NCBI GenBank assembly: GCA_965217895.1
Contig: CBDCJV010000002.1
Coordinates: 608,001-672,000 of the forward strand
DNA: 64,000 nucleotides
Reading direction: 5' to 3'
Source of the DNA: Waterburya sp.
GTDB taxonomy: Bacteria > Cyanobacteriota > Cyanobacteriia > Cyanobacteriales > Xenococcaceae
This document shows positions 1 to 64,000 of this stretch, piece by piece; the stretch's first letter is position 1; each line of letters starts with the position of its first letter. The translations under genes and the position numbers were made by a program. A model generated the notes under the pieces. That model searched no databases, had not been told where the DNA came from, and saw nothing but the letters and a program-made list of their open reading frames with translations.

Positions 1-2
1 TT

Positions 3-980
3 AGACGGGGACTTCCTCCAGATATTCCTAAGACATTAAAAGAAAAACAAAACCAGTATCCTAATATTGAATTAGATCACTTGAGCAGCGATCGCCTTTG
101 GGAAATAGCTCGTAGTTTAACTGTTCAACAAAGAGCAGAAATATTAGGTCCGCCCATTGGTTACGAGCATCTATTTTTTACTTCTGACCTGACATCTACT
201 GAGTTGAGTGAAGTGATGAAAAAGTCATGGTTTATCCTTATCCAAGATAAGCTCATGACTATAGACTTCAGTTCTGTGGAAGAAGCCTTAAAGCCCGATA
301 TATCTTTTGGTTATCCGACAATCATTCGTCCCGAACTGGGGCAACTTCCTTGGACTGAAGCTGCGGAATATCAAAAACAAATAATTAATGAAGTAATAGA
401 AAAAAGCAAAGACATATCTCTGGCTAGATTTGCTGTTTTTAGCTTAACTCCAATTCCTTTAGGCATTCATTTAGGTTTTGTACTGTCTGACGGGATAAAA
501 GTTCGCTATTTTCAATACGATCGAGATCGCGGTTCGTGGCAATGGACAGAAGTTAAGTCAGAAGAAATTGATTGTAATATTCAAGTCTCAGGTCTTCCCG
601 AAAGGCTTGTTGAAGAAGAAACTGAAGCTGTCATTCGAGTATCTCTAAGCAACACCGTGTCGAAAAAGCAAACTGACACTATCGTCCCAAATTGTTCGGT
701 AGAAGTAGATATTTATGTAGACGATCCAGATGTAGCAGAGTGGCTGGTAAGTCCCCAACAGTTAACTCAGCTAGCAAAGGTATTTCGTAAAGTTCTCAAA
801 GCCATTCGTAATAATGTCCCCAACTGTGCGCGAATACATTTATTTGGCGCAGTGCCGACAGGAGCTTGTATTGTTATGGGACAAGCAATTAATCCCCGTA
901 TGAATGCACCTGTTGAACTGTATCAGTTTGATTCCAATAGCGATCCACAATATAAATGGGCATTGACTTTGAAGAACTAA
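3..980 (+). CDS. SAVED-domain effector protein (CBASS/Cap4-like); 5' end lies outside the window
   Basis: The frame is open from position 3 (RRGLPPDIPK...). SAVED-type motifs: FSLTPIPLGIHLGF, YFQYDRDRGSWQW, IHLFGAVPTGACIVMGQ. Confidence 0.8.
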   Translation, partial: RRGLPPDIPKTLKEKQNQYPNIELDHLSSDRLWEIARSLTVQQRAEILGPPIGYEHLFFTSDLTSTELSEVMKKSWFILIQDKLMTIDFSSVEEALKPDISFGYPTIIRPELGQLPWTEAAEYQKQIINEVIEKSKDISLARFAVFSLTPIPLGIHLGFVLSDGIKVRYFQYDRDRGSWQWTEVKSEEIDCNIQVSGLPERLVEEETEAVIRVSLSNTVSKKQTDTIVPNCSVEVDIYVDDPDVAEWLVSPQQLTQLAKVFRKVLKAIRNNVPNCARIHLFGAVPTGACIVMGQAINPRMNAPVELYQFDSNSDPQYKWALTLKN

Positions 981-990
981 ATCTTAGTTT

Positions 991-1306
991 TTAAGCTTGT
1001 CTGTAATCTTGGGCAATGGTCAAAGCATAACTAAAGCCGTCATTATTTTCGTAAACATGAATTTTAGGGTCTATCTTTGGTAGCAAAATACAGCCTATAC
1101 TTACAGCTACGGATAAAGGAATGGCAGGAAATAAATGAATTTCACAGTCATGACCGTGAGTTTCTCGAATTCTTCTCAATAAACTTCTCAGCATGAGTCA
1201 AATTATCTCGATACAATAGCTCATTGCATCCACGGAATTGACATCGCCCAGCAGATTTTGTCCATAATTTCTGTTTCACCTTTGCAGGAATGCTTGTTTT
1301 AGACAT
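991..1306 (-). pseudogene. HNH-SAVED (Cap5-like) effector with a large internal deletion
   Basis: N-terminus SIPAKVKQKLWTKSAGRCQFRGCN (HNH-SAVED start, GGAGGAG RBS) joins near 1190, out of frame, to the SAVED C-terminus IHLFPAIPLSVAVSIG...YALTI. Confidence 0.8.
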
Positions 1307-1428
1307 TTTTCTCCTCCGAATACCAAAGTTCACCAATTAATTCGCGTGTTAGGCTTTTCTGGCTCAGTTCCCAAGCTCTCAAACCTTCAATGCCCAAAAT
1401 GACAAAATGAAGACTATCACTATCAAAA
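1299..1428 (-). pseudogene. C-terminal remnant of a probable JAB/Cap3-like protein
   Basis: Manual translation gives FDSDSLHFVILGIEGLRAWELSQKSLTRELIGELWYSEEKNV*. Its stop overlaps the Cap5-like start (ATGTCTAA). Confidence 0.45.
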
Positions 1429-2158
1429 AAAAGAAAATGTTAGTATACCCATAATTGCCAGCCTTAATAGCTCTACTATCGGTGCTTAGGGTGATTATGC
1501 CAAAAAGATCGCACAGGCTGGGGCAGATGCGATCAAGTTAAATATCTATTCTATCCCCACTGATTTAACCATGAAGGGAGAACAGATAGAACAAAACTAT
1601 GTTGATATTGTTCGTGCCGTCACTAACTCGGTAAATCTTCCTGTAGCAGTTAAACTCAGTCCCTTCTTTAGCAACATGGCAAACATGGCAAAACGCCTCA
1701 GCGATGCGGGGGCTAGCGGATTGGTTTTGTTCAATCGTTTTTATCAAGCAGATATCGATCTTGTAACTCTCGAAGCCGAACCAAATTTACTGCTGAGTAC
1801 TTCTAGAGATAATCGTTTACCAATGCGCTGGATTGCCATTTTGTATGGAACTATTCCTGTTGACTTTGCAGCCACTAGCGGGATTCGCACTGCCCACGAT
1901 GTCATTAAAATGATGATGGTAGGGGCTGACGTTACCATGCTTGTCAGCGTCTTGTTGAGTCATGGTGTCGAACAGTTAGGCAAAATCGAAAAAGATTTAA
2001 TCGAATGGCTAGAAGTTAAAGAATACGAATCAATTTACCAATTGCAGGGCAGCATGAGTCAAATGAACTGTCCCGATCCCAGTATTTTTGAACGGGTGCA
2101 ATATCTCAAAGCGGTACAAACTTATTATCCTCGCTTGGGAATGGCATATAGGAGTTAG
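1427..2158 (+). pseudogene. Dihydroorotate dehydrogenase-like protein, 5'-truncated with an in-frame stop
   Basis: Upstream of ORF 1571 the frame reads [40 protein letters not shown] (TAG at 1487-1489). Motifs PVAVKLSPFF and VLFNRFYQ are present; the N-terminus is missing. Confidence 0.8.
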
Positions 2159-2182
2159 GCAGAAGGCAGGAGTTAGGAGTCA

Positions 2183-3356
2183 ATGAGCAAAAGAATTGGA
2201 ATTTTAACCAGTGGTGGAGATTGCCCTGGATTGAACGCAATTATCCGTGCTGTAGTTAAGTGCGCTAGCCAGAAAGGATGGGAAGTATACGGCATTCTCT
2301 ATGGTACGGAAGGTTTTTTAAGATTAGAAAATGGTAAGTGTCACTCAGAAGATTTAGAACTAAAAGAAAATGGCTATGATATGCCAGGATTCATTCACGG
2401 TATCGATATTCTGCAATTTCTTAGTGGCAGTATCTTAGGTTCTCTGAGCAAAGGAAATCCTGGAGACAAAGAAGTTGCCCGCACCATTGTCAAAGGCTAT
2501 AGAGATTTGAAACTAGATGCTCTTATTGCCGTAGGTGGAGACGGCAGCCTAGACATCATTTATGACCTAACACAGCAGGGAGACTGGAATATTGTCGCCA
2601 TCCCTAAAACTATCGATAACGATGTCCCCTTTACGGAAAGATCTGTGGGCTTTGATACAGCAGTAGATAAGGTAACTTCGGCACTCTACGATCTTACCTT
2701 CACCGCAGCCAGCCACGATCGCACGATGATCGTCGAAGTGATGGGGCGTAATGCGGGGCATCTGGCACTCTCATCAGGTATTGCTGGCGGTGCAGACATT
2801 ATTTTAATTCCCGAACTTGTATCCAAGATTGATCGGGATTTGATTACTGATATTTGCATTCACATTGCCAAGTTACGATCGCAGGGTCGTAAATTTGCCA
2901 TGATTGTTATTGCTGAAGGAGTAAAAAATTATGCAGGGGAGAGACAGAAGGGAATAGCAGACTATTTATCTCTGCAAATCGACAAGGTAAGCCACGAACT
3001 ATGTCTAACTGAAAAACCCGAATTTTGCGACCTCGACAAAATTGAAACGCGCAGCGAAGCCATGCCGTAGGCTTATCGCTAGTTTTGGGGCATATTCAGC
3101 GTAGCGGTATGCCTTCCTCTTACGACCCCGCTTGTTAGCTGCTACCTTTGCTAAAAAAGCGGTAGATCTAATTGCTGAAGAGAAATATAGCCAGCTAGTT
3201 GTTTGGCAAAACGGAGAAGTACAAATTCAGTCTTTGGATACAGTTGTCAAGCATATTAAACATCGCCATCAGTTAGGAGTCTGCCCTAATCCTGTAGATA
3301 CAAATGGGTTCTTGGTTCAAACAGCGCGATCGCTCGGTGTTTATTTAGGAGTTTAG
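2183..3356 (+). pseudogene. pfkA: ATP-dependent 6-phosphofructokinase, disrupted
   Basis: Motifs [34 protein letters not shown] 23-nt insertion at 3052-3074 gives a stop and frameshift; a further +2 shift lies at about 3126-3129. Confidence 0.85.
3049..3079 (+). mobile_element. 23-nt short dispersed repeat inserted into HIP1 (GCG^ATCGC)
   Basis: GCG-CAGCGAAGCCATGCCGTAGGCTT-ATCGC; removing the insert restores IETRSLVLGHIQR. Near-identical to the copy at 17423-17446. Confidence 0.85.
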
Positions 3357-3680
3357 TAATCTTGTCTTTGGGCTTTTAAGATTAGGGCAATTGTCTTTGT
3401 TAATACCTCGTTTACCGCCAGCAAAAATATCTGGTATATTATATAACGGTGAATTTCACCTAAACAGAATTATTGGCACCAAAAAATTATAGAATTCGGA
3501 AAACCAACTTATATTGAAACAAAAGCCAATTATTGCGATTGTTTACCAGCTAAGAAAAAACAATTTTTGTCTAACAAAAAAATAAGCCTATTTATTTTGA
3601 TTTATGGGGTAATACGGATGTTGAGCCGAGTATTAAGAGGATAAAAAGGAGTATAACAATACACATATATAATATTCCTG

Positions 3681-5654
3681 ATGACTCTAGAGCCTCGCTA
3701 CCTTACAAAATCATTATTTGCTTTAGCTTGTAAATGTCCTACGAAACTTTATTACACTAATAAAAAAGACGAGTATCCAAATACAAAACTAGAAGATCCT
3801 TTTCTTAAAGGACTTGCTGAAGGAGGTTTGCAGGTTGCTGCACTTGCAAAGCAATATTACCTAGAAGGAAAAGAGATAAAAACCCTTAACTATGAAGAAG
3901 CATTAGAAGAGACAAATCATTATTTACAGAAAGAAAAAGTAATTATTTTTGAAGCTGCTATTCGACACCAAAATCTCTTTATAAGAGCAGATATTCTAGT
4001 AAAGGATGGTGACTGTATTGAACTCATTGAGGTCAAAGCAAAATCGTATGACAGTAATAAACCTCAAGACTTTTTAACCAAGAAAGGTGATGTGTCCGCA
4101 AGGTGGTATCCCTATCTTCAAGATATCGCGTTTCAAACCTATGTCTTCCAGCAAGCTTTTCCCTATTTCCGCATAGAGCCTTATCTTCTTCTAGCTGATA
4201 AAAGAACACAATGTCTTACTGACGGACTCAATCAAAAATTCTTATTGAAGCAAGGAGATGGCGATCGCAAAGTGATGGTAGTGACCTCACCGCTTACTCA
4301 GGTAGAAAGATCGCAAAAGATTCTAGCCAAAGTATCTGTTGACGAAGCGATTCAAGTAATCTTCAAAAATAAAGACAAAAATTCAGGTAAGACATTTCAA
4401 GAGATTGTCGATCAATTTTCCACAGCTTACAAAGAAAATCAAAGGATTTGGTCTCCTGTTAGCAAAGAGTGTGCAAATTGTGAATTTAAAGTAAATCTCG
4501 ATGAAGAAAAACAAGGCTATAAAAGTGGATTTAAAGAATGTTGGTCTCATCATTTGAATTGGCAAGAAATAGATTTTAAAGAACCGACAATTCTGGAGCT
4601 TTGGAATTATCGAAAAAAGGATGAGCTTATTGCAACAGGAGTATGTAAGCTTTCTGACGTTACCAAGGATATGCTTAACGTAAAAAAGGACGGCAAACCA
4701 GGAATGTCAACCTCAGAAAGACAGATGCAGCAGGTGTATAAAGTAAAAACTAAGGATAATAAACCAGAAATCGACCTAAAAGGGTTACAAGCAGAAATTA
4801 AAAAACTTACCTTTCCGCTACACTTTATTGACTTTGAGACTATCCAACCTGCTATTCCCTTTCACAAAGGAAGATGTCCATACGAGGCAATTGCATTTCA
4901 GTTTTCCCATCATCAAATGGAGTCAGATGGAACTGTGACTCACAAGGGAGAATATCTAAATACTGAGACTTTTCCTAACTATAAGTTTATACGTCAACTT
5001 AAAGACCAATTAATGCAAGATCGAGGCTCGATTTTTCGCTATTCTAATCACGAAAATACTTATCTAAATTACATTTATACTCAACTTGAAGAAGATCTAA
5101 ATCCTCCAGACGATGTACAGGATCTTCAAGATTTCATTAAGCGTATCTCCAAGTCTTCTAGTAATAGAAAAAAAGAAAATTCCTGGACAGGAGATCGCAA
5201 TATGATAGATCTCCTTGAATGGGTGAAGCGTTATTATTATGATCCTCGCACAAATGGATCGAACTCAATTAAGTATGTTCTTCCCGCGATACTCAATTCA
5301 TCTTCTTACCTTCAAGAACGCTACTCTCAGCCCAATTATGGCAAGACTAGTCGTATTAAAGGTTCTAACTTTGAGAATTTTCAGTGGGTACAATATGAAA
5401 ATAATGTAATCAAAGATCCTTACAAATTACTTCCTAATCTCTTCACAAATATCTCTGAGAAAGAACATATATTACTGACTCAAGAAGATGAAATCAATAA
5501 CGGTTCAGCAGCCCTTACTGCTTATGCAAAAATACAATCTACTAAGATAGATACGGAAGAGCGTACTGCACTCGAAGCTGGCTTATTACGATACTGTGAA
5601 TTAGATACATTAGCTATGGTCATGATATTTGAGGGTTGGAAAAATTGGGAATAG
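3681..5654 (+). CDS. DUF2779-family protein: Cas4/RecB-like PD-(D/E)XK nuclease plus RNase H/DEDD-like domain
   Basis: Motifs RADIL..IELIEVKAK..QDIAFQTY and CANC; C-terminal FIDFET...FQFSHH...YCELDTLAM. Confidence 0.75.
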   Translation: MTLEPRYLTKSLFALACKCPTKLYYTNKKDEYPNTKLEDPFLKGLAEGGLQVAALAKQYYLEGKEIKTLNYEEALEETNHYLQKEKVIIFEAAIRHQNLFIRADILVKDGDCIELIEVKAKSYDSNKPQDFLTKKGDVSARWYPYLQDIAFQTYVFQQAFPYFRIEPYLLLADKRTQCLTDGLNQKFLLKQGDGDRKVMVVTSPLTQVERSQKILAKVSVDEAIQVIFKNKDKNSGKTFQEIVDQFSTAYKENQRIWSPVSKECANCEFKVNLDEEKQGYKSGFKECWSHHLNWQEIDFKEPTILELWNYRKKDELIATGVCKLSDVTKDMLNVKKDGKPGMSTSERQMQQVYKVKTKDNKPEIDLKGLQAEIKKLTFPLHFIDFETIQPAIPFHKGRCPYEAIAFQFSHHQMESDGTVTHKGEYLNTETFPNYKFIRQLKDQLMQDRGSIFRYSNHENTYLNYIYTQLEEDLNPPDDVQDLQDFIKRISKSSSNRKKENSWTGDRNMIDLLEWVKRYYYDPRTNGSNSIKYVLPAILNSSSYLQERYSQPNYGKTSRIKGSNFENFQWVQYENNVIKDPYKLLPNLFTNISEKEHILLTQEDEINNGSAALTAYAKIQSTKIDTEERTALEAGLLRYCELDTLAMVMIFEGWKNWE

Positions 5655-5853
5655 CAAACGAAAATGCAGACCACCTAGCAAATGTCAGATAATTTATAAG
5701 TTATTGGACAGCTAAATCACTCCTATTTTTAGTGCTTCAAAAATAGTTTTTTGGTTATTATTAAAATGGCAATGCCTTGAGATTGACTCATAAGTCAGTT
5801 CGCAACTCATATTTTCATTAGTTGATTAAAGCTTTTTGTGTAATTGCGTTCAT

Positions 5854-6315
5854 CTATTTCACAGTGGCAATTTGATGATCGCGACTACCAACCTTCAGCC
5901 ATTGATAAGAAACAATATTTAGCAAAATGCCAACCAAAAATAATAGCAGCATCAAAAATATTTGATACCAGGCAATTGGATCGACTATTAAGTCGGCAAC
6001 TAGGTGAACAAAATTCAGAACAGAATATAACACCGTGAAGCCAAAATGAAATACTCGCCAGCGTTTGAATTTATAAAAAGCTGTAGCGATGATAGCTAGC
6101 ATTGGTAAAATAAAAAACAATAGCATTCCCCATAAAATTGGAGTTATCTCGGCTATGGTAGCGGTTGATTGATGAATATGACGCATCATTGCTACATCAA
6201 TACCATGAAATAAAGGTATTAAAGCTAGCTGTGTATGAAATAACGTACCGAGTAGAAATACTACCCACAAAGCAATGATTTTTTCCTGGTAACTAATTGT
6301 ATTAATTTTAGTCAT
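5854..6315 (-). CDS. Conserved membrane protein (about 4 TM)
   Basis: Hydrophobic ORF with an RBS, directly downstream of the usp gene. Confidence 0.7.
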   Translation of the reverse strand: MTKINTISYQEKIIALWVVFLLGTLFHTQLALIPLFHGIDVAMMRHIHQSTATIAEITPILWGMLLFFILPMLAIIATAFYKFKRWRVFHFGFTVLYSVLNFVHLVADLIVDPIAWYQIFLMLLLFLVGILLNIVSYQWLKVGSRDHQIATVK

Positions 6316-6332
6316 CTCGATCCTCTCAACAA

Positions 6333-6857
6333 CTAAATATTTACGTGGCTAATATCGGAAAGAACTTCGGCTTCTACTCTAATTGCGCCCTGGACTACCA
6401 AAACCGAACAAGGAGCATGATGAATTACATAGTTACTCACGCTACCCAAAAACATTTCTGAAATATTTTTCTGACCCCGACGACCGATGACTACAAGATC
6501 GGCATTCCAGTCCCTAGCGTGATCGCCAATTCCCAAATTGCAGCTTCCTATATGGCATTCATGCTTACAGTCGATGCCAAGTTTGTGAGCTTTCTTGACC
6601 AATGTTTCTAGCCAATCATTAACTGTATCTACTTCTTGTCTGAGTCGTTGGCGACTCCAATCGTAACGTTCTCCCGATAGATCGACATCGTACAGAGTAC
6701 CAATTCCAATCCAGGGTGATACATCCTGCATTGTCCAATCAACAAAATGTACTAAAAGCATTTCAGTTGTTCCAGATTCGGCCAAGGAAAAGGCAGAATC
6801 TAGAACTGTTGCTGCTTCTGATGAACGATCTAGTGCGACTAATATTTTTTTAAACAT
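6333..6857 (-). CDS. Universal stress protein (UspA family)
   Basis: MFKKILVALD...DLVVIGRRG...FLGSVSNYVIHHAPCSVLVV. Confidence 0.93.
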   Translation of the reverse strand: MFKKILVALDRSSEAATVLDSAFSLAESGTTEMLLVHFVDWTMQDVSPWIGIGTLYDVDLSGERYDWSRQRLRQEVDTVNDWLETLVKKAHKLGIDCKHECHIGSCNLGIGDHARDWNADLVVIGRRGQKNISEMFLGSVSNYVIHHAPCSVLVVQGAIRVEAEVLSDISHVNI

Positions 6858-7001
6858 AATTTCTCCATGAAGTCAGGGGTCAGAAGGCAGCCCTAAAGGA
6901 TTCCCTTCGGTCAAGGCAGGGGGCAGGAGTCAGAAGTTAGAAGGGAGAAGTTTTGAACATAAACAACCAATAACTAACAACCAACAACTACTCACTAACA
7001 A

Positions 7002-8549
7002 CTATCTACTAAACATCAACTGCCGATTCCGAATTGTCTGTCCTGTCAACAATTCCGCTACATCCATACCGTTACTAATCACCCCAGGAACGCTAGGATA
7101 GCCAGCAGTTGCCCCAACTAAGAATAGATTAGGCAATTCGGTTTTATAACCTAAGCGGTTTAAACCAATCTGTTTGGGAATTAATTTTGCGCCATACATA
7201 TTGCCTTCTGGCTGACCTAAGAAATGTTCGCTAGTTGTGGGGGTGCCAAATATTTTCATCCGAATATGTTTGTCAATATCGAGGATTAAATCTTGCACGC
7301 TGGTCATTAAATCTCGATACACGGCTCGTTTTTGAGCTTTGTAAGCTTTCTCGTCCGTTCTGTGGAGTTTCTTAAATGGCTCGTAAGGACATATAGTCGT
7401 AATCTCTAGAACATGATTTCCATTGGGTGCCATGCCTGGTTCGCGAGATTTTAGGGTAGGACAAGATAGGAAGATCCAAGGATGTTCTAGATTTCCTTTG
7501 AGTTGCTGTTGATAAGCCTGATTAAGATTGCCATTGGGATAATACCAAATATTCCAATTACCGATGCCATAATCGGCAGGATTGAAGTCAGAATCTAAAC
7601 CAAGATAAATATTGAAAGCACTGGCAGAATATTCATAATTAGTTAAGCGATCGCATTCTTGTTTGCTAAGTGCCAAAGAATCGTGCATTAATTTTACAGT
7701 GAGCTTGGGGTCAAGATCGCTGATGTAGGCATTATCTGCTTGATAAGTTTTTGCTCCTGCATAAACACCGACTACTCGACCGTTCTCCACTTCGATATGC
7801 TGTACTGGGGTGGAGAACTCAACCACGCCACCACCTTCAGTAATTACAGAGACAATGCTATCGACGAGATGTTTAAAATGATGTCGGGGATAGTAAGCAC
7901 CCTCTGAATAATCAAATACTAATGATGTATGAGTAATCAGGGCTATTTCCGCAGGAGGTAAACCATAGTCACCGCTTTGTCCTGCTAGAAGTGCCTGTAG
8001 CTTAGGCGATAATCCTGCATTATCGTAAAGATCTTGTAATGTCCAATTCCGTCTGGTAAACAGATGCCAATACTTTGGTAAAGACAGCCAATCTGACCAA
8101 TCAAGGTCGTACCAATTTACTTCTTGGGTTAGCTGTTTTATTTCCTTATGAAGCTGCTTGATCTCGTCACAGTAGTGATTGATGCCCCAGGCTTCTTCGG
8201 GAAAAGTAGCTATGAGGCGATCGCGAAATTTCTCCCAATCGAGGGGAATCCGAAAATCAACTTCTGGAGTAATTACCCTGTCAATACAGTCTGGGTTAAG
8301 AGAATTGAAGGGAACATCGCGATCGATATAATCTAAAAACTGCTTAACAGTTTGTCCTTCCCCACATTGATAAATATAGTGAACATCGGCACAAAAGTTA
8401 TAGTCGCCGTAACTAAAAGTGTGACAGCAACCACCAGGAAGGTAATGCTGCTCTAAGACTGCCACTCGATATCCTTGGCGAGTCAAACAGGCGGCTGTGG
8501 AGAGTCCACCTAAACCCGCACCCAAAATTACATAATCAAAATTTTCCAC
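7002..8549 (-). CDS. FAD-dependent oxidoreductase, phytoene desaturase/CrtI-like family
   Basis: GAGLGGL Rossmann motif, LEQHYLPGGCCHTF, C-terminal LPNLFLVG. Confidence 0.8.
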   Translation of the reverse strand: MENFDYVILGAGLGGLSTAACLTRQGYRVAVLEQHYLPGGCCHTFSYGDYNFCADVHYIYQCGEGQTVKQFLDYIDRDVPFNSLNPDCIDRVITPEVDFRIPLDWEKFRDRLIATFPEEAWGINHYCDEIKQLHKEIKQLTQEVNWYDLDWSDWLSLPKYWHLFTRRNWTLQDLYDNAGLSPKLQALLAGQSGDYGLPPAEIALITHTSLVFDYSEGAYYPRHHFKHLVDSIVSVITEGGGVVEFSTPVQHIEVENGRVVGVYAGAKTYQADNAYISDLDPKLTVKLMHDSLALSKQECDRLTNYEYSASAFNIYLGLDSDFNPADYGIGNWNIWYYPNGNLNQAYQQQLKGNLEHPWIFLSCPTLKSREPGMAPNGNHVLEITTICPYEPFKKLHRTDEKAYKAQKRAVYRDLMTSVQDLILDIDKHIRMKIFGTPTTSEHFLGQPEGNMYGAKLIPKQIGLNRLGYKTELPNLFLVGATAGYPSVPGVISNGMDVAELLTGQTIRNRQLMFSR

Positions 8550-8626
8550 AATACTATACTACTCCTTTGGATTAATAGCCGATCCCGACTCCTGACTCCT
8601 GACTACATGCGGACAAGTCCTTCTTA

Positions 8627-8727
8627 CGAAGTTTGCTCAACGGGGGGAACCCCCCCTAAAGGATTCAGCAGTTTGCTCAAGTCGGGGAACTCGCCCAACG
8701 CAACTGCTTCACCGCAACGCAACTTCG
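8627..8727. repeat. Nested short dispersed hairpin repeats
   Basis: The outer element GAAGTTTGCTCAACGGGGGGAACCCC..CGCAACGCAACTTCG is interrupted by CCCTAAAGGATTC (also at 6891-6903) and a related inner copy AGCAGTTTGCTCAAGTCGGGGAACTCGCCCAACGCAACTGCT. Confidence 0.7.
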
Positions 8728-8747
8728 CGCTTTGTGACTTCTGACTT

Positions 8748-9248
8748 TTAATTCCGAATACTTCCATCAGGCATAACTGTTTGATAAAATCTAGCTCCAG
8801 TAAAATTCACTCCATCTAAGTTGGCATCTTTAAAATTTGCAAAGCGCAAGTTTGCCCATACTAGTTGTGCATCCTGCAAGTTGGCATTTTTAAGATTTGC
8901 GCTACTTAAATTGGCATGGTTTAAGACAGCATGATCGAGATTAGCCTTCTCTAAATTTGCTTCAATCAAACTAGCTCGATATAAATGTGCGTGGCTTAGA
9001 TTTGCAGCATAGAGGATAGCTCGGTTTAAATATGCTCGTTCAAAATTAGTCCTACTTAAAATAGCTCGGTTCAAGTAAGCGTCGCTGAGATTAATGCTTG
9101 CTAAATACGTCTTATGTAGACATACATTTTGTAGGTAAGAATGAGAAAAGTCTCTTCTGCTTTCTAAGTAAGCTTCTTTTAGCAGCTCTGCCTTCATTAC
9201 AGTATGGTGTCGGTCTGATTCAACGTTAGTGATTGTTACTTTTATCAT
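8748..9248 (-). CDS. Pentapeptide repeat protein
   Basis: A(N/D)Lxx repeats and a C-terminal MPDG. Confidence 0.9.
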   Translation of the reverse strand: MIKVTITNVESDRHHTVMKAELLKEAYLESRRDFSHSYLQNVCLHKTYLASINLSDAYLNRAILSRTNFERAYLNRAILYAANLSHAHLYRASLIEANLEKANLDHAVLNHANLSSANLKNANLQDAQLVWANLRFANFKDANLDGVNFTGARFYQTVMPDGSIRN

Positions 9249-9262
9249 TGATTTTTACCTCT

Positions 9263-9484
9263 CTAATCTTGCGACCATTCGTCATGAGCCAATAGATCGC
9301 AAATATGGTCTCTTAATAAATAATCACTTCTTTCTAATTCGCATTCGGCATAGAGCCATTCCCTAGGAGGAATAAACTCGCATAGAACCTGAATTTGCTG
9401 ATGAATATCGATCTTGCCTATTTCGACTAGATGGCGAGCTTCATCTTTAATTTCGTCTATGGAATAGTTGACGGTAGTAAACAT
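9263..9484 (-). CDS. DUF4327 family small protein
   Basis: YSIDEIKDEARHLV...EW...ECELERSDYLLRD.I.DL pattern. Confidence 0.8.
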   Translation of the reverse strand: MFTTVNYSIDEIKDEARHLVEIGKIDIHQQIQVLCEFIPPREWLYAECELERSDYLLRDHICDLLAHDEWSQD

Positions 9485-9518
9485 GATTTACCTCACTACT
9501 TAATTCGATTTCAATCTC

Positions 9519-9550
9519 AAGCTAGACAATTAGTTTGAGGAAGTTGTGAG
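9519..9550 (-). promoter_or_regulatory. CTCACAA-N4-CTCAA box with -10 (copy 1)
   Basis: CTCACAACTTCCTCAAA-N9-TAGCTT. Confidence 0.7.
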
Positions 9551-9594
9551 AACTCAACAGAAGATCGAGCTTACGAGAGTTAGTTTTTAGGCAT

Positions 9595-9831
9595 CTACTC
9601 AGCACTCTTATCTATTTGCTGAATATAGTCTAGGGTCTGTTGAGCCTCATTTTCGTTAATAATGCTCAAAGCAAAACCAGCATGAACAATCACATAGTCA
9701 TCGATCTGTGCTTGGGGAACATATGCTAGGCTGACCTGTTTTATCAATCCGCCAAAGCTAACTCTACCCATTCTTAGTAAAGGTTCATCGCTATTAGTGG
9801 AGATAATTTTTCCAGGTACAGCCAAACACAT
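9595..9831 (-). CDS. hypC: Hydrogenase maturation chaperone HypC/HupF
   Basis: MCLAVPGKI...YVIVHAGFA. Confidence 0.93.
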   Translation of the reverse strand: MCLAVPGKIISTNSDEPLLRMGRVSFGGLIKQVSLAYVPQAQIDDYVIVHAGFALSIINENEAQQTLDYIQQIDKSAE

Positions 9832-9850
9832 AATTTGTTGCCCAATTTAA

Positions 9851-10069
9851 TCAATTATCCAAAAGGTCGCCAATTGAGTTGGCAATCGGCGAATAGCCAT
9901 TTGATTCTATTTCGCATTCAACTAATTCCCATTCACCTGCTGAAAAGAATTGGCTGAGATTATAGATAGCTTGTTCGCGGTTTAGGCTGTGAATATCAAC
10001 TAAGTGACGAACTTCTTTTCTAATTTCTTTAATGGAAGTATCTGTTTTGAAAGTCATCATGTACCTCAC
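9851..10069 (-). CDS. DUF4327 family small protein (paralog)
   Basis: SIKEIRKEVRHLV...EWELVECEIE...IGDL, similar to 9263-9484. Confidence 0.7.
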   Translation of the reverse strand: MRYMMTFKTDTSIKEIRKEVRHLVDIHSLNREQAIYNLSQFFSAGEWELVECEIESNGYSPIANSIGDLLDN

Positions 10070-10091
10070 TGGTTAATTCGTTCTCAGGTTT

Positions 10092-10123
10092 AAGATATGA
10101 GAAAAGCTTGAAGAACTTGTGAG
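10092..10123 (-). promoter_or_regulatory. CTCACAA-N4-CTCAA box with -10 (copy 2)
   Basis: CTCACAAGTTCTTCAAG-N9-TATCTT. Confidence 0.65.
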
Positions 10124-10325
10124 GATTAGCGATCGCCCTCTACTTTAACTAATACTCTTTCAGAAGAATTCTTCACCCATCCCGTTAATCCTAGCGTTGT
10201 TGCCAATTGATAAACAAAAGGGCGAAAACCCACACCTTGAACTATTTCTTCAATTTCAAGATGTAGGCTTTGCTGCATGATTTTTAGGCTTTAAATTACT
10301 CTACAGATTTTAGATGTTTACTGAA

Positions 10326-11398
10326 TTAGCTGACAATAGTTGATTCACTATTTGCTAAAATCAAGGGAAAATGATGGGTGTTTGGCGAATGCATGGATTG
10401 AATGCCAAGATTTGCTCGATTCAAAATGTCCGCATCGCTGGGAATTACCCGAACTTGACTATTTAAAATCGATTGATTGAAATTAAAGCCGTTAAGGTTA
10501 AACGCCATCGTACTTACCCCGACTGCTGCACACCAAATACCGATAGTCGCTACGGCTACCAAAAGGAAATGAAAAGCTCGGTGGTTGCTACTAGCAAACC
10601 AAGGAATAAGTAATCTACCCAAGAATCCATAGTGTCCAGCCATGTAGTTATAGGTAATTTCTTTCTGACCAAATTTATAACCTTTGTCGGCAGATTCATT
10701 TTCTATAGTTTCCCGAATCAATGTTGAAGTAACTAATGAACCGTGTAAAGCTGCTAATAACGCACCACAAAATACTCCCAGCTACCCCTAACATATGGAA
10801 GGGATTCATCAGAATATTATGGTCGGCTTGAAACGCCAGCATAAAGTGGAAAGTTCCTACAATTCCCAAAGGTAGTCCTTCAGAAAAGCTTCCCTGACCG
10901 ATTGGATAAACCAGCAATACGGCTGTTGCTGCTGCCACTGGTGCCAGAGAAAGCGATCGCAATCCAAGGACGCAAACCTTCGCGGTAACTTAGTTCCCAT
11001 TGCCTGCCCAGATAGCACCAAATACCAATTAAAAAGTGAAACACAACCAACTGATATGCACCACCATTATATAGCCATTCCTCTAAAGAACTCGCTTCCC
11101 AAATCGGATAAAAGTGTAGTCCCACAGCAGCGGAAGTAGGCACTACAGCAGCAGTGATAATATTATTGCCACCTAGCAAAGAACCAATTACAGGTTCGCG
11201 AATGCCATCAACATCCACTCCAGGGGCAGCAATAAAAGCCACGATAAAATAAATAGTTGCAGCAAAAAGTGTGGGAATCATCAACACCCCAAACCAACCA
11301 ATATAGATGCGATTATTGGTACTGGTAATCCAGCGACAAAACTGCTCCCAAATACTGAGAAAATCGGCTCTAGAACGCCTTCTAATAAAAGTGTTCAT
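10326..11398 (-). pseudogene. psbA: Rogue (group 2-like, non-water-oxidising) photosystem II D1 with two +1 frameshifts
   Basis: Three ORFs reassemble into D1 once single extra G bases at about 10945 and 10778 are removed. Mn-cluster ligands are substituted (D170E, E189D, E333S, D342I). Confidence 0.9.
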
Positions 11399-11533
11399 GA
11401 GTTAAATACTCCTAATTTAATACTTTCTCGGATAGAAAAGTTAGTGGTTGGTCGTTAGTTGCTAATAGACATAAAGGTGTCAAAAATCTGAAATGCGATC
11501 GCCTAATTTTGACAAACATGACCACTAACTACT

Positions 11534-11561
11534 GTAGGGGCGAACGGTCGTTCGCCCCTAC
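11534..11561. repeat. GTAG-type REP-like palindrome
   Basis: GTAGGGGCGAACGGTCGTTCGCCCCTAC; related copy at 36971-36998. Confidence 0.75.
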
Positions 11562-11570
11562 CACTAACTA

Positions 11571-12044
11571 TTAACTACCTTCCAATTTCACTTTCACCGA
11601 TTTTTTCGGTGCGTCTTCGACTTTAGGTAGAGTAAGAGTCAATACACCTTTTGTAAAGTCAGACTTAATTTCATCGGGTTTAATTGCTACGGGTAAAGGT
11701 ACAACTCGTTCAAACTTCCCGTAGTGAAATTCGGAGTGTAAATAGTTTTTGTCCTTGTCTTCGGTGGTTTTTTCTTCTTTGTGTTCTCCTGAAAGAATCA
11801 CTCGATCTTCGGCTACTTCAACTTCCAAATCTTTAACATCAATACCTGGAATTTCGGCTTTGAGAACTAGTTCTTGGTCTTGTTCTTTAATTTCCACGGC
11901 AGGAGTCCACATTCCTCCCATGTTGTGTAATCCCATCCAATCGCGATCGTTCACAGAAAGCATATCTTCAAACAAGCGATCCATTTGTTTCCTCATGGTG
12001 CTTAATTCGCGGAATGGTTGCCATTTACTGAGTGTCATAATCAA
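11571..12044 (-). CDS. hspA: Small heat shock protein (Hsp20/alpha-crystallin)
   Basis: WQPFREL...SEFHYGKFERVVPLP...GVLTLTLPK. Confidence 0.92.
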   Translation of the reverse strand: MIMTLSKWQPFRELSTMRKQMDRLFEDMLSVNDRDWMGLHNMGGMWTPAVEIKEQDQELVLKAEIPGIDVKDLEVEVAEDRVILSGEHKEEKTTEDKDKNYLHSEFHYGKFERVVPLPVAIKPDEIKSDFTKGVLTLTLPKVEDAPKKSVKVKLEGS

Positions 12045-12083
12045 CCTCCATTTTTGGTTTGATAGCTTTTGAGCTTTGTTTTT

Positions 12084-12115
12084 AAACTAGAAAAATATTT
12101 TGAGGATGTTGTGAG
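12084..12115 (-). promoter_or_regulatory. CTCACAA-N4-CTCAA box with -10 (copy 3)
   Basis: CTCACAACATCCTCAAA-N9-TAGTTT. Confidence 0.7.
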
Positions 12116-12159
12116 GGTTGATTGTTAGTTGTTAGTTGTTAGTAGACTCCAAACTCTAG

Positions 12160-12345
12160 TTACTGATGAATAATTACTGGTGTGCCAATTTTTGCCCAGT
12201 CGAATAGCCATTGGGAATTTCCTACGGGAAGGTTAACGCAACCATGACTTATGGGCATACCAAAATTATTGTGCCAGTCTGCACCGTGAAGGGCATAACC
12301 GCGGTCAAAGTACAGTACGTTAGGTACATTAGAAACGTCGTATTT
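12160..12345 (-). pseudogene. L,D-transpeptidase (YkuD) C-terminal remnant, absent from the ORF track
   Basis: Manual translation gives KYDVSNVPNVLYFDRGYALHGADWHNNFGMPISHGCVNLPVGNSQWLFDWAKIGTPVIIHQ*, with the catalytic H...SHGC motif and no start upstream of it. Confidence 0.85.
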
Positions 12346-12570
12346 TTAACTGGAGTGAAGTAAGACTTTGCGTTCATTTTCGCTAATTGATATAGTTTTA
12401 ATGACTTCAGCAGATACTTGAGTTCCGTTTTCTAGATTAACCGTCCATTGCTGTCCAGCAATCAATATCGGGCATTCGCCTGTTACTTCTTCCCATTTCA
12501 AATATTCTCCATCTAAGTAATAATCAAAGATGCAAAAATGTCTGTTTCTACGGATATCTGTAGTACTCAT
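12346..12570 (-). CDS. Small hypothetical protein
   Basis: AGGAG RBS before the ATG at 12570 (MSTTDIRR...). Confidence 0.55.
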   Translation of the reverse strand: MSTTDIRRNRHFCIFDYYLDGEYLKWEEVTGECPILIAGQQWTVNLENGTQVSAEVIKTISISENERKVLLHSS

Positions 12571-12772
12571 GATATTTTCTCCTAAATTTATTGACATCAA
12601 TTAAACAAGCACCACTTAGATTGGCGTGGCTCAGTTCGGCGCGGGACAAATTGGCACGAATTAGATTAATGCCACTCAGTTTAGCTCTGGTTAAGTCGGC
12701 AGAACCTAGCTCGGCGTTGCTAAAATCGCGATCGCCTTGAGCATACTGTCGCAGTAAAGTTTCTACATTCAT
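12548..12772 (-). pseudogene. Truncated pentapeptide repeat protein
   Basis: Typical MNVETLLRQYAQGDRDF start; the repeats break off near 12590 into the next gene's RBS. Confidence 0.65.
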
Positions 12773-12810
12773 TTTTCCGTTGCTGATTGGCTGTTACGAG
12801 CCTATTGGCT

Positions 12811-12842
12811 CTCACAACTTCCTCAAATTATGGTTCTAAAAC
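12811..12842 (+). promoter_or_regulatory. CTCACAA-N4-CTCAA box with -10-like hexamer (copy 4)
   Basis: CTCACAACTTCCTCAAA-N9-TAAAAC. Confidence 0.65.
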
Positions 12843-12956
12843 GGTAAATGGAGTTCGATAGTTTGTTGCAGTTGTTCGACGAGTTCTGAAATGAGCTATC
12901 TACCTCTAGTAAATTCCTTTTTGTTCTATACCTATTTATTTTCCAAGGTATCAATT

Positions 12957-13889
12957 ATGGTAAATCAACAACGCCTCAAAGCTTATTTGGATGTGGTTCA
13001 AGGACTATTAAGTTGTCCTTTAGGAGAAGAATGGATCTTACTCCGCCAACACCAAGAATTAGTCAATCCCGAATTAGTTGAAGTGATGGAACAAGTGGCA
13101 CATCACCTTACAGCACAAGGAGATCTTAAAGCAGCTACATACCTACATAATTGGGCGGGAAAACTACACCATATCTTGACAGAAAATATTCCCGCTCCCG
13201 TCAAAGATAACGATAAAACTCAAGCATATCTAGAGTTTATTCAAGCTTTATTAGATTGTCCCGATTGCTGTGAACCAAAAGTTATCCAAGCTCATAAAGA
13301 TTTGATCGAGCCTGGGTTGATCGCGATAATGAGGCAAATTGCTCATAAGATGGCATTGGAAGGTGATAAAGAGTCAGCCAATTACTTGTTGGAATACGCA
13401 GCAGATCTCAATGCTGTCTGGCTACACAAGCATCAATTTGAGCCAACTTTCAAGCAAGAAATTGCTGCCGATCCTTGGCTGGATGAATATTCTAACTCAT
13501 CAGATTTACCTGTAACGGCAAGTCAGCCAGATAACTCAAAAGAATTGGTAAAGGAAAAAGTCGAACAACCTGCGTCTTTAACTACTCAGACTAAGGTAAA
13601 AAGCGATCCACAGCCAGCTAAAAAGTCAACAACTGCCGATATTTTAATCGAATTAGAATCAATTTTAGCTGCTCGACTACAGCCAGCAAATCCATTGTGG
13701 TATATGGATGTTTTGGAAAAGGCACTAGCTAACAACTGGATTTTGACAACCGATGAAGTTGAAAAACTAATTGGCGTTAAACCTCACTGCGAACATAATC
13801 AAACTGAATATCATCGTGGATGCTGGGTATTTACTAAAACTGGAAAAATCGGCGCACATATAGGTTGGAACGTTAGAAAGAAAAAATAG
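12957..13889 (+). CDS. Conserved cyanobacterial hypothetical protein with two AYLxxxQxLLxCP repeats
   Basis: Internal duplication is visible; the likely start is the ATG at 12957. Confidence 0.7.
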   Translation: MVNQQRLKAYLDVVQGLLSCPLGEEWILLRQHQELVNPELVEVMEQVAHHLTAQGDLKAATYLHNWAGKLHHILTENIPAPVKDNDKTQAYLEFIQALLDCPDCCEPKVIQAHKDLIEPGLIAIMRQIAHKMALEGDKESANYLLEYAADLNAVWLHKHQFEPTFKQEIAADPWLDEYSNSSDLPVTASQPDNSKELVKEKVEQPASLTTQTKVKSDPQPAKKSTTADILIELESILAARLQPANPLWYMDVLEKALANNWILTTDEVEKLIGVKPHCEHNQTEYHRGCWVFTKTGKIGAHIGWNVRKKK

Positions 13890-14020
13890 TCTTTAATCAA
13901 TCTGTAGAGTTTGCTAATGTTTACTTGCTAATATTAGATTTGCTTTTAATCCAGATTACAAACATCTTAAAATTAGTCGATAAGTAGTTCCATATAAAAT
14001 TCTGCGTAAATCAGAACTTA

Positions 14021-14617
14021 CTAATCTTGCTTGAGTTTATTATATTTTTCTTCTAACAATCTGTAGTTCATATGTATTAAAGAGACTTCATTGGGAAATG
14101 AACTAGTTAGTATTTTTTGCAATGAATAAATTCCTGAAACAACAAAACTGTATTCAACTTCTACTATTAAATCAAACTCTAATCTATCTACATATTTGTA
14201 CCAAGGTAATACTGTGTCTCGAAAAAGCGTTTGCAGTAGCTTGACATCTATCAATCCTGACTTGGCTAATTTGTTTAAATCTGCAAAGAACACCATCACC
14301 AAAATAAATTTTTCTATAAAATCTTCTGATAAATATTGTGGCGGTTGGTAGTTATGACTCGGTTGAGACAGAAACTTAAGTTCAGATAATCTAACTTTTC
14401 GCTCGCTCCATTGGCAGCCATAAGCGGGGGGTTGGTCGAAAAATGCTTTCAATTGCTTCATTACATCAGTATGATCTTGGTATAAAGGATTACTAATCCA
14501 TCTCTCATATACTTTTATACACAGGTCTTTTTTACCCTTACGCCCATTGACCCATGCCGTCAACAAACTACCTCCTACAGCACCAAACAGTATGTTAAAT
14601 ATAAAATCAAACTTCAT
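14021..14617 (-). CDS. Hypothetical protein with an N-terminal TM (possibly DUF4760-like)
   Basis: 198-aa AT-rich ORF containing an FF..L..L...GLID segment. Confidence 0.5.
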   Translation of the reverse strand: MKFDFIFNILFGAVGGSLLTAWVNGRKGKKDLCIKVYERWISNPLYQDHTDVMKQLKAFFDQPPAYGCQWSERKVRLSELKFLSQPSHNYQPPQYLSEDFIEKFILVMVFFADLNKLAKSGLIDVKLLQTLFRDTVLPWYKYVDRLEFDLIVEVEYSFVVSGIYSLQKILTSSFPNEVSLIHMNYRLLEEKYNKLKQD

Positions 14618-14688
14618 AAATCAACTACGTCTATACATTGAAGTTTGTCCATTCTAGAAGCTGCTACGACATTTGGCTTGTTAAGTAA

Positions 14689-14820
14689 TTAGGTCGGTTA
14701 GAACCAGCAGGAGAGGTAATCAAACTTTCGGTAGCCAATGCTCAAGACAGTCGTGTTAATAAGCTATACGTGCACGAAGGCGATCGCGTTTCGGCGAATC
14801 AATTAATTGCTACTCTACTT
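14689..14820 (+). pseudogene. devB: DevB/HlyD membrane fusion protein fragment
   Basis: Manual translation gives LGRLEPAGEVIKLSVANAQDSRVNKLYVHEGDRVSANQLIATL. Confidence 0.75.
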
Positions 14821-14821
14821 T

Positions 14822-15641
14822 GAAACAAAAAGGTAACGAATGTTGCGATTCTGGCATTCGATCCCGCTCATCCTGTACTTAATTTACCTGATGTTAATTC
14901 TCAGTTAGACCAAATAAAATTACCCGATAAAGTATTGATATCGACAGGCTAGACCAGATTTGGGCGCGATCGCTCAAGCCTATGATAATGGCAAAACAGT
15001 CACTACAGAAATATCTGGGCGGAGAATTAGCGTTGGTGGAATGTTTGATTTTGGCAGTATCCTGTTTGTCGAAGGTTTTTTGATTACTAGCGATTGGAAT
15101 TATCTCAGGCTGTACGGTGCAAATAGTATTGAGAATGTAAAAGTTGGCGTGTTGAATGTAGCTGATAATGCTCATGCAGCTACAGTTAAAGCTAGAGTAA
15201 GAGAAAGTTTACCTAATACAGTTTCGGTAATGACTGCCGATGAATTTATCACAGCAGAAAAAGACTTTTGGGATCAAAAGCACCCCGCAGGAACAATCTT
15301 TAACTTTGGTGTGGCGAAGGGGTTTGTCGTCGGGGTAGTGATTGTCTATCAAGTATTGTTTGCTGACGTAAACGACCATTTAGCCGAATATGCCACTCTC
15401 AAAGCGATGGGGTTTCCCGATAAGAGCCTTCTCGTTGTCGTATTCCAAGAGGCAATTATCTTAGCTGTACTAGGTTTTATTCCTGGCTTCGGCGTATCGA
15501 TTGGAATGTATGCTTTGTTAGAGGGCTTGACCCAAATGCCATTGGCAATGGGTTCGGCTGTAGCGGGGCGGGTATTTTTTCTCACCGTTACAAATCGCGA
15601 TTTGTAAGCTGCAATCTGCCGATCCTGCGGAGGTATTTTAG
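14822..15641 (+). pseudogene. devC: DevC ABC permease, 5'-deleted and frameshifted
   Basis: IVYQVLFADVNDHLAEYATLKAMG; the terminal KLQSADPAEVF* is out of frame and the N-terminal part is missing. Confidence 0.8.
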
Positions 15642-15721
15642 GTTTTTGTTAGTTGTTGGTTGTTAGTTGTTAGTTGTTAGCGGGAACTATGGAATCAGAA
15701 TTATCTACAAAAGCCTAATCC

Positions 15722-16186
15722 ATGTTCTTAGTCAGTGACACAAGCATATCCCGCCAATCAGGAATTTTAGCATTAATGACTGAAGATCCAGCATTATCAG
15801 TACTTCTAGCAGTTATACATTTTGAATGGACGATTCGACGTGCGATTATTGCTCTTGGAAGTTCTCCTAATGTGGTCGTTAGGAAAAAGCTCAAAGAAAA
15901 AGGTAATGGTGACGAAAATTACAAAAAACTTTGGAAAGAGGAGGTGTTTCCAAGGGTAAACAAACGTCTTCCTGAAATAGTCAAAAATTGGGCTGGGTTA
16001 AAAAAATCATTTAAGCTCAGACATAAACTAGTTCATGGGGTAGGGTCTTGTGGTAAAAGCGACTATGCCTGCGAACGAGTAAAATGGGCTATAGAAGCTG
16101 CTACTGATGTAAGAGAATACTGCAAACTCAACAACGTAGATTTAGATTCACGTCTACCAGTACGACGTAAATTGCATCCTAATTAA
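15722..16186 (+). CDS. Putative HEPN-domain protein
   Basis: EWTIRR (ExxxR) and RHKLVH (Rx4H) motifs. Confidence 0.55.
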   Translation: MFLVSDTSISRQSGILALMTEDPALSVLLAVIHFEWTIRRAIIALGSSPNVVVRKKLKEKGNGDENYKKLWKEEVFPRVNKRLPEIVKNWAGLKKSFKLRHKLVHGVGSCGKSDYACERVKWAIEAATDVREYCKLNNVDLDSRLPVRRKLHPN

Positions 16187-16275
16187 AACCTAATTAATTA
16201 TCAACCAGCACCAACTAACGACTAACAGCAAAAAAAATCTCAATTTCAAACGATCTAATAAACAAACTCGCCTTA

Positions 16276-16307
16276 CTCACAAATTCCTCAACTTATTTCG
16301 CCAATAT
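16276..16307 (+). promoter_or_regulatory. CTCACAA-N4-CTCAA box with -10-like hexamer (copy 5)
   Basis: CTCACAAATTCCTCAAC-N9-CAATAT. Confidence 0.65.
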
Positions 16308-16339
16308 TAAAGCTGTAGAGAGAATTAGGAGCAGAGAGA

Positions 16340-16597
16340 ATGCTGGACTCAAAAAATATCAAAGACAACTTTTTGTATCCCATCAGTAATTATCACGGTG
16401 AGTTTACTCCTCAAAACTTGGCATTTAATGCTAATTTACAAGAGTTTGCCCAACAGGTAATCTATCTTTGCAACCTAGAAGCTAACGGCAAGATTAAACC
16501 TGAAAATGCTTACGATGAAATTAGAAAGTTTTGGAAACATCTAAAACATTCCAAGAAAAAACTGCTAGACAATACTGACTTTACCACCGATAAGTGA
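16340..16597 (+). CDS. Conserved small cyanobacterial protein
   Basis: FLYP...FTPQNLAFNANLQEFAQQV..CNLEANGK; AGGAG RBS. Confidence 0.75.
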   Translation: MLDSKNIKDNFLYPISNYHGEFTPQNLAFNANLQEFAQQVIYLCNLEANGKIKPENAYDEIRKFWKHLKHSKKKLLDNTDFTTDK

Positions 16598-16610
16598 GCG
16601 GTTATTTACC

Positions 16611-17618
16611 ATGACCGACAATAATGACATTGTAACTCTACAACAATTGGCATATCAAGCGATCGCCAAACACAGTCATCGAATGCTCAAGCATGAAGCG
16701 GGAGTTTTGCTAGATAACGATCCTGAAGACCTCCACCAAATGCGAGTGGGAATGAGGCGTTTACAAAGTGCGATCGCAGGATTTGATTTGGCGATCAATT
16801 TACCAGAGATAGTTACGGGCAAAAATATTGCTAAGATCGGACACTCATTGGGCAAACTCAGGGATTTAGATGTATTGCTACAAGTTTTGAGTAATAACTA
16901 TAGATCGCAATTACCAACTAAAGAACAGAAGAATTTAGATCGAGTTATTAAATCTCTTGAGAAACGACGCAAACTCGAAGTAGAGCAAGTTCGTAAAACC
17001 CTAAACAGTAAACTCTACTTAAATCTGAAGCAGGTGCTCAACGATTGGCTTGAGCAACCAAAATATACGCGAGCGAGTAATTTAGCTCTTGACTATGCGC
17101 TACCAGATTTATTACTGCCACAGATTTCTCAATTTTTACTCCATCCAGGTTGGTTTGTTGGAGTAGAATTTGAATCGGGAGAAATCGCATTCCCTAACAT
17201 TTTGAACAGGGATGCGATCGAACAACTTCTAACCAGGGAAGATTCGTTTTTGCATGACCTACGTAAATCAGCCAAGAAAACTCGATATAGTTTGGAGCTA
17301 TTTTCTCAATTTTATGGAGATGCCTATATTAGCTATCTCCAGCAAGTAGAAGAAATTCAAGAAATCTTAGGTCAAATTCAAGATACCCATGTTTTGCGAA
17401 AAGTTCTAGAAAAGACGTTGCGTCGCGAAGCCATGCCGTTAGGCTTATCGCCAATTGCCGAAAGAATGCCCGAACTAGCCAGTCTGCTGCTAAAAATCCG
17501 CTATCACAAATGGCTTGAATGGCAAAATTTACAGCAACAATTTCTCAAAGACCAAACTAGACACGAATTCAGACACGCAATACAGAAGCCTTCATGTAGT
17601 CAGAAGTTAATTAACTAA
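16611..17618 (+). CDS. CHAD domain (polyphosphate-binding) protein
   Basis: DPEDLHQMRVGMRRL, LRDLDV, LHDLRKSAKKTRY; carries an in-frame 24-nt HIP1 insertion. Confidence 0.9.
   Translation: MTDNNDIVTLQQLAYQAIAKHSHRMLKHEAGVLLDNDPEDLHQMRVGMRRLQSAIAGFDLAINLPEIVTGKNIAKIGHSLGKLRDLDVLLQVLSNNYRSQLPTKEQKNLDRVIKSLEKRRKLEVEQVRKTLNSKLYLNLKQVLNDWLEQPKYTRASNLALDYALPDLLLPQISQFLLHPGWFVGVEFESGEIAFPNILNRDAIEQLLTREDSFLHDLRKSAKKTRYSLELFSQFYGDAYISYLQQVEEIQEILGQIQDTHVLRKVLEKTLRREAMPLGLSPIAERMPELASLLLKIRYHKWLEWQNLQQQFLKDQTRHEFRHAIQKPSCSQKLIN
17420..17451 (+). mobile_element. 24-nt short dispersed repeat inserted in frame into HIP1
   Basis: GCG-TCGCGAAGCCATGCCGTTAGGCTT-ATCGC, adding the residues REAMPLGL. Confidence 0.85.
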
Positions 17619-17623
17619 CAGCC

Positions 17624-18322
17624 ATGCTCAAACAAGTTGTCACTATCAATCATCTAAATCATGCTTTTGGCAAAGGTGAATTACGTAAACTCGTACTATT
17701 TGATGTAGATTTGGGCATTGATGCGGGCGAAATCGCGATTATGACTGGTTCTTCTGGTAGTGGCAAGACTACTTTATTGACTCTCATTGGAGGACTGCGA
17801 TCAGTGCAGTCAGGTAGCGTTAATATTTTGGGACAAGAACTTTATGGTGCAAGCAAACCAGAATTAGTCAAAGTTCGTAACCAAATTGGCTTTATTTTTC
17901 AATCTCACAACCTGCTGTCATGTTTGACGGTAGAACAAAATGTGCGGATGTCTCTCAGACTACATCAAGAAATTCTCTTTGATGAACGTAGTGCTATGAC
18001 GACTCACATCTTAGAAGAGGTAGGGCTAGGAGATAAGTTAAATTTTTACCCAGATAGCCTTTCTGGAGGACAACAGCAAAGAGTTGCGATCGCACGGGCA
18101 TTAGTCAGTAAACCTCAATTAGTTTTAGCTGACGAACCCACCGCAGCTTTAGACAGCAAATCTGGTCGTAATATTGTGGAGATTATGCAGCAGTTAGCGA
18201 AAGAACAAGGCTGCACGATTTTGTTAGTTACTCACGACAATCGCATTTTGGATATAGCCGATCGCATTATTCATATGGAAGATGGCAAATTGGCTAAGGA
18301 TATGGCTTTGGTTAGTTGTTAG
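17624..18322 (+). CDS. devA: DevA-family ABC transporter ATP-binding protein
   Basis: GSSGSGKTT, LSGGQQQRVAIARAL, LADEPTAALD. Confidence 0.9.
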   Translation: MLKQVVTINHLNHAFGKGELRKLVLFDVDLGIDAGEIAIMTGSSGSGKTTLLTLIGGLRSVQSGSVNILGQELYGASKPELVKVRNQIGFIFQSHNLLSCLTVEQNVRMSLRLHQEILFDERSAMTTHILEEVGLGDKLNFYPDSLSGGQQQRVAIARALVSKPQLVLADEPTAALDSKSGRNIVEIMQQLAKEQGCTILLVTHDNRILDIADRIIHMEDGKLAKDMALVSC

Positions 18323-18729
18323 TTGTTAGTTGTTAGTAGACTCCAAACTCTAACTACGATTGCCATACTTTCTAAATAATTTATAAGTTTGCTTGACTTT
18401 TGTACGCTCGATATTTGCATATCGATCTTGTATTGAGAAAGCAATATTTACAGTCAATGGTATTCCGATTAATTTGAGCGAGTTCCGAACCTTCTCAAAA
18501 AGTCTGGGGGCTAGCTACAAAAATTTAGACCAATGAAACAGATAGCGCGTTTGCTTCCCTTGCATATATGTAAAGTAGAGCGATCGCACTGGTAAGTAGC
18601 TAATCTTCAATAATCCATTGGCAATAGAGTTTGGAGTTTTCGTCTACTAACCAACGAGCAACCAGACGCTTTTTGATGGGATGAGCAATTACTGATAATG
18701 TATTGTTGTTAGCGATCGCATGAGGCTTT

Positions 18730-18835
18730 ATACCAACTCTCTATGACAATGCACTAAATAAAATCTAACCCCTTAGCGTCTTTGCGAGAGTTTTAAGCTC
18801 AAATAATTAAGTGCAACTTCAAGGAGAAATGGTAT
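18730..18835. mobile_element. MITE-like element with imperfect terminal inverted repeats
   Basis: ATACCAACTCTC..TGCACT at the left end and AGTGCA..GAGAAATGGTAT at the right end. Confidence 0.5.
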
Positions 18836-18857
18836 TAGCAAAAGCTTGGGAGGTGAA

Positions 18858-19067
18858 TTAAAATTTGCGCTCATAACTATTTCCCCGATAGATTAGGGTT
18901 GCAGTTGGACAATCTGTTTTATCTGATTCCCAAATCACTGGAGATGGAATATAGTCGAGTGTATTGCCTCGGTAAACGAGTTTGATCTTAGGTTGCTTCG
19001 TAGAATCATAGTCAAGCTGGATTGGGGCAGGAACTTCGTAGGAGTTCCCCCGATAGGTAAGTTTCAT
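18858..19067 (-). CDS. DUF4278 family small protein
   Basis: Three L.YRG repeats (MKLTYRG, LVYRG, LIYRG) and an AAGGAG RBS. Confidence 0.8.
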   Translation of the reverse strand: MKLTYRGNSYEVPAPIQLDYDSTKQPKIKLVYRGNTLDYIPSPVIWESDKTDCPTATLIYRGNSYERKF

Positions 19068-19151
19068 GATTAAGTCTCCTTGTGGGTTAAATCTTTTGGG
19101 TTTGGCTGCGTTTGCTTCCTTTGCATATTTGTAGATTGGCTTTTGCGATAT

Positions 19152-21053
19152 TTAGCGAGAATTTTCGGTTCGCAGCAATGCTAATAGTTTCTTGGCTTTA
19201 GGACGAAGAGAAGTAAACAGACTGCTCAATACCTGAAGATGTTCTTGTCTATTGATGTTGTATTCATTTTTTAGATTACTGATTTGTTTGGTTCTAGCTT
19301 CTACTGCTTCATGAATAGGCATCCCGCTTTCAACCAATTCTTGGAGTAATTGGGCGATCGCTTCTCGATAACTTTCAATCCGTAATCTTTCTTCTTGGGC
19401 ATATTCTGTAACTGGTTTTAGTAGATTAGGATCGCCAATACCCAACTCAGTCAACAGAGCATAATGCTCCTCTTCTGTAATTTCTAATCGCTGACGCACA
19501 GATTGCAAAGATTTAAGACTGTTGCTAGCCTCCACATTACCTGCTTGCAAAGATTCTTCGAGAACACCTCGATAGACCTGTATTTGCTCTTGTTTAGTAA
19601 CTTGAGGTACAACCTGTGCCAATATATTAAGTTCATTAGCTTTTAAATCATCCAATGAACGACCATCAAGAATCTTGGGAAAATCAAGGTTTAGTTTTTT
19701 GAGTTGGCGACGAAGTTTGTCGGCGATACTCTCTTTTTGATATTGAGCATTTGTCCGTCTCCAAGTACGATAAAGCCATAAAGTGCTAACCAAAACCACT
19801 AAAGCATTAAAGATCATCTGCACAATAAAGGGGAGACGCAAAATTTCGGGGCGACCACCATAGACAAAAAAAGTATTAAAGGCAATAAAGGTGCAAATAG
19901 AAAAGTTTCGGTGTAAAATTTGTTGACGCTCAATTCTGGGGTTGCGCCGTCTTAAATAAGAGAACAAAGTTTTTTCACTATTAGTTCCAATTAAGCAACA
20001 GATACCGACAAATACAGCAAAGGTTAGGGGAACTGCTACTAGTTTTGGAATTGCCAGAGGCTGATTAAAAAGATAAAAACCAGGCTTAAAAAGAGTTGCT
20101 AATTGATTTTCTTCATGACTCCAAGCCCCAGAAAAGTAATAATTGAAATTTCCCGCATATAGATAGTAGTAGATAAAATATCCGCTTACTAACCCTAAAT
20201 AACCATATTGAATCAATTTGCGACCAGGCTGAGTCAAGTGTTGCCAATAAGATTTCTCAGCATCAATATCCAGACAGGCAGATTTACAGTTAATACAGGT
20301 ACTTTTTTCTTGTCCTATGCTATCTACAGTTCGGCACATAGACTGAGTTATGGTTCTTGGTGGAGCTTTGTGTGCCTGGCTATCTAATAATCCTCTCGGT
20401 CCGGTAAAAACTAGCTGCACTATACTAAAAGGACATATATAATGACACCAGCTACGACCACCATACAAAAAAACTGTAGCTATAGCTGAGAAGATAGTAA
20501 AGAGTAGAAAACAACCGAAGACTATACGATCTGAGTTAATAAAGAGAATTCGCGAATTTAAGCCGATAAACAGCAGGGCAAACTGCACATATAGATGGTT
20601 GCGAACTAGCCAAAGATTTTTATGAATTCTTAGTCGTGGCTTTAGTCCCAATGCTCGCGGAATTTGCGAAAGAAAATAAAGCGGACAGATCCTGCGCCAA
20701 GTTTCATGTCCGAAAACAAAAACGATCGCGATCGCACTGGGAACTATCATACCCCAAAAAAATCTAGTCCCCATCGGATATGGTGCTTCGGCTAGACATT
20801 CTCCCTGAACCTTGACGCATTGTGTAGGTAGATCGGCAAGAGTGATAATGCGATCGCGAAACGGGCTATATGAGCTGTTTGGATCGCTTAGATGATGAGA
20901 GATAGGATCGTAAAACAAGGAGGCAATTAAGACTAGCCAACCAATTACTATCACCCATCTAATGAAGTGCATTTTTGATTCGGAAACTTGATTAATCATG
21001 GTCGATACTTCTGCAAATTTTTTGAGATAAGACTTTCGTGAAACTGAAATCAT
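19152..21053 (-). CDS. Membrane 4Fe-4S-binding protein (NapH/FixG-like), possibly C-terminally truncated; start may be 20999
   Basis: WRRICP, WCHYICP and CINCKSACLDID motifs with multiple TMs. Confidence 0.7.
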   Translation of the reverse strand: MISVSRKSYLKKFAEVSTMINQVSESKMHFIRWVIVIGWLVLIASLFYDPISHHLSDPNSSYSPFRDRIITLADLPTQCVKVQGECLAEAPYPMGTRFFWGMIVPSAIAIVFVFGHETWRRICPLYFLSQIPRALGLKPRLRIHKNLWLVRNHLYVQFALLFIGLNSRILFINSDRIVFGCFLLFTIFSAIATVFLYGGRSWCHYICPFSIVQLVFTGPRGLLDSQAHKAPPRTITQSMCRTVDSIGQEKSTCINCKSACLDIDAEKSYWQHLTQPGRKLIQYGYLGLVSGYFIYYYLYAGNFNYYFSGAWSHEENQLATLFKPGFYLFNQPLAIPKLVAVPLTFAVFVGICCLIGTNSEKTLFSYLRRRNPRIERQQILHRNFSICTFIAFNTFFVYGGRPEILRLPFIVQMIFNALVVLVSTLWLYRTWRRTNAQYQKESIADKLRRQLKKLNLDFPKILDGRSLDDLKANELNILAQVVPQVTKQEQIQVYRGVLEESLQAGNVEASNSLKSLQSVRQRLEITEEEHYALLTELGIGDPNLLKPVTEYAQEERLRIESYREAIAQLLQELVESGMPIHEAVEARTKQISNLKNEYNINRQEHLQVLSSLFTSLRPKAKKLLALLRTENSR

Positions 21054-21199
21054 GGAAAATACGAGGTAAATTCTAGTAACTTCATAAGGTTTAAAACTCG
21101 AACAAAATAGTTAACTAGAAAACTACAGATTTCAACAAGTGCGTGGAATAAGCTTGGGAAACACAAGCATTTCCGCACTTCAAACTAGATGCGGTTTAT

Positions 21200-21478
21200 T
21201 TACTCTTTAGCTGACTTGGTAGCACCATCTTCTAATACAACTATTTCTTTTTTACCAGGAGGTACTAAATAGGAAACAATAAACGTAAGTACAGTGGTTG
21301 CTGCTCCAGATATTTCACCAGATATTTTGTTATCTTTCTGTTTGAAAAAAGGATGGTATGTATTGAGAATCAATACCGTTAAAGTAACTAAAGCTCCTGT
21401 AAATACTCCTGCAGTAACTTTCCTAACGGGTTGATAAGTAGGTTGAGTTTCTTGGGATTGAGTTGTAGTTGAGGTCAT
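21200..21478 (-). CDS. Small two-TM membrane protein
   Basis: Two hydrophobic helices; AAGG RBS and an ATGAG-box promoter upstream. Confidence 0.7.
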   Translation of the reverse strand: MTSTTTQSQETQPTYQPVRKVTAGVFTGALVTLTVLILNTYHPFFKQKDNKISGEISGAATTVLTFIVSYLVPPGKKEIVVLEDGATKSAKE

Positions 21479-21514
21479 GATTAAATACCTTATTTTGTGT
21501 ATTAGCTATGTTTA

Positions 21515-21568
21515 ATATTAGTTTTTCATGCAGCTTTTAAATCTCATAAAACTCATGGGATAACTTAT
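21515..21568 (-). promoter_or_regulatory. Triple ATGAG-box promoter A
   Basis: ATAAG-N7-ATGAG-N4-ATGAG-N22-TAATAT. Confidence 0.7.
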
Positions 21569-21853
21569 AGAAAAGATATCAAAGACTGTAGGTCTATAAA
21601 CTAAAAATATTGGCAAACTATTTCGCCAAGAAAATCGATCAAACAAGAGAATAGATTTTTATTTTCCTCAAGCTTATCGATCTGCAAAATATAGTCTTGT
21701 TAGCTAATTTGAGGTATTAGAATAATCCGCAGATAAACTCAGATGATTTAACTACTTATTAGTTTTTGATGTGCATATAATCTTTTTGACCACCGTATTA
21801 TTATTCGTTACCTAATTAATCTTTAACTTTTGGTTGATAGCTAAAAATTTTAT

Positions 21854-21919
21854 ATGACTTTTTAGATGAGTTTCTCTATGAATTTTATGAGTTTGAAAGC
21901 CTCAAAGCACAACTAGGAT
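21854..21919 (+). promoter_or_regulatory. Triple/quadruple ATGAG-box promoter B
   Basis: ATGAC-N7-ATGAG-N7-ATGAA-N4-ATGAG-N22-TAGGAT. Confidence 0.7.
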
Positions 21920-22091
21920 GAAATGTAGACAACTATCGTTGCAACAGACGCATTTCTCTATTGAGAGATTGAGAGATACGAAAAAAACTTCAGTAGTTTG
22001 TCAAAAATATGTGGCAATTTATCACTGCCGCCTGAAAAAGATAGAGATTTTAATTGTTTACCCACAAATATATTCATCGAGGAGATACGTA

Positions 22092-23780
22092 ATGATTAAT
22101 TATCTACAGGATTTGCCAGAACGAGACCAAGACCTTGAAGCTCGACAACAACAAGCACGCATTACGCGCAAGCTTACCCTTGAAGATGCTTTCAAAGCTT
22201 TTATAACTTTGTCACCACTAACCAATGGAGACGAAGAAAAATATGAACAGCTAGGTTTTCCAGGGTTTGCGTCCTTCTCCAAAGCTTTAGCTCACAATAC
22301 AATCGGACTGGTCGAAAAATCATCTTTTAAATCCCTGCTTATAGCTATCCAAAAAGGCACTCAAGAAGCTTTTGAGAATGTTCAACTAGGTGGAGGGAAG
22401 CGTCTGCTGGTTAATCCTCTCAATGCTTACTCATTTCAGTTAATTGGTAACGATTCTAATGGCGCACGCATAGCACCTGCTCCTAAGTTTACTAGTCGCA
22501 ACACTGCCATCGATATGGTCGAACGCTATTGGATGGCACTGGCGCGAGACGTACGATTTGATCGATACGCTAATAGTACCTTGATCGCTAATGCTTGCAA
22601 GGACTTAAATAACCTGGGATTCGAGCAAGAATTTGGTTTTGAATGCTCGCCAGAGACAATTTTTCGAGGGCCTTATGAGGGTTGTGATGTGGGACCCCAC
22701 GTCTCTCAGTTCCTACTGCAAGATTTCCAGTTTGGCAATCAGCCAATTCGGCAGTTGCAACGCTATCCAAGAGAGGGTCTTGATTACCTAACGGATTTTG
22801 AAACCTGGAAACAAGTTAACAATGGCGATATTAATCCGAGTGGTTCAGACATTATTGACGGTACACGCTATATTACAACGCTACGGGATGCTGGTCAGTG
22901 GGTACATCTTGATTTTCCCCACCAGTCGGGTTTTTGGGCGACAATTATTCTTCTAGGTCTAAAGGTCAATCAATCAGATGCAAACCCTTATGTCAGTAAA
23001 GATATAAAGACTTCTGAAGCGTTTGGTAGTCTTGGTAGTCCAGATATCACGATTCAAAGTGGGCTAGCTGGGGTCTATGCTCTCAAGCACGCTTGGTTTC
23101 AAAAGTGGTGTGTTCATCGACGTATACGACCAGAAGCTTATGCCCAGCGTCTTGAGCTTTTTCGACGTAGGGAGTTGGGTAATTCAGTTGATAGCCTATT
23201 CGACGATGAGAAATTTAACGATCTTTTTGGCGAAGGTGCAGAGGTTTGGCGCAGAACTCAGGTACTCGATCGCATTTTTGAACACAACAAACAGCAAAAC
23301 CAAGCCCATAATCGTGGCGACCGAAATGGCACGTGGTTACTACCGATAGCGTATCCCGAAGGTTCTCCCACTCATCCCTCCTATCCTGGCGGACATTCGG
23401 CATTTATTGCTGCTGCTGCCACCATTGCCAAAGCCTTTTTTGCCGATTGTGAGTTGCCTAATCCGAAAGTGCCAGTTGATGATGGTCAGCGATTAGGAGA
23501 TTTTAAGGCTCCAACCTTGACCGTCCATGGTGAGCTTAATAAGTTGATTGCTAATATCACATTGTTCCGCGATGGGGCGGGAATGCACTGGCGTAGTGAT
23601 GGTACAGCCTCTGGTCTGAATGCTGCATTTGACCGTTCGGGTACTGGCATAGAAACAGGCGGTAATCTGCTGGGTGAAAAGATGGCAATTAGTATGTTGC
23701 GCGACATTAAACGCACCTATAGAGAGGAGGTAGGAACTTTTGAGTTTCGCAGTCTCAAAGGAGATTTAATCAAAATATAG
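22092..23780 (+). CDS. Vanadium-dependent haloperoxidase (PAP2 superfamily)
   Basis: Vanadate-site motifs KWCVHRRIRPE, HPSYPGGH and RDGAGMHWRSD. The true start is probably 22092 (AGGAG RBS), not 21918. Confidence 0.85.
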   Translation: MINYLQDLPERDQDLEARQQQARITRKLTLEDAFKAFITLSPLTNGDEEKYEQLGFPGFASFSKALAHNTIGLVEKSSFKSLLIAIQKGTQEAFENVQLGGGKRLLVNPLNAYSFQLIGNDSNGARIAPAPKFTSRNTAIDMVERYWMALARDVRFDRYANSTLIANACKDLNNLGFEQEFGFECSPETIFRGPYEGCDVGPHVSQFLLQDFQFGNQPIRQLQRYPREGLDYLTDFETWKQVNNGDINPSGSDIIDGTRYITTLRDAGQWVHLDFPHQSGFWATIILLGLKVNQSDANPYVSKDIKTSEAFGSLGSPDITIQSGLAGVYALKHAWFQKWCVHRRIRPEAYAQRLELFRRRELGNSVDSLFDDEKFNDLFGEGAEVWRRTQVLDRIFEHNKQQNQAHNRGDRNGTWLLPIAYPEGSPTHPSYPGGHSAFIAAAATIAKAFFADCELPNPKVPVDDGQRLGDFKAPTLTVHGELNKLIANITLFRDGAGMHWRSDGTASGLNAAFDRSGTGIETGGNLLGEKMAISMLRDIKRTYREEVGTFEFRSLKGDLIKI

Positions 23781-23814
23781 TGAGGAAGTAACTATTAGTT
23801 TTGTAGTCAATGAT

Positions 23815-23846
23815 GATTGGCGGTGAGTTAGAATCTTCCGCTAATC
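23815..23846 (+). terminator. Hairpin downstream of the haloperoxidase
   Basis: GATTGGCGG...CCGCTAATC stem. Confidence 0.45.
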
Positions 23847-24035
23847 TATCCTTCTGCCCTCTGCCTTCGTTCAAATAAAGTTACAAAATCCAGATAAAAT
23901 CGAATAAATAAAAGTAATAATTTAGAACTATATCTTAGGCAAATTATTGTATAATTCATTCAGATAAACTATTAATTTAACTATTTTATATAAAGATACA
24001 ACATCTCAAAGTGCGAACCTAAATTTTTAATCGCC

Positions 24036-25382
24036 ATGAACCTTGATCGCCTCGTAGAAATTGTTGACCGTCAGCTGATCGACAATCAACATCGTCCCCT
24101 GACCTCCATCCAAATTATGATTTTGCGGGGCATTTGGCAGTACAAAACCTACAACCAAATAGCGATGGAGGCAGATTATAGTCCTGGTTACTTTACTACT
24201 GTTGTTGCACCAGAACTATATCAGCTACTTTCTACACTTATTGGTCAGCGCGTAACTAAAAAGAACTGTCGGGTACTGCTGGAGTCTTATGTTACTACCC
24301 AAGGCGATCGACAGACAAGTCCCTCAGGACAAGATCTAATAAAGCCTGACCCTAAGGGTAATATAGATCGGCAAGATAACTTACCTTCTTATCCTAGTGG
24401 CTCAGTACCTCTAAACTCTGCTTTTTATCTAGAACGTTCATCCATTGAAGAGCAGATTAATCGAGAAATCAAAAAACCAGGGGCATTAATTAGAATTAAG
24501 GCCCCTAAAGAAATGGGGAAAACCTCTTTACTGCTGAGAATTCTAGACTATGCCAATCAGCAGGGATACCGTACCGTTAGCTTAAACTTCGAGCAAGCTG
24601 ACCAAGCGATACTCAGCGATTTAAATCAGTTTTTGCGTTGGCTGTGTGCCAACATTAGTCGTCAAATTCAGCGTAAACCGATGTTAGATGAGTATTGGGA
24701 TGAAGACATGGGTAGCAAAATTAGCTCTACCCTCTACTTACAGGACTACATCCTAGACTCGAACGATACTCCCTTTGTTTTGGCATTAGATGAAGTGAAT
24801 CAAGTTTTTGAACATCCTCAAGTAGCAAAAGATTTTTTACCCTTATTACGTTCATGGTACGAAGAAGCAAAAAGACTACCCGTCTGGCAAAAGCTGCGTT
24901 TGATTGTAATTCACTCAACAGAAATTTACGTCCCTCTTCAGCTAAATCAGTCTCCGTTCAATGTAGGCTTACCAATTCAGTTAGAAGATTTTAATTTGCA
25001 AGAGGTACAGCAGTTAGCCCAACGTTACGGACTTAACTGGAAAGATGACGTTCAAGCTAGACAGCTAATGTCTATGGTAGGGGGACATCCTGCACTGGTC
25101 AGTTTAGCTCTTTACCATCTTAGTCGGCAAGAAATAACCATGTCACAGCTATTAGAAACTGCTCCTACGGCTATGGGAATTTATGCTCATCACCTACAGC
25201 GTCACTGGGCAACATTAGAAAAACAGCCCGAACTAGAACAAGCTCTAGATCTTGTTTTTAACGTCACAGAACCTGTTTCTTTAGATCCGCTTGTCGCCTA
25301 TAAGCTAAGTAGTATGGGAGTTATTAAGCAGTTAGGAGATAAAGCGATCGCCGGTTGTGAATTATATCGACGATATTTTTGA
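24036..25382 (+). CDS. N-terminal HTH plus AAA_35-like P-loop ATPase (putative transcription regulator)
   Basis: HTH-like KTYNQIAMEADYSPGY...LYQLLS; YPSGSVPL, KAPKEMGKTSL (Walker A), LALDEV (Walker B). Confidence 0.75.
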   Translation: MNLDRLVEIVDRQLIDNQHRPLTSIQIMILRGIWQYKTYNQIAMEADYSPGYFTTVVAPELYQLLSTLIGQRVTKKNCRVLLESYVTTQGDRQTSPSGQDLIKPDPKGNIDRQDNLPSYPSGSVPLNSAFYLERSSIEEQINREIKKPGALIRIKAPKEMGKTSLLLRILDYANQQGYRTVSLNFEQADQAILSDLNQFLRWLCANISRQIQRKPMLDEYWDEDMGSKISSTLYLQDYILDSNDTPFVLALDEVNQVFEHPQVAKDFLPLLRSWYEEAKRLPVWQKLRLIVIHSTEIYVPLQLNQSPFNVGLPIQLEDFNLQEVQQLAQRYGLNWKDDVQARQLMSMVGGHPALVSLALYHLSRQEITMSQLLETAPTAMGIYAHHLQRHWATLEKQPELEQALDLVFNVTEPVSLDPLVAYKLSSMGVIKQLGDKAIAGCELYRRYF

Positions 25383-25464
25383 ATGATTGTCAAATAATAA
25401 ATTAGGTATATCAATAGGAGGAGTTGTTTTGAGAGTGAATTTTTTTGCCCTAGCTTTTTTGTTC

Positions 25465-28400
25465 TTAAACAAAAATCGATCTATAAATACGATTCTGAAC
25501 TTTCAAAGTTCCCTGTTGCTTGACTGCTAGCCCCGATAACAGCAATTCTCTTTCTTCTGCACTATCAACCGCGACTATTTCTCCCTGCTGTATGATTTGG
25601 TGATAGAGTTCTAGTAGCCTGTCGGACTGTTTGCTTTTAAAAAGGCGATCGCGAATAGTTCTTAGATGCTCAGGCTCATCCTGAGATTCCCAATTGGCAA
25701 TAATTTTGGTTCGTACTAAGTTTTCAATCCACTGAGCTTCAGCATTAGTAGGAATTGAAGATGAATCGCTGCGGATCAGTTTACACAGCTTTTGAGTGAG
25801 AAAAGGCTGACCATTTGTCCAAGCCAGGACTTCTTTTAATACTGTTTGCGGATTAGTTACTTTCTCGCTCAATCCTTGGAGTAAGGGCTGGGCCTCGTGC
25901 TTCTTGAAGCCCTCTAGTTGAATTGCCTGACCGATATTAAAGGGAGTTGTCTGGATATCGTCCATTAAATCTGAGGGAGTCGCAACGCCAAAAAAAGCAA
26001 AGGTTAAACGCTGATACTCTGGGTTGAGACTGCGCTGATTGTAGCAGGAGCGAATGAGGGCAAAAAAGTCATTTACGGGAAAGTTTAAGCCCAAAACGCT
26101 ATCAATTTCATCGATAAAGATGATAATGTTTTTAGGTGAATCATTGTTTGATGCTGATTGCAGTAAAATTTCTTCGATAAATTGACTCAACCGCTGTACG
26201 GGAGAAACGTCTGCTCGTTCTTTCCACCATGTTTTTAGATTAACTGCCCTCAGTAACCCGAAACTACGCCATAGCTCGACTGTAAAACCTTTATACCATT
26301 GTTCAGGGGTAATATTTTCGCTGCCAATGCGGGTCAGGTCGATCGCCCCGCACCTATACCCATCATGCTGGAAGTGGTTCATCATGCGTACCATCAGGCT
26401 AGACTTACCCATTTGCCGAGGATTTAGCACATAACAAAATTCTCCCCGTTTCAACGCCTTATATAAACGGCGATCGGCCGATCGCACGACATAAGTAGGC
26501 GCATCCATCGGCAAACTTCCTCCTACCTGATAGTCAAAAGTAGCATCTGGTTCGGCACTTTTAAGTAACTCGTTTTCAAACAGCAGTTGTGCTTGAGTAG
26601 CTTTGAGAATTTCTAGAGTCTGGGAGAGTTCTTGAGTTCGTTCTAAGACTTTTTGTTCTAGGGTGCGGTTGGACTCGGCTAATTTATCTTTAGCCTGTTG
26701 TAGGGCGACATTCTTGAGTTCAAGTTCATGGGTAAACTGGATTCGTTCTGCTTCTATATGTTTACGTTCGGTGATATCGGCAAAAGCAGCGATCGCATAT
26801 TTAATCTTGCCTGTTTCGTCAAAAATTGGTGTAGCAGAAACCTCCAGGGGCATAATTTTATTAGGCAGATGCAGTTCGAGGTCGTCTTTTTTAACCGTTT
26901 TACCAGCGATCGCGCGGGCAATGGGTAATTCGGCAACTGGGTATAATTGTTCTGTTCCTGCCTGATACACTCGATAAACTTCTGATAATTGCTCTGTTTT
27001 TACGTCATAAGAGGCATTGCTTTCTCGTCCCAGCTTTTTGGCTATTTGGTTGGCATAGTAGGTTTGCCCAGTTAGCTCGTGGACGGATACGCCGACGGGC
27101 ATGGCTTCTAGAAATTGCGCCAGTCGGCTTTGATTTGACTGTAGTTCGCTGTAGAGTTTGGCATTGGTAATGGCGATCGCTGCTTGACTAGATAAGACTC
27201 GCAGAATTTCTAATCTTTCTTGGGTGAATGCGCCGACGATCAGATTGTTTTCTAGATAGATAATGCCCCTAACTTTCCCCTGGTCGAGTAGTGGCGTACA
27301 CAAGAGAGATTTAGTCTGATGAGATTTCAAATAGGGATCTTGATTAAAACTGTCCTCTCTGGCAGCATTATTTTTAAGTACGGTTTGGCGGGTACGAGCA
27401 ACATAGTTAATAATTGAACTGGGAAGACAGCCATTAATAGGTATTGATTCTAAAACACTAACGTCTTCATTTATCGAACCAGAGGCTTCAATTAGGAGTT
27501 GCCCTTGGGTTTCTAAAATTAGGTAGCCAACCTGCGCCCCCGCACTCTCAATCAAAATTTTCATCAGTCTTGCCAGGAGTTTATCCAAAACTATCTCGCT
27601 GGAGATCGCTTGAGAGGCTTTGATAATTGTGGCTAAATCTAAGACTTCTCCCGAACGAGTGTTGGAAGTGGTGGTTCTTAGCTTGTCTGTCATGGAGACA
27701 GTAACGGCGGAGGTTACTAATAACTGGGGGTATTTAACCTGCAAATCTTCAACCTTTGCCGTCGCACCCCAAAGAGAATAAAGATAGTATGCTTCCTTGA
27801 GATAGACTTGGGCAATTTTAACTTTACCCCAGTCAAGATAGAATTTAGCTGCCAGTTCGTTGGCAAAAGCTTCTTCATTCAGGTATTTATTTTCATTAGC
27901 TATAGCTATAGCGCGATCGTAAAAATCCATTGCTTCGAGATAAAAGCCTTGAATGCGATATTGTTCTGCTTCAATCAAGTAATATTTATGCAAAAAATTC
28001 ATCGGCGCACGATCTGCCCACTGCTGCATCTTGGTTTTACGGGCGGCAACTCTAACCAGTATCTGCTGCTGCTGAGAAATTGCTACAGAGTGGTAAATAG
28101 CTAGGTGTGCTAAAGAATCATAAAAATGAAACAGAGGAATAAGTAAGGTTGCCGTTGCACCATCTAAGTATTGTTCTGCTTGAATTGCGTCGGCTACTCC
28201 CTGATGGTATTCGCCAAAAAGACAACAGAGATATAGTTTGTTGACGTATAAAGCGCAGAGGGCATAGCGATCGTTTGCCGACTGGTGCAGGGAAAACATG
28301 ATTGATTCATCATAAAGCTCCCCCTGCAAACGGCAGGGATTTTCTGAGGATACAATTAAATTAGAAACAGCCTGACCGTAGATTTTTAAGTAATTAAGGG

Positions 28401-31400
28401 TGTTTTGTTGTTTGAGTTTAGCAAAAGCGCGATCGTAGACTGCTATTTCTGATGCCAATTGGGTAAGTTCTTTGCCGACAAAAGCTGAATGAAACGAGTA
28501 GATATAGGCACAGGTAGTTCCATAGTATAAATCTCCCATTTCTAAGCCGATTTGATAGGCAGACTGTAGCGATCCTAGTGAGTTTGTGACTAGTTCTTTC
28601 CAGATACTAATTGTCGTGGAAAATACCGCTGTTATCCTGGGTATAAGTTCTGATGTTTGTAATTCCTCAGCAATGTTTAAAGCCAGCCGTCCAAATTGAT
28701 AGCCTTGTTCGATTTCACCTACTACACCACAGAGAATTAGCCCATAATTGACATAAGCAAAAGCAGATAAAGAAGTGTTTCCCGATTGGATCGATAAGTT
28801 AACTTGCTTAGATACCATTATTGGTAAAAGTTGAGGCGCAGCAATAAAGATTGAAGAAAAGAGCGAACTGGCTATTTTCATCACGGCTAATTTCTCTGGA
28901 TCGGTCATTGGCGGTAAATTGACTAGATCCTCAATTTGTTTACCCGCTAAATTGGTTTGAGTTTTTGCCAGTTCTTGTTGAACGTCTAATAACTGAGGGA
29001 ATTCTGGCAAAGTGAACTCTAAATTCTCCAGGATAGATAGAGCCATCTGAATTGCTTTTAAGTCTTGATTTTGTGCCTGGTAAGCTTCCAGCTTGACTTG
29101 ATAAACTTTGACTCGATCTAGCAAAGTCTGCGCCTTTTGCAGCACTACTGAAGCGAAATGCTGCATCTGCTCGAAATCGCCCCCCAAATAAGCTACTTCT
29201 GCTGCTTCTGAGTAGAGAGCTAAGGTAAGATCGTAGTCAGTTTGCCAACTCTCAGCTAGCAAAAATTCTTGACCGATTTGAAAATACTTCAATGCTGCCT
29301 CATAAGCGTTGGCTGCCTTGGCTTTTTGTCCTGCCAGCAAATTTAGTCGAGCAATTTGATTTCTCTCTGGGCGATCGCCAATAAGCTGCTGTCCTAGATT
29401 GAGATGATCGACAATTTTAAAGATCTTGTCGGATAATTCTTCAGGTTCTGTATTCTCCCAAAGTAAGCGACCGATTTTTAGGTGAATAGCCAGCTTTTGC
29501 TGTTGATCGATTAGATCGTAAGCCGCTTGTTGAATGCGATCGTGTCCAAATTTATAATTTTGAATTAATAGTTGTTCATCTAATTCTGATAAAGGGATAA
29601 TTAAACCTGCATTAATTGTTGGGGTTAAGTTTTCAAACAGCAACTCAGCCATTTTGTCGCTAATAAGGGCAATAGTGTTTAAGTCAAATTCTGCCCCAAT
29701 ACAAGCGGCCAAACTCAATACCTCTTGGGTAGATGGAGGCAATTTTTGCATTTTGCCTATCATGAACTTGACCATATTATCGGTATTCTCGATCCTTTCG
29801 ATCTGTTTGAGATCCCATTGCCAATATCCTTGGGGATTTGCAGCATTGAATACCAGCAAATTATCTTGATAGATACTTTTGAGAAATTCATTGACAAAAA
29901 AAGGATTGCCGTTGGTTTTTTGTCTGACTAATTGAGCAAGCGATCGCACGTATTCTCGTTCACTATTTAACGTATCGGCAATTAACTCCTTAATCTGCTG
30001 AACAGCTAGAGGTTTTAAGACAATTTGATTGACTATTGCTCCTTCTCGGCGCAATTTGTCGAGAGTAATGCTCAAGGGATGGACAGGGGTAATCTCGTTA
30101 TCTCGATAAGAACCGATTAAAAACAGGTGATTAAGCTCGCTATCGAGCATGATTAGCTCAATCAACTTGAGACTGGCAGAGTCTGCCCACTGCAAATCAT
30201 CGAGAAAGATAACTAAAGGATGCTTAGAGTCGCAAAAAACACGGATAAAGTTTTTAAAAACCAAATTAAAGCGATTTTGGGCTGCTGTTGCCGTCAATTT
30301 TGATAATTTTGGCTGTTTACCAATAATTAATTCTACTTCGGGAATAACATCAACCATTACTTGACCGTTTATGCCTAAAGCGGTTAATAGCTTGTTGCGC
30401 CAGCGATTAAGTCTTGTCTTACTTTCCCCCAAGAGTTGTTTAACCAGATCGGCTAGGGCATCAACAACCGCAGAATAAGGAGTATTGCGCTGAAACTGGT
30501 CGAATTTACCAGAGATAAAATAGCCCTGTTTCTCAGTAATCGGTTTATAAATTTCTTGTACTAAGGTTGTTTTACCCACCCCAGAATATCCCGTAACCAA
30601 CATTAGTTCGGTTGGAGATGAGTTTAATTCTGTTGCTGCCACTCTCGCAAATGCTGCTAGTAAGGTAGAAATTTCTGACTCTCTGCCATAGAGTTTTTCA
30701 GGAATCTGAAATCTATTAGCCAAATCTTGCGTGGCGATCGCAAAATCCTCTATCTTACCTGTATCTAACTGTCTTAGGCATTCTGCCAAATCTGCCCGAA
30801 CACCATTAGCACTTTGATATCCCTCCTCGGCAGTTTTCGCCATTAGTTTCATGATTATTTTAGAAACAACAGCAGGAATATCAGGATTAATTTGCTGGGG
30901 AGATAACGCTTCTTTTGCTAGATGACAGTGGATTAACTCTAAAGCATCGGTTGTCTCAAAAGGCAATTGTCTGGTAAGCAGTTCGTAGAAAGTGACTCCC
31001 AAAGAATAAAGATCGCTGCGGTAATCGAGACTACGATTCATGCGCCCCGTTTGTTCGGGGGAAATATATGCCAAAGTACCTTCAAGTAGGTTGGGACTTT
31101 TTAGGCGAGGATTTTCCTGCTGAAGAATAGTAGCAATGCCAAAGTCAATAATTTTGAGTTGTCCTGTTGTCTGATTAAAGACAATATTGGCTGGGTTGAT
31201 ATCTTTGTGAATAACCTTGGCTGCATGAATCTTAGCCAAATTCTCAACTATCTGAATCCCCAGATCCAGAAATTCTGCTAATGTTAACGGTTTTTCCTCA
31301 ATCCATTTTTTTAAAGATATAGCCCCAAAATCTTCGAGAATAATAATTAAAGTTCTCCCATAGGATTCTAAACCATAAGCCTTAATTGCCCCAGCGAACT

Positions 31401-31584
31401 TGAGACTGCAAATAATCTTATATTCTTGCCGATAACGAGCGAGTTCTTGAGCCGTAGGATATTCTTGTTTGAGAACTTTGAAGATAACAGGCTGATTATC
31501 CGAGAAGCGAATCCCCTGATAAACTTCTGAGTTAAAGCTTTCATAAATTTTGGTCTGAACTTGGTAGCCAGTCAAAGTTATCAT
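25465..31584 (-). CDS. Multi-domain Ser/Thr kinase-AAA-helical repeat-GAF-PAS-AAA_35 sensor
   Basis: Kinase [20 protein letters not shown]; ATPase GYSGVGKT and [22 protein letters not shown]; coiled coil; then [24 protein letters not shown]. No HisKA/HATPase module. Confidence 0.88.
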
Positions 31585-31681
31585 GATTAATTACTTAAAA
31601 TTAAGTCTATAGAGAAGTTATTGAAAGGCTTAGAGCTTAGAGCTACCCTGAACCTCTAATTTTCTTAACTCGAAAGTAGCG

Positions 31682-33442
31682 TTAATTTACTTTTCGATTA
31701 AGAATATCACTGCGCCGATTGACAAAAAATTCATACGGGACTTTGACCACACTTCGCATAGCACACAAATATCTATTGACATTGTAATGAGATTGTCTGG
31801 GGCTAATTTGCTTAAAATACTCTGAATGCAAGGTAAAGCCAAAATTAACTGTCTTTGGTAGATGAAGTTTGGCAATAGGTCCTTGGTTGAGACAATCGGC
31901 AGCAAACAGCCAAACTTGAGAACCTTCGGGCGCAAAAACCGTAGCAAATATGTATCCTTTTTCGCCTTGAGGAATAAATTGAACGCTGTCTAAAATATAA
32001 CCCTGAGGACAAACATAAAAATCAAGTAGTTCTTTTCCCAAATCAGACAGAGGAGTATCAGAATTTTGTTCTTGTTCTGTCTTAATTTGCTGGGTAAGTT
32101 CCTGCCAATTTTTATCTAACGGCACTTTAGCTAAAACTGAAGGAAGATCGTGTTTTGGAAGTTGCTCGTCTGATAATATTCTATTTTGATGATCGCGGAA
32201 GCTAAGATATTGACGGCGACAGATTAAATCTTGATGATACCCAGCGTAAATTTGATAGATAGCAGAGTACCCTTTAGGATTAAAAAGCTCTCGCGGATCG
32301 GCGGTATGCAGCATGGTTGCGAACCAACCTGGATGGATAAACACTTCTTGTTCAATTAGTTGAGCGTCTTGAATTGTTACCTTACGCAATACTCCAGGGT
32401 CAAAGGCAAACATCCAAGGTATACCATGATATTCGGTTGTATAGCGATCGCCACTAAAGTGTCTGACATCGTTGGGTTTTATGGCTTCAGTTAAGCTAAT
32501 GGTTGCCTGTTGGACGGCCACACAATAAGTTTTCTGCTTAATCTGATGATAGTTACATAAGAAGTGATAACTATCCCCAGCAAAAGTTATTAGACGTGAC
32601 GGCACAGAGTCTGCTTTTTCGGTTAAATCTCGGCGGTTGACTAGATAAAGTTGCGTTTTTGGATAAGCCTGTTGAGGCGCAACTTTCACTCCCAATAACG
32701 TCGCTACTCCCATCTGGAAAGGCATATCGGGAATCATAATAAACTCTTGGGTAACTATTGTCGTATGCGCGCTACCGTCAAGGATTGTACCTTCTATTTG
32801 CCAGTGTTTTAAAGTGCCTTCCCCATCCCAAAGAGTAATATAGGGTTCACTAATCATATCGCTAAACAAACTTCCTGGACGGAGTTCTGACTTTAATTCA
32901 CAGCTAATTAGTTCTTTAGTCTGAGAATCGTAAAAAGGGTGTGCCGTATTTGCCACCAAAGGAAAAAACGAGAGGGGAATAGAAACAATATGTTCGTCAA
33001 AATAGCCTATGGGAGTAGCAGTTTCTAGGGTAACTGGATCTACTTCCCAGTAACGCCCTGCATCGGCGGTGAGAATTAGCCTGCCGTCCATGTTGACCAT
33101 AGCAGTGTTAGCTATCTCGGCAATGCCAATCAGACCAAGCCTAGCAGGAAAAAATGCTTCTGGCAGTAGTTCAGTCAGGGGCGATTCTACTAAATGCCAA
33201 AGACTATCCCAAGTGTTCAATTTTTGGCTTTGGACTTTAATTCTTCCCTGTTGAGGCTGGAGATCCCACCTGATAACTACACCTTCTCCAGCAAATAAAT
33301 GGCGATCGCGTCGCCGATGGCAAGGTGCAACAATAAAAACATGACCCGCTAAATTCTCTGACCAATTCCCTTCAATCTTGGCATATTCACATAAGCTAGT
33401 TGAATTGGCAGAACTGCGAAACTTACTAACATCAACCAACAT
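31682..33442 (-). CDS. Carotenoid/stilbenoid cleavage oxygenase (RPE65) family protein
   Basis: ANTA, DAGRYWEVDPVTLET and four candidate Fe-binding His (TAHP, SAHT, SYHF, TLHS). Confidence 0.8.
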   Translation of the reverse strand: MLVDVSKFRSSANSTSLCEYAKIEGNWSENLAGHVFIVAPCHRRRDRHLFAGEGVVIRWDLQPQQGRIKVQSQKLNTWDSLWHLVESPLTELLPEAFFPARLGLIGIAEIANTAMVNMDGRLILTADAGRYWEVDPVTLETATPIGYFDEHIVSIPLSFFPLVANTAHPFYDSQTKELISCELKSELRPGSLFSDMISEPYITLWDGEGTLKHWQIEGTILDGSAHTTIVTQEFIMIPDMPFQMGVATLLGVKVAPQQAYPKTQLYLVNRRDLTEKADSVPSRLITFAGDSYHFLCNYHQIKQKTYCVAVQQATISLTEAIKPNDVRHFSGDRYTTEYHGIPWMFAFDPGVLRKVTIQDAQLIEQEVFIHPGWFATMLHTADPRELFNPKGYSAIYQIYAGYHQDLICRRQYLSFRDHQNRILSDEQLPKHDLPSVLAKVPLDKNWQELTQQIKTEQEQNSDTPLSDLGKELLDFYVCPQGYILDSVQFIPQGEKGYIFATVFAPEGSQVWLFAADCLNQGPIAKLHLPKTVNFGFTLHSEYFKQISPRQSHYNVNRYLCAMRSVVKVPYEFFVNRRSDILNRKVN

Positions 33443-33586
33443 AATAAGATACTCCTAAAGTCTCCAAGAATCTAAGCAGTGAAAAAAACTTCAATTATCT
33501 TCATTAAATACGTGTATAAGACTTGATTTATGCCTTTTTATTAATCTGTGACTCAATTAATACTCGTATTTGAGATCTGATATTTC

Positions 33587-33640
33587 ATCTTAGTTTTACT
33601 TTTAGTATTCCAATCTCATAAAGCTCATAAAAAAACTCAT
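33587..33640 (-). promoter_or_regulatory. Triple ATGAG-box promoter C
   Basis: ATGAG-N7-ATGAG-N4-ATGAG-N22-TAAGAT. Confidence 0.75.
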
Positions 33641-33803
33641 ATATTCTTACTTAAACTGCATTTCCTCGCTTCCACTCGCTTGTTAAACCCCCTAGTTTTT
33701 AGTTATCTGTTTGAGAGAGTAGGGATGATCCTAAATCCGATTGATAAAGGTAGTTATCCACTTTCTGACCTCTGACCTCTGACCAGCGATCGCCATAAAT
33801 TCG

Positions 33804-34280
33804 TCAAAGCAGAAATTGTAATTGCTTTTCCATTAAATAATTCTTAAAAGTTTCTCCTCTACAAGCTACCTGTTGTTCTTTAACTATGCTAAATCCTTGC
33901 TTGATGAAAAATGCTTGAGCGGTAATGCTAGCTTCAGTAAATAAACGAATTAAATTTAACTCTACAGCTTTATTTTCTATGGCTTTATATATTTTTTCGC
34001 CAACTCCTTGACGTTGATAGTTACAATGACAATAAAAGAAATCAATGTGACCATTTGCTTCTAATTCGCCAAAACCAATTATTTTACTATCTTTTTCAGC
34101 CACATAAGTAAATCTGCTCAAACATATTTCCAGCCAATTTCTGAAATAAATATCATTAGGTGACCAAGCTTCAACCTGTTCTTGAAAATAGTCTTGAATA
34201 TTTATATATCTAACCGTATCGTGAAATAGTTGGGCTATTTGTTCAGTATCTTCTGGTTGAAACAATCTAATTTTCATCAT
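33804..34280 (-). CDS. GNAT family N-acetyltransferase (YafP-like)
   Basis: YQRQGVG motif A and EASITAQAFF; start is probably the ATG at 34280 or 34277. Confidence 0.85.
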   Translation of the reverse strand: MMKIRLFQPEDTEQIAQLFHDTVRYINIQDYFQEQVEAWSPNDIYFRNWLEICLSRFTYVAEKDSKIIGFGELEANGHIDFFYCHCNYQRQGVGEKIYKAIENKAVELNLIRLFTEASITAQAFFIKQGFSIVKEQQVACRGETFKNYLMEKQLQFLL

Positions 34281-34364
34281 AGCTACAAAATGTAATTTCA
34301 CCTTAGCTAATAGCTAACGGCTAAGAGCTACGAACAGAATTATTATGTATGTCATTACTGTCTT

Positions 34365-34456
34365 GAACGAGTTGCTCATTGAGGGAAAGCCAAGGCGCGT
34401 TTTGAGTGAGAAGTTTCCCACTCAAAAGCCGCCGTCCCAAGACCGCACTCGTTCGC
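34365..34456. repeat. Nested short dispersed hairpin repeats
   Basis: Outer GAACGAGTTGC...GCACTCGTTC with an inner TTTTGAGTG..CACTCAAAA hairpin. Confidence 0.6.
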
Positions 34457-34491
34457 TAAATCAGCAACGCCAAATTTTTTTGGTTAAAGTC

Positions 34492-36807
34492 TTATTCCAC
34501 TTTTTCCATTGGAGCAATTTTTGGGATGATTTTAGTTACTCCCATGCTCAGAAATTTAACTGCTAGAGTTGCCTTTTTGCCACTACCTAAAATATGAGTA
34601 ACTTCGCCGTCTCCAAACTCATGATGCAAGACGCGATCGCCTACACTCCAGTCAATATCAATAGCTTGAGAAGTTCTTTCGGCGCGGTTACGGCGACGAT
34701 AGGTAGTTGCCAAATTAATATTACTGCTAATTAATTCTCCTGGAAGCTCCTGCAAAAACTGGGAGGATACCGCAGGTTCTCTTGTTCCCCAAAGACGGCG
34801 TTCTCTGGCGTAGGTAAGAAATAACTGTTCTTGAGCGCGAGTTACCCCTACATAACATAGACGACGCTCTTCTTCTATTTCCAAAGGATCGTTCAAAGTT
34901 CGATTGTGGGGTAACAAACCTTGTTCCATACCTACTAGAAAAACTACAGGAAATTCTAAACCTTTAGCTGAATGTAGGGTCATCATCGAGACTTTTTGCT
35001 GTTCTTCGTTCAAATTATCTAAATCTGAGGAGAGAGATGCACTAGCCAGAAATGCTTCTAAGCTATTTTCTTCATTATCTTCCTGAAACTGCTGCACCGC
35101 GTTATATAATTCGTAAATGTTAGCAATACGGTTATCGGCTTCGTCTGTACCCTGTTGCTGTAGTTCTGTGACGTAGCCTGTCTGTTCGATAATCTGACTT
35201 AAAACTTCTGCTGCCGTGAGGTTTTCAAGCTGATCCTTAGTTGCTTGGATCATTCGGGCAAACTCATTTAGAGATTTTGCTGCTCGTCCTCCCATAGTGT
35301 TAACCGAGGTTTCGTCGTTCACAATTTCCCATAAAGGTATGCCCATTTGCTGTGAGGCATTCATCAATCTATCCATGGTTGTTTTACCGATACCACGACG
35401 GGGAGTATTGATAATTCGCAGTAGGCTAACGGTATCTTCGGGGTTCACTATAAGGCGTAAATAAGCGATCGCATCTTTGACTTCTTTGCGGTCATAAAAC
35501 TTTAAACCGCCGACAATATTATAAGGAATATTATTGTGTAACAGTAAATCCTCAAAGGGACGAGACTGAGCATTAGTGCGATACAAAATAGAAAAATCAC
35601 CCCAGTCTATTTCAGGATGATTTTCTTTAATCTGCTTTATTTGCTGCACTACAAACCGCGCTTCTTCCTGCTCTTCATCGGCTTTGTGCAGGTAAATTTG
35701 TTCGCCCACACCTCTTGTCGGCTTAAGAACTTTATCAATCCGTTGGCTATTGTGAGCAATGAGATGATTCGCTGCCTGTAATATATTCTCGCGGGAACGA
35801 TAATTCTCTTCCAGCTTAATCATAGTGCGGGTATCTTCATCGGCTAGACCATCACCAAAATCTTTTTGAAAATCTAGCAGAATCGTAAAGTCAGCTAAAC
35901 GGAAAGAATAAATTGACTGATCTGCATCTCCTACTACAAAAAGCGATCGCCTATTCCAATTCCACTCGCTCTTATTTGTCTCTCCATTAGTTGCCAGCAG
36001 TCGAATCAAGTCATACTGAATACGGTTAGTATCCTGATATTCATCAACTAAAATGTGCTGAAATTGCGTATGCCAATAGCCCAAAATTGATTCATTTTGC
36101 TGAAAAAGCTTAACAGGAACCCAGATTAAATCATCAAAATCCAAGGCATTGTTTGCTGCCAACCGCGACTGATATTCGTTATAAATTTCTGAAACTACGC
36201 GCCCACGATAACCAGGCTCTTGTTTAGCAAAGTCATCTGGAGTCAAACCCTGATTTTTAGCATTACTAACAATGTATCTAATCTTTTTAGGATCGAACTT
36301 TTTGTTATCTAGATTTAATTCTTTAGTAACAATATTCTTAAATAGACTTTGCACATCCGACTCATCAAAGATCGAAAAATTGCGTTTCCAAGTGCGCCCG
36401 CGTTCATCTTGGTATTTATTAATATCAAAGCGCAGTAGCTTGGCAAATAAACTATGAAAAGTACCAATCCACAGCTTTTTGGTTGTTCTTTTATATACCC
36501 TCGATTTTAGAGCCTTTTGCTCATACTCTGTCAAAAACTCCAGCCGTTGACCATGGTGTTCTAAAGCTAACTCCGTGGCAAAGATATATTCAATCCTTTC
36601 CCGCATCTCCCGGGCAGCTTTATTTGTAAAGGTAACTGCCAAAATATGCTCTGGATCTGTCTTTTGGTTACGAATCAAATTAGCAATGCGATAGGTCAAC
36701 GCCCTGGTTTTACCCGAACCTGCCCCCGCAACTACCAACATTGGCCCACAGTAATGCTCTACAGCAAGGCGTTGTGAAGGATTAAGTTGGCTCAGAAAGT
36801 CAGACAT
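34492..36807 (-). CDS. pcrA: ATP-dependent DNA helicase PcrA/UvrD
   Basis: AGAGSGKT, DEYQD, VGDADQSIY, TLHSAKGLEFP, EERRLCYV. Confidence 0.96.
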   Translation of the reverse strand: MSDFLSQLNPSQRLAVEHYCGPMLVVAGAGSGKTRALTYRIANLIRNQKTDPEHILAVTFTNKAAREMRERIEYIFATELALEHHGQRLEFLTEYEQKALKSRVYKRTTKKLWIGTFHSLFAKLLRFDINKYQDERGRTWKRNFSIFDESDVQSLFKNIVTKELNLDNKKFDPKKIRYIVSNAKNQGLTPDDFAKQEPGYRGRVVSEIYNEYQSRLAANNALDFDDLIWVPVKLFQQNESILGYWHTQFQHILVDEYQDTNRIQYDLIRLLATNGETNKSEWNWNRRSLFVVGDADQSIYSFRLADFTILLDFQKDFGDGLADEDTRTMIKLEENYRSRENILQAANHLIAHNSQRIDKVLKPTRGVGEQIYLHKADEEQEEARFVVQQIKQIKENHPEIDWGDFSILYRTNAQSRPFEDLLLHNNIPYNIVGGLKFYDRKEVKDAIAYLRLIVNPEDTVSLLRIINTPRRGIGKTTMDRLMNASQQMGIPLWEIVNDETSVNTMGGRAAKSLNEFARMIQATKDQLENLTAAEVLSQIIEQTGYVTELQQQGTDEADNRIANIYELYNAVQQFQEDNEENSLEAFLASASLSSDLDNLNEEQQKVSMMTLHSAKGLEFPVVFLVGMEQGLLPHNRTLNDPLEIEEERRLCYVGVTRAQEQLFLTYARERRLWGTREPAVSSQFLQELPGELISSNINLATTYRRRNRAERTSQAIDIDWSVGDRVLHHEFGDGEVTHILGSGKKATLAVKFLSMGVTKIIPKIAPMEKVE

Positions 36808-36970
36808 TTTGCAAGGATGAGAAACTATAAAGGGATGAGGGTGGAAGTATAAGGATTAAAGATGAAATAAATAATTCCTGGTTGTCTATGTTATCAAGAT
36901 TTTGATTTTAAAACTCAACATACCCCTCTTTTGTCATACCAAATTAAATTGTATCCGCTACAGATTAATT

Positions 36971-36998
36971 GTAAGGGTGAACGGTCGTTCGCCCTTAC
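36971..36998. repeat. REP-like palindrome
   Basis: GTAAGGGTGAACGGTCGTTCGCCCTTAC. Confidence 0.7.
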
Positions 36999-37037
36999 AG
37001 AAAACTTTACGAAAATTAAACACAATCAAAAAAAAGC

Positions 37038-37071
37038 AAAAAGAGATGTTTTTAAAAGGACATCCCTTTTT
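37038..37071 (-). terminator. Intrinsic terminator downstream of glgP
   Basis: AAAAAGAGATGT...ACATCCCTTTTT stem followed by a T-run on the minus strand. Confidence 0.55.
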
Positions 37072-37091
37072 ATTGGTTAAAAATTTATAAT

Positions 37092-39659
37092 TTATTGCTC
37101 GTGATTGATTACGCTGTTTTCTTGGCTGTATGCTTCTAAACTGATTTCAACTGGTTTTAAATCCCAGATTTGCTCACAGTATTCTTTGATAGTGCGATCG
37201 CTAGAAAACTTACCCATTCTCGCCGAATTAAGAATAGACATTTTTGTCCACTTGTCTTTGTCTTTATAGGTTTGGGAAACCATATCTTGACAATAAATAT
37301 ATGCCTGATAGTCTGCCAAGAGCATATATGGATCGTCATAAAGCAAAGAATCAACAATTGGCTTAAATAGCTTAGTATCACCATAGCTAAAATCACCATT
37401 GGCAACGCGATCGATTACCGCCTTCAATTCTTCATTGCTATTGTAATAAGCCATGGGATCGTAACCTTCTGCCTTCATTTTGTATACTTCTTCAGCAGTC
37501 AAACCAAACAAGAAAAAGTTATCCGCGCCAGCTTCTTCGCGGATTTCAATATTTGCACCATCTAAAGTACCAATAGTTAAAGCACCATTCATGGCAAACT
37601 TCATGTTACCTGTACCAGAAGCTTCTTTTCCTGCGGTAGAAATCTGTTCTGATAAATCAGCAGCAGGATAAATTTTTTGTCCCAAGGAAACATTAAAGTT
37701 AGGCAAGAAAACAACTTTTAAACGTCCTTTGACATCAGGATCTTTGTTAACGACTTCTCCTACGGCGTTGGCAAATTTAATGATCAACTTTGCCATAAAG
37801 TAACCAGGTGCAGCTTTGCCACCAAAGATAAAGGTACGAGGCACGATATCAATATTGGGGTTTTGCTTGATGCGATTGTAGAGAGTAATAATGTGCAGCA
37901 CCATCAAGTGTTGACGTTTATATTCGTGAATCCGTTTAACTAGAACATCAAATATCGAATCAACGTTAACGTCAATATTTTTAATTTTTTTGATTTGTGC
38001 AGCTAGGGAAATTTTATTTTTGCGCTTAATTTCCCGCCATTCCTGGCAAAATTCAGGATCGTCAAGAAAGTTCTCCAATACTCTCATCTCGTCTAGGTTT
38101 TTTAACCAGCTATCGCCTTTGGTTTTTTCCGTGACTAATTTTGCCAATCGAGGATTACTTAAGAGAATCCAGCGACGGGGAGTGACACCATTAGTTTTAT
38201 TAAAGAATTTTTCAGGCCAAAGTTTGGCAAAACCTTGAAGCGTGTATTTTTGGAGTAATTGCGTGTGTAGTGCAGCTACACCGTTAATAGCATGACTACC
38301 AACACAGGCTAAGTTTGCCATGCGAACTTTTTTTTCTGCGCCTTCTTCAATGATCGAAAGCTCAGAAGCAAGCTCCTGATCGTCAGGAAACCAGGTGCGA
38401 ATATCTTCTAAGAAACGATGATTAATCTCGTAAATGATTTCAATATGTCTGGGTAGCATTCTACCGAACAAGCTGACTGACCATCTTTCTAAAGCTTCTG
38501 GTAGTAAAGTGTGATTTGTATATGCCAAAGTCTTTTGCGTAATATCCCAAGCCTGATCCCAGTCTATACTGTGTTCATCAATCAACAAGCGCATCAACTC
38601 TGCTACGGCTACTGCTGGGTGGGTATCGTTTAGCTGAATTGCTGCTCGTTCGTGGAAGTTGCTGAGATTAGGATGAACATGAAGGTGAATCTGAATTAAG
38701 TCTTGCAAAGAGGCAGAGACAAAGAAATACTGCTGCGCCAGACGTAGTTCTTTACCCTGTGGGGTATTGTCGTTGGGATACAGCACTTTAGAAATCGTTT
38801 CCGAACTCATTTTTTCGCCTACGGCGCGGTCATAGTTACCTGCATTAAATGCCTCAAAGTTAAATTCTTCACTGGCTTCAGCTTTCCATAACCGTAGGGC
38901 GTTAACAGTATTGGTGCGATATCCTGGTACTGGCGTATCATAGGGAACTGCTTTGACTTTGCGATCGCAAATCCAGCTAACGCGACTGTTTCCTTTTTCA
39001 TCGCGATAGGCTTCAGTATGTCCACCTAGCTTAATTTCCACTGAATCTTCAGGACGAGCAATCTCCCAGGGATTTTGGAACATTAACCAGTTATCAGGAA
39101 TTTCTGCTTGCCAGCCGTCTCTTAACGCCTGATGGAAGATTCCAAATTCATAGCGGATACCGTAACCAATAGCTGGCATTTCTAAATTAGCCAAAGAATC
39201 AAGGAAACAGGCAGCCAATCTACCCAAACCACCGTTACCTAAACCAGGATCGGGTTCTTGTTCGATTAGGTCTTCGATATCCAAACCTGATTCATGGACT
39301 ACCTGACGCATCTTTTCGTAAATACCCAGAGAAATGAGGTTGTTTTCCAAATGACGACCCATCAAAAACTCTGCCGAGAGATAAGAAACTACCTTGACGT
39401 TTTCTTCGTAGTAGGTGCGTCCTGTTTTAATAAAGCGGTGTAACAAGCGATCGCGTACCGTATATGCTAATGCTTGATAGTAATCGTGAAGAGTGGCAGT
39501 AGATTCATCTTTTCCCTGGAGATAAAACAAATTGTCGGCAAAGGCTCGTTTGAGAGTCTCCACGCTCATTCCTGTGCGATCGTCTTCTATCTGAATATTT
39601 TGTGCCAAATTGCTAGTAGCAACAGTTTGATTAAGCTTTTGAGAAGATTTTGTTTCCAT
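37092..39659 (-). CDS. glgP: Glycogen phosphorylase
   Basis: LGNGGLGRLAACF, QLNDTHP, KRIHEYKRQ, EASGTGNMKF. Confidence 0.97.
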   Translation of the reverse strand: METKSSQKLNQTVATSNLAQNIQIEDDRTGMSVETLKRAFADNLFYLQGKDESTATLHDYYQALAYTVRDRLLHRFIKTGRTYYEENVKVVSYLSAEFLMGRHLENNLISLGIYEKMRQVVHESGLDIEDLIEQEPDPGLGNGGLGRLAACFLDSLANLEMPAIGYGIRYEFGIFHQALRDGWQAEIPDNWLMFQNPWEIARPEDSVEIKLGGHTEAYRDEKGNSRVSWICDRKVKAVPYDTPVPGYRTNTVNALRLWKAEASEEFNFEAFNAGNYDRAVGEKMSSETISKVLYPNDNTPQGKELRLAQQYFFVSASLQDLIQIHLHVHPNLSNFHERAAIQLNDTHPAVAVAELMRLLIDEHSIDWDQAWDITQKTLAYTNHTLLPEALERWSVSLFGRMLPRHIEIIYEINHRFLEDIRTWFPDDQELASELSIIEEGAEKKVRMANLACVGSHAINGVAALHTQLLQKYTLQGFAKLWPEKFFNKTNGVTPRRWILLSNPRLAKLVTEKTKGDSWLKNLDEMRVLENFLDDPEFCQEWREIKRKNKISLAAQIKKIKNIDVNVDSIFDVLVKRIHEYKRQHLMVLHIITLYNRIKQNPNIDIVPRTFIFGGKAAPGYFMAKLIIKFANAVGEVVNKDPDVKGRLKVVFLPNFNVSLGQKIYPAADLSEQISTAGKEASGTGNMKFAMNGALTIGTLDGANIEIREEAGADNFFLFGLTAEEVYKMKAEGYDPMAYYNSNEELKAVIDRVANGDFSYGDTKLFKPIVDSLLYDDPYMLLADYQAYIYCQDMVSQTYKDKDKWTKMSILNSARMGKFSSDRTIKEYCEQIWDLKPVEISLEAYSQENSVINHEQ

Positions 39660-39833
39660 GTTTGCCTAGATTATAGTGTCTGAATGAATAATTGCTGAGG
39701 TTATTGAGTAATTTTTAAAAAACCTTTGTAGGGGCAAATGTCTAGATTAAATTTCATATAACCTGTTTTATGTACTTATATATTGCCATGCCAAATTTAA
39801 TTCGACTGTTTACAGGTTACTACTAGATTTGCG

Positions 39834-39864
39834 ATTAAAGCCTGGGAGCAATCCAAGCCTTAAT
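39834..39864 (-). terminator. Hairpin downstream of eno
   Basis: ATTAAAGCCTGG...CCAAGCCTTAAT. Confidence 0.45.
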
Positions 39865-39897
39865 TTTTGGTTTAGAAACTCAACTGAAGGATAAGGA

Positions 39898-41202
<1,305 letters not shown>

Positions 41203-41481
41203 TTAAGTTTCTAATTATCTATTTCTTTCGTAATGCAAGCGAAAATTAATATATCTTTTTTTGAGACAATCAGGTTAATCAATAGCTACAAATCTACCCG
41301 ATCGCAAAAAATGCACTTTAGTCTACTTTTTACATCAGTGCAAAACTATAGGTCAAGCACCAAGTATAGAATAGATAAATATTGCATACTGTCTAGATCT
41401 ATACAGCAATTAACATTTCTGTTTTCTGAGCTACTATCGCTACAATCAAATTAATCCCACTATTGTAGTAACCTGAATTCA

Positions 41482-42279
41482 ATGAACAATAAACCTGAAG
41501 AAAATATTGATTTAGGTCGCACTATGTTTAATAAAGCTGCGGAAATGGCGATCGCAACTCAAGTAGAATCTGCTAAAAACATCAAAATCAAGGTTGATAG
41601 TCAAGCGTCTCAAACAATTCAGGGAAAAGCAGAGTCTGTAGAATTTTTGGGCGAAAAAGTTGTTGCTTTTAAAGATATTCAGCTAGAACAAATAAACATC
41701 ACTTCTGATAATATTTCTCTCGATCTAACTCAGGCACTCTTAGGCAAAATTGCTTTTGAACAGCCAGGCAACTTTAAGGTCAAAATCATCTTTACTGAAT
41801 CAGATTGCGATCGCTTATTAAATTCGGAATATGTCAGGATTCTCTTACAAAGTTTGGCTTTAGAGATAAATCACTCCTCAGCAAATTTTTATCTCCAGCA
41901 GGCGAAATGTCATTTAAACGACAACGGTAAAGTATCTTTAACAGCCACTAACGTTTTAAATCGAGAACAACAAATTAAAACGGCAGAATTTCAAATTGCC
42001 CTTCAGTTTAAACAAGATGGTGCAGTAATTAAGTTTAAAGGCGGTAAATATTTAGACAAACAGAGTTTAGATTTAGACGAAACAGTAGCCATCATGAACA
42101 AAGTGCGGGATATACTTTATCTGCGTCACTTCTCTAATGCTGACTTGGCTATCGACATTACCAAGATTGAAATTGAAGCCCAAAAGCTTACTTTACAGGG
42201 AAATATGCAAATCAAAAAATTACCTGATTCTCTGGCTGAGTCAATTAAGTCTGTCGCTTCCGAAATAAATGACGCTTAG
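41482..42279 (+). CDS. DUF2993/LmeA-like protein
   Basis: Typical cyanobacterial pattern (QGKAESVEF.G...FTE.D....LNS). Confidence 0.65.
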   Translation: MNNKPEENIDLGRTMFNKAAEMAIATQVESAKNIKIKVDSQASQTIQGKAESVEFLGEKVVAFKDIQLEQINITSDNISLDLTQALLGKIAFEQPGNFKVKIIFTESDCDRLLNSEYVRILLQSLALEINHSSANFYLQQAKCHLNDNGKVSLTATNVLNREQQIKTAEFQIALQFKQDGAVIKFKGGKYLDKQSLDLDETVAIMNKVRDILYLRHFSNADLAIDITKIEIEAQKLTLQGNMQIKKLPDSLAESIKSVASEINDA

Positions 42280-42608
42280 TGTGAATTAGCTTCGCTCTAA
42301 TTTACTAGTTTTTTAGCTATCAGCTATTAGCTCTTAGCCCTTAGCTTTAGAAAACTACGTGAAAATTCATCACTTTTTATAGCTTAGGAGGCGTGTTTAT
42401 TCTTCTGCAACTCGAAAAAGCCAATATTTCCATAACCAAAGCTATCCTAAAAGCAAGTTTTAATTCACACCAGACGTAAATGATAATTAATTATTTCTAA
42501 ATAAAAATTTTAGATGTCAGTTTTAAGCTTCTACGATTAAACTAAGTGGTCTAAAGTTTTAAAATAATCTAGAGGACGAATATAAAATATCGTTAGGAGT
42601 ATAGGCAA

Positions 42609-43112
42609 TTGACAGAACAACATAGGCAAGTTCCTCAGCTACCAAAACTACCTACTTCAGCTATTGAGCCAGAGCAAGGGTTAGAGGCTCAAAGTCAAGG
42701 ATGGTTTGAGTATCCAGTCAAAGCTCAACCCCACCACACAGATTATGCTGGTATTGTCTGGCACGGTACATATTTGACCTGGATGGAAGAGGCTAGGGTA
42801 GAGTATTTACGCTCTATTGGCGTTGAATTTGCCGATTTAGTAGCGTTAGGTTGCGATTTGCCAGTAGTTGAAGTGTCCCTACGCTATCACTTGCCAATTC
42901 GCTTAGGAGTATCAGCAATAGTCAAAACTCGTCTAATAGAAACCAAAGGAGTTCGCATTAACTGGGATTATGAAATTCAGTCATACAACAGGGAAGAATT
43001 ATTTGTCTCAGGAACAGTTGTTTTAGTCGGAGTAGATCGAGAGAAAGGCAAAATCATGCGCCAACTTCCCCCTGTAGTCCAAGATGCTTTGGTCAAACGC
43101 ACTATACTCTGA
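42609..43112 (+). CDS. Acyl-CoA thioesterase (4HBT/YbgC family)
   Basis: HTDYAGIVWHGTYLTWMEEAR. Confidence 0.9.
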   Translation: MTEQHRQVPQLPKLPTSAIEPEQGLEAQSQGWFEYPVKAQPHHTDYAGIVWHGTYLTWMEEARVEYLRSIGVEFADLVALGCDLPVVEVSLRYHLPIRLGVSAIVKTRLIETKGVRINWDYEIQSYNREELFVSGTVVLVGVDREKGKIMRQLPPVVQDALVKRTIL

Positions 43113-43779
43113 TTAAAGTTACAGCAATATTACCGCCAAAACATACGTCTACATCTGTTCCAGAAGTGCGATCGCGCTTGGCGTATTCTCCTTGATAATA
43201 ATACATATCTTCTTCAACTCGAAAATCTACAGGCAGGGGCGCAGTACTAGGCTCGCAGAGAATAATTTTAGGTTCGGGCTGATCTGGTTCTAAATGGGGT
43301 AAATTAACATTCCAAAAACTATTAGGAGGGGAAGGACGAGGTAACAAGTCTTCAAGTACTTTACTTGTCCACAGAGTAGCCACTTCCCAATCAATCAGCA
43401 AAGGTTTTTTAATCCAATGAGAAATAGCAACACCAGGAATACCGTGAATTGCAGCTTCTCTTACCGCAGCCACCGTCCCTGAAATATAAACATCTACACC
43501 AAGATTTCCCCCCGCGTTAATTCCTGACAGGACTAGTTTAGTATTTGTAGCTATTTGCTTAATTGCTAAGCGGGTACAGTCAACAGGAGTACCCTCTAGG
43601 GCATATTCTGTGTTCGATCTGCGTTCTAGCTTAATTCCTCGCTGGGTAGTTACCCGATGTCCGCAACCCGAATGCGGTTTCTTGGGAGCAACAATTATAG
43701 TTTCTCCTGTGACGGCCTTTTGTAAGGCACAAATCCCAGGTGCGTCGATCCCATCGTCGTTAGTCAAAATAATTGTCAT
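43102..43779 (-). CDS. surE: 5'/3'-nucleotidase SurE
   Basis: ILTNDDGI, GTPVDC, SGINAGGN, SGTVAA. Confidence 0.95.
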   Translation of the reverse strand: MTIILTNDDGIDAPGICALQKAVTGETIIVAPKKPHSGCGHRVTTQRGIKLERRSNTEYALEGTPVDCTRLAIKQIATNTKLVLSGINAGGNLGVDVYISGTVAAVREAAIHGIPGVAISHWIKKPLLIDWEVATLWTSKVLEDLLPRPSPPNSFWNVNLPHLEPDQPEPKIILCEPSTAPLPVDFRVEEDMYYYQGEYAKRDRTSGTDVDVCFGGNIAVTLIRV

Positions 43780-43844
43780 GGAGTGATTGATAATTGATAA
43801 TTGATTTATTGTCCCAAATAAGCTTTTAGTACTGACTCATTATT

Positions 43845-44201
43845 TTAAATCTCTTCAGGCATACCTTCTGCTAAAATCCAAAGGCGATCGCCTAAACTCA
43901 TAATTACATCCATGTTGTGTTCAATTACTAAAAAAGAAATTCCCTGCTGATTCGAGCTAACTATATGTTCGCAGATTTGATTGATTAAAGTCGGATTGAC
44001 CCCTGCTGCAAGTTCATCTAATAAAATTAGATAGTAAATCAAATAAATAAAGTCGTTTTACCTGCTCCGTTTAGACCAATTAAGCCCATAATACTGCCAT
44101 AATTATTCTAGATGAGCATTATTTACTACTTTAATTCCACCAAAGCTTTTAGACAGTTTTGTTGCCTGAAGTAATGATTTGGCTGATAATTTTTTTGGCA
44201 C
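43845..44201 (-). pseudogene. Branched-chain amino acid ABC ATPase (LivG/NatA-like), internally deleted
   Basis: Fragments LSKSFGGIKVV, GLIGLNGAGKTTLF, then directly LLDELAAGVNPTL...VIEHNMDV, with stops and frameshifts. Confidence 0.8.
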
Positions 44202-44378
44202 GACTCAATCAAATAAATTATGTTTGTTTGATAGTTTAAATAAATTACCAAAAATTTCTGTTTGATTCTCAAAGAAATCAAACACAATGACAACTAAGTA
44301 AGTGTCCCGCCTTCAACACACATTTTGTTAAAGAAAAATTAAGCTGGTAAATAGAATGAATATAATCTTAGTTCATTA

Positions 44379-45089
44379 ATGACTCAGCTAAAACCACCCC
44401 AGAAATCAAGCAGTTTATCTTCAAAACAATCAAAGGAACTAAATTCTTCTGTATCTCCTTGGGTAGCCAAAATAATTTATCCCCTAGGATCTTATTTTGT
44501 GTTGCCTTTTTTCTTTAGCAAGATCCAAATTACTGGACAAGAGAACATTCCTCAAGATGACCCCGTTATTATTGCCCCAACTCATCGTTCTCGTTGGGAT
44601 GCCTTTATTGTTCCTTATGCAGTAGGAAGATTAGTAAGTGGCAGAGATCCTAGATTCATGGTTTCTGCCAATGAGGTCAAAGGAATACAAGGCTGGGTCA
44701 TTCGCCGTATGGGAGGTTTTCCTGTAGATACTGAACGTCCCCAACTCAACAGCGTGCGTCACAGTATTGAACTCTTGAAAAATGAGCGAGAAATGTTGGT
44801 TATTTTTCCTGAGGGGGGAATTTTTAACGACTATCAAATTCATCCCCTTAAAAGAGGTGTGGCAGCGATCGCCTTACAGGCAGAAACCAATAAATCAAAG
44901 AAAAAGGTTAAAATATTACCGATGGGGATTCGCTATAGCAAGCCTTATCCTACCTGGGGAACAGAGGTTAAAGTAGATATAGGCTCGCCTTTAACCGTAG
45001 CCGACTATCTCGATAGTTCATTACGTCAAAGCTCTTTAAAGCTAACTTCGGCTTTGGAGAAAAGTTTGAAGGAACTATATGAATCTTAA
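44379..45089 (+). CDS. plsC: 1-acyl-sn-glycerol-3-phosphate acyltransferase family
   Basis: THRSRWD (HX4D) and IFPEG. Confidence 0.85.
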   Translation: MTQLKPPQKSSSLSSKQSKELNSSVSPWVAKIIYPLGSYFVLPFFFSKIQITGQENIPQDDPVIIAPTHRSRWDAFIVPYAVGRLVSGRDPRFMVSANEVKGIQGWVIRRMGGFPVDTERPQLNSVRHSIELLKNEREMLVIFPEGGIFNDYQIHPLKRGVAAIALQAETNKSKKKVKILPMGIRYSKPYPTWGTEVKVDIGSPLTVADYLDSSLRQSSLKLTSALEKSLKELYES

Positions 45090-45357
45090 AATTGGATAGA
45101 GCAATCATAGATCGATAGTTGCGGATTGAGACTCACATAAAAACTGCTAAATTTTCGATTACTATGGAGAAACTTCATTTACTAAACTATTTGAAGCCAT
45201 AAATTGATCGATGAGTTTATAATATTTGTCTGAAAGTTACAGATTAAGATCGAGTTTATGTGATTGCTATTTGTATACAAGCTTTAGTAATCCTTAGTGT
45301 CCAAACATGACCTAATCTCCAAGAAATATGGAGTATGCTCAATAGTTCAAAATATCT

Positions 45358-47256
45358 ATGTCACATCCTGAGCCTGAAATACAATGCTCGAATCCTCAAT
45401 GCGCAACGTCTAACCAACTAGAGGCTCGTTGTTGTCGTCAATGTGATACTCCACTGATTAGAAGATATTTATGGAGCAACAAGACAGTATCTCCAGAACA
45501 CAAGCAAGCCTTAATTAACAGTAGATATTTAGCCTTAGGTACGCGAATCTGGCTCGATACTCAACCAAATAAACCCCCAATTACTCCAGAAGAAGTTCCT
45601 CAAGAAATTGTAGTTTATTTGCAGCTTTTTTCCTGTTATCCTCATATACCACAGGTGTATGGACTTTTAGATAGTACGGATGTTTGGCTGTTTGATTATG
45701 GTACTGTACCGAGCAATGCCAGAGGAAAACTAGATTATCCTCAGCAGCTTGTTCCTAAACTTGATTGTTTATGGTCTGAGGCTAACGCTTTTCAACAAAT
45801 CAGTTGGCTATGGCAGATAGCTAAACTCTGGAAACCTTTGTTTAATAAAAAAGTAGCTTCTACCTTACTGAATCCAGACCAAATCCGAATTAATGGACAA
45901 ATAGTTCAAGTTATTCAGCTACAGCAGGATCGTAATCTTCAGCCAACTTTAAGAGATTTGGGAAGTTTATGGTCGCAGTGGGCAAACAATGCCCGTCCTG
46001 AAATTAAGGAAGTGTTAAAACAAATTGCTTCTCGTTTGGAGACTGGCAAAATTGAGCAAGTTAGTCAAGTACTGGCACTATTAGATAAAGTAGCAGAACA
46101 ATGCAGCAAAGCCAGAAAGTACTCTTATCATATTTATGCTTTGAGTGATTCAGGACCTAATCGCTCAAACAATGAAGATGCAGCCTATCCTATCTATCAT
46201 CAACCAAATAAAATTAATGGATCACAAAGTTCCTTAGCCATTGTTTGTGATGGAGTGGGGGGACACGATGGTGGAGAAATTGCTTCTCAAGCAACCATCA
46301 AATATTTACACGATCAAATATCAGCCTTAAAGCCCAACGAGCAAGATCATAATCCTCGGAAAATATTAAAGCAGTTGACCAAATATATTAATGGGTCTAA
46401 TGATATCATTAGCGATCGCAATGATAGCGAACAGCGTCAGGAACGACAGCGCATGGGAACTACCCTGGTCATGACTCTTGCTTACGCCCATGAAATGTAT
46501 CTGGCTCACGTTGGTGATTCTCGTATTTATTGGATTACCCCCAATAGCTGTCATCAAGTAACTATTGATGATGATCTTGCTTCTAGGGAGGTGCGTTTGG
46601 GTTATGCAGTCTATCGAGATTCTTTGCAGTATCCTTCGGCGGGAGCTTTAATTCAGGCTATAGGCATGAGAGATTCAGCAGCACTCCACCCCAATTTACA
46701 ACACTATATGATTGACGGTGACTGTATTTTCTTACTTTGCACCGATGGTTTAAGCGATTTTGACCGAGTTGAACAACAGTGGCGACAAAAGATATTACCA
46801 GTTTTAGAAGGAACTCAAAATCTTACTAGCGCAGTTCATGATTTAATTGACTTTGCTAATCAAGTAAATGGTCATGACAATGTGACGGTGGCATTGGTTC
46901 ACTGTCAAGTAAAAGATCGGCTTAATGAAAAGATGACCGTATCTTGGTCGGATATTAAATATGCTCTCCAAGAAGCAAAACTTTGGTCACAGGATAATTC
47001 GACTAATTCTTCGGTAAAAGAGCAGAGTCTGGTTGATAATACATCGGTGACAACCGCCTTCCCCGAACAGCAAATTGGCGAACCGACAATTGGCGAGCCG
47101 CTAGCAGCGAAAAAACAATCAAAGTGGTCTAAACCCTTGATTCTAGCTTTAGCCACAGCTACCGTTGTCGGACTGATTGCCTTTGTCTTGCAAGATCGTA
47201 CTGACAAACCAAATAATGAACCATTGCCAGACTCAGCCGCAGAAATCAGACAGTAA
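45358..47256 (+). CDS. PP2C-family Ser/Thr phosphatase with zinc ribbon, degenerate kinase-like region and C-terminal TM
   Basis: RSNNED, VCDGVGG, MGTTL, HVGDSRIY, LCTDGL, HDNVT. Confidence 0.9.
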   Translation: MSHPEPEIQCSNPQCATSNQLEARCCRQCDTPLIRRYLWSNKTVSPEHKQALINSRYLALGTRIWLDTQPNKPPITPEEVPQEIVVYLQLFSCYPHIPQVYGLLDSTDVWLFDYGTVPSNARGKLDYPQQLVPKLDCLWSEANAFQQISWLWQIAKLWKPLFNKKVASTLLNPDQIRINGQIVQVIQLQQDRNLQPTLRDLGSLWSQWANNARPEIKEVLKQIASRLETGKIEQVSQVLALLDKVAEQCSKARKYSYHIYALSDSGPNRSNNEDAAYPIYHQPNKINGSQSSLAIVCDGVGGHDGGEIASQATIKYLHDQISALKPNEQDHNPRKILKQLTKYINGSNDIISDRNDSEQRQERQRMGTTLVMTLAYAHEMYLAHVGDSRIYWITPNSCHQVTIDDDLASREVRLGYAVYRDSLQYPSAGALIQAIGMRDSAALHPNLQHYMIDGDCIFLLCTDGLSDFDRVEQQWRQKILPVLEGTQNLTSAVHDLIDFANQVNGHDNVTVALVHCQVKDRLNEKMTVSWSDIKYALQEAKLWSQDNSTNSSVKEQSLVDNTSVTTAFPEQQIGEPTIGEPLAAKKQSKWSKPLILALATATVVGLIAFVLQDRTDKPNNEPLPDSAAEIRQ

Positions 47257-47313
47257 AATTAACGCTACTTTCGGGTTAATAGCAATCAAAATAATTGAAT
47301 AGTTTGAACCTAT

Positions 47314-47380
47314 AGACGCGAAGCGCGTCTCGCCGTTGCTTCGCAACGGCGACAGCCCCCAGGTTGCATAACGGCTTCGC
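47314..47380. repeat. Nested GC-rich short hairpin repeats
   Basis: AGACGCGAAGCGCGTCT, CGCCGTTGCTTCGCAACGGCG and an outer GCGAAGC..GCTTCGC. Confidence 0.6.
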
Positions 47381-47464
47381 CTTAAATCAAAAAACATAGT
47401 AGATAGTAGGTAGTTTTCTGTGGCTACGAACTACAAACTACAAACTACAAACTTAATGTTTAAT

Positions 47465-48229
47465 ATGTATTGGTATGAAGGGGAATTAATTAATTCCGAT
47501 CGCCTGCAACTCAATATTAATGAGCCAGGATTGCTTTATGGTGCCAATATTTTTACTACGCTGCGAGTATATGAAAAGTCATTGGAACACCCTCTTACCT
47601 ATTGGCAATCTCACTGCGATCGCCTTAGTCAGAGTTTGAGTACATTTCAATGGCAACAGCCTAATTGGCAAAATCTTAGTCAAGGGGCAAAAGAACTAGC
47701 TGCTTATTTTCCCGTCTTAAGAATGATGATATTTCCTGATGGTAAAGAACTAATCTCAGGGCGTAATTTGCCCTTAAACCTAAAGCAACGCCAAACTGAG
47801 GGGATAACTGCCTGGGTGGCTACGGGGAATTTATACAAAAGAGATTTAGCAAAGCATAAAACGGGTAATTATTTAGGAGCTTACTTAGCCCGAAATCAAG
47901 CCTTGAGCTTTAATGCCTCTGAAGCAATTTTAATTGATCGCCACCGAAATTGGTTAGAAACAAGTACTGGAAATCTTTGGGGTTGGCGAGATGGTTGTTG
48001 GTATACTCCCCGCTTAGATAGAGGAATCTTACCAGGTATAGAGCGATCGCATCTACTAAAGTTTTTCCAAAAGCAAAATATTCCAGTCAAAGAAAACCTT
48101 TGGACTCCTCAATTTACCAGAACCTTGGAAAGCATATTTTATAGTAATTGCGTCGTCAAAATGATACCAATAAAAGAAGTTTTGGATTCAGAGGAACATA
48201 TACATTACTCTATTGGCAATTTTCCTTAA
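47465..48229 (+). CDS. Aminotransferase class IV (4-amino-4-deoxychorismate lyase-like)
   Basis: GLLYG..FTTLR, HKTGNY, ETSTGN, GILPGI.R; likely start MYWYEG. Confidence 0.85.
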   Translation: MYWYEGELINSDRLQLNINEPGLLYGANIFTTLRVYEKSLEHPLTYWQSHCDRLSQSLSTFQWQQPNWQNLSQGAKELAAYFPVLRMMIFPDGKELISGRNLPLNLKQRQTEGITAWVATGNLYKRDLAKHKTGNYLGAYLARNQALSFNASEAILIDRHRNWLETSTGNLWGWRDGCWYTPRLDRGILPGIERSHLLKFFQKQNIPVKENLWTPQFTRTLESIFYSNCVVKMIPIKEVLDSEEHIHYSIGNFP

Positions 48230-48341
48230 AGATTTATTACATGAAATATCAAAAAAAAGGATATAGATAAACCTTCCCCTAGTCTCCTAGTCCCCTAGTC
48301 TCCCCACCAGTCATCTGTAGCAAACTTTAACAGAAAAGATA

Positions 48342-50057
48342 TTACGTAGCGGTTAGTTCGTTAATAATCTGCTCTATTTCCAGAACAGCTTTTCCAAGTT
48401 CTGCCTCATTTGCCATTAATTGCTCCATTTGCGAAACTTGGTTATCAATAGCATCTAGAGCATCTTGTAATGGCTGTAGCTCTTGCTGATAAAAATCAAT
48501 CTGAGACTGTATCTGAACTACATCAAAATTCAATTTGCGCCAGGTGTCTTGCTGTTGAACTAAGGCTGACTCTAATTCGCTTTTTTCTGTCTGCTGCTGG
48601 TTTAATTTAGCTTCAAGGCTTTTAATATTCTCTTGGATTTGAGTTACTTCTTGAGCTAGTTCTTGCTGCTGCTGCTGTAGCTTTTGAGATTGTTTCTCCA
48701 ATCCCTGTTTAATAGGTGTCAAATCAACATCTTCAATTGCCGATTCAAGGTCAAAATCAATTATGCCCTGACGACGTTTAAGGACTCTAGAATGCTGTAA
48801 CAAAAAATTATGTCTTTCTTTAAGCGATCGCCGTTGACCAACTAGAGTTTGATCTAACATCTTTTTAGCCTCAAGCTCATCTGCTAATTCTTGCTCTAGA
48901 GTAAAACGCTCAAATTCTCCCATGTTCGCAATTTTAGCTTCTAGCTCTTCTACGGCTTTACACTGCCACCCTAGTTCCTCTTCCTGATCGTTGACAAATC
49001 GAGCCACCTTCTCCAAATCTTTTTTCAGGTTGGCTACCATATCCTCTAAATTTGGCAGAGGCATATTCTCTAGCTCTTCCAGGTTTACTCTAGAATCTGC
49101 ATTCGAGTCAGATTCAGAGCCAGCCAGCATCGATATCATGCTGTTTTGAGCTTCTGATTGAACATTAAGAAACTGCGTTAACTCTTGTTTAGCCTCTAAT
49201 GATTTTTGTTCAATACCTAATTGTCTCCCCATTTCGGCGATCGAAGCTATTAAAGACTGTATTTTTTGATTTTTCGTCGCTAGTTCCGTATCAGTAAGTT
49301 CTAATTCTTGACGTTTTATTTGCAAGTCCTGAGCATATAGCGTCAAATTTTGCCAGTGAGGTTGCAAAATCTCTTGTTGATTTTTAACTGCTTCAGCAGC
49401 TAAATTAAGCTTACTTTTAAAAGATTTATTAGAGTCTGTGACCATAGCTAAGACAGACAATTTTTCCTTAATTGTCACAGCCTGAGATTCATTCAATACT
49501 TTAGATTGTTTTAACTGCTCATCTAAATTTTGCTGCTGTCCTCGTAACTGTTCCCAAGCACCTTGAAGTTCTGCGCTTTTGGCTGCAAATTCTGCTCTGA
49601 CTTTTTCTGTTTCTGCTTTAGCTACTACAATTTCTTCTCTTTGCTGTTCAAACTGCTGAAACTCTTCTTCCATATGTTCGACTTGCTCAAGACGAGTTTC
49701 CATCTCCAGTTGTCGTATGCTTAATTCTTCACTTTGTCTTTCTAGTGACTCTTTCCACTGTTCAATTTCTTGTTCTTGATCCTTGGTCTTTTCCAAGAGA
49801 CGAGAAAAGTTCTTTAAAATACCAACAATTTTGGGAGAGGCTAATTCCATATTGCCCTGTATCTGACGGTTAACACCTAGGTTAACGGCAACTAAAGCAC
49901 CATCGCCAAAATCACTAGCATCATTAATCGCAATAGATTCATTGCCGACAACACTCCAGCTTTCATCGTTACGCTGACAAGCTATGAGCTTTAGCTTGGT
50001 GTCGGTACCGCCCATAAATCCCTTACTTTGTTTTTGTACTTCTGCCAGATATAGCAC
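48342..50057 (-). CDS. hmpF: Pilus motility taxis coiled-coil protein HmpF
   Basis: MLYLAEVQKQ...EIEQWKESL..Q, divergent from the taxis operon. Confidence 0.85.
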   Translation of the reverse strand: MLYLAEVQKQSKGFMGGTDTKLKLIACQRNDESWSVVGNESIAINDASDFGDGALVAVNLGVNRQIQGNMELASPKIVGILKNFSRLLEKTKDQEQEIEQWKESLERQSEELSIRQLEMETRLEQVEHMEEEFQQFEQQREEIVVAKAETEKVRAEFAAKSAELQGAWEQLRGQQQNLDEQLKQSKVLNESQAVTIKEKLSVLAMVTDSNKSFKSKLNLAAEAVKNQQEILQPHWQNLTLYAQDLQIKRQELELTDTELATKNQKIQSLIASIAEMGRQLGIEQKSLEAKQELTQFLNVQSEAQNSMISMLAGSESDSNADSRVNLEELENMPLPNLEDMVANLKKDLEKVARFVNDQEEELGWQCKAVEELEAKIANMGEFERFTLEQELADELEAKKMLDQTLVGQRRSLKERHNFLLQHSRVLKRRQGIIDFDLESAIEDVDLTPIKQGLEKQSQKLQQQQQELAQEVTQIQENIKSLEAKLNQQQTEKSELESALVQQQDTWRKLNFDVVQIQSQIDFYQQELQPLQDALDAIDNQVSQMEQLMANEAELGKAVLEIEQIINELTAT

Positions 50058-50881
50058 TATGCGCCTTCCTCTTGATTTTTTCTGTGCTGAAACTCAGAAA
50101 AATTAAGCTTTTCTAGTTTACTGTCGATTTGTTAAAACATCCAGATTAGAACCTAATTTAATCTAATAGAGTTTAGTGATTAATCAATTTTGATTTCCTT
50201 AGCATAACTAGCATTAGAATAGGTTGCCAATACTTTAGATCGAATATCGCTTTTAAGTTAAATTGCCAAGCACTAAATATCTTAACTATAAGTATCAATT
50301 AAGTTCGTCCGTTAATTAACTAGAGTTTACACATCTAAATTTTATTTATTATGTAATTTCAACTAGATTTATCTGGCAAATAAAGCAAAGTTATTTTAGG
50401 AGACACAAACGCCATCTATATTTATTAAAATGCTTTAAACATAAGCAATCTTTCATTAAAGCTCAAAATCTGACTTTATTAGTAATTTAATGCCAATAAA
50501 TTGTTTAAAATTTAATTTAATTAAAATACAAACTCGATCTTGTTTATGTTGATCGTGACGTGGCGATTGATTAAAAAGTAGAGTATATTCTGAAGCAAAG
50601 AGATTAGTAGTCTACTTTTTTATTGACTAATTCGCCTTACTCGATTAGAAAAATCTTGTAAGTTGAACCAAAGTTTAATCTCTGCTCAACTAATTAATTT
50701 TGATCGACTGAATGCAGCTTTAATAAAATGGAGGAATATATAGGAATATATGTGGTTAGTAAGTTATTCTCTTATGGGGTAATTACCAACTAGCAAATTA
50801 AGCAAAAAGTTTGATTTTTCCATATTTAATAAACTGCCAAGTAGATTTAAACTTGAATGTGACTTTTGTAGATAGCGTGTT

Positions 50882-51247
50882 ATGAGCAAAGTTCTAATCG
50901 TAGAAGATAGTTTGGCACAAAGACAGATGATTTCCGATCTTTTAAAAGGTAGCGGTTTAAAGGTGACTGTTGCTTGTGATGGCGTAGAAGCTTTGGAGCA
51001 TTTGGAATCATTTAGTCCTGACATAGTTGTTATGGATATTGTTATGCCCAGAATGAATGGCTATGAGCTATGTCGTCGTTTAAAATCAGATCCTAAAACC
51101 CAAAATGTTCCAGTAGTTATGTGTTCTTCTAAAGGAGAGGAATTCGATCGCTACTGGGGGATGAAGCAAGGCGCAGATGCTTACATTGCTAAACCTTTTC
51201 AGCCAGTAGAATTAATTGGCACCGTAAAACAACTGCTGCGGGCTTAA
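50882..51247 (+). CDS. pilH: CheY-like response regulator (PilH/HmpB)
   Basis: VEDS, DIVMPRMNGY, YIAKPF. Confidence 0.88.
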   Translation: MSKVLIVEDSLAQRQMISDLLKGSGLKVTVACDGVEALEHLESFSPDIVVMDIVMPRMNGYELCRRLKSDPKTQNVPVVMCSSKGEEFDRYWGMKQGADAYIAKPFQPVELIGTVKQLLRA

Positions 51248-51309
51248 GATTGCCATTTATATTCAATAATGTAACTAGCAGTGGTTGAGTAGTACATAAA
51301 AAAGAAATT

Positions 51310-51843
51310 ATGGTTAGTAATCCAGAACTGTATACGGATGATCTAGATTTATCTTTATCTTTAGATATACAGCCCTTAGAAAACCCAGAGGGTGAATTAC
51401 ATCTTCGTTTCTATCTGCCATCAGGAGAAGCTTGCGCTTTTCCCGCTACGGGTATTGCTGAGGTGATGCAGCAAACCCCAGATCAGATTGCGCCGATTCC
51501 TAATGCGTCGCCCTTATTGTTGGGGACGATTAATTTGAGAGGCAGAGTAATTTGGGTAGCAGATCTTGGTCAGTTTTTAGGAGATAAAGGAGTGCTGAAA
51601 ACAGACCGACCGACAATTCCTGTAATTGCGATCGAAGATCAAGAGCAAATACTAGGTTTAGCCATAAATAGTATTGGAGATATGGATTGGTTAAACGTGG
51701 AACAACTAAAAATCAATCATCCTTTATCAGACACTATGGCTCCTTTTGTTCAGGCTCAATGGCAGCCAGAAGACGAAAGTGATGTAGTCGTGAATTTATT
51801 AGATTCAGCAAAAATCTTGCGTTCGGCACGATGGGCAACCTAA
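51310..51843 (+). CDS. pilI: CheW-like protein (PilI/HmpC)
   Basis: PIPN..LLGTINLRGRVIWVADL. Confidence 0.88.
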   Translation: MVSNPELYTDDLDLSLSLDIQPLENPEGELHLRFYLPSGEACAFPATGIAEVMQQTPDQIAPIPNASPLLLGTINLRGRVIWVADLGQFLGDKGVLKTDRPTIPVIAIEDQEQILGLAINSIGDMDWLNVEQLKINHPLSDTMAPFVQAQWQPEDESDVVVNLLDSAKILRSARWAT

Positions 51844-52061
51844 GAATATAAATATACTGCGCATGATTAATTAATGCGTAGGTTTAAACTTATACTTACT
51901 TATACTTATTGGGCAATATTAATTAAAGAGAACATCATTATTTATTTTGACTTTCTTATTTTCTTATAAAAATTGACTGTCATTGACAGGTCTGAATTTA
52001 AAAGCAATATCATTCGTCAGCGCAAGTAACAAATAACTTAGATTAATTTGGCAAGAAGCAC

Positions 52062-54650
52062 ATGGCATCAGGAACTAACTATTCACAGGAATACGGACAA
52101 GCAGAAAAGGCTTATTTAGAAAGTAATTTTGCTCAAGCAGCAGAAATAATCGATCACTTAGCTGAAGAATTCCCCAACGATCCCAATGTCTTGTTGCTGC
52201 GAGGTCATATTTATTGTTATGGATTTCAAGACTACGATCTGGCTATACGACAATATGAAAACGTCTTAGAATTAAGCCAACAGAAAGATTTGCTTGATTT
52301 CGCCCGTAGTGGAATTGAACAGGTAGAGCAGCTACAGCAGTTAGATGAGCCAGAATTAGCTTTCGACCAAAGTAATTTTGCTCAGACAGAAATGCTGAAT
52401 ATAGGGCAGATTGACGAAGTAGAAGATTCAGTAGAAATTGATTTTTCTGACGACGAAGAATTTGCCAAAAGCTTTGGTGAAAATGATTTTGATCTCGACC
52501 AAGAATACGATTTGAAATTAGATGATGCTATAGAGTCAGATATTAAGCATAATCTTATTCCTGAAAGTGATAACTCTTACGAAAATTCTTTTGCAGAGTC
52601 GGGGTTGGAAGATGCTGAGGATTTGACATCAACTGATAATGATACTAGTTTAAGCAATCCTTTTGCGCAATTTGAGTCAGTGCCATCTCCAGAGTCTCAA
52701 AATTTGCCATCATCAGAACAACCAGGAATTCATACCAGCTCAACTTTTATGATAGATTCTGATGATGATGATTCACTTCCTGATTATACTGAAGAAGACT
52801 TTGCGATCGCCAATCAAAAGGAATACGAAAATGATTATGATGACAGTTCTGAATTAGAAATTGATACGGTTTTAACTGAACCATTCTCTATGGATGGCAG
52901 TGAAGAATATGGAATAGAAATGCCTGATGTTTCAGGTCAGGAGGGCTTGGATTATCAAGATGAACTAGAATTTGATGAAATTGACAGTAGCTTTTTTGAC
53001 CTGGAAGAATTAGAACAAGGGTTGCCTGATACTGGTTTGTTTAATGTTGCCGAAGAGCCAAGCAACGTTAGCATGAATTTATCTAACGATTTGGCTTCAG
53101 AAGCAAATGCTATTGGTGTTGATGAAGTTGCTATTAGTGAGATAGGAGCAGGAACGAATGCTTCAACCTCTTTGACAGCCGATAAAGAAGAACCGCAAGT
53201 AGAAGTTCAGCAAGGAGCTTTAGCTGGGTTTATTAATGCGCCGATTCAGAAAAAACAGTTGATTACGGCTGGAGTTACAGGAGTAGTTTCCGCGATCGCC
53301 GTTTTATTAATTGGCACCGCAGGTTCGGCTATTATTAATCCTAACCCTAACAGACCTTTTGAGGGTGCTAGAAATAGCCTGCTTTTAAGTTTAATTGCTG
53401 GAGTTACCAGTTTTGGGACAGCAGCCGCTTTGGGTAAAGTTACCGCTAAGCACGTAACCAAAGCTAGTCATAATTTACAGGCTCAGTTTGATGATGTCTA
53501 TCAGGGAAATCTCAACGCCAAAGCGACGGTATATGCTCAAGATGAATTTGGGCAGCTAGCTAGCGGTTTTAACCGCATGACTAGAGTTATTTTGACCACC
53601 ACTCAAGAAGCCCAAAGAAGAGCCGAAGAAACTGAACAGGCAAAAGAAGACCTTCAGCGTCAGGTAATCCGCCTCCTAGATGATGTAGAGGGCGCAGCTA
53701 GAGGAGATTTGACAGTCCAGGCTACCGTAACTGCCGACGTATTGGGCGCAGTGGCTGATGCTTTTAACTTAACCATCCAAAGTCTAAGAGAAATTGTCCG
53801 TCAGGTAAAAGAAGCAGCAGAACAGGTAAACAAAGGTTCTACCGATAGTGAACTGTTTGCTCGTAATCAATCTAGTGAAGCATTACGGATGGCAGAAGAG
53901 CTTGCTGTTACTTTGAATTCAGTGCAGATGATGACCGAATCGATTGAAAGGGTGGCAGATAATGCTCGTGAGGCAGAAGAAGTTGCCCGTTCATCTTCTG
54001 TAACTGCCCTTAAAGGCGGTAAAGCGGTAGAAAGAACAGTATCGGGAATTTTTCAGATTAGAGAAACAGTATCAGAAACTGCCCGTAAGGTAAAGCGTCT
54101 AGCTGAAGCATCTCAAGAAATCTCGAAAATTGTTCTATTGATTTCGCAAATTGCTGAAAGAACTAACCAGCTTGCACTTAATGCCTCAATTCAGGCAGCA
54201 AAAGCAGGGGAAGCAGGTCGTGGTTTTGCGGTAGTTGCCGATGAGGTGAGACAGCTAGCAGATAGATCGGGTAAATCTCTCAAAGAGATTGAGCAAATCG
54301 TACTGCAAATTCAAAGTGAAACGGGGTCGGTAATGACCGCTATGGAAGAAGGTATTCAAGAGGTAATTGACGTAACCGAAAGAGCAGAACAGGCAAAAAC
54401 TGCCCTAGAGGATATTATTCAAGTATCCAATCGTATTGATACTCTGGTGCGATCGATTACAGCCGATACAGTTGAACAAAGGGAAAACTCTCGTGCTGTG
54501 GCTCAAGTAATGCAGTCCGTAGAGCTAACGGCTCAGGCTACTTCCCAAGAGTCTCAAAGGGTTGGAGGCGCACTCCAAAATCTTGTGGGTATTGCTCGTG
54601 GTTTATTATCTTCAGTTGAAAGATTTCGTATTGATAAAGGTGATAAATAA
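52062..54650 (+). CDS. pilJ: Methyl-accepting chemotaxis protein (PilJ/HmpD) with N-terminal TPR and acidic linker
   Basis: HAMP DEFGQLA..FNRM and MCP signature [31 protein letters not shown]. Confidence 0.9.
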
Positions 54651-54652
54651 AC

Positions 54653-54767
54653 TATAGCCGTACAAAGTTACGTTAGGACATATTTGGTTATCGGCTTGAA
54701 AGTAGCAAGTAGCAAGTAGCAAGTAGCAAGTTTATAAAATGTCCTAATCTTGATGCGTAATGCTATA
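54653..54767. mobile_element. MITE-like element enclosing (AGTAGCA)n
   Basis: Inverted ends TATAGC..TTAGGACAT and ATGTCCTAA..GCTATA. Confidence 0.6.
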
Positions 54768-54955
54768 CTTTTGCTAAAATAAGATTTTATTTTAAGTAAC
54801 GCGAGTTCGTATTGAAGCTAAAATCCATACTTTCCAGATACTCATAAAAATATCTTTAATCTCCAAATTTCCTTTATACTAATCTGTGCAATCAGATCAA
54901 AGGCTAAAAGCTAAAAGCTATCTAAACCGTTTAATTGTCTTAACCCAAACTCAGA

Positions 54956-56728
54956 TTATTTACTAATTTTCAACTCTTCCAAATTCCAAAAAGCACCGCC
55001 TAAAGCCGAATACTTTACACCTTTTATCTTATTGCGTATTGCTGCCATAGAATAAGGATTTACCAGACAAATTACAGGTAGTTGTTCTGATACTAACTGC
55101 TGCACTTGGCTATAGATTGCTTTACGTTTTTCTCGATCTAGTTCTCTTGCACCTTCAATATAGAGTCTGGCTATTTCTGTTTCCCAGCCAGCTATTTTTC
55201 TAGCTTTCAAATCTGGAACGTTTTGATTAAATATGTGAGAGTTACCATCAACCGCCCACAAGTTATAACCACTATTAGGCTCGTTTCCGCCAGTAAAACC
55301 TAATAAAATACAGTCCCAATCAAGAGTGTTATCTAGTTTGCCGATCAGCACGTTAAAGTTAACGGTTCTAAAGTTAACTTTAATGCCAATGGTAGCCAAG
55401 TCTTCTTCGATCTGATTACCCATTGCCTCGCGGATAGTATTGCCTGTATTGGTGTTTAAAGTAAAGCTAACGCGATCGCCTTGCTGGTCAAATAACTGAC
55501 CCTGCTGGTTGTATTTAAATCCTGCTTCTAACAATAGCTGCTTGGCTTTTTCAGGATTGTAAGAATATCCTGCGATACTTTTGTCATAAAAGGGAGACTG
55601 CTTTGGCATAAAGGAATTTTGTGGCGCACCTAATCCGCGAAAGATATTTTTGATCATGCGATCGCGGTTAATTCCATAGGATACAGCTTGCCTAAAATTA
55701 ACGTTGTTAAACCAGTCTGATTTATTAGGATTGATTACAGGTTTGCCATTTTTTTTGCCTTGATTGAGGTTAAAGGCGATAAAGGTCATGCTATAAACTT
55801 CTCCGCCTTCTTCAATTCTAAAGTTTCCTTTCTTCTCTTCTTTTTTAAGCAGGGAAAAATACTCAGGTGAAACGCTCAGGGAATCTAAACTTCCAGAGCG
55901 AAACTGCACCAAAGAAGTATCGGTAGATTCAACAATTTCCCAAATGACGCGCTTGATATAAGGTAGAGGTTCGTTGACGACCTCTTTTTTCCAATAATTA
56001 GGATTTGCTTCAAAAACTAGTCTTTCAGAGGTAGCATAGCTTTTTAGCTTGTAAGCACTACTAGCAACAATATTTTCTGGAGGAGTATCCAACGACCAAG
56101 TAGAAAGAAACTTTAAATTTCCATCTTTGCCTTTTTGCTTGACAGTTTCTTGCAAGATATGAGCGGGATATATAGATGCGCCAGTTACTTCTAGAAATGG
56201 AGCGAATGGTTCGGGGATAGTAAACTTGACCTGAAGATCGTTAATCTTGGTAACTTCAGGAAAACCTTCACTTTGCCCAATTTTCAAGATATCTCTCATC
56301 CCTGTAGGAATATCTGGATTGAGATAAATCTGATTATAGGTAAAAACTACATCATCTGCGGTTAATGGATGACCATCAGACCATTGAAGATTTGGTCTTA
56401 GAGTATAGACAATTTCGAGATCATCGTCGGAAATTGACCACGATTTAGCCAACGCTGGTTTTGTTTCCCCTGTAATGGGATTTTGGGTAGTCAAGCCATC
56501 GAATAGCATTCCTCCTACACTACTACTAGTTTCATCGGTGGCAATTACAGGATTAAAGGTTTTGGGATCGCTCAAGATTGTCATAACTAGTTCGGGTGGT
56601 TGACTAGGGTTGGCAGTCAATGTAGCAGGGTTACAGGCGGTTAAAGGAATTAACAGCACCGTAACCCAAATTAAGATCAGACATTTAGTGACCAATGTGC
56701 GGAGAGAATTTAGTAAACCCAAAACCAA
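54956..56728 (-). CDS. Peptide/nickel ABC transporter substrate-binding lipoprotein (OppA/DppA family)
   Basis: Lipobox LTAC, DPKTFN, WSDGHPLTADDVVFT. Confidence 0.9.
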   Translation of the reverse strand: MVLGLLNSLRTLVTKCLILIWVTVLLIPLTACNPATLTANPSQPPELVMTILSDPKTFNPVIATDETSSSVGGMLFDGLTTQNPITGETKPALAKSWSISDDDLEIVYTLRPNLQWSDGHPLTADDVVFTYNQIYLNPDIPTGMRDILKIGQSEGFPEVTKINDLQVKFTIPEPFAPFLEVTGASIYPAHILQETVKQKGKDGNLKFLSTWSLDTPPENIVASSAYKLKSYATSERLVFEANPNYWKKEVVNEPLPYIKRVIWEIVESTDTSLVQFRSGSLDSLSVSPEYFSLLKKEEKKGNFRIEEGGEVYSMTFIAFNLNQGKKNGKPVINPNKSDWFNNVNFRQAVSYGINRDRMIKNIFRGLGAPQNSFMPKQSPFYDKSIAGYSYNPEKAKQLLLEAGFKYNQQGQLFDQQGDRVSFTLNTNTGNTIREAMGNQIEEDLATIGIKVNFRTVNFNVLIGKLDNTLDWDCILLGFTGGNEPNSGYNLWAVDGNSHIFNQNVPDLKARKIAGWETEIARLYIEGARELDREKRKAIYSQVQQLVSEQLPVICLVNPYSMAAIRNKIKGVKYSALGGAFWNLEELKISK

Positions 56729-56833
56729 TAATTTCCCTTACTCAGTTTTATGACACATTATATTTGTTACTTTCAATTTGAGGTGTGAATTTGATGGCGA
56801 TCGCGGGTAATGCCCAAATAAAAATACAAACAA

Positions 56834-57100
56834 AGAACAGGTTTACAATTTGGTAGAGAAGTAGAGCAAGATATCTTTTATGAAGGAATACAGGTTGGAA
56901 CAAGACGGGCTGGCTTTACCGTAGAAGACAAAGTAATAGTCGAACTAAAAGCAGTAATCAACTTAGAAAACGTTCATTTAGCACAAGCAAAAAACTATGT
57001 ATTAGCATATAACTTTCCTGTAGGTTTATTGATCAACTTTGGCTCGACTAGTCTACAATACAAAAAAATATTCCATCCCAAACAGCGATCGAGATTATGA
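56834..57100 (+). pseudogene. GxxExxY-family (PD-(D/E)XK) protein, C-terminal remnant, absent from the ORF track
   Basis: Manual translation gives REVEQDIFYEGIQVGTRRAGFTVEDKVIVELKAVINLENVHLAQAKNY...GLLINFG; an upstream in-frame stop and no start. Confidence 0.8.
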
Positions 57101-57319
57101 GGATTAAAGGATTATCAGGATTTAGTTGTCTTTTTCCTCTGAAATTAATTAAAAATGCAAATCAGGATTATAAAAATTTAGAGGATGAACAAGATTAGGC
57201 TATTTATGAGAATCATAATTTGAGATAAATCTCGCAGCTAACCAATAACCTAATCCTGCAAATCCTAAAATCCTAAAAATCCCGATCTGCTATGAATAAA
57301 GTTGGCTTTTTATCTAACT

Positions 57320-59293
57320 ATGGATCTATCTCCTACTAAAAAAGCACTACTGGCGTTGAAACAAATGCAGAGTAAATTAGAAGCTCTCGAACAGGCTAAA
57401 CATGAGCCGATCGCTATAGTAGGAATAGGATGTCGTTTTCCTGGTGCGGATAACCCAGAAGAGTTTTGGCAGTTATTACAAAATGGTAAAGATGCGATTG
57501 TCGAGACTCCAGCAGAACGTTGGGATAAGTCTGATTATTATGCCCAACCAAGTACAACAGGTAAAATCTGCACTATCTATGGCGGATTTGTTTCCCATCT
57601 AAAGGAGTTTGATGCCAGTTTTTTTCGTATTGCACCAAGAGAAGCAGTTAGTCTCGATCCTCAACAAAGGCTGTTACTAGAGGTTAGTTGGGAAGCGTTG
57701 GAAAATGCTGCTATTCCCGCCGACAAAGTTCGAGGAAGTCAGACAGGAGTGTTTATCGGTGTCTCGGCTATAGACTATTGGCATCAGCTATTAAGCAGAA
57801 ACAATACAGAAATTGATGCTTACCTGACTACTGGCAATACTCACAGCTTGGCATCGGGACGAATATCGCACTTTTTTGATTTTACTGCTACCAGCATCTC
57901 TTTTGACACGGCTTGTTCATCATCTTTAGTAGCAGTACATTTAGCTATTAAAAGTTTACGCGATCGCGAGTGTAATATGGCTCTTGCAGGAGGAGTTAAC
58001 CGCCTTATTTCTCCTAAAATTAGCATTAATTTTTCTCAGGCAAAAATGCTTTCCCCTGATGGACGCTGCAAGACTTTTGATGCGGGTGCAAATGGTTTTG
58101 TTAGATCCGAAGGTTGCGGCATAGTAGTCTTGAAAAGATTAAGTGATGCGATCGCAAATGGCGATAATATTAGAGCTATCTTATTAGGTTCGGCTACAAA
58201 TCAGGATGGACGCACCAGCAGCATTACTACGCCTAATAGTTTGTCTCAGCAAGCGGTAATTGAACAGGCTTTGATTAATAGCAAAGTAGAAGCCAAGCAG
58301 ATTAGTTATCTAGAAACCCATGGTACAGGTACATCTTTAGGAGATGCGATCGAACTTGAGGCTTTGAGCAAAGTTTTTCAAGATAACGAGCAATTAATCT
58401 TAGGTGCGGTTAAAACTAATATTGGTCACTCGGAATCGGCAGCAGGGATAGCAAGTCTGATTAAAACTGTTTTAGCTTTAGAAAATAAGCTCATTCCTCC
58501 TAATTTACATCTCAATCAGCCTAATTCTAATGTAGAGTGGCAAAATTTACCTTTCAAACTGCCAGAGAAACCAATTAACTGGAACAAATCAACGCAACCC
58601 CGCATAGCTGGAGTTAGTGGCTTTGGCTTTAGTGGCACTAATGCTCATGTTGTTGTTAAAGAGGCTGATCTATTAGTTAGGGGAGATGGGGAGATAGACT
58701 TGCATCTGTTTACTTTATCTGCCAGAAACCAAAAGGCTCTATTTCAATTAGCTGCGGATTATATTAGTTATTTGGAATTACACCCCGATGTTTTAATTGA
58801 AGATATTTGCTATACGGTTAATGTAGGGCGATCGCATTTTAATCATAGAATAGCTCTTGTCGTTACCTCGATCGCCGAGCTGCAAGCCGAGTTAGTCCGA
58901 TACACTACTCAAGAAACATCATCAAAATTGTGGCAAAGTAAAGCCAATCTTAATCAAGAGCCAAAACTTACTTTAATAGTTTCGGCTCAAGTTAGTAGCG
59001 AGTTAAAAGAATTAGCTGAATCTTTGATCGAGAATTCCTTTGTTTCAAGCGATACAGCTAATATTTATTGGCAGATACATAACCCTCAAACAATACCAAA
59101 TAATAACCAGAAAACTATTGTTTCTCAAATCAAGCCAGATTTAAATAATTGGCAAATAATTATTTCTGGACTGGCTCAACTATATATATTAGGAGTAAAT
59201 ATAAGCTGGGAAGTACTAAGTAAAAACTGTAGTGGTAAAAAAATTAGTCTTCCTACTTATCCGTTTCAGCGACAAAAATATTGGTTAGATTAA
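57320..59293 (+). CDS. Stand-alone type I PKS ketosynthase (KS plus linker; no AT or ACP)
   Basis: EPIAIVGIGCRFPG, DPQQR, DTACSSS, HGTGT, NIGH, SGFGFSGTNAH; ends at LPTYPFQRQKYW. Confidence 0.88.
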   Translation: MDLSPTKKALLALKQMQSKLEALEQAKHEPIAIVGIGCRFPGADNPEEFWQLLQNGKDAIVETPAERWDKSDYYAQPSTTGKICTIYGGFVSHLKEFDASFFRIAPREAVSLDPQQRLLLEVSWEALENAAIPADKVRGSQTGVFIGVSAIDYWHQLLSRNNTEIDAYLTTGNTHSLASGRISHFFDFTATSISFDTACSSSLVAVHLAIKSLRDRECNMALAGGVNRLISPKISINFSQAKMLSPDGRCKTFDAGANGFVRSEGCGIVVLKRLSDAIANGDNIRAILLGSATNQDGRTSSITTPNSLSQQAVIEQALINSKVEAKQISYLETHGTGTSLGDAIELEALSKVFQDNEQLILGAVKTNIGHSESAAGIASLIKTVLALENKLIPPNLHLNQPNSNVEWQNLPFKLPEKPINWNKSTQPRIAGVSGFGFSGTNAHVVVKEADLLVRGDGEIDLHLFTLSARNQKALFQLAADYISYLELHPDVLIEDICYTVNVGRSHFNHRIALVVTSIAELQAELVRYTTQETSSKLWQSKANLNQEPKLTLIVSAQVSSELKELAESLIENSFVSSDTANIYWQIHNPQTIPNNNQKTIVSQIKPDLNNWQIIISGLAQLYILGVNISWEVLSKNCSGKKISLPTYPFQRQKYWLD

Positions 59294-59295
59294 AA

Positions 59296-59391
59296 TGTAG
59301 CAGTCCTATTTCGTTTGTGAACAGTTAAATCTTGGAACAGGGAATAGGAAATAGGGAACGAAGATTTCACGATTCATCTAAGATTATTATA
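59296..59391. mobile_element. MITE-like element with internal GGGAATA-type repeats
   Basis: Imperfect inverted ends TAGCAGTCCTA..TTGTGAA and TTCACGA..TAAGATTATTA. Confidence 0.5.
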
Positions 59392-59454
59392 TCATACTTA
59401 GTTATATCAATAAACAATTATATATTTATTTTTTATTAAGACAAATCATATTTA

Positions 59455-60906
59455 ATGTATTTATTAAACAATATACAATGGCACGATTTAGCCTATATAT
59501 ATCGTCAGAAACACAGGCTAAATCGCTTAAAAGAAAGCAGCAAAAACTATCAATATAACTATAAAAATATAGGAATACCTATATTACCTATTGGTTTAAA
59601 GCTGAGAGGTTATCAACACCAAGCTGTAGGTAATTGGTTAGAAAACAAAGGCAGAGGGACGCTAAAGATGGCGACAGGTAGCGGTAAAACTATTATTGCC
59701 CTGGCGATCGCCGTAGAACTTTATCAACAAATAGGACTTCAAGCATTAATTATAGTCTGCCCATATCGGCACTTAGTAACTCAATGGTCGAGAGAATGTC
59801 AAAAGTTTAATCTTCAGCCAGTTATTGCCATGACGCGGGTAGATAATTGGCAAAGCGAACTATCTAATCAGCTATACAATTTAGCAAATAATCCTCAATA
59901 TTTTCTGACAATTATTACTACTAATTCCACTTTAATAAGTGCAGGATTTCAATCTCAGCTTAAATATTTTCCGCCTAAAACATTAATTGTTGGCGATGAG
60001 GCACATAATTTAGGTTCAACTCGCATCGAGTCTAGTTTACCCAGAAATATTGGCTTACGTTTGGCTCTTTCTGCTACTCCAGAAAGACAATATGATGAAC
60101 TAGGAACAGAAGCTTTACTAAGCTATTTCGGCTCAATAATTCAACCAGAATTTACATTAGCTGATGCCATCAAACAAGAAGCATTAGTTCACTATTTATA
60201 TTACCCTGTTTTTGTTGAATTAACCGCCATAGAAGCATCTACTTATGCCAAGCTAACTAAGCGTATTGGCTGGAATTTGAGCAAGAATCATAGTTTTGCA
60301 GCTAACGATACCTTAACCTCTTTACTGACAAAGCGATCGCGTTTAATTGCCACAGCAGCTAATAAGTTAACTTGCCTTCAAGAATTAATGGCATCTAGAC
60401 TTAATACTAGCCATACGCTGTTTTATTGCGGTGATGGATATTTAGATAGTGGTGTACGTCAAATTGATGCGGTGACTCATTTATTAGGCAAAAAGCTAGG
60501 CTATCGCGTCAATACCTATACTACCGAAACATCCTTAGATGAAAGAGAACGTTTACGCCGTCAGTTTGAAGCGGGAGAGTTGCAGGGTTTGGTTGCCATT
60601 CGTTGTCTAGACGAGGGAATAGATATACCTGCAATCAAAACCGCTGTTATTCTCGCCAGCAGCAGTAACCCGCGTCAGTTTATTCAACGTCGCGGTAGAA
60701 TTTTACGTCCTCATCCTGGCAAAAAACAGGCAACTTTATTTGACACTATTGTTATACCTCCTAATTTAGATCGCGAAACTTGGGAAGTTGAAAGAAACTT
60801 ATTACGCAAAGAATTACTCAGATTTATTACTTTTGCTGAATTAGCAGATAACGCTAATGAGGCTACAAGGAAATTATTAAGATTGCAAGAACAATATGAA
60901 CTTTAG
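59455..60906 (+). CDS. SF2 ResIII-type helicase (family usually labelled DNA phosphorothioation-system restriction enzyme)
   Basis: LRGYQ, MATGSGKT, DEAH, LSATP, CLDEGIDIP, FIQRRGRILR. Confidence 0.8.
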   Translation: MYLLNNIQWHDLAYIYRQKHRLNRLKESSKNYQYNYKNIGIPILPIGLKLRGYQHQAVGNWLENKGRGTLKMATGSGKTIIALAIAVELYQQIGLQALIIVCPYRHLVTQWSRECQKFNLQPVIAMTRVDNWQSELSNQLYNLANNPQYFLTIITTNSTLISAGFQSQLKYFPPKTLIVGDEAHNLGSTRIESSLPRNIGLRLALSATPERQYDELGTEALLSYFGSIIQPEFTLADAIKQEALVHYLYYPVFVELTAIEASTYAKLTKRIGWNLSKNHSFAANDTLTSLLTKRSRLIATAANKLTCLQELMASRLNTSHTLFYCGDGYLDSGVRQIDAVTHLLGKKLGYRVNTYTTETSLDERERLRRQFEAGELQGLVAIRCLDEGIDIPAIKTAVILASSSNPRQFIQRRGRILRPHPGKKQATLFDTIVIPPNLDRETWEVERNLLRKELLRFITFAELADNANEATRKLLRLQEQYEL

Positions 60907-60970
60907 TCTTTAGTTAGTCAACAGTTAATAAACAATAGCAGAATAATATTGTAATAGTAATAAAAAACCG

Positions 60971-61579
60971 ATGGCAAAATTTTATTCTCAACTAACTTCC
61001 CCGTTACAAACTTTTATCCAGAATCAAAAGATCTTTTTTACCGCAACCGCACCTCTATCGGGCAGGATTAATTTATCTCCTAAAGGTATTGATACTTTTT
61101 GCTGTATTGATGACAACACGGTGGCATATTTAGATTTAACTGGTAGTGGTAACGAAACTGCGGCACATCTGCACGAAAATAGCAGAATAACTATTATGTT
61201 TTGTAGTTTTGATGAAGATCCTCTAATCTTAAGATTATACGGTCAAGGAGAAGTAATTAGTAGTCAGAGCGATCGCGAAGCTAGAGCGGGCGGAAACGCC
61301 GAATTTAGTTCGGCTTGTTCCACGCCCGCTAGAAGGCATCGCTTTAACACTTTACATTCCCTGTTTCCTAACCTCCCTGGGGAAAGACAGATAATATTAC
61401 TTAATATCGAATCGGTACAAACTTCCTGTGGTTTTGGCGTACCCGTATATGAATTTAAAGAAGATCGGGAAACTTTAATTAATTGGGCAGCTAAAAAAGG
61501 AAAATCAGGTATTAAGCAATATCAACAAGAAAATAACCTAGAAAGTATCGATGGATTACCTACCAATCTTGGTAAATGA
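60971..61579 (+). CDS. Pyridoxamine 5'-phosphate oxidase family protein with a 22-aa in-frame insertion
   Basis: NLSPKG, LTGSGNETAAH, QTSCGFGVP. Confidence 0.88.
   Translation: MAKFYSQLTSPLQTFIQNQKIFFTATAPLSGRINLSPKGIDTFCCIDDNTVAYLDLTGSGNETAAHLHENSRITIMFCSFDEDPLILRLYGQGEVISSQSDREARAGGNAEFSSACSTPARRHRFNTLHSLFPNLPGERQIILLNIESVQTSCGFGVPVYEFKEDRETLINWAAKKGKSGIKQYQQENNLESIDGLPTNLGK
61269..61342 (+). mobile_element. 66-nt nested hairpin element inserted in frame at HIP1
   Basis: GCG-[ATCGCGAAGCT AGAGCGGGCG..GCCGAA TTTAG TTCGGC..CGCCCGCT AGAAGGC]-ATCGC; removal gives SQSDRFNTL. Confidence 0.75.
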
Positions 61580-61832
61580 ACCTTCGCTTTGTTAATGGTT
61601 AATTGCAGTCGCCGAAAATCAATCTCTAACAATTGTTAAGTAGTCTGTGCGCTGTTGATTGCAATCAACAATTAACAATCAACTACCAACATGAAATCCC
61701 ACTTCAATTATGGGTAGATGAGCTTAATTGATTCAACAATAGTTAAAATCAGTAGCATTTTGATGAGCTAAAATTATTTTGTCTAGGGATACGAACTAAT
61801 CAAAATTTGATGATAGAAAAAGATAAATTAAT

Positions 61833-62381
61833 ATGGCTTCAACTATTTACAAATGGTCTATAGATGAATGGCACGAGTTAGTGGACTCAGGGGTATTAGA
61901 AGAAAAGCCTGTTGAACTCCTAGAAGGAAATATAGTTGAAATAAGTCCCGAAGGAATTGAACATAGCTATACGAATCAGTCAGTCAGCGATTACCTTAGG
62001 AACTTGCTTAAGGGAAAAGCATCTATTAGAGATGCTCATCCAATCACCTTAGATAATAGTGAACCAGAACCCGATATTGCGATCGTTCAACTACCAACAA
62101 CTATTTATCGTCAACATCATCCTTTTTCACAGAATATTTATCTGCTGATTGAGGTATCTAATAGGACTTTAAAGAAAGATCTTGAAGAAAAAATCATTAC
62201 TTATGCTCGTAACGGTATACCTGAATATTGGGTGATAGATTTGAAGAATAAAAAGCTGATCGCTCATACTAAACCACAAAATGGTATCTATTCACAAATT
62301 GTTGAATACCAATCAGGCACAATTACGCCTCAAGCCTTTCCTGATATTGATATTAATTTAAGCAAACTGCTGCTGTATTAA
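61833..62381 (+). CDS. Uma2 family endonuclease
   Basis: VELLEG, SEPEPDIAI, LIEVS, YARNGIPEYWVIDL. Confidence 0.92.
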   Translation: MASTIYKWSIDEWHELVDSGVLEEKPVELLEGNIVEISPEGIEHSYTNQSVSDYLRNLLKGKASIRDAHPITLDNSEPEPDIAIVQLPTTIYRQHHPFSQNIYLLIEVSNRTLKKDLEEKIITYARNGIPEYWVIDLKNKKLIAHTKPQNGIYSQIVEYQSGTITPQAFPDIDINLSKLLLY

Positions 62382-62627
62382 TATTTTATTTTTTGTCAAA
62401 TAATTGGAAATTGGTGGGCAAAAAAATTATTTATGAAGTGTTTTCTATATTCTAAATTTGCCCACCCTACAAGCGATCGCACTTTTAGATATTTGTGTTA
62501 AACAATAGCTATTTAGCTACATCGTAAAGCTGTCGGTTTAGCTTGGCAATAGCTTGCTCACAATACCAGTCAATAGACTTGCAACGAAAATGGATAACAC
62601 AGTGGGCAATAAGCAACGGGATGGTAA

Positions 62628-63395
62628 TTACTGTGGAGATTGTGTAGTGTTTATCTGTGGTGAGTCGGGTATCTCAAGCAGTCGCAAATATCCTTTGAAA
62701 AAATATGGTACTAGTCCACAGGTTATATCCAGGACATTTTTATCCATTCTTATAGCTAAGTCTCTTAAAGTTCTCTTTCCATTGAGTAAGCGAGTCATGT
62801 TAGCCAGAATAACGTCTGGCAGATGTTTTTGTAATTCGTGATATCGCTTGAGAAGTGGAGCATGATGAGGAGAACAAGAGGCTAAACCCTTGGCACCCCA
62901 AGTTGACCATTCTGTTTGAGAGCGAAAAAGGATTTGCTCTAGGTTAATAAACGCTAAAGATAGGCTAAAGCCAGCTTTGAGTAAATAATGGGCTGAAGTC
63001 TCTTGCACTGCATACTTTAAACCATTGTTATATTCCTTTTGCAACAAATCAAAAAATATCTCTTGGCTATGATTTTCAATTAAAGCTTTTACCTGTTCTC
63101 GCTTAACCATTTTTCGTTGGAGCAAAACATTGATTAAGCAATAATTTGGCGATCGCAATTCACTCTGGTTACGTAAAGCAATAGAAATAGTATCAACGCC
63201 AGGACAATAATAAGCAAAATTTCTGCGCCAGGAGCGATTTACGTGGTATCCTCCATCAGCCCATAAATATTTTCCTAAATAAAAAAACAATTCCCACTTT
63301 TGTTCATCATCTTGAGATGTTATGGTCAAAATACCTGTGAATTTTTCTCGATGGAGAGCAATAAGTTGTTCACTTAGTTTACTATTAGCACTCAT
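62628..63395 (-). CDS. PatA-type N-terminal (PATAN/DUF4388-like) domain protein lacking a receiver domain
   Basis: FTGILTI...WELFFYLG..LWADGG.H..RSWRR, L.GKRTLRDLA; stops before any REC domain. Confidence 0.75.
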   Translation of the reverse strand: MSANSKLSEQLIALHREKFTGILTITSQDDEQKWELFFYLGKYLWADGGYHVNRSWRRNFAYYCPGVDTISIALRNQSELRSPNYCLINVLLQRKMVKREQVKALIENHSQEIFFDLLQKEYNNGLKYAVQETSAHYLLKAGFSLSLAFINLEQILFRSQTEWSTWGAKGLASCSPHHAPLLKRYHELQKHLPDVILANMTRLLNGKRTLRDLAIRMDKNVLDITCGLVPYFFKGYLRLLEIPDSPQINTTQSPQ

Positions 63396-63486
63396 GAAAA
63401 TTATCGAAGAGTAAACAAAAAGTTGGTAATTAAGAACACAATCATAACCCTCGAAGTTGAAAACTGGTAGATGGTCATAGAGCAAG

Positions 63487-63999
63487 CTAGAATTCTAGAT
63501 AATATTTGCCGTCTTCCATTTTATAAAAAACAAGCTCATCTTTCCCATACTCGGTAAGGGTTTCTTGGGTGACAGGTTCATATTTCTTTAGAGTTCCAGA
63601 GCGTTCTAACTTACCCTTAAGCCATATACCAAATATTTGTAAGCTGTTTTTAGAACGAATGTTCTTATTATTGTCACCCTGAGTTCTCATCGGTATGATG
63701 TAACCGTCATCAGTGTAGGCTTCAAAATCACCTTGAGGATAATACTCTTGTGAATTCAAATCCTTATCGGCTATTAATTCAATTTCATACCAGGGGCGCG
63801 GTGTGATTATACCCGTCTTACTATTTAATCGACCCTTACCAAAATAAACATTTAGGTTTGACTGTTGTTTATCAACTACTCTCGATAAAGGAAAAACAAA
63901 TCTGGATAAATTATCTTTTGATACAGTTCTGGGATCGTATGTTGATAGACTATTCCACTGATTTTGAATCGTTGATAAAGTACTTTTCTTTTTAGTTGA
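63487..63999 (-). CDS. NgoFVII-family restriction endonuclease, C-terminal part (gene continues beyond the window)
   Basis: The frame is open to the window edge; SNLNVYFGKGR, RPWYEIEL, YTDDG, LQIFGIWLKGKLE. Confidence 0.75.
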   Translation of the reverse strand, partial: STKKKSTLSTIQNQWNSLSTYDPRTVSKDNLSRFVFPLSRVVDKQQSNLNVYFGKGRLNSKTGIITPRPWYEIELIADKDLNSQEYYPQGDFEAYTDDGYIIPMRTQGDNNKNIRSKNSLQIFGIWLKGKLERSGTLKKYEPVTQETLTEYGKDELVFYKMEDGKYYLEF

Positions 64000-64000
64000 A

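Follow-up and report, generated by a model that had tools for sequence, protein, structure and literature searches.

A sensor kinase and an HTH regulator possibly coupled through paired AAA_35 ATPases at a three-promoter locus of Waterburya sp.

Organization of the locus

The stretch of DNA analysed here, 64,000 nucleotides of a Waterburya sp. genome (the window), contains a sensor kinase gene, a gene for a regulator with a helix-turn-helix (HTH) domain, and three flanking transcription units, each headed by an array of ATGAG-like repeats (the box) and a -10-like element (Table 1). The regulator gene lies 255 bp behind the haloperoxidase-like gene on the same strand and converges with the kinase gene, from whose stop it is separated by 82 bp. 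The RPE65-like gene ends 97 bp ahead of the kinase start, a gap that an earlier note on this DNA had given and that the coordinates confirm, and the two genes are probably co-transcribed; no terminator was found between them in a generic sigma-70/terminator scan that performed at chance level (39 promoter-like sites vs 38.0 expected, and 11 terminators vs 12.9).

Table 1. Genes and operator-promoter elements of the locus, in window coordinates
Feature	Positions	Strand	Size or elements	Assignment or basis
69-aa ORF	18858..19067	-	69 aa	DUF4278-like, by motif pattern
Fe-S membrane protein	19152..21053	-	633 aa	Multi-pass, separated from the 92-aa ORF by 146 bp; 4Fe-4S (Fer4_5-type) motifs
Conserved hydrophobic protein	21200..21478	-	92 aa	No known family; predicted target; 9 aligned copies (own copy included), 68-100% identity
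Operator-promoter 1	21515..21568	-	ATAAG-N7-ATGAG-N4-ATGAG (21568-21543), 22 nt, -10-like TAATAT (21520-21515)	Pattern and weight-matrix scan
Operator-promoter 2	21854..21919	+	ATGAC-N7-ATGAG-N7-ATGAA-N4-ATGAG (21854-21891), 22 nt, -10-like TAGGAT (21914-21919)	Pattern and weight-matrix scan
Vanadium haloperoxidase-like gene	22092..23780	+	562 aa, in a frame that is open from 21918	Predicted target; matches the bromoperoxidase 1qi9 (E=2.7e-58)
Regulator gene	24036..25382	+	448 aa	Pfam scan, structure model
Sensor kinase gene	25465..31584	-	2039 aa	Pfam scan, ORF
RPE65/carotenoid-oxygenase-family gene	31682..33442	-	586 aa	Predicted target; PF03055, 80.4 bits (cut-off 27)
Operator-promoter 3	33587..33640	-	ATGAG-N7-ATGAG-N4-ATGAG (33640-33615), 22 nt, -10-like TAAGAT (33592-33587)	Pattern and weight-matrix scan

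The haloperoxidase-like gene probably starts at 22092, because homologues begin there and GGAG precedes the ATG, the ATG at 21918 overlapping the -10 box. Its product keeps K-x6-RP, GH and R-x5-H, which we take to be active-site motifs, and lacks the serine of the vanadate loop S-G-H (PSYPGGH vs PSYPSGH in 1qi9), with glycine in 13/13 homologues. In the RPE65-like protein H168, H226, H293 and H539 are invariant in 18/18 homologues, and we infer their iron-binding roles, since phmmer retrieved no solved relative. The left-hand unit opens with the 92-aa protein, for which neither Pfam nor NCBIfam gave a match; the 633-aa protein is its probable second gene, a box lying directly upstream of the orthologue in the related locus L098, and the 69-aa ORF is possibly its third, resembling DUF4278 proteins behind the box in L097 and L115. 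Across lineages the genes behind the box vary, including RiPP enzymes, an injection-system sheath, sigma factors and a caspase-domain protein, and most are enzymes. The targets first proposed, namely a haloperoxidase, an RPE65-type oxygenase and a small membrane protein, do all lie behind a box here, but they are the cargo of this lineage only, other lineages having other genes, and the list omitted the 633-aa protein that the left-hand unit probably also holds.

Domain organization of the sensor and the regulator

The sensor comprises a KD-type Ser/Thr kinase (Pkinase, residues 18-250, 121.6 bits in Pfam), a SWACOS-like ATPase (AAA_16, 297-490), a helical region, GAF (1333-1472) and PAS (1492-1608) domains, a coiled coil, and an AAA_35 ATPase (1689-2038, 128.6 bits vs a cut-off of 27) of the subtype termed Y, with Walker A K1727 and Walker B D1825-E1826. 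Neither HisKA nor HATPase was matched among the 24 Pfam families scanned, whereas the same scan detected both in the kinase of L120, a His-kinase relative. The junction between coil and ATPase was compared with this kinase, the Waterburya sp. genome holding no HstK paralogue for the comparison, and where L120 runs on into His-kinase sequence the sensor has no H-box. The Pfam scan and the junction comparison together bear out the layout that had been read from the letters, a Ser/Thr kinase-AAA-GAF-PAS protein with AAA_35 in place of HisKA/HATPase. With its HKD motif the sensor possesses the KD-type N-terminal Ser/Thr kinase of the HstK / cbSTKIII family and is, judged by its domains, derived from that family rather than a member of it.

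The regulator consists of a five-helix HTH (aa 1-95), a flexible linker and an AAA_35 ATPase of the other subtype, P (K162, D252-E253; Pfam match at 119-448 with 497 bits), with which the protein terminates at residue 448. Pfam found no Response_reg domain, for which control proteins were positive, and no sensor domain of its own, and a C-terminal TPR-type sensor region is absent from the Pfam result and the model alike; the convergent gene had indeed been described as an HTH joined to the other AAA_35 subtype with no receiver. A NOD and a DNA-binding domain thus stand on one chain according to Pfam, ESM Atlas features and the structure model. The N-terminal 95 residues match PF26355 HTH_VMAP-M9 clusters by ESM Atlas features (0.92, 212/256 common, 10/10 best named matches in PF26355), while the Pfam copy used gave no match. 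In the structural comparison the best 12 rows are all LuxR/NarL-type HTHs, but with Z of 6.9-7.9 only, and Foldseek with the HTH gave no match at E<=0.001. Sequence searches of solved structures returned nothing meaningful for the regulator and, for the HTH, only a Cpl-7-like lysozyme repeat of which no single domain passed alone.

The regulator model (pLDDT 87) gives the P type a NOD fold, a P-loop domain followed by helical and winged-helix domains, whose best matches for residues 116-448 are the archaeal STAND-like ATPases 2qen (Z 20.6, rmsd 4.3, 306 aligned) and 2fna (Z 19.6), then NLR NODs and MalT (Z 16.2). The fold was modelled for P only; the Y type is 25% identical to it in sequence (E=2e-19). 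Both ATPases of the locus keep intact Walker A and Walker B motifs. In the P type M160-G-K-T-S164 is invariant in 34 sequences, D252 is invariant and E253 occurs in at least 90%, and in the Y type RQMGKSS and DE occur in at least 95% of 24 sequences. A candidate arginine-finger position carries R in 40/81 Y domains and 0/112 P domains and is T in the Y of this locus, so that classic trans-stimulated hydrolysis is doubtful here.

AAA_35 proteins occur in 37/41 sampled genomes of the order, with up to 26 per genome, and we found no functional study of them in the literature. In relatives P-type ATPases are also joined to CHAT, cyclase or GGDEF outputs, and the PAS-coil-ATPase unit also stands after a receiver domain, itself behind a canonical His kinase, or terminates a dCache hybrid His kinase. 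The claim that His-Asp phosphotransfer is replaced therefore stands for the 2039-aa protein, which has no HisKA/HATPase, but not for relatives in which the unit sits behind His-Asp relays. From these arrangements it would follow that the P-Y pair replaces the last step of a relay and can be wired in series.

Operators and promoters

At a stringency of at least 14/15 positions, the 5.29-Mb genome has three copies of ATGAG-N7-ATGAG-N4-ATGAG, all at this locus, at 21568 (-), 21866 (+) and 33640 (-); a weight matrix built from 56 sites outside the window likewise scored no further site at 12 bits or more genome-wide (33.6-51.9 bits for the three). TAN3T stands 22 nt behind each of them, so the common operator architecture claimed for the three units was recovered. 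Among 70 distinct sites outside the window TAN3T follows at 21-22 nt in 63, no other offset between 12 and 31 accounting for more than 4; 66/70 sites are intergenic and 64/69 are oriented toward a same-strand ORF. The last box ends about 35 nt ahead of the predicted start and would contact the -35 region, where 56 sites show no TTGACA-like column pattern; none of the three promoters gave a sigma-70 score at the expected position. The arrangement of MalT/AfsR-type promoters, with site repeats at -35 or immediately ahead of it and a fixed distance to -10, is thus found at 63/70 predicted sites. Some genomes also carry long 21-bp tandem arrays of the ATGAG unit, and a small number of weak matches to the box come from heptamer-like GAGTTAT repeats.

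Co-occurrence of box and regulator

Across 60 genomes of the family the box (one mismatch allowed) is present in all 26 with an orthologue of the HTH (at least 60% identity) vs 6/34 without, and a reversed-pattern control gave 2 matches; the kinase-type Y (at least 70% identity) is present in 24/26 genomes with the regulator vs 3/34 without. Co-occurrence of the gene pair and the motif across cyanobacteria, suggested beforehand as a check, is thus borne out in this family sample. Six genomes have a box and no detected regulator, three of these being 99-100% complete. The exact pattern is found in 0/250 other genomes of the class and, among genomes reached from 50 loci out of a set of 70, in 27/29 vs 2/21.

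The repeat differs with the recognition domain. Loci with an SPGY helix carry ATGAG in 45/62 cases, those with an XRE-type HTH, a group nested among the other P ATPases, carry AAGTCAG repeats in 9/10 and ATGAG in 0/10, and those with an STSY helix carry TATTAG repeats in 6/8 and ATGAG in 0/8. Some of the counted loci had served to define AAGTCAG and TATTAG in the first place, the out-of-sample ones being only L078, L081, L094, L118 and L131, L132, respectively. In 17/62 SPGY loci the fetched stretch has no box at 14/15, some being short or having weaker sites; no recognisable box was seen in the SPGY loci L079, L082, L086, L117 and L120. The XRE-like variants L122 and L123 have no AAGTCAG repeat, and 5 SPGY loci also carry AAGTCAG. 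A de novo motif search in the Okeania and Coleofasciculus regulator clades yielded nothing convincing.

Co-variation of the P and Y ATPases

Over 40 loci, distances among P domains and among Y domains correlate with r=0.90. Genetic linkage was considered as the cause and rejected, since r is 0.93 in 18 loci in which the kinase body lies between both domains, vs 0.13 with AAA_16 and 0.48 with GAF. Among 40 order-level genomes 87/142 P domains lie within 12 kb of a Y domain and 2/142 near another P, the copy numbers of the two correlate (rho 0.89), and four ORFs fuse them. The comparisons, in which related loci are non-independent and many Nostoc loci near-identical, support the view that the P and Y domains co-vary as cognates. 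The RPE65-like enzyme, for its part, follows the kinase body (r=0.94 and 0.84) vs the ATPases (0.39, 0.46) over 15 loci. In a tree of kinase bodies those preceded by an RPE65-like gene fall in three places and those preceded by an amidohydrolase gene are mixed; a clean sorting by upstream gene was rejected, and the idea that the sensor follows the cargo therefore finds support within the RPE65 set only.

Proposed mechanism and alternatives

We propose that the Y ATPase of the sensor docks on the P ATPase of the regulator and switches it on, and that the HTH then binds the ATGAG repeats and activates the three promoters; the comparative support for this paired-ATPase mechanism is strong, and we judge the complete chain about equally likely to be right or wrong. 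Its steps are not equally firm. The HTH very probably reads the box, given that box and HTH clade go together and that a swapped HTH comes with a different box. Activation is quite likely, given that the last box adjoins a -35 region devoid of TTGACA-like consensus, and Y and P would, with slightly less confidence, be in direct contact as paired cognates. It also seems rather plausible that the kinase-SWACOS-GAF-PAS body reads the signal and passes it through the coiled coil to Y, which would seed an ATP-bound P assembly that aligns several HTHs on the 12+9 bp repeats. A link of signal to cargo is speculative and is suggested by the co-evolution of the RPE65-like enzyme with the kinase body; equally speculatively, the position of the kinase gene behind a box would result in a positive feedback loop.

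More broadly, and tentatively enough that we would place it just short of an even chance, cyanobacteria may possess a third, phosphotransfer-free kind of two-protein signalling, with cognate STAND-like ATPases as transmitter (Y) and receiver (P). The sensors bearing Y would be of the kinase-GAF-PAS, hybrid His-kinase, receiver or WD40 kind, and P would be joined to several HTH types or to CHAT, cyclase or GGDEF outputs. In Moorena, Symploca, Nostoc and Pleurocapsa the ATGAG box would serve as a transferable master switch for silent clusters (RiPP, halogenation, injection system), each receiving feedback from its own product.

The alternative that survives best, unlikely as we consider it, has the opposite sign: Y would keep the regulator inactive, as the anti-activator MalY does with MalT (excerpts of PMC10427625), and the signal would release the regulator onto the ATGAG promoters. 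It predicts the same co-occurrence and the same co-variation, which gives no sign, and it agrees with a regulator devoid of sensor or inhibitory domains and with a Y that has no candidate arginine finger. The kinase gene, within the gene run behind the box at 20/70 sites, fits positive or negative feedback equally, but Y occupies the His-kinase output position of HstK-type proteins and keeps its Walker motifs, as would a switched transmitter.

A further proposal, improbable in our view, concerns the input and is compatible with docking of Y on P: the pair would be primarily an immune or conflict receptor (a split NLR), with a defence response to an invader as output. The fold is common to NLR NODs and Avs proteins, P domains bear CHAT and cyclase outputs, a caspase-domain protein and a contractile-injection sheath are among the genes behind the box, and Kaur et al. 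count NTPases of the MNS clade among counter-invader systems (PMC8195603, in part). PADLOC, however, gave no match for the regulator or the four cargo genes and only generic kinase-domain matches for the sensor, the sensor bodies are of kinase-GAF-PAS or dCache-His kinase type, and the cargo is mostly enzymes.

It is more doubtful still that the Ser/Thr kinase phosphorylates the regulator while the ATPases form separate homo-oligomers. The kinase motifs do seem intact (HKD..N in 50/63 and DFG/S in 52/63 relatives), and AfsK phosphorylates the STAND activator AfsR, although the same source, as far as available, has phosphorylation scarcely activating it (PMC10936776). Over 24 loci, moreover, P tracks Y (r=0.91) and not the kinase domain (r=0.36, partial 0.08), and P-Y pairs exist without a Ser/Thr kinase, namely an AAA_35-WD40 protein in the Waterburya sp. 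genome and a dCache-HK-REC-PAS-Y protein adjoining an orthologous regulator in L105.

That the regulator is a repressor over the -35 region, relieved by the sensor, is very unlikely: the reach of the last box to that region would suit it, but the missing TTGACA-like pattern and sigma-70 scores and the fixed, activator-like 21-22 nt to -10 speak against it, as does the fact that no box covers -10 or +1. Finally, the notion of mobile-element relics or common short tandem repeats of cyanobacteria, unconnected with the regulator, which the 21-bp arrays and GAGTTAT-like matches might recall, is largely refuted by the restriction of the three copies to this locus, the absence from the other class genomes, the fixed TAN3T distance and the dependence on HTH clade.

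Relation to known systems

Kleigrewe et al. reportedly described, in 2015, Moorea clusters with an adjacent 'regulatory serine histidine kinase', which may or may not belong to this family. We found no published description of a paired-ATPase system; the supplements of PMC7159879 and PMC8195603 may list such neighbourhoods. For the AAA_35 family the locus offers an input and an output that can both be read, and a DNA target as well, which makes the pairing testable with a reporter and two proteins. If the proposal is true, a transmitter-receiver chemistry would be added beside His-Asp relays; the box, moreover, predicts regulons and is a possible route to activating silent biosynthetic clusters in natural-product-rich cyanobacteria.

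The HstK / cbSTKIII dual kinases of filamentous cyanobacteria share with the sensor the KD-type Ser/Thr kinase, GAF, optional PAS and a coiled coil into the output, and an output swap is known from an Arthrospira protein with adenylate cyclase replacing the His kinase; the available portions of these descriptions make no mention of an ATPase output (PMC2176072, PMC2853384). Here, in contrast, AAA_35 forms the output, HisKA/HATPase being absent, and the place of a response regulator is taken by an ATPase-HTH partner. MalT of E. coli and AfsR of Streptomyces likewise combine a NOD-like ATPase with a DNA-binding domain and use several sites per promoter (excerpts of PMC10427625 and PMC10936776), with direct repeats of AfsR overlapping the -35 element (PMC10936776), but in these excerpts they have a TPR-type sensor region of their own, whereas here the regulator is HTH and ATPase only, its HTH is N-terminal and swappable, and sensing lies on a second protein with a cognate ATPase. 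The spacing also differs, 12+9 bp with 21-22 nt to -10 here vs 11/22 bp and 8 bp in SARPs, as far as the excerpts go.

The nSTAND2 two-gene system, in the accessible text of PMC8195603, also has two adjacent genes with STAND modules, a predicted hetero-multimer and one module fused to variable effectors, but one of the two modules there is inactive, GT4 or HEPN serve as effectors, and the family stands close to CR-ATPases; here both Walker A/B sets are kept and the output is transcription. Outputs in relatives are HTH, CHAT, cyclase and GGDEF, with neither an inactive module nor a GT4 or HEPN effector. The best fold matches of the P type, archaeal SSO1545 and PABY2304, belong, we assume, to the MNS clade of STAND NTPases, the Npun family presumably being a cyanobacterial expansion. 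That clade and the 'Npun2340/2341 family' are named in the part of PMC8195603 available. The P and Y subtypes may already be recorded within this family, but neither a cognate sensor-regulator pair nor a regulon or operator was found described for it in the literature searched.

In NtcA promoters a 22-nt gap leads to TAN3T, as at the boxes here. There, too, an activator site near -40 replaces the -35 element (PMC3898017, in part), but NtcA binds the palindrome GTAN8TAC as a CRP-family dimer, whereas here three or four direct repeats are found. If the proposed docking is true, a split sensor-helper STAND design would operate in bacterial transcription. In sensor-helper NLR pairs such as NAIP-NLRC4 a sensor ATPase seeds an effector ATPase, but in eukaryotic immunity and with protease or pore outputs, whereas here the sensor is a bacterial kinase-GAF-PAS protein and the predicted output DNA binding; compared with 8fvu, the P-type model gives Z 12.7.

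Sensor and Regulator

The 2039-aa sensor kinase and the 448-aa HTH regulator of this locus each end in an AAA_35 ATPase, that of the sensor being of the YQVGGSL type (Y) and that of the regulator of the PSGSVPL type (P). The anatomy proposed for both proteins in the earlier note proved right, as the Pfam domain scan agrees with it and finds no HisKA or HATPase match in the sensor and no receiver-domain match in the regulator. The two ATPase domains share 25% identity, with Walker A and B intact in each (Walker A lysines K1727 in Y and K162 in P). Modelled with AlphaFold2 (pLDDT 87), the regulator best matches the archaeal STAND-like ATPases 2qen (Z 20.6) and 2fna (Z 19.6), followed by NLR NODs, MalT, and ORC/Cdc6. 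Its N-terminal domain, which is similar to PF26355 clusters, gave a model of its own (pLDDT 93) whose top 12 matches are all LuxR/NarL-type HTHs at Z 6.9–7.9, which is suggestive only of such a fold.

Features of the locus and of related loci (G, genomes, with G000 containing the window; C, contigs; L, loci of relatives; locations without prefix in the first four rows refer to the window)
Feature	Location	Strand	Remarks
Sensor kinase, 2039 aa	25465–31584	minus	Pkinase, AAA_16, GAF, PAS, terminal AAA_35 at aa 1689–2038
Regulator, 448 aa	24036–25382	plus	AAA_35 at 119–448
Vanadium-haloperoxidase-like protein	22092–23780	plus	E = 2.7e-58
Flanks	33804–39659; 16611–18322
Adjacent HTH-P and Y-TM-WD40 pair	G000:C2:235749–240456		window's genome
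Unlinked HTH-P and Y-TM-WD40	4358371–4359699; 4409082–4412669		window's genome, ~50 kb apart
Tandem arrays of 21-bp unit	G258:C1:6461219–6461565; G258:C1:1591639–1591784; G260:C113:82269–82423; L042:6725–6957
Box and −10 element beyond regulator stop codon	L048:11521; L049:11456; L063:11459; L065:10324		antisense to regulator
Proteins with Y first, P later	L080:13337–16027; L127:18374–19901; L128:13693–15948		adjoin kinase-Y genes
AAGTCAG repeats in ATGAG-type Nostoc loci	L055:13193; L058:13090; L060:12980; L064:12159; L071:1531
Box before phage-tail-sheath gene, Nostoc	L050:14892; L058:15137; L060:15027; L064:14206; L066:14289

The Operator and Its Probable HTH

The operator, a set of direct repeats of the form ATGAG-N7-ATGAG-N4-ATGAG (the box), is found at ≥14/15 positions in three copies in the 5.29-Mb genome, every one of them at this locus, and the same three alone reach ≥12 bits with a weight matrix trained on 56 sites outside the window. 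Each is followed after 22 nt by the −10-like element TAN3T, which lies at 21 or 22 nt in 63 of 70 distinct outside sites, no other offset between 12 and 31 nt accounting for more than four; four of the seven sites lacking it at that distance form a single tandem array (L042). This genome-wide rarity and fixed spacing show that the operator architecture said to be shared by the flanking transcription units is real. Outside sites are mostly intergenic (66/70) and face a same-strand ORF (64/69), and an additional fourth box 12 nt farther upstream is common. At the three sites of the window, transcription is predicted to begin near 21926 (plus), 21508 (minus), and 33580 (minus).

The box also follows the regulator across cyanobacteria, a co-occurrence that the earlier note had proposed as a check. 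Among 60 family genomes sampled irrespective of the locus, it occurs in 26/26 with an HTH orthologue (≥60% identity) vs 6/34 without; three of the six box-only genomes are 75–81% complete, and two of the others have the kinase ATPase. The exact pattern is absent from 250 other genomes of the class; in genomes reached via 50 of the 70 relatives' loci it occurs in 27/29 with the close regulator vs 2/21 others.

A natural HTH swap is provided by closely related P ATPases, nested within the same tree, that bear an XRE-type HTH: their loci have AAGTCAG 11-bp repeats in 9/10 cases and ATGAG in 0/10, a clade with an altered recognition helix has TATTAG repeats in 6/8, and loci with the SPGY helix have ATGAG in 45/62, with the reservation that the AAGTCAG and TATTAG motifs were first derived from part of the loci counted and that kin among these loci are not independent, on which account p-values carry no weight here. 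One of the XRE-type regulators (L118) is encoded on a plasmid of Calothrix PCC 6303. The 32 remaining P loci have ATGAG in one and neither other motif in any; L075, L077, L097, L111, and L119 (duplicates or without P) are left out of all these counts. Seventeen SPGY loci have no strong box within the stretch fetched, five of them having no recognizable site, five SPGY loci carry AAGTCAG besides ATGAG, and the AAGTCAG repeat is absent from two XRE-like variants. On this comparative evidence, the ATGAG operator appears to belong to this HTH.

Several individual loci deserve mention. RPE65-kinase cassettes 58–75% identical to that of the window occur in L122, L123, and L124, and in the first two they adjoin an XRE-like regulator variant with no ATGAG or AAGTCAG array. 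In five ATGAG-type Nostoc loci there are AAGTCAG repeats of the XRE type, four of them followed by a ferric-reductase-like gene; these clusters may respond to a second regulator. Genomes of Moorena loci contain the operator as a 21-bp unit (12 + 9 bp period) in long tandem arrays of up to ~14 overlapping matches, possibly decoys, high-avidity sites, or repeat expansions; the −10 box is absent from the array where this was examined (L042). In four loci a full box with its −10 element lies just beyond the regulator stop codon and points antisense into the regulator gene, with an ATP-synthase beta-type gene farther along that strand in L049, L063, and L065.

Pairing of the Two ATPases

Kinase-type Y (≥70%) is present in 24/26 regulator-positive family genomes vs 3/34 others, and one of the 24 adjoins a different regulator; at E ≤ 1e-160 it is found in 16 of 200 other genomes of the phylum, all within this order. 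Across 40 loci with all four domains, pairwise distances of P correlate with those of Y at r = 0.90, vs 0.32 for AAA_16 and 0.51 for GAF, two controls carried on the same polypeptide as Y. Physical linkage as the cause of this co-variation is ruled out by 18 loci in which the kinase body (kinase-SWACOS-GAF-PAS) separates P from Y on the DNA, where the values are 0.93 for Y, 0.13 for AAA_16, and 0.48 for GAF. The RPE65 enzyme (15 loci) behaves in the opposite manner, with 0.94 to AAA_16 and 0.84 to GAF vs 0.39 to Y and 0.46 to P, which places a seam within the kinase gene: body and cargo go together, and Y goes with P.

The pairing extends to 40 order-level genomes, where, among the matches listed (P-like rows among 150 of 297, plus 149 rows), P lies within 12 kb of Y in 87/142 cases, a lower bound as contigs are fragmented, and near another P in 2/142; P and Y counts per genome correlate (rho 0.89), P precedes Y in 60/72 close pairs, and at least four ORFs combine the two types. 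Three P and three Y occur in the genome of the window, among them an HTH-P next to a Y-WD40. The two ATPases therefore appear to be cognate partners, with a pairing that seems family-wide.

Three proteins adjoining kinase-Y genes start with a Y-type ATPase and carry a P-type one later, that of L080 with a cyclase between them. The kinase gene is in two ORFs in L073, L104, L108, and L127 (sequencing error or decay), and the HTH orthologue of G347 lies in a 211-aa frame.

Relation to Phosphorelays and Known Systems

The proposal that the ATPases replace His-Asp phosphotransfer holds for this kinase, which lacks HisKA and HATPase, but not for relatives that keep Y behind His-Asp relays. A Nostoc flagelliforme plasmid encodes regulator and cargo, then a canonical kinase-AAA-GAF-HisKA-HATPase protein, a single receiver, and a REC-PAS-coil-Y protein whose coil and Y share 71% identity with those of the window; dCache-HisKA-HATPase-REC-PAS-Y is a further architecture. 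Such arrangements point to PAS-coil-Y as a portable transmitter, joined directly to GAF in the window and downstream of a phosphorelay in other loci. P domains adjoining kinase-Y genes also carry other outputs, namely CHAT (L113), cyclase (L080), and GGDEF (L091). A general phosphotransfer-free transmitter-receiver system in cyanobacteria is a tentative proposal, which we put a little short of an even chance.

By membership tests, the window's pair belongs neither to two-component systems nor to nSTAND2, and its sensor is excluded from HstK, with which it shares a coiled coil leading to the output. MalT/AfsR-type activators are single chains, unlike this pair, which by analogy would work like a STAND activator divided into sensor and effector halves. 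The locus itself exemplifies a cyanobacterial regulatory module that is patchily distributed, in some cases borne on a plasmid, and made up of a Y-ended sensor, a P-based regulator, and a direct-repeat operator. The two ATPase subtypes may reportedly have been noted already by Leipe et al. in 2004; our literature search, in openly accessible article texts, found no description of pair, regulator, or box.

Proposed Mechanism

Comparative genomics supports most parts of the earlier interpretation, and from it we infer that Y touches P, that the regulator binds DNA, and that control is positive. A signal would arrive at the kinase-SWACOS-GAF-PAS body and travel along the coiled coil, the element that actuates the His kinase of HstK proteins, switching Y; Y would draw its cognate P into an assembly with ATP bound, and the HTHs of this assembly would fill the array of repeats and bring in RNA polymerase. 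We give this chain as a whole, the reading we favor, an even chance. The candidate arginine-finger position, R in 40/81 Y and 0/112 P and T in this Y, counts against a classic catalytic ring.

That Y acts as an anti-activator is unlikely. Invader sensing as the input would be compatible with the chain and is rather less probable still, PADLOC giving generic kinase hits only. Direct phosphorylation by the Ser/Thr kinase portion is improbable; a first pass over 24 loci gave r = 0.36 for P against the kinase domain. Repression is very improbable, the absence of a −35 consensus behind the last box implying a layout as in activator-dependent promoters; NtcA sites are centered near −41.5 (PMC3898017), and SARP repeats overlap the −35 region (PMC10936776).

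Predicted Targets

For the activating chain, the predicted targets at this locus comprise the haloperoxidase-like protein, a member of the RPE65 family in which four His are invariant, and a conserved 92-aa hydrophobic protein, behind which lie an Fe-S membrane protein gene and a 69-aa ORF. Four of these genes, those for the haloperoxidase, RPE65, 92-aa, and Fe-S proteins, are found with the box again in relatives under the labels Waterburya, Pleurocapsa, and allies. Genes behind the box in other lineages are YcaO/TOMM enzymes, amidohydrolases, a tetrapyrrole-methylase-fold gene, sigma-70 factors, a caspase-domain protein, an AraC-type regulator, and a phage-sheath-type gene. Of 58 kinases, 54 are co-oriented behind an upstream gene, and because the gene run behind the box includes the kinase at 20/70 sites and the regulator at 10/70, a feedback loop is plausible.

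The flanks of the locus are ordinary (GNAT acetyltransferase and ABC-transporter ATPase, plus, on visual inspection, a PcrA/UvrD-type helicase, a glycogen phosphorylase, and a CHAD-like protein), with no box before their genes. L030, from a record titled Rhizobium, corresponds to the cyanobacterial L029 in every gene; it is probably a binning error and therefore no evidence of transfer. In five Nostoc loci the sheath gene behind the box probably opens an operon for a contractile injection system. In the haloperoxidase-like protein, Gly replaces the Ser of the SGH loop, as in 13/13 homologues, which may alter halide range or activity.
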